Assembly: GCA_014729505.1 (NCBI GenBank)
Contig: WJJS01000013.1
Span: 8,457 to 72,456, forward strand
Length of the DNA: 64,000 bases
DNA from: Candidatus Woesearchaeota archaeon
Lineage (GTDB): Archaea; Nanobdellota; Nanobdellia; Woesearchaeales; ARS49
Direction: 5' to 3'
Both the position numbers and the translations under genes were made by a program. This document shows positions 1 to 64,000 of the stretch, piece by piece; position 1 is the stretch's first letter; each line of letters begins with the position of its first letter. The notes below the pieces were generated by a model, which was not told where the DNA came from, made no database searches, and worked only from the letters and a program-made list of their open reading frames with translations.

Positions 1-12
1 TTTTTATCATAC

Positions 13-393
13 TTGGCCTCATCGTGTATGTCAATCTCGTGTGGACCTTTGGACTCTACGCAGACAGCTGGCCAAAAATCTAATAAACCTATGAACGAAC
101 TCATGAATATGAACCGAGAAGAACTCGCAGAAGCACTCCTCACACTGAAAGTCGTAGCAGACAAAGGAGAGGCAGAAACAATAGCAGCAGATCTGCTTGC
201 CACCGAAGACGACATGATCATTGAAGACTTTCTCAGCGTTGTCAAGCAACTACGACACGACTTACTCACCGACATTGCAAAACATAACAAAGAAAAGAAA
301 CACATAGCAAAACTAGTGAACACGCTAGCACATCTCAAACAACATCTTGACGACACAGAATACCTGCTTGGACAGGCTAAAAAGTACCAATGA
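13..393 (+). CDS. hypothetical small alpha-helical protein
   Basis: 126-aa ORF; its stop overlaps the ATG of the next gene (ATGA). No recognisable motif. Confidence 0.4.
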   Translation: MASSCMSISCGPLDSTQTAGQKSNKPMNELMNMNREELAEALLTLKVVADKGEAETIAADLLATEDDMIIEDFLSVVKQLRHDLLTDIAKHNKEKKHIAKLVNTLAHLKQHLDDTEYLLGQAKKYQ

Positions 394-731
394 AACAAGC
401 CATACTCGTACGGCACGATCTGAAACTTTCTCGAGGAAAACTTGCAGCACAAGCAGCACATGCAAGCGTAGAAGCAGTCCTTCGTTCAACAAAAGAACAG
501 ATCAAGAACTGGCATCGCGAAGGTATGAAAAAAATCGTGCTCAAAGTCCCAACAAAAGACATCCTCTACAAGTACATTCAACTGGCAAAAGATGCAGGCC
601 TCACTACTGCCATTATCACGGATGCCGGACACACGCACGTCGCGCCAGGAACAGTAACGTGCGCAGCAATAGGGCCAGACGACGAAGAAAAGATCGATCG
701 CGTTGTTGGCGAACTCTCACTGTACCCGTAA
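390..731 (+). CDS. pth2: peptidyl-tRNA hydrolase, archaeal/eukaryotic PTH2 type
   Basis: 113 aa; family-typical length. Conserved PTH2-like blocks LVRHDLKLSRGKLAAQAAHAS and VAPGTVTCAAIGP. Confidence 0.85.
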   Translation: MKQAILVRHDLKLSRGKLAAQAAHASVEAVLRSTKEQIKNWHREGMKKIVLKVPTKDILYKYIQLAKDAGLTTAIITDAGHTHVAPGTVTCAAIGPDDEEKIDRVVGELSLYP

Positions 732-1622
732 GTACTCCAAAAACTCCTTTGTTCTTGGTAGCTTTTGTTCAAACAAGGTCGAGTACAATTCACGAACAAC
801 AGGACTGCGCAACACAATGCCCGTCGACATATTCAGATGGGTTAAGGCAAGTACGAGTATATTGTCACCAATATCAATTTGCATAGGCACATATTCTTCA
901 ATGGCACGAACCTTTATGTTGCCCTGATTAATAAGAGCAGTAATCTGTTCGACATACTTGTTAAACCAGGACTCTCCAAAAGTATCTTTAATGAGACTGA
1001 TATGATCCAATAAAGTCCATTTCTCGACAATAATATCAAATTTTTTCTGTTCTTCAATCGCTCGGCGATACGTCTGAAAAATAATGTAGAGCGCATCAGC
1101 ATCTACAAAAGAAATCGTTGGACGAAAATCAGCAATAGCACGCCGCAGATCGAGGAACTCCTCAAACTTTTCAGGATACAAAATAAACGGAAACGAACGA
1201 TGAAAACAACTCAAGCGAATATTTTTTGACTCAGAAATGAGCTTAATATGAGCATGCGTATAATCCTCCTTGGACTTGATTAACTCAATATTTTCAGGCG
1301 CATCACCCTTCATCAATTCAAGCACCTCTCCTTCGGCCTTGATGAACTTGTTCATGCGATGACGCATAAAATCAATAACCGCATGATTAAAATCCTCTAT
1401 ATAATATCTGTAGGGTTTTCTTGGTGTACGATATACTAGTTTCATAGCGCACAATTCGTTGAGATACGTATACAACCGACCAAGAGGGATATCAGTTACC
1501 CTTGACAGCTTATCAGCAGGAATATCAGTGTGCTGAGCAACAGTACGCAAAATCAGCACGTGTTTGTTCTTTAGACCATAGTCCTCTTTGAGTTTTTGCA
1601 AGATCCGTTCGCGATCCATCAA
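717..1622 (-). CDS. TrmB-like transcriptional regulator (N-terminal wHTH plus C-terminal TrmB domain)
   Basis: 301 aa. N-terminal HTH-like segment (LILRTVAQHTDIPADKLSRVTDIPLGRLYTYLNELCAMKLV) followed by a long C-terminal domain typical of the archaeal TrmB family. Confidence 0.65.
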   Translation of the reverse strand: MMDRERILQKLKEDYGLKNKHVLILRTVAQHTDIPADKLSRVTDIPLGRLYTYLNELCAMKLVYRTPRKPYRYYIEDFNHAVIDFMRHRMNKFIKAEGEVLELMKGDAPENIELIKSKEDYTHAHIKLISESKNIRLSCFHRSFPFILYPEKFEEFLDLRRAIADFRPTISFVDADALYIIFQTYRRAIEEQKKFDIIVEKWTLLDHISLIKDTFGESWFNKYVEQITALINQGNIKVRAIEEYVPMQIDIGDNILVLALTHLNMSTGIVLRSPVVRELYSTLFEQKLPRTKEFLEYLRVQ

Positions 1623-1928
1623 GCATTCGTATGCGCTGCAAACATATAAAAATATCCGTTTTCAACACGTTTTAACGGATTTTGGTTGGTTAGCCTTATA
1701 TACGATAAAACCATATGATGATTTATAGCCCATGCGAACGTCTCTATTTGCCCACAATTTGAAGAAGCATTCGTACATAAAGAGGAGAATCGGCTCTGTA
1801 CGTCAAGTGAGTGTAAGAAAGATTTCGCTTAGTTTGCCTGTTACCTATTGCGGTAACACACTCATTGCAGGCTAACTACGCGAGGATAGTACTAAAGTCT
1901 TTTATACCGACTTACTGTGAAGAACACT

Positions 1929-2921
1929 ATGGTACGAGTAGCTATTAACGGCTTTGGCCGTATAGGACGACAAGTGCTCCAAGCAGGAATTGGGGATCCC
2001 GCTATTGAATGGGTTGCCATCAATGACTTAAGTAAAGTTGAAGACCTCGCATATCTTCTCAAATACGACAGCGTCTACGGCACATTCCCCGGCACCGTCG
2101 ACGTGAAAGATAACGCGCTCGTGATCAACGGCAAAACCGTACAAGTCTTTTCTGAAAAAAATCCAGCAGCATTACCATGGAACACATTAGACATTGATGT
2201 CGTCTTAGAATGCACAGGATTCTTCACGGCACGAGAAGGTGCTGCACTGCATTTAGATGCAGGAGCAAAAAAAGTACTCATCAGCGCACCAGGAAAAAAC
2301 CCTGACTTTTCCATCGTACGAGGCGTTAACGAACACGAGTATGACAACAAGAAACATCACATCGTCAGCAATTGTTCCTGCACAACCAATGCAAGTGCGC
2401 CATTATGCAAAGTCCTCCACGACAACTTCACCATCAAACGCGGCATGCTTGTCACAGCACACGCATACACCGCATCACAACGACTTATTGATGGACCGTC
2501 AAAAAAGGATCCTCGCAGAGGCCGCCATGCTGCCATTAACATCATTCCCACGTCAACAGGAGCAGCAAAATCAGTCGTTGAAGTCATGCCCGAACTCAAA
2601 GACAAACTCGACGCATTCGCATGGCGAGTACCCGTGCCAGTAGGCAGCATTGTCTCACTCATCTGCGAAGTTAAAAAAGAAGTCACAGAAGAAAAAATAA
2701 ACTGGCTCTTTGAACAAGTCAGCCAACACCATATGAAAGGAATACTCGCCTACGCCAAAGATCCACTCGTCCTTCAAGACATCGTCAAAGACCCGCACTC
2801 AGTCATCTTCGATTCCCACTCAACAAAAATCGTAGACAATACGTTTGTAAACATCAGCGGCTGGTACGATAACGAATGGGGTTTTAGCCATCGTATGGTC
2901 GAAGTCCTCAAATTCTTATAA
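1929..2921 (+). CDS. gap: glyceraldehyde-3-phosphate dehydrogenase, type I (bacterial/eukaryotic type)
   Basis: NGFGRIGR Rossmann motif; catalytic SNCSCTTN block (canonical SNASCTTN); C-terminal WYDNEWGFS. Start taken at MVRVAING; the ORF opens at 1917. Confidence 0.9.
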   Translation: MVRVAINGFGRIGRQVLQAGIGDPAIEWVAINDLSKVEDLAYLLKYDSVYGTFPGTVDVKDNALVINGKTVQVFSEKNPAALPWNTLDIDVVLECTGFFTAREGAALHLDAGAKKVLISAPGKNPDFSIVRGVNEHEYDNKKHHIVSNCSCTTNASAPLCKVLHDNFTIKRGMLVTAHAYTASQRLIDGPSKKDPRRGRHAAINIIPTSTGAAKSVVEVMPELKDKLDAFAWRVPVPVGSIVSLICEVKKEVTEEKINWLFEQVSQHHMKGILAYAKDPLVLQDIVKDPHSVIFDSHSTKIVDNTFVNISGWYDNEWGFSHRMVEVLKFL

Positions 2922-2961
2922 GATCGCAAAACTTAAGAAGAAGCACTGCGAGACACAACCC

Positions 2962-3378
2962 ATGCCACTACAAGAACCAGAAAGCATGGACGATTGCGTC
3001 TACTTCACAAAAAGAGTCATCGATGGAAACACTATCAAAGCATGGGTGTATAAAGGCAAATGTCCAAAATGCGCAAAAGCACTCATGGGAAAACCCGTTG
3101 ATGAAAAAACAGGAAAAGTCAAAATACGCGCAAAAGACTACGTCTGCCCTTCCTGCGGCTACACCGTTGCAAAAGAACAATACGAAGAAACACTCTTTTG
3201 TGAAATCAAGTACAAATGCCCAACCTGCAAAGCAGAAGGAGAAACCAGCGTTCCATTCAAACGAAAAAAAGTCTCTCGCTTTGACGAAGAAAAACAAAAA
3301 CGCGTCTCTGTTGATGCGATACGTTTTGAATGCGGCAGTTGCGGAGCCAAAATCGATATTACAAAAAAGATGAAGTAA
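2962..3378 (+). CDS. multi-CxxC zinc-ribbon protein
   Basis: 138 aa with four CxxC pairs (CPKC, CPSC, CPTC, CGSC), i.e. two predicted zinc ribbons. Confidence 0.5.
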   Translation: MPLQEPESMDDCVYFTKRVIDGNTIKAWVYKGKCPKCAKALMGKPVDEKTGKVKIRAKDYVCPSCGYTVAKEQYEETLFCEIKYKCPTCKAEGETSVPFKRKKVSRFDEEKQKRVSVDAIRFECGSCGAKIDITKKMK

Positions 3379-4135
3379 GTCGCTTGACCTCTATAGACAT
3401 TGCAGGATCGAGAATACGAATCTTTTTTGGACACAACACAAACGGCAGGTCGTGATTCCTGCAATACTTCTCAAGAGCCAAACGTTCTTCATCCGAGGAA
3501 AAACGAACAATCACGTTAATACCCGAATGATGTTTGTGCACGATAGCATACTTATGTAAATCCTTCTTAATATCTTCTGCTTTTGAACGCAACCAGGCAA
3601 GACGCGCGTCAAGACCTGCAAGATGAGACTGCAATTCAGCAATGCGTTCCTTGTCAAAAGAAGCACTCACCTCCCCAAGCCAGTCACTTGGCGCCCCAAC
3701 AAAACCACCATAATGCATATTGACAGGCTTATGCTTTCCAAAACTACCAACAAACACATCACCACAGGATGCAAGATTCGTTCCAATACTACCAGACACG
3801 TCATTAATCAACAAAATACCAAGATCCTTACACCGTTTACGAAGAGCAACCATGTCCTGCTCAAAAGCATATGCCGGCAAGGAATTAAGTATCAACGCGG
3901 CACGAGATACTTTAGGTATTGTTTTATGATCAAGAAGGCCAGCATCGGTCGGCAATTCGAGAATCTCAAACTTTTTTCGCTTAGCATAAGGCACATAAGT
4001 AAGCCACCCTCCCTGATCAGGCGTTAGTATAGTAGAAAAACCTCTGCGTTTCAGCACGCGATACACTGCATCAATAGCATGATCACCACTCTTAACAAGG
4101 ATTTGCACCTCACCGCAGCGATCAAGATGTTTCAT
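3359..4135 (-). CDS. putative PLP-dependent (class V aminotransferase-fold-like) protein, short form
   Basis: 258 aa. LINDVSGSIG and SFGKHKP blocks resemble the Asp and Ser-x-His-Lys PLP-binding motifs of cysteine desulfurase/SepCysS-like enzymes. The assignment is tentative. Confidence 0.35.
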   Translation of the reverse strand: MKHLDRCGEVQILVKSGDHAIDAVYRVLKRRGFSTILTPDQGGWLTYVPYAKRKKFEILELPTDAGLLDHKTIPKVSRAALILNSLPAYAFEQDMVALRKRCKDLGILLINDVSGSIGTNLASCGDVFVGSFGKHKPVNMHYGGFVGAPSDWLGEVSASFDKERIAELQSHLAGLDARLAWLRSKAEDIKKDLHKYAIVHKHHSGINVIVRFSSDEERLALEKYCRNHDLPFVLCPKKIRILDPAMSIEVKRLTSSFL

Positions 4136-4224
4136 ACACTACTCGAATGAGGAAGCGCATATAATACTTTTCCACAAAAACGCACACAGCAAGGTTTAAA
4201 TAGAAAACAACAGCAAAAGAACAC

Positions 4225-6189
4225 ATGAACTCATACTATATTACGACGGCAATCGATTACCCAAACGGTCGCCCGCACATGGGCCACGCTTATGAGAAAA
4301 TCATAGCAGACGCGCTTGCACGATGGCAACGATTGCACCAACAACAAGTATTCAGTTTAACAGGAACAGACGAGAACAGTCAAAAAATCGTAGAAAAAGC
4401 AGAAAAAGAAGGCATTCCCACCAAAGAATTTCTCGACAGAAACGTTACACTCTTCAAAGAACTTTGTGAGAAACTCGATACCTCTTTTGATAACTTTATC
4501 CGTACAACGCTTCCCGAACACAAAAAAACAGCGCAAGAATTGTTTACCAAAGTCTATGAGAAAGGAGATATTTACAAGGGCACGTATAAAGGGTTATACT
4601 GCGTTGGTTGTGAACGATTCTATACGGAAAAAGATCTCGACGACGGCAAATGCCCCGTGCATCTGGAAACAGTTAAACAATTAGAAGAAGAATCCTATTT
4701 CTTTACCCTCTCAAAATACCAAGAACGACTCATCAAACACATCGAAGATCATCCAGAATTCATACAACCAGCACATAAACGCAACGAAATCCTAAACCGA
4801 CTCAAAGAACCATTACAAGATCTCAGTGTAAGCCGCACATCCATTTCATGGGGTATTCCCGTTCCTTTTGACAAAAAACACGTGATCTATGTTTGGTTTG
4901 ACGCACTCATCAATTACCTGTCAGGCATTGACTACCCCTCACAAACATTTCGCACTTTTTGGCCATGCAACGTGCACATTATCGGCAAAGACATCACCTG
5001 GTTTCATACCGTTATCTGGCCGATCATGCTCATGGCAGCAGACATACCACTACCAATTGCTGTGCATTCGCACGGATTTGTCAATCTCAAAGGAGAAAAA
5101 CTCTCAAAAAGTCGAGGCATTATCGTGGATCCACTCTCACTCATCGAAGAATACGGCAGCGATTCAATGCGCTATTACTTACTGCGAGAAATTCCGGCAG
5201 GACAAGACGGGGATTTCTCAGAAGAAGCGCTCGTTGAACGAGCAAATGCAGACCTTGCAGACGCTCTTGGCAATCTCGTGAATCGTGCGTGCGTCATGAT
5301 CAACAAATACTGTGAAGGTAAGATACCAACGCCAGGACGCGCAAGTGCATTAGAAGTTCATCTTGAAGAAAGACTGACAAGCGCTTTTCAAGCAGCAGAC
5401 AAAGCCATGAATTCACTGCACTGGCATAGAGCAGCAGAGTACATCTGGCAATTCATCCATGACGTCAACAAATACGTCAACGACAGTGCACCATGGAAAC
5501 TTGATAACGAACAACAACGGGCAACAGTACTTTACTATCTCGTAGAAGCTATCAGAAATATAACGCTACTTACCCATTCCTTTGTTCCGCGATTAAGTGA
5601 GCGCATCGCCCATATGATAGATCAGGACATCACGCATTTTGCAGATCTAGGTTTTCAATCCACCACAACCGGCACCATCGACACACCGGCAATAGTATTT
5701 TCTAAACTCAGTGTCAAACAAGTTGATCCGTTCAGCAAAGTGCTCCTGAAAGTAGGAGTGATACAAGACGTAACTGATCATCCAAACGCAGACAAACTCT
5801 ATATCCTTAAAGTACAAATAGGTCAAGAAGAACGACAACTCGTCGCAGGCATAAAATCATTCTTTACAAAAGAAGAATTAAGGGGAAAACATATCGTGAT
5901 CGTGGCAAACTTGAAACCGGCAACACTGCGAGGCGTGGAAAGTCAGGGCATGCTCCTAGCCGCAGAAAAAGCACACGACGTGGTATTGATTGAAGCACCA
6001 CACACTCCATCGGGCGAACAAGTAATGGTTGAAGGCATATCAAGTGCAGGCGGACAAATCACATTTGACGAATTCAGCAAGATCACACTCACCACCAAGG
6101 ACCACAAAGTGCTGTACAAAGACAAGTTTTTGCACAGCTCACAAGGCCCGATCACTGCAGATATTGCTGACGGAGCACGTATTCGATGA
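4225..6189 (+). CDS. metG: methionyl-tRNA synthetase with C-terminal EMAP/tRNA-binding domain
   Basis: Class-I HMGH (HIGH-type) and KLSKS motifs; CxxC knuckle (CVGCERF...CPVH); C-terminal OB tRNA-binding domain (VGVIQDVTDHPNADKLYILKVQIG). TATA tttaaata at 4195-4202, about 27 bp upstream of the ATG. Confidence 0.95.
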   Translation: MNSYYITTAIDYPNGRPHMGHAYEKIIADALARWQRLHQQQVFSLTGTDENSQKIVEKAEKEGIPTKEFLDRNVTLFKELCEKLDTSFDNFIRTTLPEHKKTAQELFTKVYEKGDIYKGTYKGLYCVGCERFYTEKDLDDGKCPVHLETVKQLEEESYFFTLSKYQERLIKHIEDHPEFIQPAHKRNEILNRLKEPLQDLSVSRTSISWGIPVPFDKKHVIYVWFDALINYLSGIDYPSQTFRTFWPCNVHIIGKDITWFHTVIWPIMLMAADIPLPIAVHSHGFVNLKGEKLSKSRGIIVDPLSLIEEYGSDSMRYYLLREIPAGQDGDFSEEALVERANADLADALGNLVNRACVMINKYCEGKIPTPGRASALEVHLEERLTSAFQAADKAMNSLHWHRAAEYIWQFIHDVNKYVNDSAPWKLDNEQQRATVLYYLVEAIRNITLLTHSFVPRLSERIAHMIDQDITHFADLGFQSTTTGTIDTPAIVFSKLSVKQVDPFSKVLLKVGVIQDVTDHPNADKLYILKVQIGQEERQLVAGIKSFFTKEELRGKHIVIVANLKPATLRGVESQGMLLAAEKAHDVVLIEAPHTPSGEQVMVEGISSAGGQITFDEFSKITLTTKDHKVLYKDKFLHSSQGPITADIADGARIR

Positions 6190-6776
6190 AATGGGAGGAG
6201 ACACTCCTCATAGCATTCTTTCCCCTCGCCATCATGATTGTCAGCGCTCATGCGCTCGTCTTTTGGCCTGGAGTCTACGAACATTTCCAAACAAAAGAAG
6301 AAGTCGACCTCTCTCATGGCGTTGCCTTAACACACTCGCTTCTCTCCTACTTTACAACAAGCAAGTACACATTACCTGATGCAGAACTGAGCAACAGGGA
6401 AGCAGAACACATTCTCGATGTCAAAATCCTGCTGCATCTGCTGCTTGCAGCAAGCGCACTCTATCTCTTAGTATTCTTGTTTTCTATAGACCACATCAAT
6501 ATGACAAAAGTACTGCTCTATGGTTCGAGTATCACACTGGGACTGCTCGCACTGAGCACGCTCATACCGTTTACTACACTCTTTGTCTTTTTTCACGAAC
6601 TCTTTTTTACGCCCGGCTCGTGGACCTTTGCAAGTGATTCAGCACTTATCCGCGCATACCCTTTTGGATTCTTTTTACGATTTGCAAGCGCTATTGCAGG
6701 ACTCGCAGCAGGACTATGCAGCACACTATTCGCAGTCACCCTTTATCGCACGTTCATGAGCAAACCTCTAGATTAA
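6186..6776 (+). CDS. hypothetical integral membrane protein
   Basis: 196 aa, about 5 hydrophobic segments; start overlaps the metG stop (ATGA). Confidence 0.5.
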   Translation: MKWEETLLIAFFPLAIMIVSAHALVFWPGVYEHFQTKEEVDLSHGVALTHSLLSYFTTSKYTLPDAELSNREAEHILDVKILLHLLLAASALYLLVFLFSIDHINMTKVLLYGSSITLGLLALSTLIPFTTLFVFFHELFFTPGSWTFASDSALIRAYPFGFFLRFASAIAGLAAGLCSTLFAVTLYRTFMSKPLD

Positions 6777-6842
6777 ACCACAATAAAGCTTAAATAAAAA
6801 ATACCATTCGAGAATAGTAAAAAAGTTTTGGGGTTTGATAGT

Positions 6843-8096
6843 ATGGCTCGAATAATTGCACTTGTAATGCTTCTAGGATTTCTTGCAGCGTGTAGCAGCA
6901 CGCCAACAGGAAACGCACCACTGCAAGGATCTGATGATCCACAATTAATGATTTCCGGCGATCCGCTCGACGGAGACACCACTGATTTCAATGATATCAA
7001 CGATGTAGAAGACAGTGTTGACACGCTCGATGACACGCCAACCATTGACGATACACTCGACACGTCAGACGATACCACAGACACTGCAGACACAGAAGAC
7101 CTACCAGTCAAACGTGTCAAAGAAGGCGAACTCGTCAGTTTCAGCAATCTTGCAGCATCAGACCCTGATGGAGACGAGATCACCTTTAGTTTTGAAGAAC
7201 CACTCAATAATAAAGGAGAATGGCAGACAGGACGAGGAGATGCAGGCACATACATCGTCACGATCACGGCAAGCGATGGAACAACAAGTGCGACCCAAGA
7301 CGTCAAAATTATCGTCGAATCCGTCAATGCCGCACCCACAATAGAAGTAGCAGATGTCACCGTAAAAGAAGGAGAAAAAGTAACACTAGCAGTACAAACA
7401 AGCGATGAGAATGATGACGAAGTAACAGTTGTGTTTTCAGGATGGATGGACAGCGCAACACGAGATACAAGCAGCGAAGATATAGGAGAACACGAAGTCA
7501 CCATCACAGCAAGCGACGGTATGGAAACCACCAGCAAAACCATCACCGTCACCGTTATCGACGTCAATCACGCTCCAGTACTCGATGCACTCTCTCCCAT
7601 CGTCGTGACAGAAGGAGAAAAAGTCGTCATTGTGCCAACAGCAAGTGACACTGACAAGGACACACTCACGTACACCTTTTCAGAGCCCGCAGACAAAAAC
7701 GGCATATGGCAAACAAGGAAAGGAGATGAAGGACAATACACCATCACCGTTACTGTTAGCGACGGGGAACTCGAACACAGCATTGATGTGGATGTCACGG
7801 TAGAACATCTCAATACACCGCCAGAACTGTCATTAGCAGATGATCTTATAACCGTTACAGAGGGGGATACCGTCACCATCGCGTACAGCACCAGCGATGA
7901 AGACGACGACGAAGTGACCGTCACCTTTTCAGGTTGGAAAGACAGTGCAACGTTTACCACAACCTATGACGATGCAGGAGAACACACGATCACCGTTACT
8001 GCAAGCGACGGTAAAGACGAAGTGTCACAAGACGTCACGATCATCGTCGAGGACAAGAACAGACCGCCAGTGTTTGACAAAAACGCCTTTATCTAG
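6843..8096 (+). CDS. secreted lipoprotein with four tandem cadherin-like/Ig-like repeats
   Basis: Signal peptide with lipobox (LGFLAACSS). Acidic D/T-rich linker. Four repeats of about 75 aa, each ending ...ITASDG...VT(I/V)xVxxVNxxP. Confidence 0.7.
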   Translation: MARIIALVMLLGFLAACSSTPTGNAPLQGSDDPQLMISGDPLDGDTTDFNDINDVEDSVDTLDDTPTIDDTLDTSDDTTDTADTEDLPVKRVKEGELVSFSNLAASDPDGDEITFSFEEPLNNKGEWQTGRGDAGTYIVTITASDGTTSATQDVKIIVESVNAAPTIEVADVTVKEGEKVTLAVQTSDENDDEVTVVFSGWMDSATRDTSSEDIGEHEVTITASDGMETTSKTITVTVIDVNHAPVLDALSPIVVTEGEKVVIVPTASDTDKDTLTYTFSEPADKNGIWQTRKGDEGQYTITVTVSDGELEHSIDVDVTVEHLNTPPELSLADDLITVTEGDTVTIAYSTSDEDDDEVTVTFSGWKDSATFTTTYDDAGEHTITVTASDGKDEVSQDVTIIVEDKNRPPVFDKNAFI

Positions 8097-8749
8097 GCGT
8101 CCTTTTTTTTCTTATACCATTTTAGCGCGTCACGCACATCCTCAGAACCGAAAGTAGAACCGCTCTTCATGTAAAAAAACGCATAACGGGAATCCCACAA
8201 CAAAAAACCATCGAGTTTTGCAGAACCCACCTGAATAAGCAATTGCGGCGGGATCAACGAAGAAGTAAACAAATTCTCCTTAACCATCTTTGAAGTGATA
8301 AGTTCAGGACTTAAACGACCGCTTTGAATCTGCAGACCAATCAATTTAACAGCCTCAACAACCTCCTCATGACCATCATAATTTACACAAATATTAACAA
8401 AAAAACGATCAAAATCCCTCGTAGATTCAATAACATCCTTGATAGCTTCACGAACCCTCTCAGGAAGATCATACCATTTACCAAGAACGCTGACCTTCAC
8501 CTGCTGCGACGCCCACAATTCACAATTCTTAACATCAGCAAAAAACGAAGCAATCATCGAGGCAAACTCCGTACCAGGTTTTTTTGGAAAACCAAACGTC
8601 ACAATAGGAATCCGTTCTTCAATAATACAACGCACAAGAGGTTCAATCACCTCAAGAGATACTGCAGTAGCAGGCAAGGAAATCGCCACATGCAAAGGCC
8701 CCTGTCCGAAGAGAAAAGACTGCACCATAACATATTTCCATGCAAGCAA
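8093..8749 (-). CDS. degenerate cis-prenyltransferase (UppS-fold) paralog lacking catalytic DGN/RxG motifs
   Basis: Aligns along its length to the UppS family (PLHVAI.., NYDGHEEVVEAV, LLIQVGSAKLDGFLLW). DGNGRW is replaced by SLPATA and there is no C-terminal RxG. Confidence 0.65.
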   Translation of the reverse strand: MLAWKYVMVQSFLFGQGPLHVAISLPATAVSLEVIEPLVRCIIEERIPIVTFGFPKKPGTEFASMIASFFADVKNCELWASQQVKVSVLGKWYDLPERVREAIKDVIESTRDFDRFFVNICVNYDGHEEVVEAVKLIGLQIQSGRLSPELITSKMVKENLFTSSLIPPQLLIQVGSAKLDGFLLWDSRYAFFYMKSGSTFGSEDVRDALKWYKKKKDA

Positions 8750-8781
8750 GCTTTAAATAAGTTAGGACGCATCACAGTACC

Positions 8782-9618
8782 ATGTATATCGCCCTTGTCT
8801 TTGCCATACTGCTCATAGCCACGTACACCGATCTGCGATGGAGAGAAGTACCTGACTGGATCTCATACTCAGGCATACTCGCAGGCATAGGACTGCACGC
8901 AATACAAAGCATTACAGAACAATCAGTACTACCACTACTGCACGGAATAGGAGGGCTAACCTTTACAAGCATTCTGGGCGTAGGACTCTTTTATCTCGGA
9001 CAATGGGGAGGGGGCGACAGTAAAGCACTCATGGCCATGGGCAGTCTGATAGGTCTAGAACCCCGGCTAGACAGTACGCTTTTTACCTTCTTATGCTACC
9101 TCGCCATCGTCGGAGGACTCTACGGCATCATATGGACAGTGGGAAGCGCTGCTCAACACTGGTCGCGCGTCTCAATAGCACTGCGACAACGCTACACACG
9201 AGGAATAATGACCGCACAATTAGCGCTCATCCTTCTCGCACTGGGCATTACAGGAACTGCCATTCATCTTGCACCAACCTCCGACATCCTGATCGCCTCA
9301 TTTTTGCTAGCATTCCTCTTACCACTAACGTTCTTCCTCTTTACAAGCATGCGCGTCATTGAACAACACTGCTTTTTCAAAGAAATACACGTCCGAGAAT
9401 TAACAGAAGGAGACTGGATAGCACACGACATCATTCACGACGGAAAAAGACTCTGCGGACCACAAGATCTCGGCATTTCAACAACACAAATCGCACAAGT
9501 ACAAGAAGCAGGAATACAAAAAATACTGATCAAAACAGGCATGCCGTTTCTCCCAGCATTTCTTATGGCCTTTATCCTCACCACAATACTAGGATCATTA
9601 CTCCCTTATCTATTCTAA
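8782..9618 (+). CDS. type IV prepilin/preflagellin peptidase (A24 family, PibD/FlaK-like)
   Basis: N-terminal TM with first catalytic Asp (IATYTDLRWREVPDW) and second Asp in GGGDSKAL; polytopic membrane protein with C-terminal extension. Confidence 0.8.
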   Translation: MYIALVFAILLIATYTDLRWREVPDWISYSGILAGIGLHAIQSITEQSVLPLLHGIGGLTFTSILGVGLFYLGQWGGGDSKALMAMGSLIGLEPRLDSTLFTFLCYLAIVGGLYGIIWTVGSAAQHWSRVSIALRQRYTRGIMTAQLALILLALGITGTAIHLAPTSDILIASFLLAFLLPLTFFLFTSMRVIEQHCFFKEIHVRELTEGDWIAHDIIHDGKRLCGPQDLGISTTQIAQVQEAGIQKILIKTGMPFLPAFLMAFILTTILGSLLPYLF

Positions 9619-10097
9619 GGCAAACGATGCAATTGATCAAGCAAATACTGTTCATCACTTGACACTTCAGATACTGAAGACGAAAGAGATTTTTTCTCAG
9701 CAAGAGCGTCACTTAAAGAAACAATCACGGCATCCAATTGCGCTTCTTCTACCTGCTGTGGCTGCCAGGTAAAATCCACACCGTCTTGTTGAAAACGAGG
9801 TAACAAATGAAGCATGACATGATTATGCGTTTGACCAGCAGCAATCCCATTTTGAATCAACAGATTGGAACCCTGAGCTTTAAGACCATCAAAAGCCGCA
9901 GCACCCAATTTATTTGCCACAACAAACAAATGATGCATTACCTCATCAGGAACTTGCTCAATAATAGCAAAATGTTCTTTTGGCAACAAGACAATATGAC
10001 CAGTAGTTGCAGGACGACGCACAAGCTTTGCAAAACACAGCTCATCCTCGTAGAGATGATCGCCTTCCCTCGCCTTACAATACGCACATTCAGTCAT
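9615..10097 (-). CDS. HIT-family hydrolase
   Basis: 160 aa. Histidine-triad region GQTHNHVMLHLLPR and HIT-like N-terminus (CAYCKAREG...). Confidence 0.8.
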   Translation of the reverse strand: MTECAYCKAREGDHLYEDELCFAKLVRRPATTGHIVLLPKEHFAIIEQVPDEVMHHLFVVANKLGAAAFDGLKAQGSNLLIQNGIAAGQTHNHVMLHLLPRFQQDGVDFTWQPQQVEEAQLDAVIVSLSDALAEKKSLSSSVSEVSSDEQYLLDQLHRLP

Positions 10098-10723
10098 TTT
10101 GTCAAAAAATCGGTCAACTCATCAAGACCCGAACCGCCCTTTTTTTCATCAACAATCGCAGCCTCATCCTCTTCGAAACCCTGACCATCATTTTCTGACG
10201 CCCCGTCACTACCGTCACCAGTATCTATCCCGTCAGCAGACTCCTCCTTATCGGATCGTACTTCAACTCCCGGCACATCAAAACCCAAAACCGTCTTAAT
10301 CGATGGCGCAATAGCAGCACGCACCTGCAAGAATTGTTTCTCAGACAGTTCATGTTTTGGAAGATCAAAATGAATACCATCATCAGGAAGGCGGGGAATC
10401 ACATGCACCATAAAATGCTGAGCACGCTGACCACCAGCAACACCATTAGCCACAAACGTTGTCGTGCCCTGAGCCTTTAAACCCTTAATCAATGCACGGG
10501 ACACTTTCTTGGCCACCACTCCCAAATGCCCCATGAGATCATCAGGCAATTGCGGCATAATAGCAACATGCTCACTTGGAATAATCAGCACATGACCCGG
10601 ACTGGCAGGATTAATATCAAGAATCGCAATACACTTATCATCACGATACACCGTTCTAGTGGGCACGGATCCAGCAATCATCTGGCAAAAAATACATTGA
10701 TCGTCCATAAAAAATGCAAACAA
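10094..10723 (-). CDS. HIT-family hydrolase with acidic Gly/Asp-rich C-terminal tail
   Basis: 209 aa tandem paralog of the upstream HIT gene (CIFCQMIAG..., GGQRAQHFMVHVIPR). C-terminal about 50 aa low-complexity acidic tail. Confidence 0.8.
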   Translation of the reverse strand: MFAFFMDDQCIFCQMIAGSVPTRTVYRDDKCIAILDINPASPGHVLIIPSEHVAIMPQLPDDLMGHLGVVAKKVSRALIKGLKAQGTTTFVANGVAGGQRAQHFMVHVIPRLPDDGIHFDLPKHELSEKQFLQVRAAIAPSIKTVLGFDVPGVEVRSDKEESADGIDTGDGSDGASENDGQGFEEDEAAIVDEKKGGSGLDELTDFLTK

Positions 10724-10783
10724 CGCCTCGTTATATAAACATTACCTGAGACGTGCAAGAACAGGCCCCAAAAATATATAAAT

Positions 10784-11248
10784 TTGCAAAAGCTTCCACA
10801 ATGCATGGCACGCGGTTTATCACCCCTCACCACCACAGGACTGCTCCTCTTTATCAGCATATTACTGGGCGCAACAGTCATGACGTTTGGCGAAGAATTC
10901 ATTGAAGAAAGAAACACATTAGCTACGCCGCGATGCGACACCATAAGCATGCACGTCATAGACGTAGGAGGGAACAGCACGCTGTGCTACACGACAAACG
11001 AAGTACGACTCTTTATCGAAAACACAGGAGCAGCATCACTAACCGGTTTTCGCGCACAAATCGTCGGCACAGAAAACGTCCATGATGCAATGAGCGATAC
11101 AAGCATTGAAGCAGGAACAAGCGGATTACTCGTGTTTACCATACCACCACTGGGCATCCCGCAACAAATCCGACTCACTCCAGAACTCGACGCAGGACTG
11201 TGCCCGCAAGAATCACTCACTATTACACCCTTACACCCCTGTTCATGA
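10784..11248 (+). CDS. hypothetical secreted/membrane-anchored protein
   Basis: 154 aa; N-terminal hydrophobic segment then a Cys-containing soluble domain. Confidence 0.4.
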   Translation: MQKLPQCMARGLSPLTTTGLLLFISILLGATVMTFGEEFIEERNTLATPRCDTISMHVIDVGGNSTLCYTTNEVRLFIENTGAASLTGFRAQIVGTENVHDAMSDTSIEAGTSGLLVFTIPPLGIPQQIRLTPELDAGLCPQESLTITPLHPCS

Positions 11249-12024
11249 CACGCATCATTCTCGACATTAAAAAAAATTTAGAAGAAAACGCATCCATCTA
11301 TTTTGATCGCGCAAAAAAAGCAAAGAAAAAAATCAAAGGAGTTGAAGAAGCACTCAAAAGATTTGCACAACAACAACAGACACTAGAAAAAAAACAAGAC
11401 GAATACGCCAAAGAACAACGCACAAAAGCACAACCAAAACAACTCCAACACTGGTATGAAAAATTCCGATGGATACGAACAAGTCAAGGACTTCTCTGCA
11501 TAGGAGGACGAGACGCAACACAAAACGAGATCCTCATCAAGAAATACACAAAACCAACAAGCATCGTGTTTCATGCAGAAATGTCAGGAAGCCCCTTTTT
11601 TATCATTATAGAAGACCACGCAAGCGAGCAAAGCCTCAAAGAAGTAGCAACAACAACAGCAGTATACAGTCGGGCATGGAAACTAGGTCTTGGAAGCGCA
11701 GAAGTATACTACGTTCTCGGCGAACAAATCTCAAAAACCGCACAAAGCGGCGAATACCTTACTAAAGGATCATTCATGATCAGAGGAAAACGCACCAGCT
11801 ATCATCCGCGACTAGAATTCGCAATAGGACTACGCGAACAAGAATTACTCGCAGGACCGCCACAAGCAGTACAAGCACATACAGAAAACATGGTTCGACT
11901 CGTACAAGGAACACAAAAAGCATCAGAAATTGCACGGGAGATCAAAAAGAAACTATCCTACAAAGGACATATCGATGACATCATACGATTATTGCCTACA
12001 GGAAAGATATCGCTTTCTCGATAA
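11245..12024 (+). CDS. NFACT-R/DUF814-domain protein (Tae2/FbpA/RqcH-like C-terminal module)
   Basis: WYEKFRWIRTSQGLLCIGGRDATQNEILIKKY matches the DUF814 signature (F.W..T.dG..v.gGrdA.qNE.L). Start taken at MTRIIL; the ORF opens at 11200. Confidence 0.7.
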   Translation: MTRIILDIKKNLEENASIYFDRAKKAKKKIKGVEEALKRFAQQQQTLEKKQDEYAKEQRTKAQPKQLQHWYEKFRWIRTSQGLLCIGGRDATQNEILIKKYTKPTSIVFHAEMSGSPFFIIIEDHASEQSLKEVATTTAVYSRAWKLGLGSAEVYYVLGEQISKTAQSGEYLTKGSFMIRGKRTSYHPRLEFAIGLREQELLAGPPQAVQAHTENMVRLVQGTQKASEIAREIKKKLSYKGHIDDIIRLLPTGKISLSR

Positions 12025-12079
12025 ACCATATTATATTTATAGATGAAGTACTAACTACAAACCAAAAAAGAGGACGTGC

Positions 12080-13780
12080 ATGAACGATTTAATTATTGAT
12101 ATCGGACTGGTTCTTATCATAGCCACCATACTCGCAATTATAGCCAGGCGACTCGCACAACCCATCATCGTCGGTTATTTAGTAGCGGGCATACTCATGG
12201 GTCCTGCAGGATTTGGGCTCGTTACCAATTCAGAAACCATCGCGTTTCTCTCAGAACTTGGCGTTGTATTTCTACTCTTTATCGTCGGACTCGAAATAAA
12301 CCTGAAACGCATCAAAGGAGCAGGAACAGCAGCATTACTCGTCGGACTCTTGCAAGTACTACTCACCTTTGCAGCAGGATTTGCGCTTGCACGATTCCTA
12401 GGATTTAACAGTGTGACAGCAAGTTATATCGCCATCATTCTCACCTTATCAAGCACAGTTACCGTCATAAAATTGTACGGCGATAAACACGAACTCAACA
12501 CATTACATGGCCGCGTAGCACTAGCAATACTGCTGGTACAAGATCTCGTAGCTATCATAGCACTATCCCTTCTTGCCACACAAGAAACAAGCACCTGGTC
12601 GTTTAGCACGATACTCGTTGGCATTGGAGGCCTGCTCACCATCGCAGTACTCAGTAAACTATTTCTTGACCGACTCTTCACCCTTGTCAGCCGCTGGCCG
12701 GAACTCTTGTATATTACCAGCATCGCATGGTGTTTTCTCTTTGTCATCGCCGCACAGCTACTCGGCATATCAACAGCAATAGCCGCACTGCTTGCAGGCA
12801 TCAGTCTTTCCCCACTGCTCGTTCATCACGAAATAAGCGCACGAATACGACCATTACGAGACTTCTTTGCCACACTCTTCTTTGTCTCCATAGGCATGAC
12901 TATCACGTTTAGCGGCACCAGCGCAACACTCATCGGCATACTAGCACTTTTTGTGATCCTTGTCTGCCCACTGCTGATCATGACAGTAATGAGCATCATC
13001 GGATTTAAGGCAAAACCAAGCTTTTTAACAAGCATCGGACTAGGACAAATCAGCGAGTTTAGCCTCATCATTGCAGGAGCAGGAGTACAAGCAGGACTCA
13101 TCAACATAGAAATCCTCAGCATAACCGCATTACTCGCCGTTATCACTTTTGTCAGTTCCTCCTATTTTATCACGTACGACACCACCGTCTATAGCAGATT
13201 TTCCAGAGTGCTGCGACAATTCGAAAAATTAGGAATCCGACACTTACGACTCCAGTACGGCAACACATCACCCAAACCAGAATATATCATCTTTGGAGCG
13301 CACCGCATGGGCATGCGCATCATCAACACGCTGCGATCAATGAAAAAAAAAGTATTTGTCGTAGATCATGATCCGCAAGTCATCAAAAAACTGATGAAAA
13401 AACGCATCCCCTGCAGGTATGGTGATATCGAAGATCCACACATCATGGAACAAATAGGAATCCACCATGCAAAAATGGTCATATCAACAATTCCACGATT
13501 TGAAGACAACCTGCTCCTCATACAACGCGTTACTGTACTCAATCCACAAGCAGCCATCATAGTAACTGCAGACCACGAACATGAAGGACTGCAACATTAT
13601 GAACACGGAGCACACTACGTAATACTGCCACAAGTACTGAGCGGCAAACACGTCAGCACACTCATGCAAGATCCCATATCCGCAGTAATCAAACGAAAAA
13701 CAAAATACCACAACGCACTGCACAGGGCAAAGAATAATAAACAACGAGGTACACACAACACCTATGATCACCGGAAGTGA
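12080..13780 (+). CDS. monovalent cation:proton antiporter (CPA2/KefB-like) with C-terminal TrkA-N (RCK) domain
   Basis: About 11 TM N-terminal transporter domain; C-terminal Rossmann-type block IIFGAHRMGMRIINTLRSMKKKVFVVDHD. Confidence 0.85.
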   Translation: MNDLIIDIGLVLIIATILAIIARRLAQPIIVGYLVAGILMGPAGFGLVTNSETIAFLSELGVVFLLFIVGLEINLKRIKGAGTAALLVGLLQVLLTFAAGFALARFLGFNSVTASYIAIILTLSSTVTVIKLYGDKHELNTLHGRVALAILLVQDLVAIIALSLLATQETSTWSFSTILVGIGGLLTIAVLSKLFLDRLFTLVSRWPELLYITSIAWCFLFVIAAQLLGISTAIAALLAGISLSPLLVHHEISARIRPLRDFFATLFFVSIGMTITFSGTSATLIGILALFVILVCPLLIMTVMSIIGFKAKPSFLTSIGLGQISEFSLIIAGAGVQAGLINIEILSITALLAVITFVSSSYFITYDTTVYSRFSRVLRQFEKLGIRHLRLQYGNTSPKPEYIIFGAHRMGMRIINTLRSMKKKVFVVDHDPQVIKKLMKKRIPCRYGDIEDPHIMEQIGIHHAKMVISTIPRFEDNLLLIQRVTVLNPQAAIIVTADHEHEGLQHYEHGAHYVILPQVLSGKHVSTLMQDPISAVIKRKTKYHNALHRAKNNKQRGTHNTYDHRK

Positions 13781-15317
13781 TTTACTCATCGCGCATGGCT
13801 TTGTCAAAAAAGGAGTGGACAAAAGCAAGTATAAAGGAGAGACACCTCGAGAAATAAAATCATTCATCAGATCAGAACTTAAAAAAAAGAAAGGAAAAGA
13901 ACGACAAGAATACAAACAACAATTACACGACGACGCAGACCATGACGAATTTGAAATGGTCAAAAACCAAGTTATGCTCGTCGACTATCCCAAACCAGAC
14001 AATAAATACTATCTACTCACAGAAAACTTTCATCAAAGCATTGAACCGCTCTATTTTTGGAGTCTCAACCATTTACAATACGATTTAGGCTTTGGATGGG
14101 TCGAAAAAATCACAGACATCTTCAGCGCTTCAGAACACAGTTCGTTTTGGGGAGCTGCCACAAGCCGTTTAGGATTAGCACAAGACAAAGTACAAAGCTA
14201 TATGGCCCTCATCGGCCAATTCGTGCGCAAAGACCTCTTTCAACTCGTGCGCGATATACGATGGATCGATGAACGACTCGATTATCACCGCAAAGCACGA
14301 AAAGGAGACAAAGACGCCATCACAGTACTCAAAGGCATCTGGTCCGATCTTGTCGATGGCGTCGTACAAGGACAACGAACAGGAGCAAACATCTTCCAAC
14401 TCGCACAACAATTAGGTTTTACACACCTGCCAACACTCTTCTTTGAAACAAACCCTCCAAGCGCAGATGAAGTCGACACATACGTTGATGATCTTGACAC
14501 CACATTACAGGTAAAAAGTATACTGCGGCGAAAACTGCTTGAATTCATGACCTGGATGGATCACAATTTCAAAGAACTCAAACAACGAAAACAATTCGAA
14601 CTCAAATACCTGCGACAACACTATAACATCATCCGCATGTACATTAGCTGGATCAAACCCTACCTCACACATATCGAACGATTAGGAACAGACATGTCAA
14701 AACTCAAAGGACCTGACCTCGTTGCAGCATTTGAAGGCAGCATGATCAACATAGAAGTAGCAGCCATGAAACTGCCAGAAGATAATTCAGAGATCTTTGC
14801 CACAGTCGTCATGACGTTTGATTACCGCACACGACCACAAATGGGAGGAGCATTTACACAAAAAACACCAGGATACCACGAGGGACCGGTTCACGTCGGG
14901 GAAACAAAAATAACATGGCGCGCGTACGCATGGACAGCAGAACAAGTCGAACTATTCAAACAAATGAAGGAACGAGAAGACATAGAATTACTCACAACAA
15001 TTGATGCAGGGATAAAAGCAGCAATGGACGCGATTGGAGACGAATTATGGGAATACCTCGAGCAGGCAGATCAAGAAGTACCAAAAAAAGAAGAAAAACA
15101 AGAAGAAAAAAAGACACCACCAAAACCGGGCATGTTAGACCCATTCAAAGAAGTAGGTAAAGGAGCAGCATCACTCTTTCGCGCATTCATCCCCAAGAAG
15201 AACCACAAAGAAGAAGATCTTGGAAAAGAAAAAGAAAAAGCAGCAGAAGAAGCAAGCAAACTTCTCTACACCCATTACAAGAATTTCAAAAAAAGTCACG
15301 GTATGAGTCACTGGTAA
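13764..15317 (+). CDS. hypothetical protein with K/E-rich C-terminus
   Basis: 517-aa ORF, no recognisable catalytic motif; low-complexity K/E-rich C-terminal about 80 aa. Confidence 0.5.
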   Translation: MITGSDLLIAHGFVKKGVDKSKYKGETPREIKSFIRSELKKKKGKERQEYKQQLHDDADHDEFEMVKNQVMLVDYPKPDNKYYLLTENFHQSIEPLYFWSLNHLQYDLGFGWVEKITDIFSASEHSSFWGAATSRLGLAQDKVQSYMALIGQFVRKDLFQLVRDIRWIDERLDYHRKARKGDKDAITVLKGIWSDLVDGVVQGQRTGANIFQLAQQLGFTHLPTLFFETNPPSADEVDTYVDDLDTTLQVKSILRRKLLEFMTWMDHNFKELKQRKQFELKYLRQHYNIIRMYISWIKPYLTHIERLGTDMSKLKGPDLVAAFEGSMINIEVAAMKLPEDNSEIFATVVMTFDYRTRPQMGGAFTQKTPGYHEGPVHVGETKITWRAYAWTAEQVELFKQMKEREDIELLTTIDAGIKAAMDAIGDELWEYLEQADQEVPKKEEKQEEKKTPPKPGMLDPFKEVGKGAASLFRAFIPKKNHKEEDLGKEKEKAAEEASKLLYTHYKNFKKSHGMSHW

Positions 15318-16114
15318 TGATCATCTTTAGCCATCGCGCAAACGGGTACGGATTTTTAGAAAACAGCCGAAACGCCATACAACACGCACTTGCAAGCGAT
15401 GTGGACGGTATTGAAATTGATCTTCGACTCACAAAAGACAACCACTACGTCGTCTGTCATGACGCGTATCTTGATCGCGTCTCGCGAGGAACCGGACTGC
15501 TACGCAAAAAAACTGCAGCACAACTGCAAAAAGAACGATTACTTGACGGACAAGGACTGCTCTTTTTTAATGAGTTTTTGCAACTCTTACAAACATCAAA
15601 CAAACAGTGCATCATCGAACTCAAAGATAACGGACAAGAACAAGAAGTCATCACACAACTCAAAAAGCATCACCTACTCAAGCAGTGTTTTCTCGCCTCA
15701 TGGAATCCGCACGCACTAGAAAAAATACGACACCTCTCAACACAAGCACAAACACTACTCTACTACGTACCTGTACCGCGCTTTCTCAGATTCATAACAC
15801 TTTCAAGGAAAAAAATGTTTGACGGTGACGAGGTCACGATCGGTCTTAATACCTTTTCAGCAATGAGACCTCAAGATTTCACCGTACTCCTGAGTTCATA
15901 CGTACCACAACTCTCATGTAACGGCATAGGCATACCGCACGTTGCAATACAACCACACGTGATTAAGGCATGCAAGACGCGAGGATTACATCTTATCACA
16001 TATGCAGTCAACAACACAAGTACCTACACGCGTCTACGCGCCCTAGGACTCTACGGCGTGATCAGTGACCGCCCGCGAAGTCTTTATGCAGCACGGTCCG
16101 GAGACTCCATGTAA
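15317..16114 (+). CDS. glycerophosphodiester phosphodiesterase (GDPD family)
   Basis: N-terminal FSHRANGYGFLENSRNAIQHA... and IEIDLRLTKDNHYVVCHD match the GDPD HR(G) / E-N-(T/S) / E-x-D / H-D signature. Confidence 0.85.
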   Translation: MIIFSHRANGYGFLENSRNAIQHALASDVDGIEIDLRLTKDNHYVVCHDAYLDRVSRGTGLLRKKTAAQLQKERLLDGQGLLFFNEFLQLLQTSNKQCIIELKDNGQEQEVITQLKKHHLLKQCFLASWNPHALEKIRHLSTQAQTLLYYVPVPRFLRFITLSRKKMFDGDEVTIGLNTFSAMRPQDFTVLLSSYVPQLSCNGIGIPHVAIQPHVIKACKTRGLHLITYAVNNTSTYTRLRALGLYGVISDRPRSLYAARSGDSM

Positions 16115-16388
16115 CGTCCAAGTTTGGTCACCACCCTGGATTCTTCTTGATTCCTATCATAATGTACTCTGTACAGTGTTTGATTGTCATACACAAAATA
16201 ATATCCATCACCCACATATGCAAAATCCTCATTCATCGCTTCACTAATCAATTCTTCCAGCATACTATCACCCAACACCACAGTATTGACAGTCTTTACA
16301 TAGCTTTACCAGGACAGCCCGAAAAAAAGCCATAAAAATCCCTAAAAATTTCGAAATATTTAAGAAACACGCCCGGGCAAGAAACCAA

Positions 16389-16724
16389 ATGAGAGCACTA
16401 ATCGTTCTCGTCGCGATAGCAATGCTTTGGGGTTGCACAAGCTACCAGGCAACGCTTGAAGAAAATACGACCGCACCGGAAGGAATCAAGGTACTTATAA
16501 GCGACTACAAATTCCATCCACAAACACTTATGGCGAGTGTTAATGATACGATTATTTGGCAAAACCTCGACAAAGACCCTCACAGCATACTATTTCAAGA
16601 AGAGGAATCGCCACTGCTGGAAAAAGGCGACACGTACAGCGTGCGCGTAGAACAACCCGGCAGATTTAATTATTCAAGCGGCAACCACCCGTTTATAGAG
16701 GGAATAATACGGGTAGAGACATAA
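16389..16724 (+). CDS. cupredoxin-fold-like lipoprotein (lacks canonical Cu ligand Cys)
   Basis: Lipobox (AMLWGCTSY); beta-rich plastocyanin-like segment (YKFHPQTL...DTIIWQNLDKDPHS...GNHPF) with no C-terminal Cys/Met ligand set. Confidence 0.45.
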   Translation: MRALIVLVAIAMLWGCTSYQATLEENTTAPEGIKVLISDYKFHPQTLMASVNDTIIWQNLDKDPHSILFQEEESPLLEKGDTYSVRVEQPGRFNYSSGNHPFIEGIIRVET

Positions 16725-16771
16725 AAACAAGACAGAAACCTTTATAAATGGATCGATGGTTTGAACGAGGT

Positions 16772-17035
16772 ATGAAAGGAGTTATCGCCAATTTTCGGGG
16801 AAGTAGACGGAGAAAACGTGGAGACTACATGCTCATCGTTATCGATGGCATTAGTACACGAGAAAAAGCACAAGCACTCGAAGGAAAACCAGTGACATGG
16901 ACTAGTGCTGGAAAGAACAAAACAGCCATTTCGGGCAAAGTAACAGGCGCACACGGCAACAAGGGCCTTGTAAAAGCGCAATTTGAGCGAGGACTGCCAG
17001 GCCAAAGTCTCGGACAAGAAGTGAGCATCGAATAA
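16772..17035 (+). CDS. rpl35ae: ribosomal protein L35Ae (eL33)
   Basis: GKVTGAHGNKGLVKAQFERGLPGQSLGQEV matches the L35Ae signature. TATA tttataaa at 16740-16747, about 28 bp upstream of the chosen ATG. Confidence 0.85.
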   Translation: MKGVIANFRGSRRRKRGDYMLIVIDGISTREKAQALEGKPVTWTSAGKNKTAISGKVTGAHGNKGLVKAQFERGLPGQSLGQEVSIE

Positions 17036-17076
17036 TTCTTCTCTCTTCAGACAAAGTCAGTAATTTCTAATTGGAG

Positions 17077-17574
17077 CTATCTTAAGAAAGCCGGAAGAGC
17101 CGGGAGAATCAAATTCCAAATATAGGGCGACGCAGCTACCAGTCCGCCAACAAAAAACGTGTGAAACCAGGTTTCAGACAAACCACTGATATTTGCCTGA
17201 GCCTTAGTCGCCCGACTCACCGCGTGCACTTTGATTGCCGTAATCACACCAATAATAATACGAATACCTAGCACACTGCTAATCACGGGAACAGTCTTTA
17301 GCGCAGGAATAAGACCCAACACAAACTCTACATTAAATACAGCAAAAGTAGCAACAAGTGCATAAATAAACGCATGAGCGGCATGACCAAATTTGTGCTG
17401 TGGCACAGCTACGTCCTTCATAAGCGTAATTGCTTCATACAAACCAATAATAAGACCGCAAACAATAGCAGACTTCAACTGCAACTCAGGACTGGCCGAT
17501 TTAGCTGCGGTTCGCTGAGCAAACACAATAGGAACAATCACCAAATAAAGCAGCCACCGCAGATGTTTCATCAT
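17077..17574 (-). CDS. hypothetical integral membrane protein
   Basis: 165 aa with signal/TM N-terminus and 4-5 hydrophobic helices. Confidence 0.5.
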   Translation of the reverse strand: MMKHLRWLLYLVIVPIVFAQRTAAKSASPELQLKSAIVCGLIIGLYEAITLMKDVAVPQHKFGHAAHAFIYALVATFAVFNVEFVLGLIPALKTVPVISSVLGIRIIIGVITAIKVHAVSRATKAQANISGLSETWFHTFFVGGLVAASPYIWNLILPALPAFLR

Positions 17575-17616
17575 AACCTCTTTTTATCACTGCATGGTTC
17601 TGCGATTATATAAATC

Positions 17617-18486
17617 TTATGCGGATTCCACATACAAGCGAGAAATTTCCCGTTCCCGTCGCGAAGAAAAATACGCTTCCTGTGCCGCTTCAAAATACGA
17701 TATCGCTTCATCAGGCTGTTCATGAACCGCATGAAATCTCGCAAACCATTCCAGTAGTGCTGATCTACGCACACCAACAGCACGATTCAAGTGACGCTGC
17801 ATAAACGTTACTGCACGTTCCTTATCTCGCAGAGCATACGTATCAGCAACAGCACAAATACTGCCCATGTCACGCAACGACGACGCACCAAGAGTATAAC
17901 GACGCGCACATGATTGATGAAAATGGTCAATAAAAGAATAGTGCTCAGTGGCAAACTCCTCAATAACAACACGAGGCATTTCACGACCATCGAGCGCGCG
18001 ATGCAAACGTTCATGATACCTATTATTTACTTTATTACGAAACCACCCATGAGCACCACTGTACTCCGGGGGAGGATCATGAAGCACTGTATCACTACTT
18101 GCCAGCAAACGATACCCAAAAGGTGAAAGAACCGCGTACTGACGCGTTTTTGGCAACTTCTCACACCAACTATTAGTTACAGCATATTCTGGCGGCAGTT
18201 GATCACAGTCTACGGGCAAACAATACTTGTGCTGCCCATCAAACAAGTGAACATCACCATCCTCTCTGCACAAGCGCAGCTGAAAGACTTCCTTATATGA
18301 CGGTTGCCACGTCATACCCTGTTCATCTGGGAAAAAAACCTGGTGCTGCTCATCTGCAGCAAGTACACACCATTCAGATTCAATAATGCCAATCATCTTC
18401 TTCCTCCACCGCAGGAGAGCGCAGTGCGCGACGATACTCTTGACGAACATGTCTGCGAATACCTCCCGCACGTTCATAGGCTTCAT
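17617..18486 (-). CDS. hypothetical protein (GC-rich, R-rich; helical-repeat-like C-terminus)
   Basis: 289 aa in a local high-GC stretch (about 58%) unlike the neighbours; no known motif. The start may be the internal MIGIIESEW. Confidence 0.45.
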   Translation of the reverse strand: MKPMNVREVFADMFVKSIVAHCALLRWRKKMIGIIESEWCVLAADEQHQVFFPDEQGMTWQPSYKEVFQLRLCREDGDVHLFDGQHKYCLPVDCDQLPPEYAVTNSWCEKLPKTRQYAVLSPFGYRLLASSDTVLHDPPPEYSGAHGWFRNKVNNRYHERLHRALDGREMPRVVIEEFATEHYSFIDHFHQSCARRYTLGASSLRDMGSICAVADTYALRDKERAVTFMQRHLNRAVGVRRSALLEWFARFHAVHEQPDEAISYFEAAQEAYFSSRREREISRLYVESA

Positions 18487-18688
18487 CCAACTCCTCCATT
18501 GTCATACACTCCAAACGCTGCTCAATCGCATCAAAATCCCGTTGTGTCTTGATTCTGCGACGCTCAATGGAATACTCCTGCAGTATCCGATCGTGAAGAC
18601 GAGGTACAGAAAAACAACACGAGATAACACCCACAGCAATAGCAGCATATAGTACCACTCGCGGCCGTTCATAGTCGTAAATTGCCAT
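18380..18688 (-). CDS. small membrane-anchored protein (GC-rich islet)
   Basis: 102 aa; one N-terminal TM (VVLYAAIAVGVISCCF) then a charged R/E-rich tail; same GC-rich composition as the overlapping downstream gene. Confidence 0.4.
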   Translation of the reverse strand: MAIYDYERPRVVLYAAIAVGVISCCFSVPRLHDRILQEYSIERRRIKTQRDFDAIEQRLECMTMEELDEAYERAGGIRRHVRQEYRRALRSPAVEEEDDWHY

Positions 18689-18877
18689 ACTCCTCCTGTG
18701 TTTTGAGCCTTAAAGAACTTTTTTTCCATCATCTGCCATCACTTGCAAAGAAAGCGAAACATGCAACGATCGCAGCGAAGATTATTCGACAAAGAACACC
18801 ATAACCGAAAATCCTGCGACCAGTCTGCAAAACATTTATATACGTCACTATCGCCTTAGTCATTAAAGAGGTGCAAC

Positions 18878-19936
18878 ATGCGACGATTGTTCAACTACAG
18901 CCTACTCACGGTGTTATTTTTACCTGCAGCTTATGCATCAAATCCTGCAGTTGATCGTGTTTTAACCTTTATTCGCGATATCTTCACATCAATCTTCAAT
19001 CCAAGTGCAGAAGGCCTTGGCATTTTTCTAAAATTCCTCATTATTGTTACCACATTTGGCATCGTCTACGAACTGCTGCCAAGCGACTGGAAAAAAGGAG
19101 TGCGCGGCGTTATTGCAGGAGGACTCGCTCTTGGCGCAGGACTCGCCATCCCAACAAGTCTTGCACTAACATCAGGCACACTGCTTGGCGCCATCGTCGT
19201 CGCAGTCATTTTCCTTATACCCTTCGCACTCTTATCCTTAGCAACATATCACGGTATGAACTATGTAGACACGAACTGGAAATATCCGGCCTTTGCACTA
19301 ATGTGGCTGGTCTATTTCACCATACTCGTGTACTTCCTGGCACATTGGGGGCAACTGCTTCAAGCATTCGCATGGGTCTTTTTTGTCGTACTCATCCTTG
19401 CCATCATCTCGCCAATCATCGTACTTGTCCTCATAGGTGTCGCCATTCTCGGCGGCGAAACACGAGAAGGAACGTCATGGAAAAACCTCATGAAAAACAT
19501 CTCACGCAATGACGTCAAAAACAAAGCAACAGATGCCAACAAACATCTGGGACGCGCACAAGCATTACTGCGGGCAGTACCAAAAACCAAGAGCGTCGAA
19601 GCAAAACATGCCAAAATACGCGAAGCTCTATCAGCATTGCGCGCAAGCAAGAACTCTGTAAACCTTATCGCGGCACAAGCAGCAAAACTCTTAGCCGATA
19701 AAGAAATCGCAGATACCACAAAAAAAGACGCCGTGCGAGACGCGCAAGACCTAGTAGGAGAACTCAACGCACTCATGTTCGACCTGCATCCACTGCTCGA
19801 TGAAGAGAAAGGCGATACCATCGATACCTATCTCAAGGATAACGATTACCATGAAAAGGATAAATCAAAGAATCCGATCGCGTTTTTCATGGATCGGATC
19901 AGCATAGTGTCACAAATCACCCGTCAGGGCGATTAG
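18878..19936 (+). CDS. polytopic membrane protein with signal peptide and soluble helical C-terminal domain (paralog 1)
   Basis: Signal peptide (LLTVLFLPAAYAS), about 6 TM segments, then a K/A-rich helical cytoplasmic or extracellular domain. TATA-like tttatata about 40 bp upstream. Confidence 0.6.
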   Translation: MRRLFNYSLLTVLFLPAAYASNPAVDRVLTFIRDIFTSIFNPSAEGLGIFLKFLIIVTTFGIVYELLPSDWKKGVRGVIAGGLALGAGLAIPTSLALTSGTLLGAIVVAVIFLIPFALLSLATYHGMNYVDTNWKYPAFALMWLVYFTILVYFLAHWGQLLQAFAWVFFVVLILAIISPIIVLVLIGVAILGGETREGTSWKNLMKNISRNDVKNKATDANKHLGRAQALLRAVPKTKSVEAKHAKIREALSALRASKNSVNLIAAQAAKLLADKEIADTTKKDAVRDAQDLVGELNALMFDLHPLLDEEKGDTIDTYLKDNDYHEKDKSKNPIAFFMDRISIVSQITRQGD

Positions 19937-19983
19937 GCGCAAACATTAATAAATATCACATTATTACAAAGGCTCGAGGTGCA

Positions 19984-21144
19984 ATGATTATGAAAAAGAG
20001 GAACCTATTATCATTCGGATTCTTAATTACAATTTTTTTGGCCAGTATGGTCTATGCGCAAAGCCCAGTGGATGTTATTATTAGCATCTTTGCAGGGATT
20101 GGTCGCGCATTAAGCGGGATCGGCAATGCGCTCTTTGGCAGTCTAGATACGCAAGCAGGAGTCATCGGACTCTTACAATTTATAGCGTGGCTCTTAATGG
20201 CAGTCGTGACCTATGAACTCTTACGATTTGTCAATCTAAGCAAAGGCGTACGCATCATCATTGGTGCACTCGTCTCACTAGGTCTTGTACTCGTCATACC
20301 AGGAACACTCATCTTGACACTGTTTGCACAGTTCGGCGCACTAGTAACGCTTTTTGTGCTCGTCATCTTTGGAGCAGTACTCACCTTAGCAACAAGCTGG
20401 CTCAAACCAATAGACAGCTGGCAGAAACTGCTCATCGTCTGTCTCGTCTGGGGTAGCTTTTTGTGGATCATGTGGAATCTGTTCCTCGGCATCAACACCT
20501 CAAATGCTATTCCAGGAGAACTCGCACAATGGCCCATGGTCGTCTTTACCATTTATGGCGTAGGTGTTCTTGCATGGCTCATCTTGAGCGTGCTGTTTTC
20601 AGGCGGACAAACAGTTGCAGAAGGAAAAACATTCAAAGCCATAAAAAAAGCTGCAAGCAAAAAATGGGAATCAGCAGTGCTATCAAAAGTAGGTCGCGAA
20701 ACAGAACGAGTAGCATCATCACTAGACAAACATTACAACGAACTCAAATCGAAAGGAGCAACATGGGATGCAAACGCGCTCAAAGATAATTTTTGTCAAC
20801 CAGTAGAACTCGAACTGGCAAAGATTTCTTCACTTCTCAACGTCGAAGTAAGCAAAATGGATGCGGTCTCAGGAAAACCCCATCAAACATTAGTGGACTA
20901 TATCAAAAACAATGTGATAAAATTTATTGAAGCAACAGGAAATCCTACCATCGGAGGATTCCACCTCAAGCACGGAGGACTAGAACCATGGCTCAAGGAA
21001 GGAGGATGGTTGCACAGTAATTGGGAGACTGGCGATAATGTCAAGTCAGACCTTGCAACGTACTGCACGGCAGAATTAGGGCCTGCTCTTGCCACCTTCC
21101 ACGACATGCTCTACAAAGTCAATAAAGATCTTCCCAACCTATAA
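19984..21144 (+). CDS. polytopic membrane protein with signal peptide and soluble C-terminal domain (paralog 2)
   Basis: Same architecture as 18878-19936 (signal peptide FLASMVYAQSP, about 6 TM, soluble C-terminal domain); similar size. Confidence 0.6.
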   Translation: MIMKKRNLLSFGFLITIFLASMVYAQSPVDVIISIFAGIGRALSGIGNALFGSLDTQAGVIGLLQFIAWLLMAVVTYELLRFVNLSKGVRIIIGALVSLGLVLVIPGTLILTLFAQFGALVTLFVLVIFGAVLTLATSWLKPIDSWQKLLIVCLVWGSFLWIMWNLFLGINTSNAIPGELAQWPMVVFTIYGVGVLAWLILSVLFSGGQTVAEGKTFKAIKKAASKKWESAVLSKVGRETERVASSLDKHYNELKSKGATWDANALKDNFCQPVELELAKISSLLNVEVSKMDAVSGKPHQTLVDYIKNNVIKFIEATGNPTIGGFHLKHGGLEPWLKEGGWLHSNWETGDNVKSDLATYCTAELGPALATFHDMLYKVNKDLPNL

Positions 21145-22142
21145 TGGCTTTCCAACGATTTGTCCGGATGCGCGCAGAACTCTCGGTACTCTACAATAAA
21201 ATAGACGGGCCGAAAGTCAAAACAACAAGCGACGTAGACGATTTAGAAAAGAAATTCATCCCTCTGGCCGCCGAGCGTGTACAAACATTTCTTAAACACG
21301 ACGGTAAAACAAGACTGCACGTTATCCAACAAGAATATAACGAGCTAGGCGTGAAAAATCTCGACACTGTCAACAAAAGCGTGTTTCGCGCACCAAGTGC
21401 AACAATGCCCCAACTGCTCGAAGCAAGCAAACATGTCAAAGTCGCTACTATCGATAAAGAAATCGTACGACAAGAAGAGAAAAAAGCAGAAGCACAACGA
21501 ACAATCGACGAAGTCAAGAATTGGATCACAGATAACTACGGCGCGGTAGCAGGAGCTGCAGACGCAGCCAAAGCAGAACGGGCGACAAAACGAGCAGAAG
21601 AAGACGAAGCTCTTGAAGCAGTCACAGAAAAAAAAGCAGAACTACAAGCACTGAGTGGCGCAAACGCACTAGCAAAAGAAATATTCTTGCGTAGTCAAGC
21701 AGGCATGCCCAACCCACAAATACGCAGCGAACTCATCAGCGAAGGTAATGCAGAAGCAGACGTAGACGCAGCATTTGCACTTACCGATCCACTCATGATG
21801 GCATTGAGTGCACGACTTGATACGTGGAAAGAAAAAAACACTGCGAAAAAAGATGCAGAAGCACAGTACCAAGAACTCAAAAGTCAGATGCGCAAAGGCG
21901 TCAAAGCAAAAGAGAAACGCAAAGCAGCAGAAGAACAACTAGACGAACTACAAAAAAATCGCGTACAAATTATCACTCTAGGACTCGATCTTCAAGAACT
22001 CTGGCGCTTGCACACGCAGATAGTGAGTATCGACTTGACAGGTACGTACGACGAACAACAACTCAAACTCGAAATACTACACTTCAAAGCGACGATCTAC
22101 CATCTCACACACCGCGTTCTCACACCGCTTATCGAAGCTTAG
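21144..22142 (+). CDS. hypothetical alpha-helical/coiled-coil protein
   Basis: 332 aa; ATG overlaps the stop of the preceding gene (taATGg), suggesting translational coupling; E/K/A-rich helical regions. Confidence 0.5.
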   Translation: MAFQRFVRMRAELSVLYNKIDGPKVKTTSDVDDLEKKFIPLAAERVQTFLKHDGKTRLHVIQQEYNELGVKNLDTVNKSVFRAPSATMPQLLEASKHVKVATIDKEIVRQEEKKAEAQRTIDEVKNWITDNYGAVAGAADAAKAERATKRAEEDEALEAVTEKKAELQALSGANALAKEIFLRSQAGMPNPQIRSELISEGNAEADVDAAFALTDPLMMALSARLDTWKEKNTAKKDAEAQYQELKSQMRKGVKAKEKRKAAEEQLDELQKNRVQIITLGLDLQELWRLHTQIVSIDLTGTYDEQQLKLEILHFKATIYHLTHRVLTPLIEA

Positions 22143-23548
22143 TAAAACCTGGCAATTCTTGTCAGTTTTCGCACAACATCCTGACGTTCTTCAGTACTTA
22201 AAGGCAAATCCAAAAGACATTCATAACAGGAACGGGCTCCTACAGCATCCGGACGATCCTGCTGGAGATACGCTTCGGCCATCCATTCAAGAGAACGACG
22301 CTGGAACGTCTCGCTGGCTTGAGAGTTTATACGAGACAAGAACGGAATCGCAAACGGAGCGCGAAACCCTGCCTTGTTCGAAAACACTTCTAAGTCATTC
22401 TCAATAATACCTCGCCAACCCGCATCAGCAGCACGCCAAACGTCTGCATAAATACGCTGCGCTTTCTCCCGACTCTCAGGAGTACCAAGATCAAGCAAGG
22501 AACGCGCATACGTGATCTTTGCAGTCATATCCGGTAAGTCAAGCGTAGCAAATCGGCCAGCAGCTGTCGACGCATCGCCATTCGCGTATGCGTTATACGC
22601 GCGCTTAAGCCAAAAATTCAAAACACTCGGTTCAGGCAAACGAGACCAGCGAGTCTGTCCACGAGGTTGAGGACGTCTAGGCAAAGTCGCCCTTGCAGCA
22701 GAGCCGCCTCCAGACATACCTGCAAGTCCGCCCCACACCTGTCTATACATATCAGTTAAATCAGTCATTGCACTTCCTCCACCACTTGGCATGGCGCCGG
22801 CGGCTCCAGCAGCAGGCACACTACCAGCTCCAGTCGAGCCACTAGGTGCGGGCGAAGCCAGCCCCCCACGTTCAGCAACATAGCCGGCCAAACGGCTCAG
22901 CTCGTCACGTGTTAATCCTAATTGTTCGCGCGCTGTTTCAAGATCTTCAGTGGCGCGATCACGTTCACGTTCAGCAAACGCATAATTCGTCTCGAGTTGT
23001 TCGCGATTACGCTGTTCATGCATCAAATCAATTTCAAGATCAACAACATTGGCTCTTTCATCACTTAACTCTTGTTCGACCTCTTCAATACGGCGTTCGT
23101 AATCTGCAATCTGACGATCAAGATAACGCACTTCAACTAACGCGTCGACAAGATCTCCGACAAGATCGTGAACATACTGACGAGCCTCACCAAGATCTCT
23201 TCGATTGCGCTCATCAACCGTTAACCACGCATCACGCTCATCACGACGATCAGCACGATCATCAGCTAACGCATCCATCCATGCATCACGCTCATCACGA
23301 TGATTCGCATCAGCAAGACGACGAGCAGCATTACGGTCAGCATACAAACGACGACGTTCAAGATCACGATCAGTATAAAACTGCCTTCGTTCATCAGCAC
23401 GATCATCAACCCACGCATCACGCTCATCACGACGATCAGCACGCTCATCACGACGATCACGCAACACACGAACAAGCGCTTGAAAGAGCGCTCCCGCTGG
23501 CAAATTGCTATAATCAAATCCACTCATTCCTATATGTTGTCTAGCCAC
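22139..23548 (-). CDS. ORFan protein: N-terminal RDERDAW tandem repeats, coiled coil, Gly/Ala/Ser linker, helical-repeat C-terminal domain (GC-rich island gene E)
   Basis: 469 aa. About 26-aa repeats (DRRDERDAW.DD.AD) encoded by three copies of the about 27-nt motif (g)catcacgctcatcacga(c/t)ga within 23225-23445; GC about 60%. Confidence 0.55.
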   Translation of the reverse strand: MARQHIGMSGFDYSNLPAGALFQALVRVLRDRRDERADRRDERDAWVDDRADERRQFYTDRDLERRRLYADRNAARRLADANHRDERDAWMDALADDRADRRDERDAWLTVDERNRRDLGEARQYVHDLVGDLVDALVEVRYLDRQIADYERRIEEVEQELSDERANVVDLEIDLMHEQRNREQLETNYAFAERERDRATEDLETAREQLGLTRDELSRLAGYVAERGGLASPAPSGSTGAGSVPAAGAAGAMPSGGGSAMTDLTDMYRQVWGGLAGMSGGGSAARATLPRRPQPRGQTRWSRLPEPSVLNFWLKRAYNAYANGDASTAAGRFATLDLPDMTAKITYARSLLDLGTPESREKAQRIYADVWRAADAGWRGIIENDLEVFSNKAGFRAPFAIPFLSRINSQASETFQRRSLEWMAEAYLQQDRPDAVGARSCYECLLDLPLSTEERQDVVRKLTRIARFY

Positions 23549-23567
23549 TGTCGTTACTTATTGTTGT

Positions 23568-24671
23568 TTATAGATCGTCAAAGTCGTAATCACTCGGGTC
23601 CGGCACTCCGCCAAACATATTATAGACTTCATGAGCCTGTTCACAAAAACCGTCAAGAACCGTCCTCATTTCTTCAGTTCCCAAACTTCGTTGGAAGCCG
23701 CGATACTGCGGACTGCGACGAAACGCTGCCAAACGAGCAGCATCAACACGCCGAGCAAGTTCTCGCTGCGCATCAGTTTGTGAATACGAAGAGGTCGTTA
23801 ACGGATCCGCAGCAGCATCAGGAAGATCAGCAGGAACTCTGCTGTCACGCTCAAAAGCTGCAAGATCTTCATCAGCAACATAAATGTCTGCCACCTTTGC
23901 AATACGATGCCAATCTTGCTGCATATTCGTACCATATTGTGCCATCACACCAAGAATGGCCATTCTACGCTGCAAAGAGCTTATCTCTGACTGTTGGTCT
24001 TCAATAATTTGATACAATTCGCCTGCTCGTCGATCAACACGCTTGACAAAGTCATGCGTTCGATAACCCCGAGGGCCAATCTGTGAAGGTCCGTCTTCAC
24101 TCTTATCATCAGGATAGCGAGGCGCATCACCGTTAGCATCAGGTCGCATATACTCGTGCTCACCAACACTAGTATCAGTCATGGTATGAGAATCTGAAAG
24201 ATCTGGGTTGCCAGGTTCTTCATGCGCTGCTTCAATAGCCATACGATGGACATTCGTATTTCTTGGAAACACAAACATGCGTCGCACCTGATCCAAAAAG
24301 TGATTTTCCATCAAAAAATTCTGCAAAGTGGTCCGTCCATAGTCTGAACGAAGCATATGACGAAAACGATTAAAATAATCGCCCGCAGCAGGTGATTCTC
24401 CAGCCCGATGAGCTTCATAACCGCGAACAACTTCTCGCCAGCAAATAGGACCTGTCTCATCGCGCACCGTGTTAGCGCCCATGCGATTACTGTACTGATC
24501 ATAATTCCAGATGACAAGATCAATTAACAATTTTGCATCACGGGCTTCATCAACACTTCCACCATGAAAACCAAAACCATTCATAGCAACGTGGCGTCGT
24601 CGACGCGGAAAATCTTCTCTTTGTTCACTCATAATAACCCCTCCTAGGTTCTTCACAAGACGAGTAACCAA
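23568..24671 (-). CDS. ORFan protein (GC-rich island gene D)
   Basis: 367 aa, no recognisable motif, acidic C-terminus (…DYDFDDL); co-directional and closely spaced with neighbours. Confidence 0.55.
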   Translation of the reverse strand: MVTRLVKNLGGVIMSEQREDFPRRRRHVAMNGFGFHGGSVDEARDAKLLIDLVIWNYDQYSNRMGANTVRDETGPICWREVVRGYEAHRAGESPAAGDYFNRFRHMLRSDYGRTTLQNFLMENHFLDQVRRMFVFPRNTNVHRMAIEAAHEEPGNPDLSDSHTMTDTSVGEHEYMRPDANGDAPRYPDDKSEDGPSQIGPRGYRTHDFVKRVDRRAGELYQIIEDQQSEISSLQRRMAILGVMAQYGTNMQQDWHRIAKVADIYVADEDLAAFERDSRVPADLPDAAADPLTTSSYSQTDAQRELARRVDAARLAAFRRSPQYRGFQRSLGTEEMRTVLDGFCEQAHEVYNMFGGVPDPSDYDFDDL

Positions 24672-24727
24672 TTTCCTCTTTTTAAATCTTTCTATTATTC
24701 ACTACTCCAGAGTGTTAACCGTTGGCT

Positions 24728-25420
24728 CTATTCTCGTTCGACAAAACCATACTTTTCAGGACAGGGACGCAACTGCAGCACCTGATACATACTCACTGCC
24801 TGACCACACACTATCTCAGCTACCAGACGCATTTCTTCAGTATGCAAACCCTCAAGAAAATCATCAAAATCCGCAGAAGCACCAAACGCCGCCACACGAT
24901 CAATGCTCAACGCAGGAGCACACTCGCGCTGCTCATCAGTCATAGCACGCAAAGAGGTTGTCTGATACCGATCAACGCCCTGACGACGACGATCATCTGC
25001 GTCATCAAACACCGCGGCATCAGTTTCAGGAATAACAAGACCAACACGCTCTGCAAAAGAGGCAAAGTCAGAAAGCAAATGCAAACCATACTGTGCCACT
25101 CTAGCATACGCCTCAGGAACAGCAGGCCCCGCAGCGCCATACTCCACACTCGACGGATCTTGCCCGCGAGATTCCCAGACCCTTCTCACGACCGGATGCA
25201 ACCCGTCAAAATCAACAGAACCCATAGGCCTACCCAAACGCGGCGCAACAAACAACTCGTACAATGCACGACCCTCGCGCGTCTTCAGTGTCGGAGGCTC
25301 GTCAACGCCCAAACGCGAGCCAATAGCATTAGAAAGAATCACGACAAGATCTGACCAGGACCTTGCAGCAAGACGCAACCGCGCTTCGTCCTCATCCAAA
25401 TCACGTTGTCGACGATTCAT
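24728..25420 (-). CDS. ORFan protein (GC-rich island gene C)
   Basis: 230 aa; stop/start overlap with the upstream gene (25417-25420) suggests operon coupling. Confidence 0.55.
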   Translation of the reverse strand: MNRRQRDLDEDEARLRLAARSWSDLVVILSNAIGSRLGVDEPPTLKTREGRALYELFVAPRLGRPMGSVDFDGLHPVVRRVWESRGQDPSSVEYGAAGPAVPEAYARVAQYGLHLLSDFASFAERVGLVIPETDAAVFDDADDRRRQGVDRYQTTSLRAMTDEQRECAPALSIDRVAAFGASADFDDFLEGLHTEEMRLVAEIVCGQAVSMYQVLQLRPCPEKYGFVERE

Positions 25421-25941
25421 TCTTCACCCTTCTTATACAGCCCGCGAATAGCATCTCCAAGCGTGTCAGGCGCTTCACGATCAAAGTCACGCATCAAGCG
25501 ATCGTAATTATCCGCCTTAGGCTGCAATCGCGCAATGATCCGTTCTGCTTTTTCTAGACGAGAGCGTAAATTCGTTTGCTCGCCACGAACTCTTTCTGTC
25601 ATGCGAGAAAAATACGCCGACGCATTGGCAGGAACAAAGGGCTTTTGTGCACGATCTGGAATAATACCTACTTCCTTTGCCGTCTGTTCAAGAGCACTAC
25701 CCATACCCACCATATAATCAAACCATTGACGCACTCCTGAATCAGCAATATTGCTAACGATTGTCGCGTACGCACCATCTGGCGCATCCTTTGATTCAAT
25801 AACATCCCGACAAAGCGTCTGGGCTCTTGGATCTGCAGACAACCATAACTCTCCGAGCGCTCGATATTGTTTTAGCACTCCTTCAGCATGGCGCTTTGCC
25901 TGCAATGCTCGTTGTACTTCATCATCTGATTTGTTTGCCAT
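25417..25941 (-). CDS. ORFan protein with C-terminal LGDxIxxLxxxGEE motif (GC-rich island gene B)
   Basis: 174 aa; C-terminus ...PDTLGDAIRGLYKKGEE parallels the C-terminus of the upstream 556-aa protein. Confidence 0.55.
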   Translation of the reverse strand: MANKSDDEVQRALQAKRHAEGVLKQYRALGELWLSADPRAQTLCRDVIESKDAPDGAYATIVSNIADSGVRQWFDYMVGMGSALEQTAKEVGIIPDRAQKPFVPANASAYFSRMTERVRGEQTNLRSRLEKAERIIARLQPKADNYDRLMRDFDREAPDTLGDAIRGLYKKGEE

Positions 25942-25943
25942 TT

Positions 25944-27614
25944 CTACTCCTCCCCTCTTCCTAATAATTTGTTAATCACATCTCCCAAGGGATCTTCGAT
26001 GGGCTCTTGGAGGCCCTTTATCAAAGTTCCGAAAGAATCACGCAATTGCTCTGCAGCCTCAACATGTTGTGCCATTTGCTGCAAACGCTCATCGAGCTGT
26101 GCCTGCCAGGGAGGCACTTCTTCCGATCCTGCATTCGCAGGATACTGCACTACACGTTGCTTTTCAGACATCATCGGACCGCCCAGGCGAGACCGAATAT
26201 CCTGGAGCAATGCCACCACAAGAGCCGTATCCGGCGAGATAGCAGGTTGAATATCTTGTAAGCGTTGCTCCACAACGTCAAGACGACGAGATAAGGCACG
26301 TACGTCATCAGGTGCTTTCACACTCGGAGCATCGCAGGCATCACTCGAATCGCCACGTTGATCTGCAGTGCGCTTTTTAGCACTGTCAGACTGCTGACGA
26401 TCAAGTGAAGCACGCAACGCATCCATTTCGTCATGCAAAATAGAGACCGCTTCATCATTACGTTCTTGGCGAACCTGTTGTGTACGCAAATACGCAACGA
26501 TATGTTCTTGAGCCCGCGCCGCTTGTTGTGACGCCACACGCATCTCCTGCATCATCTCATCTCTTAACATTTCAAAATCGTTATACGTTCTACTCTCCTT
26601 TTCGGCATCTCTTGCACGACCAGCATGGTAGCGCACCAACGCGTGCAAGCGCTCAATATGCACACTCTGCTCATCAATACGGGCCAAAAGATCAGCAATC
26701 AAACCGCCCTTCTCCTCAGACTCGAGATGAGCAACTGCTTCTTCAATAGACGCTAAACGCACAGCACGTTGTTTGGTCTGCTCAATACTCTCTGTTAGTA
26801 CAGCCACAACTCGCTCATTATATCCTTCATGTATTTTTCGCGACGTCTCTTCAAGAGTAGCAATATGTTCTTGAGATAAACGACCGTGTTCCTTTAAAAT
26901 CGAGGCCAATCGCTGCAAACCCTCAAACGCATAGCGTATACGAGGGCCTGCCTGATCCGGGTCGAGAATCGTTTTTAACACCTCGCCTGTTAACGGCTTT
27001 CCCAACTGTCCATGCGTCTGCAAATAAGTGACTGCAGACTCCACAATCACGTCCAGCACAGTATTAAAAATCCTGCGCGTTCGAGGATCAAGACTCTCTG
27101 CCAACTCCACATACCACCGCATGCATCGATTATCAGAAAATTTTTTCGGTGAGCGAGACTTGAGCGCTGCGCGAGCCGCCAAACAATATCGAAGCGGCAC
27201 GGTATCAGAACCGTAAAGAACAGTCGAGACTTTTCGCATACTTTCTCGAAGAGAACAATCCTGTTCAATACTTGCAGCCCTCCTGCAGAACTCATCAAAA
27301 GCAGCACGACCCCAGTCTGATTTCAAACGTTCGCGAGTCAAACGATAATACTCTCTGGCAGGTCCCTTCTTATCAAGTCTCACTAATCGATAGCCGTCAA
27401 GAGCAGACTGAGCTCGCTTGGACGCTTTTGAAAATTGGCGCTGCAAGTACAATGCATCCTGACGCGCGTCATGCTCTACAGGCACATCCTGCAATATGCG
27501 CGCCAAGGGTTCTTCATACTTCTGCTCTCCTCGACCAGCAATGTCCTTACTCATTTCCCGTTGCCATTTGGTTCCCATCTTAAATCTGCCGTTCACAAGA
27601 CGATACTGCAGCAC
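25944..27614 (-). CDS. ORFan long coiled-coil protein with C-terminal LGDxIxxLxxxGEE motif (GC-rich island gene A)
   Basis: 556 aa, extensive coiled-coil (E/R/Q/A-rich heptads), C-terminus ...EDPLGDVINKLLGRGEE. First gene of the five-gene minus-strand block. Confidence 0.55.
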   Translation of the reverse strand: MLQYRLVNGRFKMGTKWQREMSKDIAGRGEQKYEEPLARILQDVPVEHDARQDALYLQRQFSKASKRAQSALDGYRLVRLDKKGPAREYYRLTRERLKSDWGRAAFDEFCRRAASIEQDCSLRESMRKVSTVLYGSDTVPLRYCLAARAALKSRSPKKFSDNRCMRWYVELAESLDPRTRRIFNTVLDVIVESAVTYLQTHGQLGKPLTGEVLKTILDPDQAGPRIRYAFEGLQRLASILKEHGRLSQEHIATLEETSRKIHEGYNERVVAVLTESIEQTKQRAVRLASIEEAVAHLESEEKGGLIADLLARIDEQSVHIERLHALVRYHAGRARDAEKESRTYNDFEMLRDEMMQEMRVASQQAARAQEHIVAYLRTQQVRQERNDEAVSILHDEMDALRASLDRQQSDSAKKRTADQRGDSSDACDAPSVKAPDDVRALSRRLDVVEQRLQDIQPAISPDTALVVALLQDIRSRLGGPMMSEKQRVVQYPANAGSEEVPPWQAQLDERLQQMAQHVEAAEQLRDSFGTLIKGLQEPIEDPLGDVINKLLGRGEE

Positions 27615-28088
27615 TTTTGCTAGTGCCTAAGCAAGGTACAAGGCCCTTCACTCAGCATTCTGCACCATCCTGCGCGCAACGAGCAAAAACTCTGCGCCTT
27701 ACAGGAACTCTCACTTTTTCCATATTTTTTCACTATTGCAAATTAATGTGCGAATTTCTTTTTATACTTTTTGTTCTTCTATATTCTTTCCTCTATTTTC
27801 TCTTGTATTGCCCTTCTTAGTTGTAATGTTTTGTATATTATGTTACATATATTCTACAATAACCCATTTGTTTCAAATCCATTTCTCCAGACGAACCAAT
27901 CTTGCCAATTCCCGTCGGGAAACGGAAACACACTACAAGAACACCCCAGAATTCGGCAGAGGAGAACGAGCACATCGCATCATCTGGTTCGCGAAAAAAA
28001 CACTTCAAACACCAAACAAAATAGGCCTTTAGTCAGGTCATTTCAGAGCCTTTACTGCGCAAAATCTTTAATCAATAGAGGCTGTCAG

Positions 28089-28240
28089 GCATAATGCCAG
28101 AATCACTGAGAAATCGACAACAACTCCGTTTTTTCGTCTGAAATCTCGCCCTCGCAAGATTCTGAGATAACTTACTTTGTCGATATTTTCCCAGAAATTT
28201 TGTTATAATGCCGTCAGCGCAGGGATAATGCCAGAATCAC
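28089..28240 (+). repeat. two copies of 17-bp direct repeat (g)ataatgccagaatcac plus a partial third copy (ttataatgcc) in the AT-rich spacer
   Basis: Copies at 28089-28106 and 28224-28240; a shorter ataatgcc at 28203-28210. Each copy carries an ATG (MPES...) opening short ORFs of 15 and 44 codons. Confidence 0.6.
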
Positions 28241-28500
28241 CCATTTTTTGTGTTATCGATGCTCTGCCCGCATGGGAGAACGTGTCGGGATTTTTTACGA
28301 CAATTAAAACTTATGCTCGTCAGATTTTGGTTTTGAGTATAGAAAACCCTTTGGTCGCATAAAACGCCGCTCCAAGAGGCCCTATTGATGAAATTCGCCA
28401 AAAAAACCGCGCTAACCACATTACGATCCAAAAATAGTATGCAATCTTTAATCAAATCGCAATTATTATTTTCCTTTGACGAATTAAAACTCTTTGATCA

Positions 28501-29058
28501 ATGATCATTGATTTCTTTGTCGCGATAATGAGAAAGCAGTGTCGGGAAAATCAAAAATTATTTATAAACTCGTTGCTTTGCATCCTCATGAATATCCAAC
28601 TCGAACCACGAGAACCAAGCACACACGGCGTCGACGAATTAGCCACCACGCTACTTGCACGCTTCGGACTCCTACCACGCAAACGCGACAGTGCAGCAAC
28701 AATGCACCAGCTACTCCTAGAACTCACCGAAAAAAAGAAAGAAGCGATAAAGCACAAACAGCCGGAATTAGGCATCCTTACCGTCGAAGAAATGGGCAAA
28801 CACGCGGGCATTGCACGGCAAACGATGTACGATTATTTATCCCGCTGGTTATCTCTGCATATCCTGAAAAAATCAAGCTTCGTGCAAGGCGGCAAAGTCA
28901 TCATCGGCTACGAGCTTAACGGCACCTCACTTGAAAGCGCATTTAGAAAAGCAGAAACAGTGATAAAAAATCACGTCGAACAAAGCTTCAAAATCCTCGA
29001 CACCATGCAAAAGGAAATCAAACGAGAAAAACTCAAGCGCGCTACATCCAGCGAGTAA
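28501..29058 (+). CDS. HTH transcriptional regulator
   Basis: HTH-like segment LTVEEMGKHAGIARQTMYDYLSRW; the real start may be an internal Met (MNIQLEP...). Confidence 0.55.
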   Translation: MIIDFFVAIMRKQCRENQKLFINSLLCILMNIQLEPREPSTHGVDELATTLLARFGLLPRKRDSAATMHQLLLELTEKKKEAIKHKQPELGILTVEEMGKHAGIARQTMYDYLSRWLSLHILKKSSFVQGGKVIIGYELNGTSLESAFRKAETVIKNHVEQSFKILDTMQKEIKREKLKRATSSE

Positions 29059-29563
29059 GCGGCACTTCAAGACCAACAATATTCTTTTGAATCTGCAATT
29101 GGCGAAAACGAGGATGCAGAGCAATACCAATCTTTCCCTTCTTTACCTTCTTTACAAAAGGAACGCCCTTCTCGACGAGACGCGCCACATAACTGCCCAC
29201 CACGCTTGTCGACGTGTTCAAATGCGTTGCGATCTGCGCATACGTGACATACGTAAATGATTCAGTAAGCGACAAAATAGCCCAAAATACTGCCTTTTCT
29301 CGAGTGTTTAACGGCGAGACTGCAAAGGATTCCCTTCTTGTTTTTCCCGATACAACGAGAAACAGTTCATCAATACGGTCTTGAAGATGATTGATACGAT
29401 TATCTAGTTCGCACAAAAAATCAAAGTTCGTCTGCACTTCTGTCGTGTTTTCGTTAATCGCGGTTCTATGTTCGTCAATTTCTCGTCGCATAGAGTGCAA
29501 AATATCTTCAAATATTTTAGCCCCCGATCTAGACAATAACTCTTTTTCTCGAATACATACCAC
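29042..29563 (-). CDS. coiled-coil plus winged-HTH regulator (paralog of 29585-30307)
   Basis: N-terminal coiled coil; C-terminal HTH (TYAQIATHLNTSTSVVGSYVARLVEKGVPF). Confidence 0.55.
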   Translation of the reverse strand: MVCIREKELLSRSGAKIFEDILHSMRREIDEHRTAINENTTEVQTNFDFLCELDNRINHLQDRIDELFLVVSGKTRRESFAVSPLNTREKAVFWAILSLTESFTYVTYAQIATHLNTSTSVVGSYVARLVEKGVPFVKKVKKGKIGIALHPRFRQLQIQKNIVGLEVPLTRWM

Positions 29564-29584
29564 CCCTTTGGTACTTCTTACGTT

Positions 29585-30307
29585 CTAATCTTCAGTGAGC
29601 CTGCGACCTTTAAATACTTTTCTGTTCGATGAAAAAACACGTTCCCTTCCCGACGAGACAACATCGATCAGACCCTCTTTGACCAATTCTTCGAGCAAGC
29701 GATAAAACGAACTCCTACTGCACAATTTCTGTTCATCAACTACAATCTCGCGCAAACTCGTACCGGAAATGCGCTCGTACTTTGCGAGCAACGATAACAG
29801 TGTTTTTTTTATGTACTCCTTGCTCTTTCGCGAAACGTTTTGAACAATCTTTTGCTGCAGATTACTCGTACGAGGACGTTCGCTCACTTTTGGCACCTCA
29901 ACAGGCACGATTTTAGGTCTGCGCGCCTCTTCAAGCAAGGTCTCCATACGCGCCATGCGCCTCTCGAATGCCTCAATACGCTCCAGTTGGCGATCAACAG
30001 GATACTCACTACGCAGAATATGTATCACTTCTGCGCGACCCAGAGAGTCCCGTTGAGCCTTGACCACCCTATTAATAGTACTTCGATGAGCATTGTTTTG
30101 CTCACGTAAGTACTGCACCCATCGAAACAAGTTCTGATTATCCTTTTTTGCCTGGGCCAATTCCTTTTGCACCCCATCCATATCTGTGCGAACTTTGGCA
30201 AACGAAGACTTCACTTGAGCGTGCAAGTCATCCACTTTTTTTTGCGTCTTCCAAAAGACCATCGAGTAATAAGAAGTGGCAGTGCTATAAAATTGTTTCG
30301 AACACAA
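29585..30307 (-). CDS. coiled-coil plus winged-HTH regulator
   Basis: N-terminal coiled coil; C-terminal wHTH (ISGTSLREIVVDEQKLCSRSSFYRLLEELVKEGLI); the palindromic element lies immediately upstream. Confidence 0.55.
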   Translation of the reverse strand: MCSKQFYSTATSYYSMVFWKTQKKVDDLHAQVKSSFAKVRTDMDGVQKELAQAKKDNQNLFRWVQYLREQNNAHRSTINRVVKAQRDSLGRAEVIHILRSEYPVDRQLERIEAFERRMARMETLLEEARRPKIVPVEVPKVSERPRTSNLQQKIVQNVSRKSKEYIKKTLLSLLAKYERISGTSLREIVVDEQKLCSRSSFYRLLEELVKEGLIDVVSSGRERVFSSNRKVFKGRRLTED

Positions 30308-30312
30308 AAAAA

Positions 30313-30526
30313 CCCAGTCCCAGTCCTAAAATAGGACTGAGACAGTCCTATAATGAGACTGAGGCGGGACTGAGACTGAGATCGAGAGACCGCCGCACAA
30401 CAGAACTAGAATCTATTTCCCGTCGTGAACGGTAATTTCCATCCAAAAATCACGTAACAAGAGAGACGCGAGTGAGACAGTCCCAAGACAATCCCAGGAC
30501 AGTCCTAGGACTGAGACTGGGACTAA
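30313..30526. repeat. MITE-like element: about 215 bp bounded by imperfect about 30-bp inverted repeats containing perfect palindromes
   Basis: Left end cccagtcccagtcctaaaataggactgagac; right end gtcctaggactgagactgggact, its near reverse complement. Perfect palindromes cagtcctaaaataggactg (30321-30339) and cagtcctaggactg (30500-30513). Motif ggactgagac repeated three times. Confidence 0.6.
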
Positions 30527-30570
30527 GAAAAATGCAAGAAATTATATAAGAAAATAATATCCTTAAGCAC

Positions 30571-31257
30571 ATGCTTGCAGGAATTACTCCAAAAACACTC
30601 GCCATAGCATTGTCCAAATTACAAGGATTCTCTGATCCAAAAGTTTCAGTAGAACAGTACTGCACAGATCCCACTATCGCAGCAGAAGTGATATATCGGG
30701 CAAGCACATTGGGAGATGTCGCAGAACGAGTCATTACTGATCTTGGAGCAGGAACAGGACTACTCGGACTTGGATGTGCACTAGCAGGAGCCAAGGAAGT
30801 GAGTCTTGTAGAACAAGACCGAGAAGCCCTAGAAATCGCCGCACAAAATGTCCTACAGGTCAAAGAATGGATGAACAGTGAGAAACACCACCCAGTACAG
30901 ATCCACACTATCTGCGCCAATATCACAGAATTCACAGGTAAAAGTGAGACTATCATTATGAATCCGCCATTTGGGACAAAACAGAAACATGCGGACAGAC
31001 CTTTTTTTCTCAAAGCATTCGAGCTGGCACCCGTGATTTACGTGTTTGCAAAGAGCTCCACGCGTGAATTCGTGCGAAAAGTGAGTCTTGATCACGGATA
31101 TTTGATGAGCCACAAGTGGCGCTATACGCGATTTCCCCTTCCCCGCAGTTACGGATTCCACAAAAAACCGCGAGCATGGACCGATGTGACCGTGTTTCGG
31201 TTAGAAAGTGAGTCATGTGCTCAAAAACGTAAGGCAAACCGCAAGGACAAATCATAA
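30571..31257 (+). CDS. SAM-dependent N6-adenine RNA methyltransferase (METTL5/COG2263-like)
   Basis: Motif I DLGAGTGLLGLG and motif IV NPPFG. Confidence 0.8.
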   Translation: MLAGITPKTLAIALSKLQGFSDPKVSVEQYCTDPTIAAEVIYRASTLGDVAERVITDLGAGTGLLGLGCALAGAKEVSLVEQDREALEIAAQNVLQVKEWMNSEKHHPVQIHTICANITEFTGKSETIIMNPPFGTKQKHADRPFFLKAFELAPVIYVFAKSSTREFVRKVSLDHGYLMSHKWRYTRFPLPRSYGFHKKPRAWTDVTVFRLESESCAQKRKANRKDKS

Positions 31258-31267
31258 CTGCGAAAGA

Positions 31268-31275
31268 TATATAAA
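31268..31275 (+). promoter_or_regulatory. archaeal TATA box for rpoL
   Basis: tatataaa centred about 27 bp upstream of the ATG at 31298, implying a leaderless transcript. Confidence 0.5.
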
Positions 31276-31297
31276 GAGGTGCTTCGGCAAGGAATGC

Positions 31298-31570
31298 ATG
31301 GAAGTGCAGGTAAAAGAAGAAAAAAAAGGACATCTTCACGTCGACATCGTCGACAGTCCAATCATCGCCATGAACATGCTCAAGCAGGAATTATGGCAAA
31401 ACAACCACGTCAAAGCAACAGGGACTAATATCGATCACCCACTTCTCAACAAACAAACCTTTGTTCTTGATACAGACGGCGCAGAACCGCGCAAAGTCAT
31501 CGCTTCTGCAGTGAAAAAACTACACAAAGAACTCGACAAAGCAGCCGAAAGCCTTAAATCAGTACGATAA
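31298..31570 (+). CDS. rpoL: DNA-directed RNA polymerase subunit L (Rpo11)
   Basis: GHLHVDIVDSP...NIDHPLLNKQTFVLDT...ASAVKKLHKELDK matches Rpo11/Rpb11. Start at MEVQV; the ORF opens at 31208 inside the previous gene. Confidence 0.8.
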   Translation: MEVQVKEEKKGHLHVDIVDSPIIAMNMLKQELWQNNHVKATGTNIDHPLLNKQTFVLDTDGAEPRKVIASAVKKLHKELDKAAESLKSVR

Positions 31571-31591
31571 ACACTCCCTAACTAGTGCCTA

Positions 31592-32098
31592 ATGGGATTT
31601 ATACGCTGCAAAATAATAGGTAAAGGAACATACGCCTACCTCGTAGAAAACCAGTGGACAAGCAAAGGAAGCCGACAAAAAATACAAGGATATCTTGGCA
31701 AAGTGATCGCACTCACCCCTTGTGCAAGCGCCACGTATGTACCGTCAAAAGAGTATGGCGCACTAGTACACCATCTCATAGAACAAGAACTGATAAAACA
31801 CGGTTTTACACAAGAAGGAACAACCTGGCGCCATCAAGATATTATCGTCGATATTGAACAAGAAAGTGTACGGGAGGGCACGCGCGCAGTCGTCCTAGCA
31901 CTCAACGACGGATATCTCTGCACGCACACACTGCGAGAAATCCACACCTACACTCCGCACTTGGACAACTTTGAAGAAGAACTCGCCACGCGCATCATTG
32001 CAACAGGTATCGCAATGCCCCCGTCATTTTTTATCCACCTCTATGAAGCGGCAAAACATTTAAAAACGAATACGCAGCCAACGAAAAGCAATGGTTAA
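31592..32098 (+). CDS. hypothetical protein
   Basis: 168-aa ORF between rpoL and uppS, same strand, tightly packed; no recognisable motif. Confidence 0.45.
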   Translation: MGFIRCKIIGKGTYAYLVENQWTSKGSRQKIQGYLGKVIALTPCASATYVPSKEYGALVHHLIEQELIKHGFTQEGTTWRHQDIIVDIEQESVREGTRAVVLALNDGYLCTHTLREIHTYTPHLDNFEEELATRIIATGIAMPPSFFIHLYEAAKHLKTNTQPTKSNG

Positions 32099-32783
32099 AC
32101 ATCTCGGCGTCATTCTTGATGGCAACAGACGGTTTGCTCGACGACTCATGATGCAACCGTGGAAAGGACATGAATGGGGGGCAAAAAAAGTACGCCAGCT
32201 CATGGAATGGTCTCAAGAACTTGGCGTTAAGGAACTCACACTCTTTGCTTTTTCTATGCAGAACTTTAACAGACCACAAAAAGAATTCGATTATCTCATG
32301 AAAGTCTTTAGCACAGAATTCGACAACCTACAACAAAAAGACAACCTGCAACAATTACAGGAAAAAGGCATACGCATACGATTCATCGGCCGCACACACC
32401 TCTTTCCTCAAGACATCCATGAGAAAATGAAACAATTAGAAGAAAAAACAAAAGATAACAACAACTACCGCGTCAATTTTGCAATGGCCTACGGCGGACA
32501 AGAAGAAATACTGGATGCCATAAGCGCAATGGCAGACAAAATACGCACAGGAGACATCAAAGAAATCACCAAAGACCTCTTTGAACAACACCTCTACATG
32601 TCCAGCGAACCAGACCTCATCATACGCACAGGAGGCGACAAACGCACAAGCAACTTCCTCACATGGCAAAGCTGGTACTCAGAATGGCTCTTCTTAGACA
32701 AGTTCTGGCCAGAATTCGAACGCGAAGACCTCGTTAGAGCAGTCAATGATTTTAACGAGCGCGAAAGAAGATTCGGAAAATAA
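32091..32783 (+). CDS. uppS: cis-prenyltransferase (undecaprenyl/dehydrodolichyl diphosphate synthase)
   Basis: ILDGNRRFA (DGN), FAFSMQNFNRP, IRTGGDKRTSNFLTWQ, C-terminal ERERRFGK (RxG). Confidence 0.9.
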   Translation: MVKHLGVILDGNRRFARRLMMQPWKGHEWGAKKVRQLMEWSQELGVKELTLFAFSMQNFNRPQKEFDYLMKVFSTEFDNLQQKDNLQQLQEKGIRIRFIGRTHLFPQDIHEKMKQLEEKTKDNNNYRVNFAMAYGGQEEILDAISAMADKIRTGDIKEITKDLFEQHLYMSSEPDLIIRTGGDKRTSNFLTWQSWYSEWLFLDKFWPEFEREDLVRAVNDFNERERRFGK

Positions 32784-33770
32784 TCATCTAGACAATTCTA
32801 CACGAAAACGGCGAGGGCCAAGACAATACACTCCCACCTCGGGCCAAGCCTCTAACTGCTTACGAGCAATCATCGCCACAAGGGGCAGCGAGCAATTTCT
32901 GGCATCAGCAAGTTCAGCATAATGCTGTTTAGCACGCATCACCACATTACGACGAACCTCACTACTCACTTCACGCGTACTACGCACCTGTCTATCATAC
33001 CCGCGCACCTCCTTGAGCAGTGTGAGAAATGCAGTAGGATACAACGGTCCTGGAAATTGTTCATGCGTAATAGTCAGATCACCCATGCGATACCCAAGAC
33101 ACACATCTTCGACATGCTGATACTCATGATCAACAATCGTACTCAAGAGATCGCGAGGATGACGAAAAACAGGCGCAGGATGATCAGATTCAGTAAACAT
33201 ACAATCCCCCACAAAAATCGGTGCACACAGTACACAACCCACCACTGATATCGGCATCACCACCGACGCCAAAGGATCGCCGGAAAACGCCTGCGGATCA
33301 AACACATAACGGTCAACAAGACTTTTCAAATACTCTTGAACGTTCCGGTATCCAGGATCATACACTATACGAGAACACAAAGAAAACGGATTCTCATCCA
33401 AAATACGATCAAGAAAGACCTGGCGCAATGCAGGATCCTTTCTTGCCATCGCATAGGCAGTATCCAAAGAGTCATGACACACCCAATACTTGTCAGACCA
33501 GCGACTAGCCCTAGACCATCCAAAAGGCAAAACACATGCCACAGTTGCAAGACCAGAACCGATCAGCCATTGTCGTCTGCTGATACCCACTGATTTCGCG
33601 GAGCATTTTGGCGATCGTCCAATTCCTGCCGCTACATGATTTGGAGGACGACGTTTTTTTCTACGCGAGGATCCCATGAGCAATTCCCCAACACATGTCC
33701 TTAAAAGGCTTTGTTCGAACACACCAAAACCTTTATAAAAGACCTCCAGTCTTGCAGGAATATCCCGCAC
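32784..33770 (-). CDS. hypothetical Tat-signal secreted protein (GC-rich)
   Basis: Twin-arginine-like signal SRRQWLIGSGLATVACV; HEYQH possible metal site; GC about 58% unlike the flanks. The start may be the internal MGSSRR. Confidence 0.5.
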   Translation of the reverse strand: MRDIPARLEVFYKGFGVFEQSLLRTCVGELLMGSSRRKKRRPPNHVAAGIGRSPKCSAKSVGISRRQWLIGSGLATVACVLPFGWSRASRWSDKYWVCHDSLDTAYAMARKDPALRQVFLDRILDENPFSLCSRIVYDPGYRNVQEYLKSLVDRYVFDPQAFSGDPLASVVMPISVVGCVLCAPIFVGDCMFTESDHPAPVFRHPRDLLSTIVDHEYQHVEDVCLGYRMGDLTITHEQFPGPLYPTAFLTLLKEVRGYDRQVRSTREVSSEVRRNVVMRAKQHYAELADARNCSLPLVAMIARKQLEAWPEVGVYCLGPRRFRVELSR

Positions 33771-33793
33771 GGACTACGTCGGTAGGAGGGTAC

Positions 33794-34450
33794 ATGGACA
33801 AACAACAAGTATTACACACACTGCAAAAAGCGCAGGAAGCTTCTAAGAAACGAAAGTTTGAACAAACTGTCGACCTCGTCATTAACCTACGCGACATCAA
33901 TGTCAAACGCACAAACGAACGAGTGAACCTGTTTATAGACCTGCCACACCCACACGGCAAAACAGTGCGCGTCTGCGGATTAGTTGACGCACAACTTGCA
34001 CAGGCAGCAAAACAACACTTTGATACGACAGTTCAAAAAGAAGAATTCGACGCCCTACAAGCAGACACAAAAAGACTCAAAAAGCTCGCCTCAAATCACG
34101 ATTACTTTGTTGCACAGGCAACAATCATGCCACTGGTTGCCAGATCCATGGGAGCAGTGCTTGGAAAAAAAGGAAAAACACCAAACCCAAAAGCAGGCTG
34201 CGTGGTACCACCAACAGCAGACCTGGCCGCAGTGAAAAAACGACTCGAAAAACTAGTCAAAGCAGAAGCAAAAACCGAAGCAAGCATCAAGTGCCCAGTG
34301 GGCAAAGAATCAATGGACAAAGAAAAAATCGCAGAAAACGTCATGGCCGTCTATAACAGCGTCAAAACAGCATTACCACAAGAAGAACACAATATCAAAA
34401 ACGTCATGCTAAAACTTACCATGGGCCCGGTAATAAAGGTGGAAAAATGA
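33794..34450 (+). CDS. rpl1: ribosomal protein L1
   Basis: VDLVINLRDINVKRTNERVNLFIDLPHP...; GGAGGG Shine-Dalgarno 5-10 bp upstream of the ATG at 33794. Confidence 0.9.
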   Translation: MDKQQVLHTLQKAQEASKKRKFEQTVDLVINLRDINVKRTNERVNLFIDLPHPHGKTVRVCGLVDAQLAQAAKQHFDTTVQKEEFDALQADTKRLKKLASNHDYFVAQATIMPLVARSMGAVLGKKGKTPNPKAGCVVPPTADLAAVKKRLEKLVKAEAKTEASIKCPVGKESMDKEKIAENVMAVYNSVKTALPQEEHNIKNVMLKLTMGPVIKVEK

Positions 34451-35289
34451 AACCAAAACCACATATCAACCCGGAAAAAGTAGAACAACTCAATAAGGCA
34501 CTGACACTTATCAACAACAACCCAATCATAGGAGTTGTCAACATGCAAAACCTACCTGCAAGACAACTGCAAATCATGAAAGAGCAATTACGTGACAAAG
34601 TAACACTTTTTATGACAAAACGACGACTCCTTCGCATCGCCTTTCAAAAAAGCGACAAAAAAGGACTAGACGCATTAGAAGACTACCTGCAAGGCATGCC
34701 TGCACTACTCGTAACAAAAGACAATCCCTTTACACTATACAAAGCAATCAAGAAAAATAAATCACCTGCACCTGCAAAAGCAGGACAAGTCGCGACAAAA
34801 GACATTATCGTAAAAGCAGGACCCACACCATTTGCTCCAGGACCCATCATCGGAGAACTAGGATCCATAGGTCTCAAAGCAGGAATCGACGGTGGCAAAG
34901 TAGCAATCAAAGAAGACAAAGTAGTGTGCAAAGAAGGAGAAGTCATCAGCGAAGAACTCGCAAGCATATTGACGCGACTCGATATTAATCCTATGGAAAT
35001 AGGACTGGACCTGCTTGGTGTTTACGAAAACGGCACACTCTATCCAAAGAAATTACTCGATATTGATGAGGAAGAATTCCTCGATGACTTGAAAAGAGCA
35101 GGAGCTAACGCTCTGGCACTCGCCATGGAGACAGGCATACCAACAACAGAGACAACCCAGGCACTCCTCGTCAAAGCAGCAAGAGAAAGCATGGCCTTAG
35201 CAAGCAGCCAGGACATCCTCACAAAGGATACTGTAGGAACAATGCTTGCAAAAGCACAATCACAAGCAAATATACTCAAGAAAGAATAA
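34447..35289 (+). CDS. rplP0: ribosomal protein P0 (L10)
   Basis: Family-typical N-terminal domain (GVVNMQNLPARQLQIMKEQLR...) and start/stop overlap with rpl1. Confidence 0.9.
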   Translation: MKPKPHINPEKVEQLNKALTLINNNPIIGVVNMQNLPARQLQIMKEQLRDKVTLFMTKRRLLRIAFQKSDKKGLDALEDYLQGMPALLVTKDNPFTLYKAIKKNKSPAPAKAGQVATKDIIVKAGPTPFAPGPIIGELGSIGLKAGIDGGKVAIKEDKVVCKEGEVISEELASILTRLDINPMEIGLDLLGVYENGTLYPKKLLDIDEEEFLDDLKRAGANALALAMETGIPTTETTQALLVKAARESMALASSQDILTKDTVGTMLAKAQSQANILKKE

Positions 35290-35302
35290 GCGGAGGAACA
35301 TC

Positions 35303-35608
35303 ATGGAATATATATACGCAGCAATGCTGATCCACAAAGCAGGAAAAAAGGTTGATGAAGCAACCTTGAAAAAAGTACTTGAAGCAGCAGGAGTCACCGT
35401 TGATGACGCAAAAGTAAAGGTAGTCATCGCAAGTCTTGACGGCGTAGACATTGATGAAGCAATCAAAAACGCAGCCGTAGCAGCACCAGCTGCAGCACCT
35501 GCTAGCGAGACAGCAGAAAAAACCGAAGCAAAGAAGGAGGAAAAGAAAGAAGATACCAAGAAAGCTGAAGAAAGCTCAGCTGCGGGACTCTCATCCCTCT
35601 TTGGTTAA
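35303..35608 (+). CDS. rpl12: ribosomal stalk protein P1 (L12)
   Basis: MEYIYAAMLIHKAGKK... with Ala/Pro-rich hinge and acidic tail ending GLSSLFG; GGAGG SD at 35293. Confidence 0.85.
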   Translation: MEYIYAAMLIHKAGKKVDEATLKKVLEAAGVTVDDAKVKVVIASLDGVDIDEAIKNAAVAAPAAAPASETAEKTEAKKEEKKEDTKKAEESSAAGLSSLFG

Positions 35609-35632
35609 TTTTTTTCCTTTCTTCTTCATTAC

Positions 35633-36463
35633 ATGGACAAGAACATAAAAAACGAAATACAAGAACTGCGAAACCAGCTTACAGAACTCAATGAGCAAAA
35701 GCAAGCAGGATTTGCTACAAAAGATCCTATTAGACAACAAATTCTCGATGGTATCGCAAGCATAAAACAATGGCGAGCAGATCGCAACATACTCACTGAA
35801 GAAGTAAAAAAACTCAAAGAACAGCGAGGAGAACTCAATGAAAAAGTAGCTCCACTAGCAAAAGAACTGCGAGAATTAAACAATCAAAAAAAGACATTAC
35901 AACAAAAACTTGGCCTGCGTCACGATCCAGTACAACTCTCAACACAAATTGCGCGTATCAACCAACGAATAGAAACAGAAGTACTCTCATTTGACAAAGA
36001 ACAACAACTCATGAAACAAGTCAAAGAGTTGGAAAAAAAATTCAGCGAAGCAAAAGGGACACGAGAACTCTTTGAAAAAATATCGACAAGAGCTGGTGAA
36101 CTAAAAGTTCTGCGACAAGAAGCTGACAAAATACACGCCATCATCCAAGACAAAGCTTCACAAAGCCAGGCATTACACAAAAAAATACTCAGTAAGAGCA
36201 AAGCGCTCGACCTATTGCGAGAACAAGAACAAGAACAACGAGAAAAAATAGGAGAAATAAAAGAACAAATAAAACCAGTAGCCGCCCAACTCGAAGAAAA
36301 ACTCGGAGAAATAAGCAAGCACCAACAACAAAAGAAATCACATACAAAAGAACGAACACAAAAAAGACTGGCACAAAAACAAAAAGAAGTGCAAGAAAAA
36401 CTGTCACGAGGAGAAAAACTCACGACAGAGGATTTAATGATTCTACAAAGTATGGATGATTAG
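35633..36463 (+). CDS. archaeal coiled-coil protein (COG1340-like)
   Basis: 276 aa, almost entirely heptad coiled coil, sitting after the stalk proteins as COG1340 commonly does in archaea. Confidence 0.55.
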   Translation: MDKNIKNEIQELRNQLTELNEQKQAGFATKDPIRQQILDGIASIKQWRADRNILTEEVKKLKEQRGELNEKVAPLAKELRELNNQKKTLQQKLGLRHDPVQLSTQIARINQRIETEVLSFDKEQQLMKQVKELEKKFSEAKGTRELFEKISTRAGELKVLRQEADKIHAIIQDKASQSQALHKKILSKSKALDLLREQEQEQREKIGEIKEQIKPVAAQLEEKLGEISKHQQQKKSHTKERTQKRLAQKQKEVQEKLSRGEKLTTEDLMILQSMDD

Positions 36464-36711
36464 GCTCCCACAGAGATAGTTTTAGTTATAAAAAAACTGT
36501 CGGACCTTTCAATGAAAAGAAGCAATTGATTATTTGCCTGTTTTTCACTGCTTACAGACAGTCCCTTAATAATGCAAATTTCCTGCAAAGTGTATCGCAG
36601 CGATACCACTTATCGCCTTTGGATCATTTGTACAAGTATAGTTCCTGCTTTCTCCCATCACTCTTTAGAACTCTCTTGCACAATACTTGCGAAAATAATT
36701 CTGGAACTATA

Positions 36712-36894
36712 CTAGTTAAACTCACAATAGTGACACTTACCACAGGTAGAACGATTCTTATGTGTTGCCATAAACGTACCAGCACCACACTTTGGACAAC
36801 TCTTCTTCTCACGCTTTAACGCATCGCCTTCCTTCTTGTAATACTCGTGCACCTTGATCGGCTTACTCGGTTTCTTTTCTTTTTTCTTTGCCAT
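36712..36894 (-). CDS. rps27ae: ribosomal protein S27a (eS31)
   Basis: CPKCGAGTFMATHKNRSTCGKCHY zinc ribbon with basic N-terminus. Confidence 0.85.
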   Translation of the reverse strand: MAKKKEKKPSKPIKVHEYYKKEGDALKREKKSCPKCGAGTFMATHKNRSTCGKCHYCEFN

Positions 36895-37163
36895 TATTTC
36901 TTTTTCGTCTTCACTGGAGGTTCTACTACTTTTTGAGCTTCAGCAGATTCATAGACAAAAGCTGTTACCTTAGCACGATTACCACCAAAAGCAGTATAAA
37001 TACTTTTTACCACCGTTTGTTCTTTTGAACCATTTACTTTAGCAGCGATAGCTTCTTGAACCTGCGCATTAGAAGGCGTGGTACCGGTATACTTCAAAGT
37101 GGCCTTTATTTCCTTTCGCCCAAGCAACACATTATCAACAGTATTCGTTATATCGAGTTCCAT
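36894..37163 (-). CDS. rps24e: ribosomal protein S24e
   Basis: NVLLGRKEIKATLKYTGTTPSNAQVQEAIAAK...VVKSIYTAFGGNRAKVTAFVYES matches S24e. Confidence 0.85.
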   Translation of the reverse strand: MELDITNTVDNVLLGRKEIKATLKYTGTTPSNAQVQEAIAAKVNGSKEQTVVKSIYTAFGGNRAKVTAFVYESAEAQKVVEPPVKTKKK

Positions 37164-37348
37164 TATACTACCTTAATTGCGAATTCGCCGTCAGCCTCCA
37201 AACCCATTTTGTCAGCAACGCGACTCTCCTTGTGATTAAGAACAATAATACGCCCTTTCCAATTAGGAACAAACTGCGCCCCTTTACATAAAGGACAAGT
37301 ATCACCCGTCACCAGAATTTTGCAAAGTTTACATGCGAGCTTTTTCAT
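37163..37348 (-). CDS. spt4: transcription elongation factor Spt4 / RNAP subunit E''
   Basis: CxxC...CxxC zinc ribbon (ACKLCKILVTGDTCPLCKG) plus ...KGRIIVLNHKESRVADKMGL; sits downstream of rpoE' as is typical. Confidence 0.8.
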   Translation of the reverse strand: MKKLACKLCKILVTGDTCPLCKGAQFVPNWKGRIIVLNHKESRVADKMGLEADGEFAIKVV

Positions 37349-37884
37349 TTCTTTTCCTCTTCAGCAAGCCATTCAATTTTACCAAGACCAGCTTGGCGCA
37401 TCGTCAATCCAATCTTAGGATTTGAGAGATCCTTAAAACTTACTGCAACACAACGCGCACGACACACATCACCAACCTTTAAGACACGCTTTGAATCACG
37501 ACCTGTTAAGACCTTCTCTTTTGAAAAAGAGACAAAATCGTCCATTGTCTGAGAGATGTGAATCATACCCTCAATAGGGCCTAACGTAATAAACGCTCCA
37601 AAGTCAGTAATATCCTTAATCTTACCGACACAAACCTCTTGCAATTCAGGACGAAACACTATGGCACTAAACACCGTTTCAAAATAACTGGCCCCGTCAC
37701 CAGGAATAATTTTTCCCTGACCAACTTCGTTAATATCATCAATCTCCACAACAATACCAAGATTTTGGTCGATACGACCCTCATATTTTTGGCGGATACT
37801 CTTCGCCACAGATTCCTTACGATCATCGCCAAAATAGATTGGCGGTACTCTGATGTGATCCTTTATCTCAACACGATAGAACAT
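37345..37884 (-). CDS. rpoE: DNA-directed RNA polymerase subunit E' (Rpo7)
   Basis: N-terminal MFYRVEIKDHIRVPP... and C-terminal S1 domain (GMIHISQTMDDFVSF...GDVCRARCVAVSF). Confidence 0.9.
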   Translation of the reverse strand: MFYRVEIKDHIRVPPIYFGDDRKESVAKSIRQKYEGRIDQNLGIVVEIDDINEVGQGKIIPGDGASYFETVFSAIVFRPELQEVCVGKIKDITDFGAFITLGPIEGMIHISQTMDDFVSFSKEKVLTGRDSKRVLKVGDVCRARCVAVSFKDLSNPKIGLTMRQAGLGKIEWLAEEEKK

Positions 37885-37946
37885 ATACCGGATTTTGAAC
37901 AGACTTATTTATAAAGCTTTCTGTTGATAACCGCCACCATATCCGT

Positions 37947-38333
37947 TTAGGGCAGGACAAGCTGTGCATACTTTCGCTGACGCAAAATAATGACAGGACA
38001 CGGCAGAGCAAGCACACGCTTTTTGAGCAGCGTATCATGCGTCGCCACTATCACGCCTTTATGATGCGAAGCATAGTCGACAATCAAATCGTCGACAAGA
38101 CCCTCCTCTTTAGGCACAAGAACAGACATCTTCTTTAAAAACAGTCGCGCCACCCGCACAGCAGTCTTCATCTTGCCACCACCAGGCTCTACTGCATCAA
38201 GTTCCTGAGCAGTACCTTTTATCACACAAAATTCGACATTGCTATCAACAACCTTTTGGACTTGATCGAAAATATCAATACCATATTCTGCGCATTTGAT
38301 CAAAAAACTAGTATCAATGAGAACTTTTACCAT
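37947..38333 (-). CDS. PIN-domain nuclease (Fcf1-like, COG1412)
   Basis: VLIDTSFLI (first PIN Asp), ..ATHDTLLKKR..; sits beside rpoE'/spt4 as COG1412 typically does. Confidence 0.7.
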   Translation of the reverse strand: MVKVLIDTSFLIKCAEYGIDIFDQVQKVVDSNVEFCVIKGTAQELDAVEPGGGKMKTAVRVARLFLKKMSVLVPKEEGLVDDLIVDYASHHKGVIVATHDTLLKKRVLALPCPVIILRQRKYAQLVLP

Positions 38334-39525
38334 TGGGCAATAAGAAGCCTGAAAACTTCAATGTAACAGTAGAGATAAACAAGGAATACAGGATAAAGAG
38401 CAAAGACATGTCAAGAACAAGACGTACATTTCCAAGACCAGCTGCCTGAGTAGCGCCGATACCAATAGCAAAGGAAAGAATCAACGTAGCAGTAGCAATA
38501 CCCTTAGTCACCTGCAGCGTTGCAAAGATCTTCTCACCCCACGAAAAATCCCTGCTCGCTAAAGATACCATAACTGCAATAAATCGGATAACAAGATACA
38601 ATCCAAAAAGGATAAGCGATTGCCACACATACGTCATGCTCGGTGGAATAGAGATAAGCAGACCAATCAATACAAAAACCAACACATACAAGGCCCTGGA
38701 AAAAACAGATTCAATAGTAATCACCTTCTCCTTTTTCTTTTTCATGAAATTTCCAAACAACAAACCAAGAGTAGTTACAGAAAGCACACCATCACCACCA
38801 ATGTTTTCAGCAAGAACATAGGCAAGAATAGCCGAGACAATCACAGACAACGGCGTGTAGACCTTTGAATAGCGACGTTTGAGCACCTTATATAATAATA
38901 CAAATAATACCGCGCCCGCGCCGACTCCGGCCACTATCTTGATCGTCAAGGGCCGAATAATAGGAAGAAGATCCACACCAGTGCCCATCTGCCATGAAGA
39001 AGCAATATCAGCAATAATAAAAGGAATAATCACAATAATAGGAGTGTTAAAGATCGATTCAAACTTAATAACCTCTACAATACGCTGACGATAATCAGCA
39101 AGCATAGTCGTGATCACATCAGAAGAACTACCACCTACAAGCGCAGCAAAAAACACCGACTGCATCCACGACAACCCAACAATATAATGAGCGGCAATAG
39201 AGAAAAGAATCAATTCAAAAAAAAGAAAAATCGCTGTTAAACGCAAAGCACCACCCGAATGTTCTGAAAGACTACGAAGTTTAATCTTTGTTGCACCATC
39301 AAAAACAACAAGAGCAAGAGCAAGCAAAGCCGTCGTTGTCAAGAACAATTCAGGAAACTGTATAAGCCTCGCCTCACCAAGAGGAATATACGCCAACACC
39401 ATGCCTGAGAGTATAAGCAACAAAGCAGTAGGAATCTTGACACGTTCAGCAAAAAAAGAAACTATAAGACCTACGAGCAACAACACTACAAGAGAGGTTG
39501 CAATGGAAATCGCCGTAAACACCAT
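38314..39525 (-). CDS. Na+/H+ (cation:proton) antiporter, NhaP/CPA1-like
   Basis: About 11-12 TM polytopic protein. The ORF extends to 39675, but the start at MVFTAISIATS avoids overlap with cca. Confidence 0.65.
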   Translation of the reverse strand: MVFTAISIATSLVVLLLVGLIVSFFAERVKIPTALLLILSGMVLAYIPLGEARLIQFPELFLTTTALLALALVVFDGATKIKLRSLSEHSGGALRLTAIFLFFELILFSIAAHYIVGLSWMQSVFFAALVGGSSSDVITTMLADYRQRIVEVIKFESIFNTPIIVIIPFIIADIASSWQMGTGVDLLPIIRPLTIKIVAGVGAGAVLFVLLYKVLKRRYSKVYTPLSVIVSAILAYVLAENIGGDGVLSVTTLGLLFGNFMKKKKEKVITIESVFSRALYVLVFVLIGLLISIPPSMTYVWQSLILFGLYLVIRFIAVMVSLASRDFSWGEKIFATLQVTKGIATATLILSFAIGIGATQAAGLGNVRLVLDMSLLFILYSLFISTVTLKFSGFLLPNGKSSH

Positions 39526-39605
39526 CTTTTGTTCTCGAAAGTCTTTGAACGTATAAAAGGTTTGCGCGCGAAACACATAAATAGCGCGCAAGACTTGATA
39601 ACCGC

Positions 39606-40856
39606 ATGCGTCTGGCAAACCTAGTACAAGACATTGCAGCACAATTGCGACCGTCACCAACACATGAAAAAGCATACCAGCACACCATAGGTCTTTTTCT
39701 CACCCAGATCAACAAACAATTACAAGCAACACATCTCAAAGCAAAAGCAGTACTTGGTGGAAGCTTTGCAAAAGGGACGTGGCTTGCAGAAGAATTCGAC
39801 GTGGACATCTTCGTCCTCTTCGACAATTCCTACCCTGATACTGAACTCAGCGATTTGCTCGAGCGCGCACTCCAACCCTTCTCACCAACACGAGTGCATG
39901 GAAGTCGCGATTACTACCACATAAACGACAAAACGATACGCTATGAAATCGTACCTGTCACTGCTATTGATAAACCAGAACAAGCGCGCAATGTTACCGA
40001 CTTTAGCCCATTACATGTTCAATGGGTACAAAAGAATGCAGGCACTTTACGCGACGATATCAGAGTTGCAAAACAATGGTTTAAAGCACAGCGACTCTAC
40101 GGAGCAGAGAGCTACCTTCATGGTTTTTCAGGGCACGTACTCGACATACTCGTCATCCATTACAAAGGTTTTCTTGCATTATTACGAAAAAGCAAAGAAT
40201 GGACAGCGCCAGTCATACTAGACCCTGAAAAGCATTACAAAGGACGAATACTACACCACCTCAACAAATCAAAAACACAAGGACCTCTCATCATTGTTGA
40301 TCCACTTGATAAAACACGAAACGCAGCAGCAGCAGTAGGACAGAACACCTTTATACGATTCAAAAAACAAGCACAAGCATTCCTCGATGCGCCAAGTGCA
40401 GACGCATTTACCCTTCCAGTCATAACGATCAAAGAACTGAAAACTAAAGCCGACATTATCATTGAAGCCAAAGCGAAAAAAGGAAAAGTAGATGTCGTCG
40501 GCACAAAACTCTACAAAGTACATGAACATCTCATTCGTGCTCTGCAAGACTTTAAGATCATTACCGCAGACTGGCATTGGAAGCCAGGCAAGACCGCGCT
40601 GCTCTGGTATACTGTCAAACACCACACACTGTCAAAAACAAAAGAAGTACAAGGACCTCCACTCAACATCAAAGAAGCAGTGAAGCGATTTAAACAAAAA
40701 CACCCCCGCACGTACGAAAAATCAGGACGGCTCTATGCGACCGTCAACAGAACACATCGCACACCACACAGCACAATACAAGCAGCCCTGAAGAGCACAT
40801 ACGTCACCTCGAGAGTCATGCAGACCAAAATCCTCAAAGCCCCAAAAGATTTATAA
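39606..40856 (+). CDS. cca: tRNA CCA-adding enzyme (archaeal class I nucleotidyltransferase)
   Basis: GGSFAKGTWLAEEFDVDIFV nucleotidyltransferase GS...D.D motif; about 416 aa. Confidence 0.85.
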   Translation: MRLANLVQDIAAQLRPSPTHEKAYQHTIGLFLTQINKQLQATHLKAKAVLGGSFAKGTWLAEEFDVDIFVLFDNSYPDTELSDLLERALQPFSPTRVHGSRDYYHINDKTIRYEIVPVTAIDKPEQARNVTDFSPLHVQWVQKNAGTLRDDIRVAKQWFKAQRLYGAESYLHGFSGHVLDILVIHYKGFLALLRKSKEWTAPVILDPEKHYKGRILHHLNKSKTQGPLIIVDPLDKTRNAAAAVGQNTFIRFKKQAQAFLDAPSADAFTLPVITIKELKTKADIIIEAKAKKGKVDVVGTKLYKVHEHLIRALQDFKIITADWHWKPGKTALLWYTVKHHTLSKTKEVQGPPLNIKEAVKRFKQKHPRTYEKSGRLYATVNRTHRTPHSTIQAALKSTYVTSRVMQTKILKAPKDL

Positions 40857-40879
40857 ATACCTGCTTGAGACCTCAACAT

Positions 40880-41338
40880 ATGGCACGAATGCACAGTCGT
40901 CGCAAAGGAAAGAGCACAAGCAGCTCACCACTACAACCAACAAAGCCCACCTGGCTTAGTTATTCAGCAAAAGAAGTAGAACTCCTCGTGACAAAACTCG
41001 CAAAAGAAGGAAAAAACGCCGCAATAATCGGCACTATACTTCGCGACAGTTACGGCATTCCCTCAGTACACTTGCTCACAAACAAGAAAATAACAACACT
41101 CTTAGAAGAAAAAAAACTACAAGGACAATTTCCAGATGATATGATGAGCCTGCTGCGACGCTCAGTACAAATCAGAAAACACCTGGAGCGCAACAAACAC
41201 GACAAAACAGCTCTACGCGGCCTACAATTAACCGAATCAAAAATTCTTCGATTAGCAAAATATTACAAAAACACAAAGAAACTAGCAACAGATTGGAAGT
41301 ACAATCCACAAGAAATATCGCTGCTCGCTTCTGATTAA
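40880..41338 (+). CDS. rps15: ribosomal protein S15 (uS15; S13e)
   Basis: MARMHSRRKGKS... N-terminus and conserved C-terminal S15 helix. Confidence 0.9.
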   Translation: MARMHSRRKGKSTSSSPLQPTKPTWLSYSAKEVELLVTKLAKEGKNAAIIGTILRDSYGIPSVHLLTNKKITTLLEEKKLQGQFPDDMMSLLRRSVQIRKHLERNKHDKTALRGLQLTESKILRLAKYYKNTKKLATDWKYNPQEISLLASD

Positions 41339-41416
41339 CGCTCTTTTTGTAACAGACCAAGTACGATACTGATAGAATTATCAGTCAACACTTATGGCAA
41401 TGCTACAGCAATACCA

Positions 41417-41692
41417 TTAATTTTTAAGAATACTGCGAATAGAATCAATGCGATCAGCAACATCAAAACCACGTTTTGTTAAAGTAAGCAGCTTGAGACG
41501 TCCCTGCTTATCAAAATTAATCAATCCCTCACGCTCCATTTCCTGGAGAATCTTAACGACGTGGGAATACGTGCAATCGATTTGTTTTGCAAGAGAAGAA
41601 GCATATACATCCGCTTTCGCGTTCTTAAGCTCGACGAGCATCATCGCCGGTTTTTCACGAAAAAATGTTTTGAATATTTCTTTATTTTTCAC
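41417..41692 (-). CDS. small winged-HTH transcriptional regulator
   Basis: 91 aa; HTH in LAKQIDCTYSHVVKILQEMEREGLI. Confidence 0.6.
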   Translation of the reverse strand: MKNKEIFKTFFREKPAMMLVELKNAKADVYASSLAKQIDCTYSHVVKILQEMEREGLINFDKQGRLKLLTLTKRGFDVADRIDSIRSILKN

Positions 41693-41800
41693 TCTTCCAA
41701 CCCCAAACAGATACTAAAAAAAACATATTCGTGCCGATATTTAAATGTTTCGAAATGACCGCTCATCGACGATAATAACAGATTCGCCACGAATAACAAA

Positions 41801-41808
41801 TTATATTA
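41801..41808 (+). promoter_or_regulatory. archaeal TATA box for the XPD-like helicase gene
   Basis: ttatatta centred about 27 bp upstream of the ATG at 41832. Confidence 0.45.
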
Positions 41809-41831
41809 AGGAACTCTCTGGCCGAGCAGAC

Positions 41832-43694
41832 ATGGACTTTCTCTTTGCACATCCACAATTACGAAAAGAACAAGCAAAACTCGCACAAGCCATTTTCAAG
41901 ACGATACAAGATAAAGGACAACTCGTTGCCCACGCACCAACAGGACTGGGAAAAACAGCAGCAAGTCTTGGACCCGCGCTTACCATAGCACAACAACAAA
42001 AACTTACCATCTTCTATCTCACTTCACGACATACACAACACCGCATCGTTTTAGAAACAGTCAATAACATTAACACACTCCACGGCACAGCATTTTGTGC
42101 CACTTCAGTCATTGGAAAAAAATGGATGTGCCTACAAGAAGGAGCAGAACAAATGAACGCAGGAGATTTCTTTGCATTTTGCAGAACACTACGTAAAGAC
42201 AACAAGTGCCTTTTTTACACGAAAGCCCGAGGAAAAGGAAACGTTGTTGCAGACATTGCACTCACACAATTGCGCAGTAGCCCTGCAACAGCAGAGCGCA
42301 TCATTGAAGAAAGCAAAAAACACGAACTGTGCCCGTATGAAGTAGGGCTCATGTATGCAGAACAAGCAGACGTCATTATCGCGGACTATTTTTATCTCTT
42401 TTACCCACACATACGGGATCGTTTCCTCGACAAAATAAAAAAACGACTAGAAGAAAGCATTCTCATAATAGACGAAGGACATAACCTGCCACATCGATTA
42501 CGAGACATCCTCTCAAAAAAAATGACAAGCATCATGATCAAAGGAGCACGAACAGAAGCAGAAAAATATGAACTGGAAGACATAAAAGAACCACTAGAAG
42601 AACTCGAACGATTACTTACCAGTCTTAGTCCAGCACCAGGAAAAGAACGACTCCTCACAAAAGAACAACTACACAAGACTATTACTACCATCAAACCATA
42701 TGATGAATTCGTAGCAGAACTCGTATTTTGCGGAGAACTCGTTCTTTCACAACAAAAACAAAGCAGAATAGCGTGGATCGCCTCATTTCTAGAAGAATGG
42801 ACTGCTCACGACAAAGGATTTGCACGCATCATCTCGCGAGATAACACACAAACCACGATCACACTGCGCTGTCTAGACCCCGCACTGTTGAGCAAAGACG
42901 CCACACAACAAGCATACGCAAGCATACTCATGAGCGGAACACTCACGCCGCCAGAAATGTACCGCGACGTGCTGGGATTTACAAAAGCAAACACGCAAGA
43001 ATTCCGCAGCCCATTTGAACAACACAAACGACTGCCCATCATTATTCCAAAAACAACAACAAAATTCACAAAAAGAAGCGAAACAGAATTCAAACGGATA
43101 GCCGCAGTCTGTGCATCAACTGCAAACACAATACCTGGCAATGTCATCATCTTTTTTCCAAGCTATCACCTTCGAGATAAAATCTATGAACACTTCATTG
43201 AATGGTATGATCACACCATCTTCATGGAACAACCAGGACTAACACAAGAGAAAAAAAACGAACTCCTTGAGCGATTCAGCACACACAAAGAACGAGGAGC
43301 ATGTCTTTTAGCAGTCTCAACAGGATCATTTGGTGAAGGAGTAGACCTTCCAGGAGTACTAAAAGGAGTGCTCATTGTCGGCCTACCACTTAATAAACCA
43401 GATCTTGAAACACAAGAACTCATAAAATATTACGATCAACAACTCGGAAAAGGATGGGATTACGGGTACACACAACCTGCGATGAACAAAACATTTCAAA
43501 ACGCGGGACGATGCATACGAACAGAAAACGATTATGGCGTGCTCGCATTTATCGATGAACGCTACGCCTGGGAACAATACAGAAAATGCTTTCCAAAAAG
43601 CTGGGATGTACACCTCAGCCACGATCATTTAGCAGACATCGAGGACTTCTTTCTCACACATCAACGCAGATGCCAAAAGATGAAAAAACAGTAA
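41832..43694 (+). CDS. xpd: XPD/Rad3-family Fe-S DNA helicase
   Basis: Walker A HAPTGLGKT, DEGH box (IIDEGHNL), four-Cys Fe-S insert (FCATS...WMC...FC...KC), C-terminal helicase motifs. Confidence 0.9.
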   Translation: MDFLFAHPQLRKEQAKLAQAIFKTIQDKGQLVAHAPTGLGKTAASLGPALTIAQQQKLTIFYLTSRHTQHRIVLETVNNINTLHGTAFCATSVIGKKWMCLQEGAEQMNAGDFFAFCRTLRKDNKCLFYTKARGKGNVVADIALTQLRSSPATAERIIEESKKHELCPYEVGLMYAEQADVIIADYFYLFYPHIRDRFLDKIKKRLEESILIIDEGHNLPHRLRDILSKKMTSIMIKGARTEAEKYELEDIKEPLEELERLLTSLSPAPGKERLLTKEQLHKTITTIKPYDEFVAELVFCGELVLSQQKQSRIAWIASFLEEWTAHDKGFARIISRDNTQTTITLRCLDPALLSKDATQQAYASILMSGTLTPPEMYRDVLGFTKANTQEFRSPFEQHKRLPIIIPKTTTKFTKRSETEFKRIAAVCASTANTIPGNVIIFFPSYHLRDKIYEHFIEWYDHTIFMEQPGLTQEKKNELLERFSTHKERGACLLAVSTGSFGEGVDLPGVLKGVLIVGLPLNKPDLETQELIKYYDQQLGKGWDYGYTQPAMNKTFQNAGRCIRTENDYGVLAFIDERYAWEQYRKCFPKSWDVHLSHDHLADIEDFFLTHQRRCQKMKKQ

Positions 43695-43727
43695 TGTTTT
43701 TAAAGCACCTCTAAGTTCGCAGGAAGT

Positions 43728-43892
43728 ATGGAACAATGTAGTTCATGCAAAGCAAATATTGCGAACAAACCGGGCACTGTTACCTTTGCGTGTCCACAAT
43801 GCGGAAAAACAACAATCATTCGCTGTCCGAACTGTCGAAAAACAGCAGCAAAATACATCTGTTCAGAATGCGGATTTGAGGGACCTAACTAA
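43728..43892 (+). CDS. Zn-ribbon protein preceding aEF-1beta (COG2888-like), 54 aa
   Basis: Below the ORF-track cutoff. MEQCSSCKANIANKPGTVTFACPQCGKTTIIRCPNCRKTAAKYICSECGFEGPN has four CxxC pairs. TATA tttttaaag centred about 28 bp upstream; its stop overlaps the aEF-1beta ATG. Confidence 0.6.
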   Translation: MEQCSSCKANIANKPGTVTFACPQCGKTTIIRCPNCRKTAAKYICSECGFEGPN

Positions 43893-44176
43893 TGGCAGTA
43901 GAAGTTATTACACTCCATATCATGCCAGTGGATCCAGACGTTGATCTTGAAAAAATCCTGCACCAAACACTTGACTACCTGCGAAAATTCACAAACAAAG
44001 AAGATATGGAGAGCAAGCACCAGATCAAACCAATGGCATTTGGTCTTCAAATGCTTGAAATTATCTTTGTGCGCCAGGAAGGACAAGGCAGCCTTGAGAA
44101 TCTCAGCAAGGATATTAACGCATTTGAAGGCGTAAAAAGCGTTGATATTGCAGACATGCGACGCGCTATTGGCTAA
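43892..44176 (+). CDS. ef1b: translation elongation factor 1-beta
   Basis: LHIMPVDPDVDLEKI...IKPMAFGLQMLEIIFV...EGVKSVDIADMRR matches archaeal aEF-1beta. Confidence 0.85.
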   Translation: MAVEVITLHIMPVDPDVDLEKILHQTLDYLRKFTNKEDMESKHQIKPMAFGLQMLEIIFVRQEGQGSLENLSKDINAFEGVKSVDIADMRRAIG

Positions 44177-45224
44177 GCAACTCAAGACATTCTTTTAACG
44201 GCATTGTCGTGCGAATACTATTAGGATTGAAATGAGTGCGCGACGCAGCATAACCCATCGATCTCATACGCATCATCACACTATCCAAGGGCGGAACTGT
44301 GCATTTCTTACGCTTACACCACGACGGAGGATCAAAAAAACCCACCACAGGAATGGCGGCTTCTTGTTCAATAACTGAAAAAAATTTCTCATGATGACCC
44401 TGAGCCAGCGCGCGCATCTTTTTGACGAGCAATACATCCCACAATGGACCATCATAAAACGGTCCGAACTCCTGAGCAGTACCACATGATGCAGAATATG
44501 CAAGACCACAACAAGAACACCACCAGGCACTCACGTGGCGAGCAAGTTCTTTATCCACAGCAGACTTTCCCGGCCTTGCCATCATGTACGCCCTCACATA
44601 ATGCCTCGTAGCGTGCACAAAGACAGGCACAAGAGCTTTATCATACTGCGCGCCAATCAATTGCACTTTGCGAATAAGAATGCGCAACCCGATCTCATGC
44701 ATGAGTTCATTACGCAAAGGCCGCGACCAGTACTTTCGAGCGCAAGCCTTGGGATACGTCCCTGCAAGCGCTGCAGTATCAGTAGCAGTCACTGCAAGAA
44801 TACCTCCTCGAGACATTCTTTTACAACTGGCATCAAGAAAAGGATTGGGTGATCCAAAAACATCAAGATCAATATACTCAAAACCTCCAGAAGAAAGCAG
44901 CAATTCATTAGCATCCCTGTTTTCAATATCAAACCGTACCTCATTCATCTTCGCATTTGAACGCATCAAAGAAACAGCCCGAGGATTAACATCATTTGCA
45001 CATATTACTGCTTCAGGCACCTGCTTAGCAAAACGGATAGCACGAATACCGGACGCTGCAAGAGGCAAACACATCCTTTGAGGCCTGAGCACCCCGACTA
45101 GTAGAACAGAAATATCGCGATTAAAAGCCATGTGCGGATTATAAAAGACAGGCATCTTTTTTGATATGCCGACGGCCTTTGGGATACGAATACGCGCAGA
45201 ACCTTCAACAATCGTAGGCATCAC
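44166..45224 (-). CDS. trm1: tRNA (guanine26-N2)-dimethyltransferase
   Basis: VFYNPHMAFNRDISV Trm1 signature plus C-terminal Cys cluster (WWCSCCG...SC). Confidence 0.85.
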   Translation of the reverse strand: MMPTIVEGSARIRIPKAVGISKKMPVFYNPHMAFNRDISVLLVGVLRPQRMCLPLAASGIRAIRFAKQVPEAVICANDVNPRAVSLMRSNAKMNEVRFDIENRDANELLLSSGGFEYIDLDVFGSPNPFLDASCKRMSRGGILAVTATDTAALAGTYPKACARKYWSRPLRNELMHEIGLRILIRKVQLIGAQYDKALVPVFVHATRHYVRAYMMARPGKSAVDKELARHVSAWWCSCCGLAYSASCGTAQEFGPFYDGPLWDVLLVKKMRALAQGHHEKFFSVIEQEAAIPVVGFFDPPSWCKRKKCTVPPLDSVMMRMRSMGYAASRTHFNPNSIRTTMPLKECLELLSQ

Positions 45225-45589
45225 CGATCCTGATCACGACACTCAACAGAACAATACACGCGACGCACATGCTCCACTTCACGTTCAAAAATATCATCTG
45301 ACTCCTGATCGAGCACCTTGCCACAGGTATAACATTCCGCCATAGAACCACCATGAAGTTCGCCATGCATGAAACCTTCCTCCCACGGTTCGATCTCATC
45401 ATTTTCCATCTCTTCATCAAGTCCTTCTTCACTATACACATCAACAGGAGTCTCACCAATGTGCATCTGCATCTCTATCTCATCACTCGTCTCAGTATGT
45501 TCTTCAGGCTCATCAAGAAATTCAAATTCCTCAGGTTCTATACCTTCCTCTTCATAGTCACCATCAAAGATGCTCTTTTTTTTCGCCAT
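45221..45589 (-). CDS. acidic protein with C-terminal Cys pairs
   Basis: Start taken at MAKKKSIFDG. Highly acidic (E/D-rich); C-terminal CYTCGK...YCSVEC. Confidence 0.4.
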   Translation of the reverse strand: MAKKKSIFDGDYEEEGIEPEEFEFLDEPEEHTETSDEIEMQMHIGETPVDVYSEEGLDEEMENDEIEPWEEGFMHGELHGGSMAECYTCGKVLDQESDDIFEREVEHVRRVYCSVECRDQDR

Positions 45590-45898
45590 ACACGTGTCTT
45601 TGCCATCACAATATTTAACAGTTTCGGTCAGTACCTGACACGTACTGCCACACGACAGCGAGATGAACACTTGCCATTTATCGCACAGAATTATTTCTGT
45701 AATTCAAAAAAGGGATAGTACTTGTTACGAGGACCATGCGCCGTCCTAGACAATACTGCGCAAATGTCCTGTGCACCCACACGAATAGACACATCGCTTC
45801 TAGCCAGCAAACCAGCGCAGTAGCAGACCGGTCTTGGCATCAGTATACAACAGAGTTAGCCCAGCTACTTATGCTAGCGCAGTATTCCTCTTCCGTTT

Positions 45899-46591
45899 TT
45901 ACCAATACCGCCACGCAATCACAATCAACACTACAATTAAGAACAGACCAAACGATAACCAACCTAAGTACTTTTCCACAAACTTCTCAATACGCTTGCC
46001 AAAAAAGAAGAGCAAGGATGCTTCAAGAAAAAAGCGCAGACCACGACCCGCGAGACTGGCAATAAAAAAAACCCACAAATCAATAGACCAAAAACCAGCA
46101 GCAATAGTGAAGACCTTGTAAGGAATAGGAGTAAACGCAGCACCAGCAATAGTGAGAAACGCACCAGCAGAGAAATACTCACCCACAATGGCAAATTCAT
46201 CATGCAACGACCAACTGTCAAGGATAAGCTGCCCAACAGAATCAAAAAGAACCGCTCCGACATAATAACCCAACAATCCGCCAAGCACAGATCCTACCGT
46301 TCCCACAACAGCATACCAGAACGCACGAGAAGGTCGCGCCAATGCAAGCAGCACAATGAGCGTGTCTGGAGGCAAAGGAAAGATACTGCTTTCAAGAAAA
46401 GCAACAATAAAGAGCACAAGAGCAGCATACTTCGTATACGCCCAACTCAATACCCACGCATACATTCGTCGAAGCCAGGCACTCGCACTCTTATGCCAGC
46501 GCACCAGACGATCAAAGACCACATTCATGACGTACGAGTACCTGACTGATATAAAAGAGTAGCGCGCACCACACACAAGGATCACAAACAT
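45899..46591 (-). CDS. DedA/YqaA-family membrane protein
   Basis: ALVLFIVAFLESSIFPLPPDTLIVLLA is the DedA/SNARE-associated signature region. Confidence 0.7.
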   Translation of the reverse strand: MFVILVCGARYSFISVRYSYVMNVVFDRLVRWHKSASAWLRRMYAWVLSWAYTKYAALVLFIVAFLESSIFPLPPDTLIVLLALARPSRAFWYAVVGTVGSVLGGLLGYYVGAVLFDSVGQLILDSWSLHDEFAIVGEYFSAGAFLTIAGAAFTPIPYKVFTIAAGFWSIDLWVFFIASLAGRGLRFFLEASLLFFFGKRIEKFVEKYLGWLSFGLFLIVVLIVIAWRYW

Positions 46592-46647
46592 TCACTATTT
46601 ATTAATAATGACAAAAGATTATAAAGAAAGTTCAGCTTTCTTATAGT

Positions 46648-49614
46648 ATGGCCAGTTCTGCGTCACTCAGTCGTGAAATTGAAAAAAAGAAAGAGAAGCT
46701 TGAACATCTCAAAAAACAACTAAAAACCACGCAAGACATTATCGATCACGGTAAAGAAGTAGAAAAAAGTATCAAATACAATACTGCACTCGTCAAGGAT
46801 ATTAAAAAGAGGCAAGAACAAGTAAAAGATCTTCTGCATACAGTCAATCAAAAAAAACGAGCACTCGACGCGCAGGAACGACGCATAGACAAAAAACAGA
46901 CAACACTCAAACGACAACAATCGCGCTATGAAACCATCGCAGAACAACATTCTGAAGAACACGAACAACTCGTAGCCAAACGAAAAGAACTTGCACGAGC
47001 ACAAAAAGATGCTCAAAAAGCCCGACGCGCACTAGCCGAACAACGGGAAGTCGCCTCAGCAATACGCAAAGAACGAGAAGCTATACAAAAAGAACGGGAA
47101 AAAATCGCACAAGAAAGAAAAGTCATCTCGCAAACAAAAAAAGACATTCTCAAACTGCAAAAAAACCTCGCCAAACAAAGCGATCAAGCAGAAAAAAAGC
47201 TCACCGCCCTTGAAGCCAAAAAAACAGAACTGGCAGAACAAGTTGAAGAGCACAAAACATTACAACAGCACGCGCGCGACGTAGAACTCAAACTACTGGC
47301 ACTCAATCAACGAGAAAAAGAACAACAACAACGACTTGAAAAGATGCAACGAGAACGACGAAAACTCCAGGAATTACATAAAAAAGTCAAATCATTTCCT
47401 CGCCTGGAAAAACAACTACAACGGGCACGAGAGAAACTCCAACAAGAACGAGAAACCCTTTCACAAGAGAAAAAACAATGGAAAGAAGAACTGCAAGAAC
47501 AAAAAGACGCACTTGCAGCACAAGTCATAGAAATCAGGTCCCTGCAGCAACAACAACACACCGCACTTGTAGAACAACGAAAAGAGCACAAAGAAAAATT
47601 AGCACGGGCCCGAGAGAAATACAAGCAACAATACCAAGAACAACTACAGGCTCTAAAAGCAGAACGCAAACAACTACAACAAACACTGGAAAAAGAACGA
47701 GAAAAACAAAGAGTAACACATCTTGACCGCAAAAGAGAGCTTAACGAAGAAAAAGCAGCACTACAAGAAGAAATCATCGCACAACGAGAAGCACTCGAAG
47801 GCAAGTATAACGATCTTAGGCAAACACTCAAAGCACAACACACACAACTCGTCAAAGAATTAGAAAAAGAACGAGCAGCACTCCATCAAGATATTGTCGC
47901 ACAACGAGAAGCACTGCGCGCAAAAGACAGAATACTCGAACAAGAAAAAAAGGAATATGAAAAGCGCTTGGAAAAACAGCTCAAAGCCGAAGAACATGCA
48001 TTTAAGGAACGAGAAGCACAGCGACAATCACGAGAATGGGAACGCATTGTAGCAAAAAAGAAAGAATTAGATGAGCTGGCAACAACACTAAAAGAAGCCA
48101 AAAAAGCACAGAAAAAAGCACACGAACAACAACACGAATTACACAAAGAACAATGGACTCTGAAAATAGCATCAAAAGAACAACAACTCAAAGCAATACA
48201 AGCATCCATTGAAGCTGCAAAAAAACAACAAGAAAAAATAGAAGCACATCACGAAGAACTCGCAAAACAAATTCAACAAGACAGAGAACGCGTCGATGCA
48301 GAACGTGTACGACTCACCAGAGAACAAGCACAATTTGAAGAAGACAGCAGAAAAGAAAAGGAAAAACTCGATGCACGAGAAGCAGAACTCGATGCACAAG
48401 CCAAAGAAATCAAACGCATACTCTCACAAGCATCACAAGTAGAATCACAGGCACAAAAAAACAAAAAAGAGCAAGAACAACTCGCACAACAAAAAGAAGA
48501 ACTCAAAGAACTGCAAAAACAAGCAAGCTCGATTACCAAAGCACAACAATCATTAGAACAAGCACAGCAAACACTGGAAAAACAGCGAAAAGAACTCTTA
48601 ACACGAGAAGAATCACTCAAAAAAACAGAAGACAACATTAACAAAAAACTCAAAAAATTAGATGAAGAAAGCCAAACATTCCACAAACGAGAACAACAAT
48701 TTGCAAAAGAAAGAAAACTACTCAATGATCTGCGAGCAGACATCCAAGTCGAAAAACAAAAACTAGACGAGATGGACGCGGCAGTCAGAGCACAACTCAA
48801 CCTATTTACTGAACACTACAGCGAACAAGCACAGTTCATCCAAGGACATACAGAAGAATCTCGAAAAGCTCTCAAAGCAGTCAATACTCTTGTTGACTCC
48901 GATCTACTTCTCCTCAAAGAAAAAGAAAAAGAACTACACGACACAGTAACTGCTTATCAAAAATATTACAACAAAATGTCACAAGAAGAACAATCGCTAC
49001 TCGCAGCAGTACAAAAAATGGAACAACAACAAGCGAAGCTTGAAACAAAACAAGCATTTATCGCAAAACGACAAGAAACACTCGATACTCGAGCAAAAGA
49101 AATAGCAAAACAAGAAATCCAACTCAAAAAACAACAAGAATTACTCCAAGAAGAGCAAAAAGTCGTTGCACGAGCAAAAGCACTAAAGGCACAAATACCA
49201 AAATTGGAAAAACGAGAAGCACGACTCAAAAAACTTATTAAAAAAGCAAAAGCGGATCTCATGTCTGCAGCAGTAGATCCAAAAATTGAAGAACACCTCC
49301 TCAAAGAAAAAGAGAAGGAACTCAAAGAATTAGAGCAACAAGTAGATCGCAGGATCAAAGACATGGTCAAACGAGAAAAAGCAGAACATATCCATCCAGA
49401 ACTGCATAAACCTATTTTTTCCCACGGCAATATTCATGAAGAACTGGAGTACATCAAGAAACTCATTGAACGCGGCGACACTCAAGGAGCAATAGTACGC
49501 CTCTCAAAAGTAGAAGTACTTCTTGACAAAATCAAAAAATCAGATGAGAAAAGAATCCTCAGCTATGAGATAAAAGTACTCAAAAACAATCTCAAACTAG
49601 CCGAACTTGCTTGA
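46648..49614 (+). CDS. giant (988 aa) K/E/Q-rich coiled-coil protein
   Basis: Almost continuous heptad coiled coil with internal repeats (…IVAQREALEGKYNDL… / …IVAQREALRAKDRIL…); no Walker motifs; short globular C-terminus. Confidence 0.65.
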   Translation: MASSASLSREIEKKKEKLEHLKKQLKTTQDIIDHGKEVEKSIKYNTALVKDIKKRQEQVKDLLHTVNQKKRALDAQERRIDKKQTTLKRQQSRYETIAEQHSEEHEQLVAKRKELARAQKDAQKARRALAEQREVASAIRKEREAIQKEREKIAQERKVISQTKKDILKLQKNLAKQSDQAEKKLTALEAKKTELAEQVEEHKTLQQHARDVELKLLALNQREKEQQQRLEKMQRERRKLQELHKKVKSFPRLEKQLQRAREKLQQERETLSQEKKQWKEELQEQKDALAAQVIEIRSLQQQQHTALVEQRKEHKEKLARAREKYKQQYQEQLQALKAERKQLQQTLEKEREKQRVTHLDRKRELNEEKAALQEEIIAQREALEGKYNDLRQTLKAQHTQLVKELEKERAALHQDIVAQREALRAKDRILEQEKKEYEKRLEKQLKAEEHAFKEREAQRQSREWERIVAKKKELDELATTLKEAKKAQKKAHEQQHELHKEQWTLKIASKEQQLKAIQASIEAAKKQQEKIEAHHEELAKQIQQDRERVDAERVRLTREQAQFEEDSRKEKEKLDAREAELDAQAKEIKRILSQASQVESQAQKNKKEQEQLAQQKEELKELQKQASSITKAQQSLEQAQQTLEKQRKELLTREESLKKTEDNINKKLKKLDEESQTFHKREQQFAKERKLLNDLRADIQVEKQKLDEMDAAVRAQLNLFTEHYSEQAQFIQGHTEESRKALKAVNTLVDSDLLLLKEKEKELHDTVTAYQKYYNKMSQEEQSLLAAVQKMEQQQAKLETKQAFIAKRQETLDTRAKEIAKQEIQLKKQQELLQEEQKVVARAKALKAQIPKLEKREARLKKLIKKAKADLMSAAVDPKIEEHLLKEKEKELKELEQQVDRRIKDMVKREKAEHIHPELHKPIFSHGNIHEELEYIKKLIERGDTQGAIVRLSKVEVLLDKIKKSDEKRILSYEIKVLKNNLKLAELA

Positions 49615-50682
49615 AATCATTTCTCCCTCTATTGTAAACCTCGAAGACAAGAATTTCTCGCACACATAAATATTCGTTCTCGTATGCGAAGTCACGTTTT
49701 GAACAAGAATAGTGCTAGGACAAAGCAAGGCCATCAAAGGAATAAGGTTGTCAGCCGCATGAGCATCAACCGCAGCACCAGAGTCCATTGCAGCAACCAA
49801 CTCGCGAGCGGCCCGAAGTCCCACCTCATGAGCAGGAACATTCAGCTCGCCCAGGCGATCAGCGCCAAGCACGACTTGAGGCATCACATCATCGGCATGA
49901 CTGTAGCGCGCCCATAACGTAATACCCGTTCCCGTACTCAACGTATCAGCGTATTCAACACGGATCCTCGTCAAAGCTCTTGGCGCAAGAACTTGTTTTG
50001 CACCCTGCGCAATGCGTTCTGCAACATGACGGGAAGCAAGATCAGAAGATGCATGAGCAAGACCCTGAATCATCTGCAACGTGCCCTGCTCTTTTCTCGT
50101 AAAATTCAAACCACTCGTACGAACATCCTCCCAAAACGCTTCAAAACTGTCATAGTCATTTACAGAAAAACGAGGCCTTACCTTCACTTCAATTTCTCCA
50201 CCACCCTTTGGAAAATAACCCCTGCGCAGAACAGCAACTTCAACCTCACGAGCCAAGGGTCGAAGAAAAGGAAGAAACACATGCTGCAAATATTCAACAG
50301 GCATGGACCACCATGTATTCGTACCACCTCTCACACGCACACGCACCAGTTTATCACCAAAAAGAAGAGGAAGCCATAAGGATTGCAGTAACAAAGTAAC
50401 AGAACCGGCTGTACCAATATCAATTTTCACACTCTTAGACTGCAGTTTTCCAGGAATATACTCCACTTCAAAAGATCCAAGATCACCTCCAGTCACTTCA
50501 GCATTACACAATTTTTCAAGCGCTTTAATAGCATGCACATGCTGCGCTTTAAGACCAGAATTTTTTCGACCCTTACGAATATTGCGAATACGAAAGGCCT
50601 TCCCAGTAATCGTTGATAAGGCAAGAGCGGTACGCACAATCTGGCCACCACCCTCAAGATAACTGCCGTCAATATCAATCAT
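49597..50682 (-). CDS. rtcA: RNA 3'-terminal phosphate cyclase
   Basis: MIDIDGSYLEGGGQIVRTALALSTITGKAFRIRNIR... matches RtcA. Confidence 0.9.
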   Translation of the reverse strand: MIDIDGSYLEGGGQIVRTALALSTITGKAFRIRNIRKGRKNSGLKAQHVHAIKALEKLCNAEVTGGDLGSFEVEYIPGKLQSKSVKIDIGTAGSVTLLLQSLWLPLLFGDKLVRVRVRGGTNTWWSMPVEYLQHVFLPFLRPLAREVEVAVLRRGYFPKGGGEIEVKVRPRFSVNDYDSFEAFWEDVRTSGLNFTRKEQGTLQMIQGLAHASSDLASRHVAERIAQGAKQVLAPRALTRIRVEYADTLSTGTGITLWARYSHADDVMPQVVLGADRLGELNVPAHEVGLRAARELVAAMDSGAAVDAHAADNLIPLMALLCPSTILVQNVTSHTRTNIYVCEKFLSSRFTIEGEMISSKFG

Positions 50683-50707
50683 AAAAAGAGAAAAAGAAAA
50701 GAGTTTA

Positions 50708-50977
50708 TTATGTTAGGGTAAGATCGCCGAGATCCTCATCGAGACTAGACTCAAGACTTTCAAGATCCTCAAGATCAAGATCATCAACGATATCAGTAAC
50801 ATCATCAGCGACAGCTTCACTCTTAGAAGCAGCAGTATCAGCAGACGTATCAGTGTCTCCCTGATCAGTGTCCATCCCATCATCCGGTGCGGTACCATCA
50901 GTAGGAGTGTCAACGTCGCCCTTACAAGCCACAAAGATGATCAGCAGCACTGTTACAACAAGCAGCAACTTTTTCAT
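50708..50977 (-). CDS. small acidic lipoprotein
   Basis: Start at MKKLLLVV; lipobox IFVACKG; D/T/E-rich low-complexity body. Confidence 0.4.
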   Translation of the reverse strand: MKKLLLVVTVLLIIFVACKGDVDTPTDGTAPDDGMDTDQGDTDTSADTAASKSEAVADDVTDIVDDLDLEDLESLESSLDEDLGDLTLT

Positions 50978-51020
50978 ATGTATCACCAAAAAGGAAAAAA
51001 GAGTAAGGTACATTTAAACC

Positions 51021-52040
51021 TTACGCCGCATTTCCTCCATTACCAGTGCTGTTATTGCCACTTGCGCTATTGTCATCATCGTCGCTTTCATCCTGATCAT
51101 CAAGATCATCACTGTCAGAGTCATCAACATCATCAGCTTCTACTTCATCCTGTGCCTTTCGCAATAAACCTCGAGCTTCTTGACTTTGTTCTCGCAATTG
51201 TTCGCGAATCTCTCTGACTTCACCAGCGGCTTCACGAATACGATTCTTGACTTGCTGCAATTGTTGCGCTGCATTTTTCATATCACCAGCATCAATATAT
51301 CCGTTCATCACATCAATAGCGTCCTCAACCTCAACAACAGCCTCATCAAAATCGGTACGATCAATATCGCTTACATTAAGCCCTGCCGTTCTTGCACGTT
51401 GCATAAATTTGTCCAACGTAGCTTCGAGCTTTTCAAGATTCTTCAAGGCGCCACCATATCGTTCACGGGCAACCTTTGCAACAGTACTTCGAGCCTCTTC
51501 TTTTCCCTTAGACCAGGCTTCACGAAGTGTTTGAGTAGCTTCTTGAAATTCTTCTCGAGTACTCTCGTCATCAAGAGACTCAATCAATACTCGCGCAGCC
51601 TCCACTTCTGCTAATCGCTCATCAAGATCTGCGAGCTGTTCTTCCTTATTCTTAGCAGATGACGCTTCAAGTCGCTCCTGAGCCTTTGCCAAAATATTTA
51701 ACATACGATCAGCAGCGGAAAGTAAAAATTCCCGAGCATTATCTTTAGCATTCAAACGAAGCTGCTGACATTCCTGAGTCTCAGCATCCCCACATTCTTT
51801 TACTTGTTCAAGACGTTGCTTAGCTGTTTCGTGACGCTCTTTTGCCTGTTCACGAATATTTTTTACACGTTCCTTTACCTGATCCAAACGATTCTTTGCT
51901 ACTTCAAGACGATTCTTTGCCGCCTCCATACGATCTTCAGCGTTTCTTCCACGATCCTCGGGTTGCGAAGCAACCAAGGGCATCATACTCAATAGGAAAA
52001 CACCCAAGACCACCAAAGCCATAATTTTCTTCATCATCAA
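51021..52040 (-). CDS. secreted coiled-coil protein with poly-acidic C-terminus
   Basis: Signal peptide (MMMKKIMALVVLGVFLLSMMPLVAS); coiled-coil core; C-terminal DDVDDSDSDDLDDQDESDDDDN. Confidence 0.5.
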   Translation of the reverse strand: MMMKKIMALVVLGVFLLSMMPLVASQPEDRGRNAEDRMEAAKNRLEVAKNRLDQVKERVKNIREQAKERHETAKQRLEQVKECGDAETQECQQLRLNAKDNAREFLLSAADRMLNILAKAQERLEASSAKNKEEQLADLDERLAEVEAARVLIESLDDESTREEFQEATQTLREAWSKGKEEARSTVAKVARERYGGALKNLEKLEATLDKFMQRARTAGLNVSDIDRTDFDEAVVEVEDAIDVMNGYIDAGDMKNAAQQLQQVKNRIREAAGEVREIREQLREQSQEARGLLRKAQDEVEADDVDDSDSDDLDDQDESDDDDNSASGNNSTGNGGNAA

Positions 52041-52173
52041 TCCTCCAGAGCCATGCTCTAGGCTCTAGGGGGCAAAAGTTCCTTATAAATACACTTGCCT
52101 AAAGCTTTAGAAAAGCTTTACGAGCGATGAAGAACGAGCAATCTTTATAAGTAAAATACGAGTACGCACACAC

Positions 52174-52845
52174 ATGAACTGGGCTATCATCATCGCAGTG
52201 CTGCTCACCAGTCAAGCAGCGCTTGCAGCAACACTGCACGGCACGGTGTATGATCTCTCACTACAAGAAGTTGACAATGCGATCATAGAACTCAGCTCAG
52301 CACAAAGCAAGCAACAATTGGTCGCACGTAACGGAACATACTCTTTTGAAGTCACACCAGGAACATACAAACTGGTCGCCCGAACTGAACAACTCGCAGT
52401 AATCGAAGACGTACAAATACCACACGAAGGAACATACATCGTTGACCTTATCCTTGTTGACACGTTTGAAGATCTCGAACAACTACTCTTAGATCTTGAA
52501 GACACCAGCGCAGAAGAACCATATGTTGAAGAGACAACAACGTACACTGCATGGTATGTTGTCGTGGTGGTCGCCGTTCTCGCGCTGATGGGAGCGTGGT
52601 TAGTCATACGTCACAGGAAAAAACGAGAACACTCAGAATTCGATCAACAAGTGGATGACGAACTACTGCAAAACATTATCTCCTTTCTACAAAGTCAACA
52701 AGGACGCACAACACAAAAAGAAATACGAAAACAATTCTCCTACTCTGAAGCAAAAATCTCTTTAGCACTCAGCCAACTTGAACACGAAGGACGCATAAAA
52801 AAACTCAAGAAAGGGCGAGGCAATATCATCATCTTACATGGATAA
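52174..52845 (+). CDS. membrane-anchored winged-HTH protein with extracellular carboxypeptidase-regulatory-like beta domain
   Basis: Signal peptide; beta-sandwich-like segment (GTVYD...GTYSFEVTPGTYKLVA); one TM (WYVVVVVAVLALMGAWLVI); cytoplasmic wHTH (QKEIRKQFSYSEAKISLALSQLEHEGRIKK). Confidence 0.55.
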   Translation: MNWAIIIAVLLTSQAALAATLHGTVYDLSLQEVDNAIIELSSAQSKQQLVARNGTYSFEVTPGTYKLVARTEQLAVIEDVQIPHEGTYIVDLILVDTFEDLEQLLLDLEDTSAEEPYVEETTTYTAWYVVVVVAVLALMGAWLVIRHRKKREHSEFDQQVDDELLQNIISFLQSQQGRTTQKEIRKQFSYSEAKISLALSQLEHEGRIKKLKKGRGNIIILHG

Positions 52846-53941
52846 ACTTCTCATAGCAGGCATTGATCCGGGCACCACAACAGGCTACGCATTTCTCGAT
52901 CACCACGGATCGCCCATCCACATCGGTTCAGCAAAAGGATTGGGACATGACGAAGTCGTTCGCATCTGCCGCGAACAAGGCCACGTGCTTATCATCGGCA
53001 CAGACAAAGCAAAAACTCCAGACCTCATCTCCTCGCTTGGCACCACAATAGGCGCTATTGTCATCACACCATCACAAGACCTCCTCTCAAAAGACAAAAT
53101 AAAAGAACAAGGAAAAAACCATCACGAACGCGACGCTCTTAGCGCAGCACGCTTTGCATACAAAAAACAACAAACACTGCTTAAAAGAATAAAGCGCTTT
53201 GCAGACAACAAACAGATCTCCTTTGTCCCGCTTGCGCGCATAGTCTTACAACGACAACTCAGCATAGTCCACGCATATGACCTGCTCAACACAAAAGAAT
53301 CGCATAACACCATTACCAAAACGCCATCAAGAGACTTTGCAAGCGAGATACAACGACTGAGCAAAAGAATAATTGCACTTAAAGAAGAACTTTTCCGAAA
53401 AAAACAATGCTATCAGCAACAACAAAAAAAAGTACAGCAACTGCAACAACAACTACGCGAAAAAAAGAAACAACCATCTCCGCGAATACCATATAGCGAA
53501 AAACACGCAAGAATCATTGCAGAACTCTACAAAAAACTGCGAGAAAAGGACAGATATCTTACCCAAGAAAAGAAAAAACACGCAGATCTACAGATTTTTT
53601 TACAACAAGACACAAAAAAACTGTTTGTACAACACCTGCACACCCTGGCAAAAAAAGTTAAACGTACCAGCAAACACCTCTATATTGATAATCCGGAAGC
53701 ATACAGCACAGCATTTCTCAATACACTATGCGACGTGCACCTCTATTTTTCCCAAACACCAGGAGAACAGATCTGCAAAGAATTGGCACGGAGAAGCATA
53801 CCATATACCTGTCCAGTCACACTCCATAATATCCAAAATATACCTTACCTATTCACAACAGAGATCACACAAGCGCAACAATCAAAACAACACCTCTCAC
53901 ACCTCATAAAAACGTACCAACAACGATTCAAAGAACAGTAA
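52838..53941 (+). CDS. DUF460/COG2433-like protein: N-terminal RNase H-fold (RuvC/YqgF-like) domain plus coiled coil
   Basis: LIAGIDPGTTTGYAFLDHHGSPIHIG...VLIIGTDKAKTPDLI matches the DUF460 N-terminus; Q/K-rich coiled coil follows. Confidence 0.6.
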   Translation: MDKLLIAGIDPGTTTGYAFLDHHGSPIHIGSAKGLGHDEVVRICREQGHVLIIGTDKAKTPDLISSLGTTIGAIVITPSQDLLSKDKIKEQGKNHHERDALSAARFAYKKQQTLLKRIKRFADNKQISFVPLARIVLQRQLSIVHAYDLLNTKESHNTITKTPSRDFASEIQRLSKRIIALKEELFRKKQCYQQQQKKVQQLQQQLREKKKQPSPRIPYSEKHARIIAELYKKLREKDRYLTQEKKKHADLQIFLQQDTKKLFVQHLHTLAKKVKRTSKHLYIDNPEAYSTAFLNTLCDVHLYFSQTPGEQICKELARRSIPYTCPVTLHNIQNIPYLFTTEITQAQQSKQHLSHLIKTYQQRFKEQ

Positions 53942-54416
53942 TCTGCTCGGGGTTAACCCATTCTTTCTTGTGCGACTTCACATGTTTTACTTGCACCTTG
54001 TTGCGCAATTGTTCGACCACATACTCCTCGCCACCGACAAGCACAAGATCGCCCTGCTTAAAATCATACAAACGAAAAAGTATCGTAATACGATACAATT
54101 TATTACCCATCTTATCCTGCGTATGCAAAGTGGAAGTAAGTTTATACTCCCCCCAAAACTTTTTCTTGATCTTTTTTCCAAGAATCTGCAAATATTTCTG
54201 CGACGAAATATAATAATCAAGACCGCCCTTGACTTCCTTAATTTTGGTAATCACCGCCCTCTCATCGTCTTGGACAGTAGTAAGTACAAACTCTACCAAC
54301 TCTTCAGAAGGATTGCGCAACTGCAAAATGCCCTCGTAATAATTAGCGTGAGGAATATCAACCATGAAAGTATAAAATAAACCGCGCTTATAAGATTGTC
54401 TACTATCAAGCAGCAA
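53928..54416 (-). CDS. hypothetical protein
   Basis: 162-aa ORF, start possibly at MVDIPHANYY; no confident motif. Confidence 0.4.
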   Translation of the reverse strand: MLLDSRQSYKRGLFYTFMVDIPHANYYEGILQLRNPSEELVEFVLTTVQDDERAVITKIKEVKGGLDYYISSQKYLQILGKKIKKKFWGEYKLTSTLHTQDKMGNKLYRITILFRLYDFKQGDLVLVGGEEYVVEQLRNKVQVKHVKSHKKEWVNPEQITVL

Positions 54417-54481
54417 TAACCACTATTGACGTGAAACAAAGAACCATCACGTTTAAAAAGGAGTCCTTATTGCTCCACCGT

Positions 54482-55078
54482 ATGAGTTTTGCAAAGCAAT
54501 TAAAGCGATTTTGGCGATACGTGTGGTACGGAGACAGTCTCGGCAGCCTCGCACTTAATCTCATCCTTGCATTTATTATTATACGATTTCTCCTGTATCC
54601 CTTTCTCGGACTGATACTGGGAACGGGTTTTCCCATCGTTGCAGTCGTCTCGGGAAGCATGGAACATGACGGAACATTCGACCAGTGGTGGACCTCCAGT
54701 TGCAGTTCGTCACCACAAGCATCCTTTTATGACCAGTACGGCATAACAAAAGAAACATTCCTCGACTATCGTTTTGCACACGGATTCAACAAAGGAGACA
54801 TCATGGTCCTTGCAGGAGCAGAGAACGTAGAGATCGGCGAAGTCATAGTGTTCATGAGTCCACGACGAAGCGAACCCATCATCCACCGGCTCATCGATAA
54901 CACGAACGGCACGTATCGTACAAAAGGAGACCATAATTGCGCGGTGGCAGCTTTTGAACAAAGCATACAACCAGAACAAGTCGTTGGTAAAGCATTATTC
55001 CGCATACCATGGGTGGGCTACATCAAAATTATCTTTGTCGAATTATTAGCACTCGTCGGCATTGGAGGGGGCATATGA
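54482..55078 (+). CDS. archaeal signal peptidase I (S26B/Sec11-like)
   Basis: Catalytic Ser box VAVVSGSMEHDG; N-terminal TM. Start at MSFAKQLKRFW; the ORF opens at 54431. Confidence 0.8.
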   Translation: MSFAKQLKRFWRYVWYGDSLGSLALNLILAFIIIRFLLYPFLGLILGTGFPIVAVVSGSMEHDGTFDQWWTSSCSSSPQASFYDQYGITKETFLDYRFAHGFNKGDIMVLAGAENVEIGEVIVFMSPRRSEPIIHRLIDNTNGTYRTKGDHNCAVAAFEQSIQPEQVVGKALFRIPWVGYIKIIFVELLALVGIGGGI

Positions 55079-55383
55079 TCTTTTGCAAAAAGTGCGGATC
55101 AATGATGATGCCAAAACAAGAAAAAAAAAGAAAAATCTTCATCTGTCAATGCGGAGAAACCGTTGAAGATGCAACAGTCACTTTCACTGAAGAAGGAAAC
55201 AAAGAGATAGAAAATGTGGAAGTAGCAGACGAACCAAACGTTAACCCACTCATCGATGCCGTTTGTCCAAAATGCAAACACGGCAGAGCACATTATTGGA
55301 CCATACAAATGAGAGGAGCAGATGAGCCGGAATCACGATTCTTCAAATGCGAAAAATGCGGTCACACGTGGCGCGAGAAATAA
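55075..55383 (+). CDS. tfs: transcription factor S / RNAP subunit M
   Basis: N-terminal zinc ribbon (FCKKCGSMMMP...CQCGE) and C-terminal TFIIS-type ribbon (CPKCKHGRAHYWTIQMRGADEPESRFFKCEKCGHTW). GGAGGGG SD upstream. Confidence 0.85.
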   Translation: MIFCKKCGSMMMPKQEKKRKIFICQCGETVEDATVTFTEEGNKEIENVEVADEPNVNPLIDAVCPKCKHGRAHYWTIQMRGADEPESRFFKCEKCGHTWREK

Positions 55384-55622
55384 GCCTAAACGAATATGTC
55401 AAGAACGGACAGCTGCACGTCATTATCAAGGCGGGAGCTGCAAAAACAGAAATTCTCGGATACGACCATGAACGGGAAGCCGTACACATCTCCATTGCAG
55501 CACCAGCCAAAGACAATAAAGCAAATCTTGCCCTCGTCAAATTTGTAGCGAAACACACAAAGAAGAAAGTGCGCATACTAAGAGGACATCGCTCACGCGA
55601 AAAAATTCTAGAGCTCACGTAA
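55347..55622 (+). CDS. DUF167/UPF0235 (YggU-like) protein
   Basis: LHVIIKAGAAKTEILGYDHEREAVHISIAAPAKDNKANLALVKFVAKH...VRILRGHRSREKIL matches DUF167. The start is uncertain because the ORF overlaps the tfs 3' end. Confidence 0.65.
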   Translation: MRKMRSHVAREISLNEYVKNGQLHVIIKAGAAKTEILGYDHEREAVHISIAAPAKDNKANLALVKFVAKHTKKKVRILRGHRSREKILELT

Positions 55623-55903
55623 ACTTTGTGGACGGACCTGCACAAGAACTAATAAGCAAAAGCATACTTATACTAGTATGTCGCTCGTGACATTGATCAT
55701 CATACACCGACAACACATCTTTGTGATGCAAAGCCATTACCGAGTGATCGAAGACCTCATAGACCAGGGTCCAGAACAACTCCGCATAGTACGCAGCAAA
55801 GGTACGTTAGAAAAAGACGCAGGATACATCATCTACGATGCGAACGAATCACTCATCATAAATGGACAACACGCTTTTCCCGTGGTCAAGCAAGGATTCA
55901 CCA

Positions 55904-56371
55904 TCATTCACGCGCTGTAGCATCCCTGTAAAAAATATTTTCACGAATATTATCAAGGATCTTCCTGCTGGCAAAGAAAAGAGGAGTAGGCAAGGCATCA
56001 AGAGAGAACCAACGCCACTGCGTTATTTCGTCCGGCTCACAAACATGAGGTTCGCCGATAAAACTCTCACACATCATTCCTATAGTCACAAAATGCGCTC
56101 CCTCAACCCTATCATTATTAATGCACATGATCCGGACCTTTTTTACTTGTATCCCTGTTTCTTCGCGCACTTCACGAATCGCTCCTTCTTCAAACGATTC
56201 ACCAAATTCCAATTTGCCACCAGGCATAGTCCAGGTTCCTTCACCCCGCAATTCACTCGAAGCCTTCTTGGGATCATCATGACGCTTACCAAGAAGAATC
56301 AAGTTACCTTTACGGATAAGCACGCCAAAACCCACTCCGACTCTTTTCTTTTCACCCATTGTTAAACGCAT
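55904..56371 (-). CDS. NUDIX hydrolase
   Basis: Nudix box GGKLEFGESFEEGAIREVREETGIQ. Confidence 0.85.
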   Translation of the reverse strand: MRLTMGEKKRVGVGFGVLIRKGNLILLGKRHDDPKKASSELRGEGTWTMPGGKLEFGESFEEGAIREVREETGIQVKKVRIMCINNDRVEGAHFVTIGMMCESFIGEPHVCEPDEITQWRWFSLDALPTPLFFASRKILDNIRENIFYRDATARE

Positions 56372-57098
56372 CTAATCTCGACTGATCACGATCAAAACGT
56401 TGCAAATACATCGGAGGAGTCACCTGCTTAAAAGAAAAACCCCAGTCCTCCAACATCTTTAATGCATTACCAGTAATCTTTGGCGCAGCAATGATACCGC
56501 GCACTTGATCAACACCCTTTGACTTCTTGACCTTCTCCACATAACGACGAAGTTGAGTTACCGCTCCAAGATCCGCACGAAAACGCTTGCACTCCACAAT
56601 CGTGAGCACACCATCCTTATCAGTGCCAAACACGTCAATAAAACCATACGTCGTTTGCTCCTCGCGACTTACAGGAGTAAAACCCGTCTCAACCATGGAA
56701 GGATTATCATAAAGCATGTCAGACATATCTTTTTCAGTACCCTGCACCGTAATCGATTGCCCATCCTCCAACTTATGCGTGTTAAAGAAATACACTTTTT
56801 CAATCTCAAGACTCATAAAATCCTTATTTTTAACATTGCTCGTCTTAATAATCAAATTATGCCTTTTCACAAAAGCATGAATATCAGTGTCGGGCCTCAT
56901 ATAATTAACAGGTGCATTACCAGAAGGCTGATGTACAATAACCACATTATCAGGCTTAATCAGGACCACACGATCACCAAATTCAAGAAAACTCTCCACA
57001 CGACCAGAATAACGAACAGTACAATAACAGGCAAGCACAATACATTCATTGCGCTTTAAAGCATCCTGAATGAGTAGCGCATACTCCTCTTTATCCAT
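56352..57098 (-). CDS. nucS: endonuclease NucS/EndoMS
   Basis: C-terminal RecB-like nuclease core GVLTIVECKRFRADLGAVTQLRRY (E-x-K) plus N-terminal NucS DNA-binding domain. Confidence 0.8.
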   Translation of the reverse strand: MDKEEYALLIQDALKRNECIVLACYCTVRYSGRVESFLEFGDRVVLIKPDNVVIVHQPSGNAPVNYMRPDTDIHAFVKRHNLIIKTSNVKNKDFMSLEIEKVYFFNTHKLEDGQSITVQGTEKDMSDMLYDNPSMVETGFTPVSREEQTTYGFIDVFGTDKDGVLTIVECKRFRADLGAVTQLRRYVEKVKKSKGVDQVRGIIAAPKITGNALKMLEDWGFSFKQVTPPMYLQRFDRDQSRLDAFNNG

Positions 57099-57420
57099 AG
57101 CGCGAACAAAAAAGGCAGAGTATTAAAGCATTTATGTAGAAAAGAAAAGAAAAGCGACTAGTCGTCCTCAAAGAATTCATTCAAACTTTTATTTTTTATC
57201 ACGTGTTCCCATTTAACTGCTTTCATAACTCTCACCCCTTCTTTTGAATGAGGTTCACCGAAGTGAACCCCAGAAAAGCATCACCTTTTTTCCCGGTATT
57301 TTTTTAGAAAGACCAACTGGTATATAAGCACTTTGAGACGCAAACATACAAAACAAAAAGTATACTCCGCACGATCAGTGTCAGTACTCCAAGGTGTCTC
57401 ATTATTTACACTATGAAAAA

Positions 57421-58167
57421 TTAAAGAAGAAGTGTGTGCAACCACTCATCAAGCAGCGCCACAGTAGGACTGCGAGCAGCAACCACTTGTGTATGAGCCA
57501 AGAAATCCTTAACAAAACGACATAACAACCCAGCATGCTCCATACGATCCAATTCCCTAGCATGACGCTTACGATCAAGTAACAACAACAGCTCAGATCT
57601 GATCCTCTCAGGCAACGCGACCTTCGCTATCGCACGATCCAAACGAATAGGAGGAACCTTCTTGAACTGAGCCACATACAATGCATTGACCAAACCACGA
57701 AACACATACAAATACTTTTTCATAGTAGGCTTTTTGCCAGACACAATATATTTCTCAAAATTTTTACGACACAAGCTACGATAATGATGATACAAACTAG
57801 CAGGATTACACTGTCGAAGAGCAAAACGACGAAGAGGAGCAGGTTGCTCGCCCACATACACACAATCAGACACCAACCATTCAATCACCGTCGGATTAGA
57901 CGCTGCAAGAAGCTTGAGAAACTTCATCACATCAAATCCTACCACATCAAACAATCCCATCGTATGATCAATAACAGCAAGAGGCGGACGAAGAGCAATA
58001 TAACGCTCAAGAGGATGGACAAACACAAAACGCACATCATAATCACTATTGTGAGATTGCATACCCCACGCACGAGAACCATTCTCAACAGCAAAAAGAA
58101 TCTTTACCTTATTATCGCGCTCAATATGACGGCATAAACGGACGATCTCAGACTCAACACCTACCAT
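57421..58167 (-). CDS. predicted nucleotidyltransferase (RlaP/pfam10127-like)
   Basis: AVENGSRAWGMQSHNSDYDVRFVFV fits the GS...D.D nucleotidyltransferase signature. Confidence 0.6.
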   Translation of the reverse strand: MVGVESEIVRLCRHIERDNKVKILFAVENGSRAWGMQSHNSDYDVRFVFVHPLERYIALRPPLAVIDHTMGLFDVVGFDVMKFLKLLAASNPTVIEWLVSDCVYVGEQPAPLRRFALRQCNPASLYHHYRSLCRKNFEKYIVSGKKPTMKKYLYVFRGLVNALYVAQFKKVPPIRLDRAIAKVALPERIRSELLLLLDRKRHARELDRMEHAGLLCRFVKDFLAHTQVVAARSPTVALLDEWLHTLLL

Positions 58168-59468
58168 TTGAAACGCTTGACCTCCTTTCTCACCAAACGC
58201 GCTGCCTTATGAACACCCTTTTCAGGATGAAACTCTGCCATTTTCAAAAACACTGTTCCCATAGGTGCCTTAGGCTTACCAGGAATACGCCACAACATAC
58301 TCGCACTGAACAACCGCAACACCGCTGAAAGAATGAACACCAAAGGAATACCGCCCAATACCCACGCGACATTATCCGCAATCCATCCGCCAAGAAGAGG
58401 AGCAACAACAAGAGGTGCCGCAGCCATGACCACATATGCTGACATGTAAAACGAACGATCCTTATCAGAGGTAAAATGAAACAACATATTGATCACGGTA
58501 AGATCAGCACCCGCAAAAGCGAAACCCACCAGCATGTGAGCAGCAACCAACATCCATGGACGGCCGTCACTTGCCAAAAACACTAAAGGAATCAACGCAG
58601 TAAGTGCGACGCTTATATATGCTACAGGCTTTTCACCATAACGTGCACAAATCTTTGCCAAATGCAGTTGAGACAAGACACGAGTAACCATTGCAATCAC
58701 AATAAGACCCGCATAAAAACGATAACTCAAAGCCAAATGATCCAACTGGTACACTGTAATAAACGGGCTTGCCAACTGCACAGCAAAATTAAAGACAACC
58801 ACAAACATCATGAAACGAACAAAACCGGGACGCAAATGAAAGTAATCGCGAATACGATGAATACGCCTGCGAGGCTCTGTCTTGGTCGTCACACCAGCCA
58901 TAAAATATGACGCGATAATAGCAAAAATCACACCCATAAGCATCAGATTTGAAAAACCAAGAGTAGAATCGCGAGGATACAAATCAAGATAATAACCCGC
59001 AATAAAAAAACAACCAGTATTAAACAACACCTTCACAGAATTCTTAGTAGCGAAAAACCATGCACGCGTCTTCCTATTTACCACTTCAGCAATCATCGTC
59101 AAATACCCAGGCTCAGCAAAATATTCCAAAAAATTGATCACAAAGAAAAACACCAAAAGAACACCAAGACTACCACCAAAATAAATGGGAACTAAAAGAA
59201 TCACCATCCATAATAAACGCGCCAAAGTCGTTGTAGCAAAAAAAACAACACGCTTACCCACACGCTCCACCGCGCGCTCACCAGGAATTTGAGCAAGCAT
59301 GATAGCAAGAAACTGCGCGGCAGTCAAAAAACCAATAAACACATTAGACGCTCCCAACGCAAGAGCAAAAGGAACAATCAAGGATAAGGTAAGAGAAGAA
59401 TAAATAGCGTAAAAACTCGACTCACGCAAAATGTTCCGCTGATCACGCGACAAATACATACACCACAA
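58161..59468 (-). CDS. MFS transporter
   Basis: 435 aa, 12 predicted TM in two six-helix halves; loop motif GERAVERVGKR. Confidence 0.8.
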   Translation of the reverse strand: MWCMYLSRDQRNILRESSFYAIYSSLTLSLIVPFALALGASNVFIGFLTAAQFLAIMLAQIPGERAVERVGKRVVFFATTTLARLLWMVILLVPIYFGGSLGVLLVFFFVINFLEYFAEPGYLTMIAEVVNRKTRAWFFATKNSVKVLFNTGCFFIAGYYLDLYPRDSTLGFSNLMLMGVIFAIIASYFMAGVTTKTEPRRRIHRIRDYFHLRPGFVRFMMFVVVFNFAVQLASPFITVYQLDHLALSYRFYAGLIVIAMVTRVLSQLHLAKICARYGEKPVAYISVALTALIPLVFLASDGRPWMLVAAHMLVGFAFAGADLTVINMLFHFTSDKDRSFYMSAYVVMAAAPLVVAPLLGGWIADNVAWVLGGIPLVFILSAVLRLFSASMLWRIPGKPKAPMGTVFLKMAEFHPEKGVHKAARLVRKEVKRFKW

Positions 59469-59496
59469 AAAGGGCGAGAACTATATAAGCATGGCG

Positions 59497-60711
59497 TTAG
59501 GAGAGCAAACTCTCATAATCCTCAAGAACAATACGATCAACCTGCTCAAGATTCCTCACCAGAGAGAGCCGACCATCACCTAGCTCAGTACAACGCTTAG
59601 CAAAAGACATTGCCTTCTTATCAAGACCAATACCAACAATACTCACCGTAATACCTGCATCCTTTGCCAAGGAAATAGCACGCAATGTCTCCGTTTCAGG
59701 CGCATCACCGGCAGTGGGTAAAGCATCAGTCAACACAATAAGATGTTTGGTTACGCCTTCAAGAGGAAAAAGACGGGCAGCACGCTCGAGCATTACAGCA
59801 AAGTCAGTCTGTTTTGAGGCGCGCACACGAATAATCCTTTGAAGCAACACACTAAAATCACTCGTTGGAGCAACAGCAGTATGCACATCCTTGCTAAACA
59901 CAATCAAACCTACCTTATCCTGTTGCGACAAGGCCTTAAACGCCAAAGCCATACCAGCACGTTTTGCCACAGCAATCTTTTTACCCTTCATACTCGCAGA
60001 AGCATCAACAGCATACACGATATAGATCGTTCCCAACTTGTGACGCGTATGAGTACGCAAATCCTCTTTATGCAAACTCTTATGACTGCGCCGTACTGCC
60101 ATACGCACACTCTCGCGCACAGCAAGATCACGGTACGAATCACCCTTCTTTGTAGGCCGTGTTTCATGACGATCACCATACTGCGAAGATTCCTTAAGGA
60201 GTTTTTCACCAAACATGCCACGAGGAAGAACACGTTCCAATTCACGAGTATACATCACGAGCGCGGCAAGCTGAATACCCTGATCAGTAAACTGACCAAA
60301 ATCATCAATAATCTTCTTTCGACGCATCTGCTCAACAGCAGCGTCCATATTCTTCTTCATCTCCTTTTGAAACTCAGGAATACGAACATTCTTCTCAACA
60401 TACGATTCATCAAAACCAGTAAGATAACGAATAATTTTTGGACCAAGAATCTTCTTAGCCATCTGAAAATTATTAACAAGCTGTTCAAAAGAAAGATCAG
60501 GCGTAAAAGAATGAATATTACGATTCAAAGCCTCCTCAATTACTGCACCCTCATCAATAGTCTTCTTATCACCTTCAAGAACAGAATGCATCAAGGCCTC
60601 ATCAAGACTCGTCTTCAGCTTCCCTTCCGCCTCTTCAGCCTTAGTAAGTTGTTTTACCTCGACCTCAAGGTCAAAGGCCATCACCACCGTCAAGACCCAT
60701 ATCACGAGCAA
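59497..60711 (-). CDS. von Willebrand factor A (VWA) domain protein, partner of the upstream AAA+ ATPase
   Basis: MIDAS DASASM in IVYAVDASASMKG; C-terminal VWA fold; 41-nt overlap with the ATPase gene. Confidence 0.8.
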   Translation of the reverse strand: MLVIWVLTVVMAFDLEVEVKQLTKAEEAEGKLKTSLDEALMHSVLEGDKKTIDEGAVIEEALNRNIHSFTPDLSFEQLVNNFQMAKKILGPKIIRYLTGFDESYVEKNVRIPEFQKEMKKNMDAAVEQMRRKKIIDDFGQFTDQGIQLAALVMYTRELERVLPRGMFGEKLLKESSQYGDRHETRPTKKGDSYRDLAVRESVRMAVRRSHKSLHKEDLRTHTRHKLGTIYIVYAVDASASMKGKKIAVAKRAGMALAFKALSQQDKVGLIVFSKDVHTAVAPTSDFSVLLQRIIRVRASKQTDFAVMLERAARLFPLEGVTKHLIVLTDALPTAGDAPETETLRAISLAKDAGITVSIVGIGLDKKAMSFAKRCTELGDGRLSLVRNLEQVDRIVLEDYESLLS

Positions 60712-61690
60712 ATTTTTCCAGCTCTTGGGCGAGGAATTCCTTAGGCGTCTGCAGGTACTTGACAGAAGGTTTGAGTTCGATACGATGACTCAATACAGAA
60801 ATAATAGCCTCTTGCACTTCCTTCATAGACACCGTTGAAAGACCATGAAGAAACGCATTAGCCTGTGCACGTTCAAATAATCCAATCGATACACGCACAG
60901 AAGGCTTCTTTTGCACATCCTTATGCTCACGAATACGACGAACAAAAACAATTAACAAACGCAAAACCTTCTGCGGAAACTCAACATCCAAGGTCTTGCC
61001 CTTTTTTCTCACAATCTGCTCTTCTAAATCCTGACTGTCAGGATATGACATGTGCACCACATCAACGCGATCCATAAAAACAGCAGACAATTTCTCCGTT
61101 GCAGCAGCCTCTTCAGGATTCATCGTGCCAATAAACAAGAAATTCGTCGGAACCTCAACACGAAAACCGCTCAATGTAGCAGTTCCCTCCTCTAAGACCT
61201 GCAACAAACTATTCTGAATCTTTTCAGGAGCACGATTAACCTCATCAAAAAACAAAATACCATGATTAGCACGAAAAATTTTTCCAGGACTAAACGCTTC
61301 CGGCGATGAAGGACCAAACTTAAGAGCCATAATTGGATCAATATCTCCAAGCAAATCCTCAACAGTCAAATCAGGACTTCCCTGCACACGAACAAAACGC
61401 TCAGCACCAGGAATCCTTGCAGTCCTCGGTTGTTTTTTGCGACAAGCAGTACAGCGCGGTTGTTTTGGATCACAATGAAACTCGCAAGTAGACAAGGTTT
61501 TTGGAGGCAACAGCTTAGCAACGTTTTTTGCAAGCGTCGTCTTGCCAATGCCGGGAGCTCCAACAATCAAAAGATGACGATTCATCAAAAGCGCAGATTT
61601 AAGCTGAAACTTCGTACGATCCTGACCCAAAATATCAGTAAAAGGATCATCGCCAGTAAATTGCTTGGCAAAATCAAATTTCATTGCCAA
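60671..61690 (-). CDS. AAA+ ATPase (MoxR/ChlI-like) with Cys4 insertion
   Basis: Walker A GAPGIGKT, Walker B ILFFDEVNRA, GTMNPEE; CEFHCDPKQPRCTAC insertion between Walker A and B. Confidence 0.85.
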   Translation of the reverse strand: MAMKFDFAKQFTGDDPFTDILGQDRTKFQLKSALLMNRHLLIVGAPGIGKTTLAKNVAKLLPPKTLSTCEFHCDPKQPRCTACRKKQPRTARIPGAERFVRVQGSPDLTVEDLLGDIDPIMALKFGPSSPEAFSPGKIFRANHGILFFDEVNRAPEKIQNSLLQVLEEGTATLSGFRVEVPTNFLFIGTMNPEEAAATEKLSAVFMDRVDVVHMSYPDSQDLEEQIVRKKGKTLDVEFPQKVLRLLIVFVRRIREHKDVQKKPSVRVSIGLFERAQANAFLHGLSTVSMKEVQEAIISVLSHRIELKPSVKYLQTPKEFLAQELEKFARDMGLDGGDGL

Positions 61691-61729
61691 AACAAAAAAG
61701 AAGAAGTATAAAAAACTTAGTTTTTCGCC

Positions 61730-62143
61730 TTATTTCTTTGATTTTCTAGACGATTTTCTGCCTGACCTCTTTTTACTTGATTTTGACGAAGACTTCTTTG
61801 ACTTACCCTTGCCTGAAGTTGATTTCTTGCCTGATTTCTTAGAAGACCTTTTCTTCGTTGACTTTCCAGACTTCTTAGAAGGTTTTTTGGCCATCTTCTT
61901 GAGCTTCTTTTCCGTATACTTTCTGGCTTTGCCCATTTCAGACTTCATCTCTCTTTTCATATACTTCGCTACTTTTTTACCTTCCGAAGTCACCTCAGAA
62001 TAGACATCCTTTAAGATCTGCTTTCCTTCTTTTGGCGATAACACACCTGCCTCCATACACTTCTCAACACATTGCTGTGCAGAACGCTTACTTGCCTTTG
62101 CTACCTTTAAACCAAGAGTGAGAAACTTCTTTAACGTTGCCAT
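61730..62143 (-). CDS. basic Lys/Ser-rich protein with histone-H1-like low-complexity tail
   Basis: C-terminal about 55 aa is almost pure K/S/G/R (KKPSKKSGKSTKKRSSKKSGKKSTSGKGKSKKSSSKSSKKRSGRKSSRKSKK); N-terminal about 80 aa helical. Confidence 0.5.
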   Translation of the reverse strand: MATLKKFLTLGLKVAKASKRSAQQCVEKCMEAGVLSPKEGKQILKDVYSEVTSEGKKVAKYMKREMKSEMGKARKYTEKKLKKMAKKPSKKSGKSTKKRSSKKSGKKSTSGKGKSKKSSSKSSKKRSGRKSSRKSKK

Positions 62144-62194
62144 GAACGATCACCTCACGAGAAAGAATGCGACACTCGTTTAAAATTCTTTTGT

Positions 62195-63844
62195 TTAGGA
62201 ACGATGAGGATCATACTCTTCAGATCCTTCCCGCAAAATGGACACTACAAGAGGAGCGCAAAAGAAGAGCGCAAGACCAAAGAACACCAGCGAGATAAAC
62301 GACACATGACCAAACATCGGACCGATATTAATCGTGATAGCACCCGTCAATGCCAAAGCACTTATGAGCAGTGCAAAAGACAAACGATTGCTACTCTTGT
62401 TAATATCTGATCCAAGATGACGAATATCAGTATCTTCAATATCCAGATTAAACCTTCCATGCTTAATATGATCAAGAAGATGCAACGTCTCGACAGGAAT
62501 CTGATACGCCACATTTGACAATTCCTTAGCTTTTGAAAAAACCTGATGAGCCAGATTTGCAGGCTCAAATTGGCGACGAGCGATCTCCTCCGCTTTAACA
62601 TTGGCATACCTGTAGAAGTCAAAGGACGGATCAAGAGAAAGACAAGTCCCTTCAGTAGTCAAAAACGCTTTTGCCAACAAAATAATATCAACAGGAAGAG
62701 AAATCTTATACTTCATACACGTATTGAACAATAAACGTAGCACATGAGACGGACGCCTGCCGTGTTCAGACGGGTGACGCCAATCTCTCATCGCATCAAA
62801 AACACTCTTTCGAAAAGCCTCCAGATCAAGAGGTCCCCTAGCAAACCCCATATCAGTCAACGTGCGCACCATGCCATCAATATCATGACTTGACATGGCA
62901 ATCCACAATTGCGTACCTTTTTCACGAAGATCTTCAGAAAGCCTGCCTACAATACCAAAATCAATCAATCCAAGACGATGACGAGGAAGCATCAAGATAT
63001 TGCCAGGATGCATATCCGCATGAAAAACACCCAACTCAAAGACCTGAAAAATAGAAGTATCAATGATACGCTTGGCAATCCTTTGAGGATTTTTTACAGA
63101 CACGTGAGATAATTTAACGCCCTCAAGATATTCAATCACCAACACCTGTTTTGTACAATAATTCCAAAACACCTTAGGAATACGCACGTCTTGCACATGA
63201 CGATACTGACGATAAAACACATCAATATTGTTAGCTTCATTTGTAAAATTTAATTCCTGATTAGTATACCGCTCAAACTCCTCAACAATATCAATTGGAG
63301 AAACAGTATCCTGAAGACGCGGAGCAATTTTTCGAGCCAAATAATAAAGCAACTCAATATCTGCTTGAAAACTCTCAGCCACATAAGCCCTTCGGATTTT
63401 AACCACAACACGCGTTCCATTTGGCAAGACTGCGCGATGCACCTGAGCAATAGACGCTGAACCAATAGGTTTCTCCTCAATAGAACGAAAAATCTTATCA
63501 ACAGGCTTGCCAAACTCCCGTTCAATAACCTTTTTTATCTCACTAAACGGTTGTGCTGGAACCTCGTCAAGAAGCTTCTTGAACTCATCAGCATACTCAT
63601 GAGGAATCAGATCTTCACGCAAGGAAAGCATCTGACCAAGCTTAATAAAAGAACCACCCAATTCTTCAAGAGCATGACGCAATCTTCGCTGAACGCTCTC
63701 CTTTTCCGAATCAGGACGCGGTTTTGGTTTGAAAAACGGCACATGCCAACGCAAACCATACTCTTCAACAACCCACTCGAGTCCATTACGTACCAGAACA
63801 CGCACAACATGAGCGGCACGCTTCGTTTGCTTTGAGAACACCAT
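62195..63844 (-). CDS. ABC1/UbiB-family atypical protein kinase
   Basis: LGGSFIKLGQMLSLREDLIP, IGSASIAQVH, kinase-like HADMHPGNI and DFG (IDFGIVG); C-terminal TM. Confidence 0.85.
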   Translation of the reverse strand: MVFSKQTKRAAHVVRVLVRNGLEWVVEEYGLRWHVPFFKPKPRPDSEKESVQRRLRHALEELGGSFIKLGQMLSLREDLIPHEYADEFKKLLDEVPAQPFSEIKKVIEREFGKPVDKIFRSIEEKPIGSASIAQVHRAVLPNGTRVVVKIRRAYVAESFQADIELLYYLARKIAPRLQDTVSPIDIVEEFERYTNQELNFTNEANNIDVFYRQYRHVQDVRIPKVFWNYCTKQVLVIEYLEGVKLSHVSVKNPQRIAKRIIDTSIFQVFELGVFHADMHPGNILMLPRHRLGLIDFGIVGRLSEDLREKGTQLWIAMSSHDIDGMVRTLTDMGFARGPLDLEAFRKSVFDAMRDWRHPSEHGRRPSHVLRLLFNTCMKYKISLPVDIILLAKAFLTTEGTCLSLDPSFDFYRYANVKAEEIARRQFEPANLAHQVFSKAKELSNVAYQIPVETLHLLDHIKHGRFNLDIEDTDIRHLGSDINKSSNRLSFALLISALALTGAITINIGPMFGHVSFISLVFFGLALFFCAPLVVSILREGSEEYDPHRS

Positions 63845-64000
63845 CTTTTCAACCTACTGAAGGCTTACGACAATATAAATAATTTGCTATAACAAAGCTT
63901 AAATACTCTCCTCCCTGGGAGTGGAACATGTCGGACGCGGAGTTCAATAAGGATATGGACAGTTACATCAAAAAACGCCGCAAGTATCCCGCTCAAGAGA

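Follow-up and report, generated by a model that had tools for sequence, protein, structure and literature searches.

The element described here lies in a 64-kb stretch of DNA (the window) from a DPANN archaeon (Ca. Woesearchaeota), where it separates two divergent transcription units (Table 1). The product of the leftward wHTH gene is 100% identical to NCBI protein GF342_02640. Its neighbour GF342_02635 is shorter when read from the NCBI start, giving a protein of 149 aa from a gene that ends at 29491. The rightward operon encodes the MTS-type rRNA methyltransferase, RpoL, a protein without assigned function and UPP synthase, and is followed by the genes for L1/L10/L12. The sequence-only reading had placed the element between divergent wHTH and METTL5-like genes. 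This arrangement holds, although the wHTH gene begins at ATG 30262 and not at 30307, so that the intergenic region comprises 30263-30570. The TATA boxes on both sides are only 21-23 nt before the start codons, thus leaderless mRNAs are expected from both genes. The element occupies the whole space between the two divergent core promoters.

In an AF2 model (pLDDT 82) residues 2-114 of the wHTH protein are helical and residues 134-212 form a wHTH domain, with a disordered linker between the two. The fold is of the MarR/ArsR/F-93/TubR type, and its Foldseek neighbours are generic DNA-binding proteins, e.g. MarR, ArsR, PadR, F-93, RosR and TubR. For this protein there was no Pfam match above gathering score, no NCBIfam match and no PDB sequence homologue. 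Generally, searches of Pfam, NCBIfam, PHROGs and PDB sequences assigned none of the three HTH proteins encoded at the locus to a family. Homologues of the wHTH protein are confined to Woesearchaeota/Nanoarchaeia assemblies (the titles of a few records are clearly wrong), and those of GF342_02635 to Woesearchaeota. No relatives of the wHTH protein were found in 2.9 million viral contigs, where a lone match to the DNA pattern is attributable to chance; a viral or plasmid origin of the protein was rejected on these grounds.

Table 1. Positions of genes, promoter elements and repeat sites at the locus (window coordinates)
Feature	Position	Strand	Remarks
Third HTH gene	28501-29058	+	Convergent with the other two HTH genes; candidate palindrome binder
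Second coiled-coil/HTH gene, GF342_02635	29042-29563	-	Co-transcribed with wHTH gene; weak HTH_36/HTH_24 matches
wHTH gene, GF342_02640	29585-30262	-	225 aa, coiled coil and C-terminal winged helix; presumed array binder
wHTH TATA box (TTTTATA on minus strand)	30286-30292	-	23 nt before ATG; read from sequence
Left site cluster	30313-30389	.	Site positions read from sequence
Left cluster, inverted sites	AGTCCC 30316, AGTCCT 30322, AGTCCT 30344		
Left cluster, forward sites	AGGACT 30333, GAGACT 30355, GGGACT 30366, GAGACT 30372		Followed by degenerate GAGATC, GAGAGA
Degenerate palindrome copy TTTCCCGTCGTGAACGG	30416-30432	.	Second family motif, between the site clusters
Right site cluster	30463-30528	.	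Ends 14 bp short of methyltransferase TATA box
Right cluster, 11-bp steps	AGTCCC 30479, AATCCC 30490, AGTCCT 30501 (preceded by GAGACG, GAGACA)		
Right cluster, 6-bp steps	AGGACT 30507, GAGACT 30513, GGGACT 30519		
Methyltransferase-RpoL operon TATA box TTATATAA	30542-30549	+	21 nt before ATG 30571
MTS-type (METTL5-like) methyltransferase gene	30571-31257	+	Pfam MTS, E = 2.8e-10; first gene of divergent operon
AAGTGAG copies in methyltransferase gene	30797, 30942, 31079, 31206	same as gene	

Repeat structure of the window element

What the sequence-only reading had stated about the letters of the element was borne out in full on re-reading 30313-30526. The decamer GGACTGAGAC is present in exactly three copies (30334, 30367 and 30508), CAGTCCTAGGACTG (30500-30513) is a perfect palindrome of 14 bp, and CAGTCCTAAAATAGGACTG (30321-30339) is an inverted repeat with 8-bp arms flanking AAA. 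With up to one mismatch allowed, GGACTGAGAC has seven matches in the window against 2.15 expected, a number attained in none of 100 shuffles. Five copies of CAGTCCTA/TAGGACTG fall in the element and eight in the whole 64 kb, where 0.9 would be expected. The concentration is most evident for [AG][AG]GACT hexamers, of which 12 lie in 30316-30524, while every other 200-bp bin of the window holds three or fewer.

The core of the site is T-G-G/A-G-A-C/A-T, which in the source genome takes the form RGGACT or GAGACT. This single short motif, in both orientations, underlies what had been taken for terminal inverted repeats of about 30 bp. The complementarity of the two ends reaches only 71% over 35 nt. 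Each end is a cluster of one hexamer in both orientations, hence the inverted-repeat look, and the two ends repeat each other in direct as well as in inverted orientation. In the left cluster, five consecutive sites (30322, 30333, 30344, 30355 and 30366) follow one another in exact 11-bp steps. Base composition between the two clusters is ordinary and not AT-rich, and the DNA flanking the element on both sides is the A-rich, BRE-proximal DNA of the two promoters.

Conservation of the array and its surroundings

Relatives were sampled as one genome per species; 144 were returned and 80 loci were kept. The array was located in each as the densest 150-bp cluster of G[AG]GA[ACT]T within up to 20 kb. 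In 71 of the 80 other species this densest cluster falls upstream of the wHTH orthologue, at a distance of 134-412 bp, and contains 3-14 sites (at least five in nearly all loci) against a background of about 0.5; in a further four it is found just downstream of the wHTH gene. Arrays of TGGGACT, TGGGAAT or GAGACT likewise adjoin the wHTH gene in all of the first loci, which were fetched through exact-protein look-up. In an unbiased ranking of 6-mers the first places went to TGGGAC, which is present in 73 of 78 loci and enriched 143-fold, and to GGGACT, enriched 132-fold. Spacing between neighbouring sites on the same strand is predominantly 11 bp (173 cases), with 10 bp (82), 22 bp (62) and 33 bp (20) also frequent and a tandem 6-bp spacing in 88 cases; 77% of all sites point away from the wHTH gene.

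Clusters elsewhere are few. Just nine secondary clusters, all weak, were found in 1.27 Mb of the relatives' loci, and the convincing ones, which bear the palindrome described below, are within 4 kb of the wHTH gene. A strict three-site pattern has matches in 22 of 92 fetched loci, all upstream of the wHTH gene and within about 400 bp of it, save in one locus (L089) at about 600 bp. A scan of metagenomes with the DNA pattern was swamped by microsatellites of the (CTGGGA)n type and is uninformative on copy number; among the 120 matches listed, seven adjoin wHTH homologues.

The arrays of the relatives have a common layout. When 63 loci are aligned on the start of the wHTH gene, the TATA box at -37 to -30 is free of sites, and the first site upstream of it adjoins the BRE, at about -50. 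In several clades an additional site lies between TATA and ATG. The window shares the promoter layout of its relatives, with an array site abutting the BRE/TATA of the wHTH gene. In the relatives there is also an inverted element (…GGACnGTCCCAGGAC…), beyond which come modules of 3-5 direct sites, kept apart by a second motif, the 15-bp palindrome TTTATCGACGATAAA. A position weight matrix for the palindrome was built from 69 CGWCG instances in relatives. The closest relative, L006, carries CTTCGTCGTGAAAGG three times. The relatives' arrays comprise 10-25 sites over several modules, up to four, and in many the last site directly precedes a conserved outward promoter, AAAAGGTTTAAATAGTAG, whose place is taken in the window by the methyltransferase promoter. 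Relatives of the L001/L017 type have, in addition, an AT-rich stretch of about 250 bp beyond the repeats. The window element is a compact, one-module version of this layout, i.e. cluster, palindrome remnant, cluster. A G-quadruplex was considered as a conserved property and rejected: the GGGACTGGGACTGGGATTGGGACT-type arrays of relatives could form one, but the window has no four reachable G-runs on the same strand.

Gene order around the array is conserved. In 86 of 88 loci the wHTH gene is next to the second HTH gene. On the far side of the array there is a methyltransferase gene of the MTS type (48 loci) or of the unrelated RsmE type (27 loci), with RpoL next in 70, and the array remains by the wHTH gene despite this swap. 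Exceptions are of several kinds. In five loci the wHTH gene is inverted, which puts the array downstream of it, where it is unable to act on the wHTH promoter. In four of these the array is still between the wHTH gene and the methyltransferase; in the fifth, L012, the methyltransferase-RpoL cluster has been lost and the array is retained beside the wHTH gene. Mini-modules with both motifs lie directly upstream of RpoL in L085 and L090, and weaker ones in L054 and L087. One secondary module, in L013, is located between convergent gene ends and away from any promoter. The apparent module in L045 is the coding sequence of a DLGTGTG motif.

Conservation of the wHTH protein is concentrated in the part presumed to contact DNA. 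Across 20 homologues there is hardly any variation in the segment LREIVVDEQ.LCS[RK]S[ST]FYR and essentially none in its recognition helix, LCS[RK]S[ST]FYR, whereas overall identity is about 30% (27-38% in full-length matches). An invariant recognition helix amid so much divergence matches the invariant core of the DNA motif. Position 5 of the motif (A or C) shows a weak association with the R or K of the helix (P = 0.015, n = 5 vs 33, not phylogeny-corrected), to which we give no weight. An orthologue of the third HTH gene was found in 45 of 88 loci and co-occurs with the palindrome (24 of 38 vs 2 of 33 loci; Fisher P = 3e-7, without correction for phylogeny); its product is a candidate for binding the palindrome.

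A third motif, the 9-mer AAAAGTGAG, extends the conserved region into the divergent operon. From the array to RpoL it is enriched 24-fold in 66 loci (2.79 per kb vs 0.116) and it is strictly strand-specific, with 289 forward and 2 reverse occurrences. It is found inside the ORFs of both of the unrelated methyltransferases, in differing reading frames, and also in non-coding DNA, and in some genomes it heads tandem units of 62-74 bp. The window methyltransferase gene has four copies against 0.32 or 0.82 expected under synonymous-codon nulls (P ≤ 0.0014), and all 13 other loci tested against such nulls gave P < 0.06. The window enzyme is enriched about 4- to 6-fold in the motif-encoded dipeptides VS and SE. 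The 9-mer may serve as an additional DNA-binding site or act at the RNA level, as a signal on the operon transcript. The array is, in any case, part of a larger conserved region with several motifs.

Interpretation of the array and alternatives

The element is probably a phased array of the operator or iteron type, on which the adjacent wHTH protein, perhaps together with the two neighbouring HTH proteins, assembles cooperatively to control its own operon and the divergent one. A protein-binding array is favoured because the motif, its phasing, its position at the promoter and its linkage to a gene with an unchanging recognition helix are all conserved. In the proposed mechanism, copies of the wHTH protein, joined through their coiled coils, would line up along one face of the DNA, on sites that follow one another in 11-bp steps. 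The resulting cooperative nucleoprotein complex would abut the BRE/TATA of both the wHTH gene and the methyltransferase-RpoL operon and would set the transcription of both units, amounting to autoregulation together with control of the divergent operon. The complex may also include the two neighbouring HTH proteins, with one of them possibly bound to the palindrome. We infer the identity of the binder (from adjacency and co-conservation), the cooperativity of binding and the sign of regulation. Operator sites for the adjacent regulators were among the possibilities that the sequence-only reading had named, and this is the one that the comparative evidence favours. The lineage-wide, multi-module and helically phased arrangement goes beyond a simple operator. 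In favour of this reading, the array keeps its place by the wHTH gene when the methyltransferase is swapped and also in L012, and mini-modules of both motifs lie upstream of RpoL in some genomes. Against it count the five loci with an inverted wHTH gene, the L013 module and a number of sites larger than a simple repressor would need.

A different and unlikely possibility is that the locus is a centromere-like or chromosome-organising site, in which arrays, palindromes and AAAAGTGAG repeats dock three coiled-coil/HTH proteins in a large structural complex and transcriptional control is a side effect. The layout is close to that of R1 parC and also resembles the split tubC, to which the wHTH protein TubR binds; TubR is among the Foldseek matches of the wHTH domain. 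The repeats are short, phased by about one helical turn and located at the promoter of the presumed binder's operon, as would be looked for in a centromere of this kind. Arrays of 10-25 sites in several modules exceed the needs of a simple repressor and suit a structural role no less well than a regulatory one. The strand-specific 9-mer reaches about 1 kb into coding DNA and is under selection at the nucleotide level, as parS-type sites can be, and the module in L013 is remote from any promoter. However, no NTPase of the ParA, ParM, TubZ or SegA type was detected in the scanned ORFs of the window or in the gene and Pfam lists of the neighbours, and the edges of the array are precisely placed with respect to the two BRE/TATA elements, which fits transcriptional control. 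In a wider form of this idea, which we consider equally doubtful, the GGGAMT arrays, TTTATCGACGATAAA palindromes and directional AAAAGTGAG repeats would together be one Woesearchaeota-specific chromosomal 'hub' (centromere-like, chromosome-organising, or an unconventional origin), built by a previously unrecognised coiled-coil/HTH trio without a bacterial-type partition ATPase.

The binder need not be the product of the adjacent gene. Three HTH proteins are encoded nearby, and the array could be bound by any one of these or by a factor from another part of the genome. We see little likelihood that the binder is a factor encoded elsewhere, such as a global regulator of the methyltransferase-RpoL-ribosomal-protein cluster, with the adjacency of the wHTH gene reflecting conserved gene order. 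Such a factor would be in keeping with the position of the array between the wHTH gene and the methyltransferase-RpoL cluster, also in four of the five loci where the wHTH gene is inverted, and with the mini-modules upstream of RpoL. It is at odds with L012, in which the cluster is absent and the array is still by the wHTH gene, with the invariance of the recognition helix in parallel with that of the motif core, and with the many clades in which sites flank or overlap the TATA box and transcription start of the wHTH gene itself.

A replication origin of the iteron or ORB type, in which the repeats would be initiator sites beside an unwinding region, is a very improbable explanation. The direct repeats, the inverted repeats at the promoter of a winged-helix gene and the roughly 250 bp of AT-rich DNA in relatives of the L001/L017 type recall the origins of iteron plasmids, and the dispersed AAAAGTGAG 9-mers recall clusters of initiator boxes. 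Both GC skew and gene content speak against an origin or a terminus, and neither was retained as a candidate. The skew is negative across the whole 64-kb window with no switch of sign, and in 26 of 30 loci, some of them in strongly skewed genomes (-0.2 to -0.4), its sign does not differ between the two flanks. The window itself has no AT-rich unwinding region, the array directly abutting the methyltransferase promoter, and no Orc1/Cdc6, Rep or MCM-type initiator was found among the window ORFs scanned. The sole AAA+ protein detected is a MoxR/Mg-chelatase-type ATPase (60671-61690), about 30 kb off.

That the function lies in the hairpins of the inverted repeats, as structured non-coding RNA or as cruciform DNA, is hardly credible. 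When both strands were folded and compared with shuffles, they were indeed far more stable (z = -5.2 and -7.9), and about half of the relatives' arrays fold at z < -3. The z score, however, tracks the share of inverted motifs (r = -0.75, 69 loci), and arrays of direct repeats only fold like shuffles, with z near 0; the stability thus follows the mix of motif orientations. Neither of the known promoters would transcribe the arrays, since these are upstream of both TATA boxes. There was no Rfam match at gathering score, only two hairpin matches at chance level (E = 0.19 and 0.69), and a tRNA search of the window found none. The structured ncRNA that had been proposed is therefore not upheld.

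The title of the sequence-only reading, a miniature inverted-repeat transposable element (MITE), has next to nothing left to recommend it: the element is small (about 215 bp), non-coding and intergenic with inverted-repeat-like ends, but the 64-kb window has no second cluster of this kind, its 71%-complementary arms are built of the internal repeat unit, there is no clean target-site duplication (the flanks read …CACAAAAAAA before CCCAGT on the left and AAGAAAAATG after GGGACT on the right), no empty site was seen, viral contigs hold no wHTH relatives and only the one chance match to the DNA pattern, and a mobile insertion would not be expected to adjoin the same gene at the orthologous position in 71 of 80 species whose proteins are 27-38% identical.

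The proposed operator array is of interest for several reasons. DPANN archaea are uncultivated and, to our knowledge, almost nothing is known of their gene regulation and chromosome biology. Literature searches found no description of the element. A pair of protein family and DNA motif is defined here that is conserved order-wide and is directly testable, with exact sites, phasing and promoter geometry, and it adjoins core genes of transcription and translation (rRNA methyltransferase, RpoL and L1/L10/L12). If the array is regulatory, it may reveal a master regulator of an information-processing cluster in reduced genomes, whereas a structural array would be the first centromere-like locus to be proposed for DPANN. 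A 'MITE-like' appearance can, moreover, stem purely from a transcription-factor site that is present in two orientations.

Comparison with known systems

MITEs resemble the element in being small and non-coding with inverted-repeat-like ends, and differ from it in that the array is single-copy in the window, is without target-site duplication, is syntenic across the order and has ends that are its own internal repeat unit. The origins of iteron plasmids (RepA of pPS10, RepE of F) have direct repeats by a winged-helix gene, with inverted copies at its promoter that serve autorepression. The Woesearchaeota locus is similar in having repeats by a winged-helix gene, inverted copies at the promoter and, in some relatives, an AT-rich stretch. 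Plasmid iterons are 17-22 bp long, whereas the Woesearchaeota sites are 7-8 bp, and the locus lacks a skew switch, Rep/Orc1 homology and, in the window, an unwinding region.

Among archaeal regulators, Ss-LrpB of Saccharolobus solfataricus binds cooperatively to three 15-bp palindromic boxes, about three turns apart, at its own promoter upstream of BRE/TATA. Common to both systems are several regularly spaced sites upstream of BRE/TATA at the promoter of the regulator itself, which in Woesearchaeota is the presumed one. The Woesearchaeota arrays differ in having 10-25 sites of only 7-8 bp, for the most part in direct orientation and at one-turn intervals, and their presumed binder is from another protein family.

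The array of tubC-TubR is split and has two kinds of short iteron; a wHTH protein binds it, spreads, and covers its own promoter (PMC6009700). A wHTH protein and a split array are features of the Woesearchaeota locus too, and TubR is a structural neighbour of the wHTH domain (Foldseek rank 20). There is, however, no TubZ gene at the locus and no sequence similarity, and TubR is without the 115-residue N-terminal coiled coil of the Woesearchaeota protein. In R1 parC, two sets of five 11-bp iterons flank the promoter of the binding-protein operon in an autoregulatory arrangement (PMC2241845). The window element and its relatives likewise have two clusters of short direct repeats with 11-bp spacing around a central unbound segment at the promoter of the presumed binder. 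Binding in parC-ParR is cooperative and autoregulatory (PMC2241845), properties that we infer for the Woesearchaeota array. The two differ in that ParR is a ribbon-helix-helix protein and not a coiled-coil wHTH protein, that R1 has the ParM motor where the Woesearchaeota locus has no NTPase gene, and that R1 is a plasmid and the present locus a conserved chromosomal one. The Woesearchaeota arrays also add inverted sites, a separate palindrome and, in relatives, up to four modules. Because the NTPase is missing, the array is not a member of the parC-ParR or tubC-TubR partition families; by mode of working, R1 parC-ParR and tubC-TubR would nevertheless appear to be its closest analogues.

Motifs flanking and within the array

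Across 66 related loci, the interval between the site array beside the wHTH gene and RpoL is enriched 24-fold in the 9-mer AAAAGTGAG (core AAGTGAG). Its orientation there is strictly one-stranded, with 289 forward vs 2 reverse copies. Copies are found in non-coding DNA as well as within two unrelated methyltransferase ORFs, in differing reading frames. The window copies, all inside the methyltransferase ORF, number four, against 0.32 or 0.82 expected under the synonymous-codon nulls (P <= 0.0014). Tandem units of 62-74 bp beginning with AAAAGTGAG are present in L042, L085, and L087.

The second conserved motif is a 15-bp palindrome, TTTATCGACGATAAA, which in relatives occurs one to three times per locus, placed between the site clusters, and which lies in upstream regions of e.g. 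L015, L025, and L030. Loci with the palindrome tend to be those in which an orthologue of the third HTH protein, the product of the gene convergent with the wHTH gene, can be detected (24/38 loci vs 2/33; Fisher P = 3e-7, uncorrected for phylogeny).

Features in the window and in high-GC metagenome contigs
Feature	Window position or locus	Strand	Remarks
Palindrome copy	30416-30432		degenerate
9-mer AAAAGTGAG	30797, 30942, 31079, 31206	+	within methyltransferase ORF 30571-31257
Run of about ten ORFs	~17000-27600		165-556 aa; Pfam search, nothing above gathering score
Coiled-coil protein	25944-27614		556 aa; member of the run
Possible ncRNA block	~27615-27775	-	preceded by TATA-like AAAAGTATAAAAAG; inside 900-bp gene-free stretch 27615-28500
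GAGAATTCgCTGGGAATtGATGTGGGAATaaCCTGGGAATATGGGAATCGGACTGG element	L096, L101, L135, L141, L144, L154, L156, L157, L199, L207		high-GC metagenome contigs

Array look-alikes and gene models

Among the pattern-scan matches listed, a separate recurrent element, GAGAATTCgCTGGGAATtGATGTGGGAATaaCCTGGGAATATGGGAATCGGACTGG, occurs in metagenome contigs of 60-68% G+C. It comprises four copies of TGGGAAT spaced about 8-13 bp apart and is unrelated to the wHTH-linked array. At ~757-830 of L045, inside the MTS methyltransferase ORF (318-953), GGGACTGGGACTGGGATT codes for DLGTGTGIL, the SAM-binding motif, with a TTTTATCGTCGAGAAA stretch upstream; together these form a mimic of an array module within coding sequence, either a coincidence or a further embedded motif.

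In the closest relative, L006 (887-1183), the deposited model of the wHTH protein P0002 (302 aa) runs ~100 codons upstream, across the repeat array, and its N-terminus resembles ...GTGTVGFWPF...SQSQSRPGTGT. The array produced this extension, an artefact of gene calling.

Window composition and a possible ncRNA

GC skew is below zero in all 2-kb bins of the window (1-64000; -0.02 to -0.27) and AT skew is above zero in nearly every bin, and genes lie on both strands despite the one-signed GC skew. The entire window appears to be part of one replichore; skews of -0.3 to -0.4 are seen in some related genomes. The run of about ten ORFs has a G+C of 0.46-0.50, slightly above that of the remaining window, and could represent an island that is specific to the lineage or was acquired.

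The block next to this run is composed of GCAATAGTGAAA...GGAAAAAGTGAGAGTTCC...CTTGCTTAGGCACTAG and gave no match in an Rfam search. In L001, L005, and L015, several short blocks of it recur in the stretch that separates the array from the RsmE-type methyltransferase, and that stretch also holds the stems GTGCCTAA/TTAGGCAC. The block is possibly a conserved, previously undescribed ncRNA.
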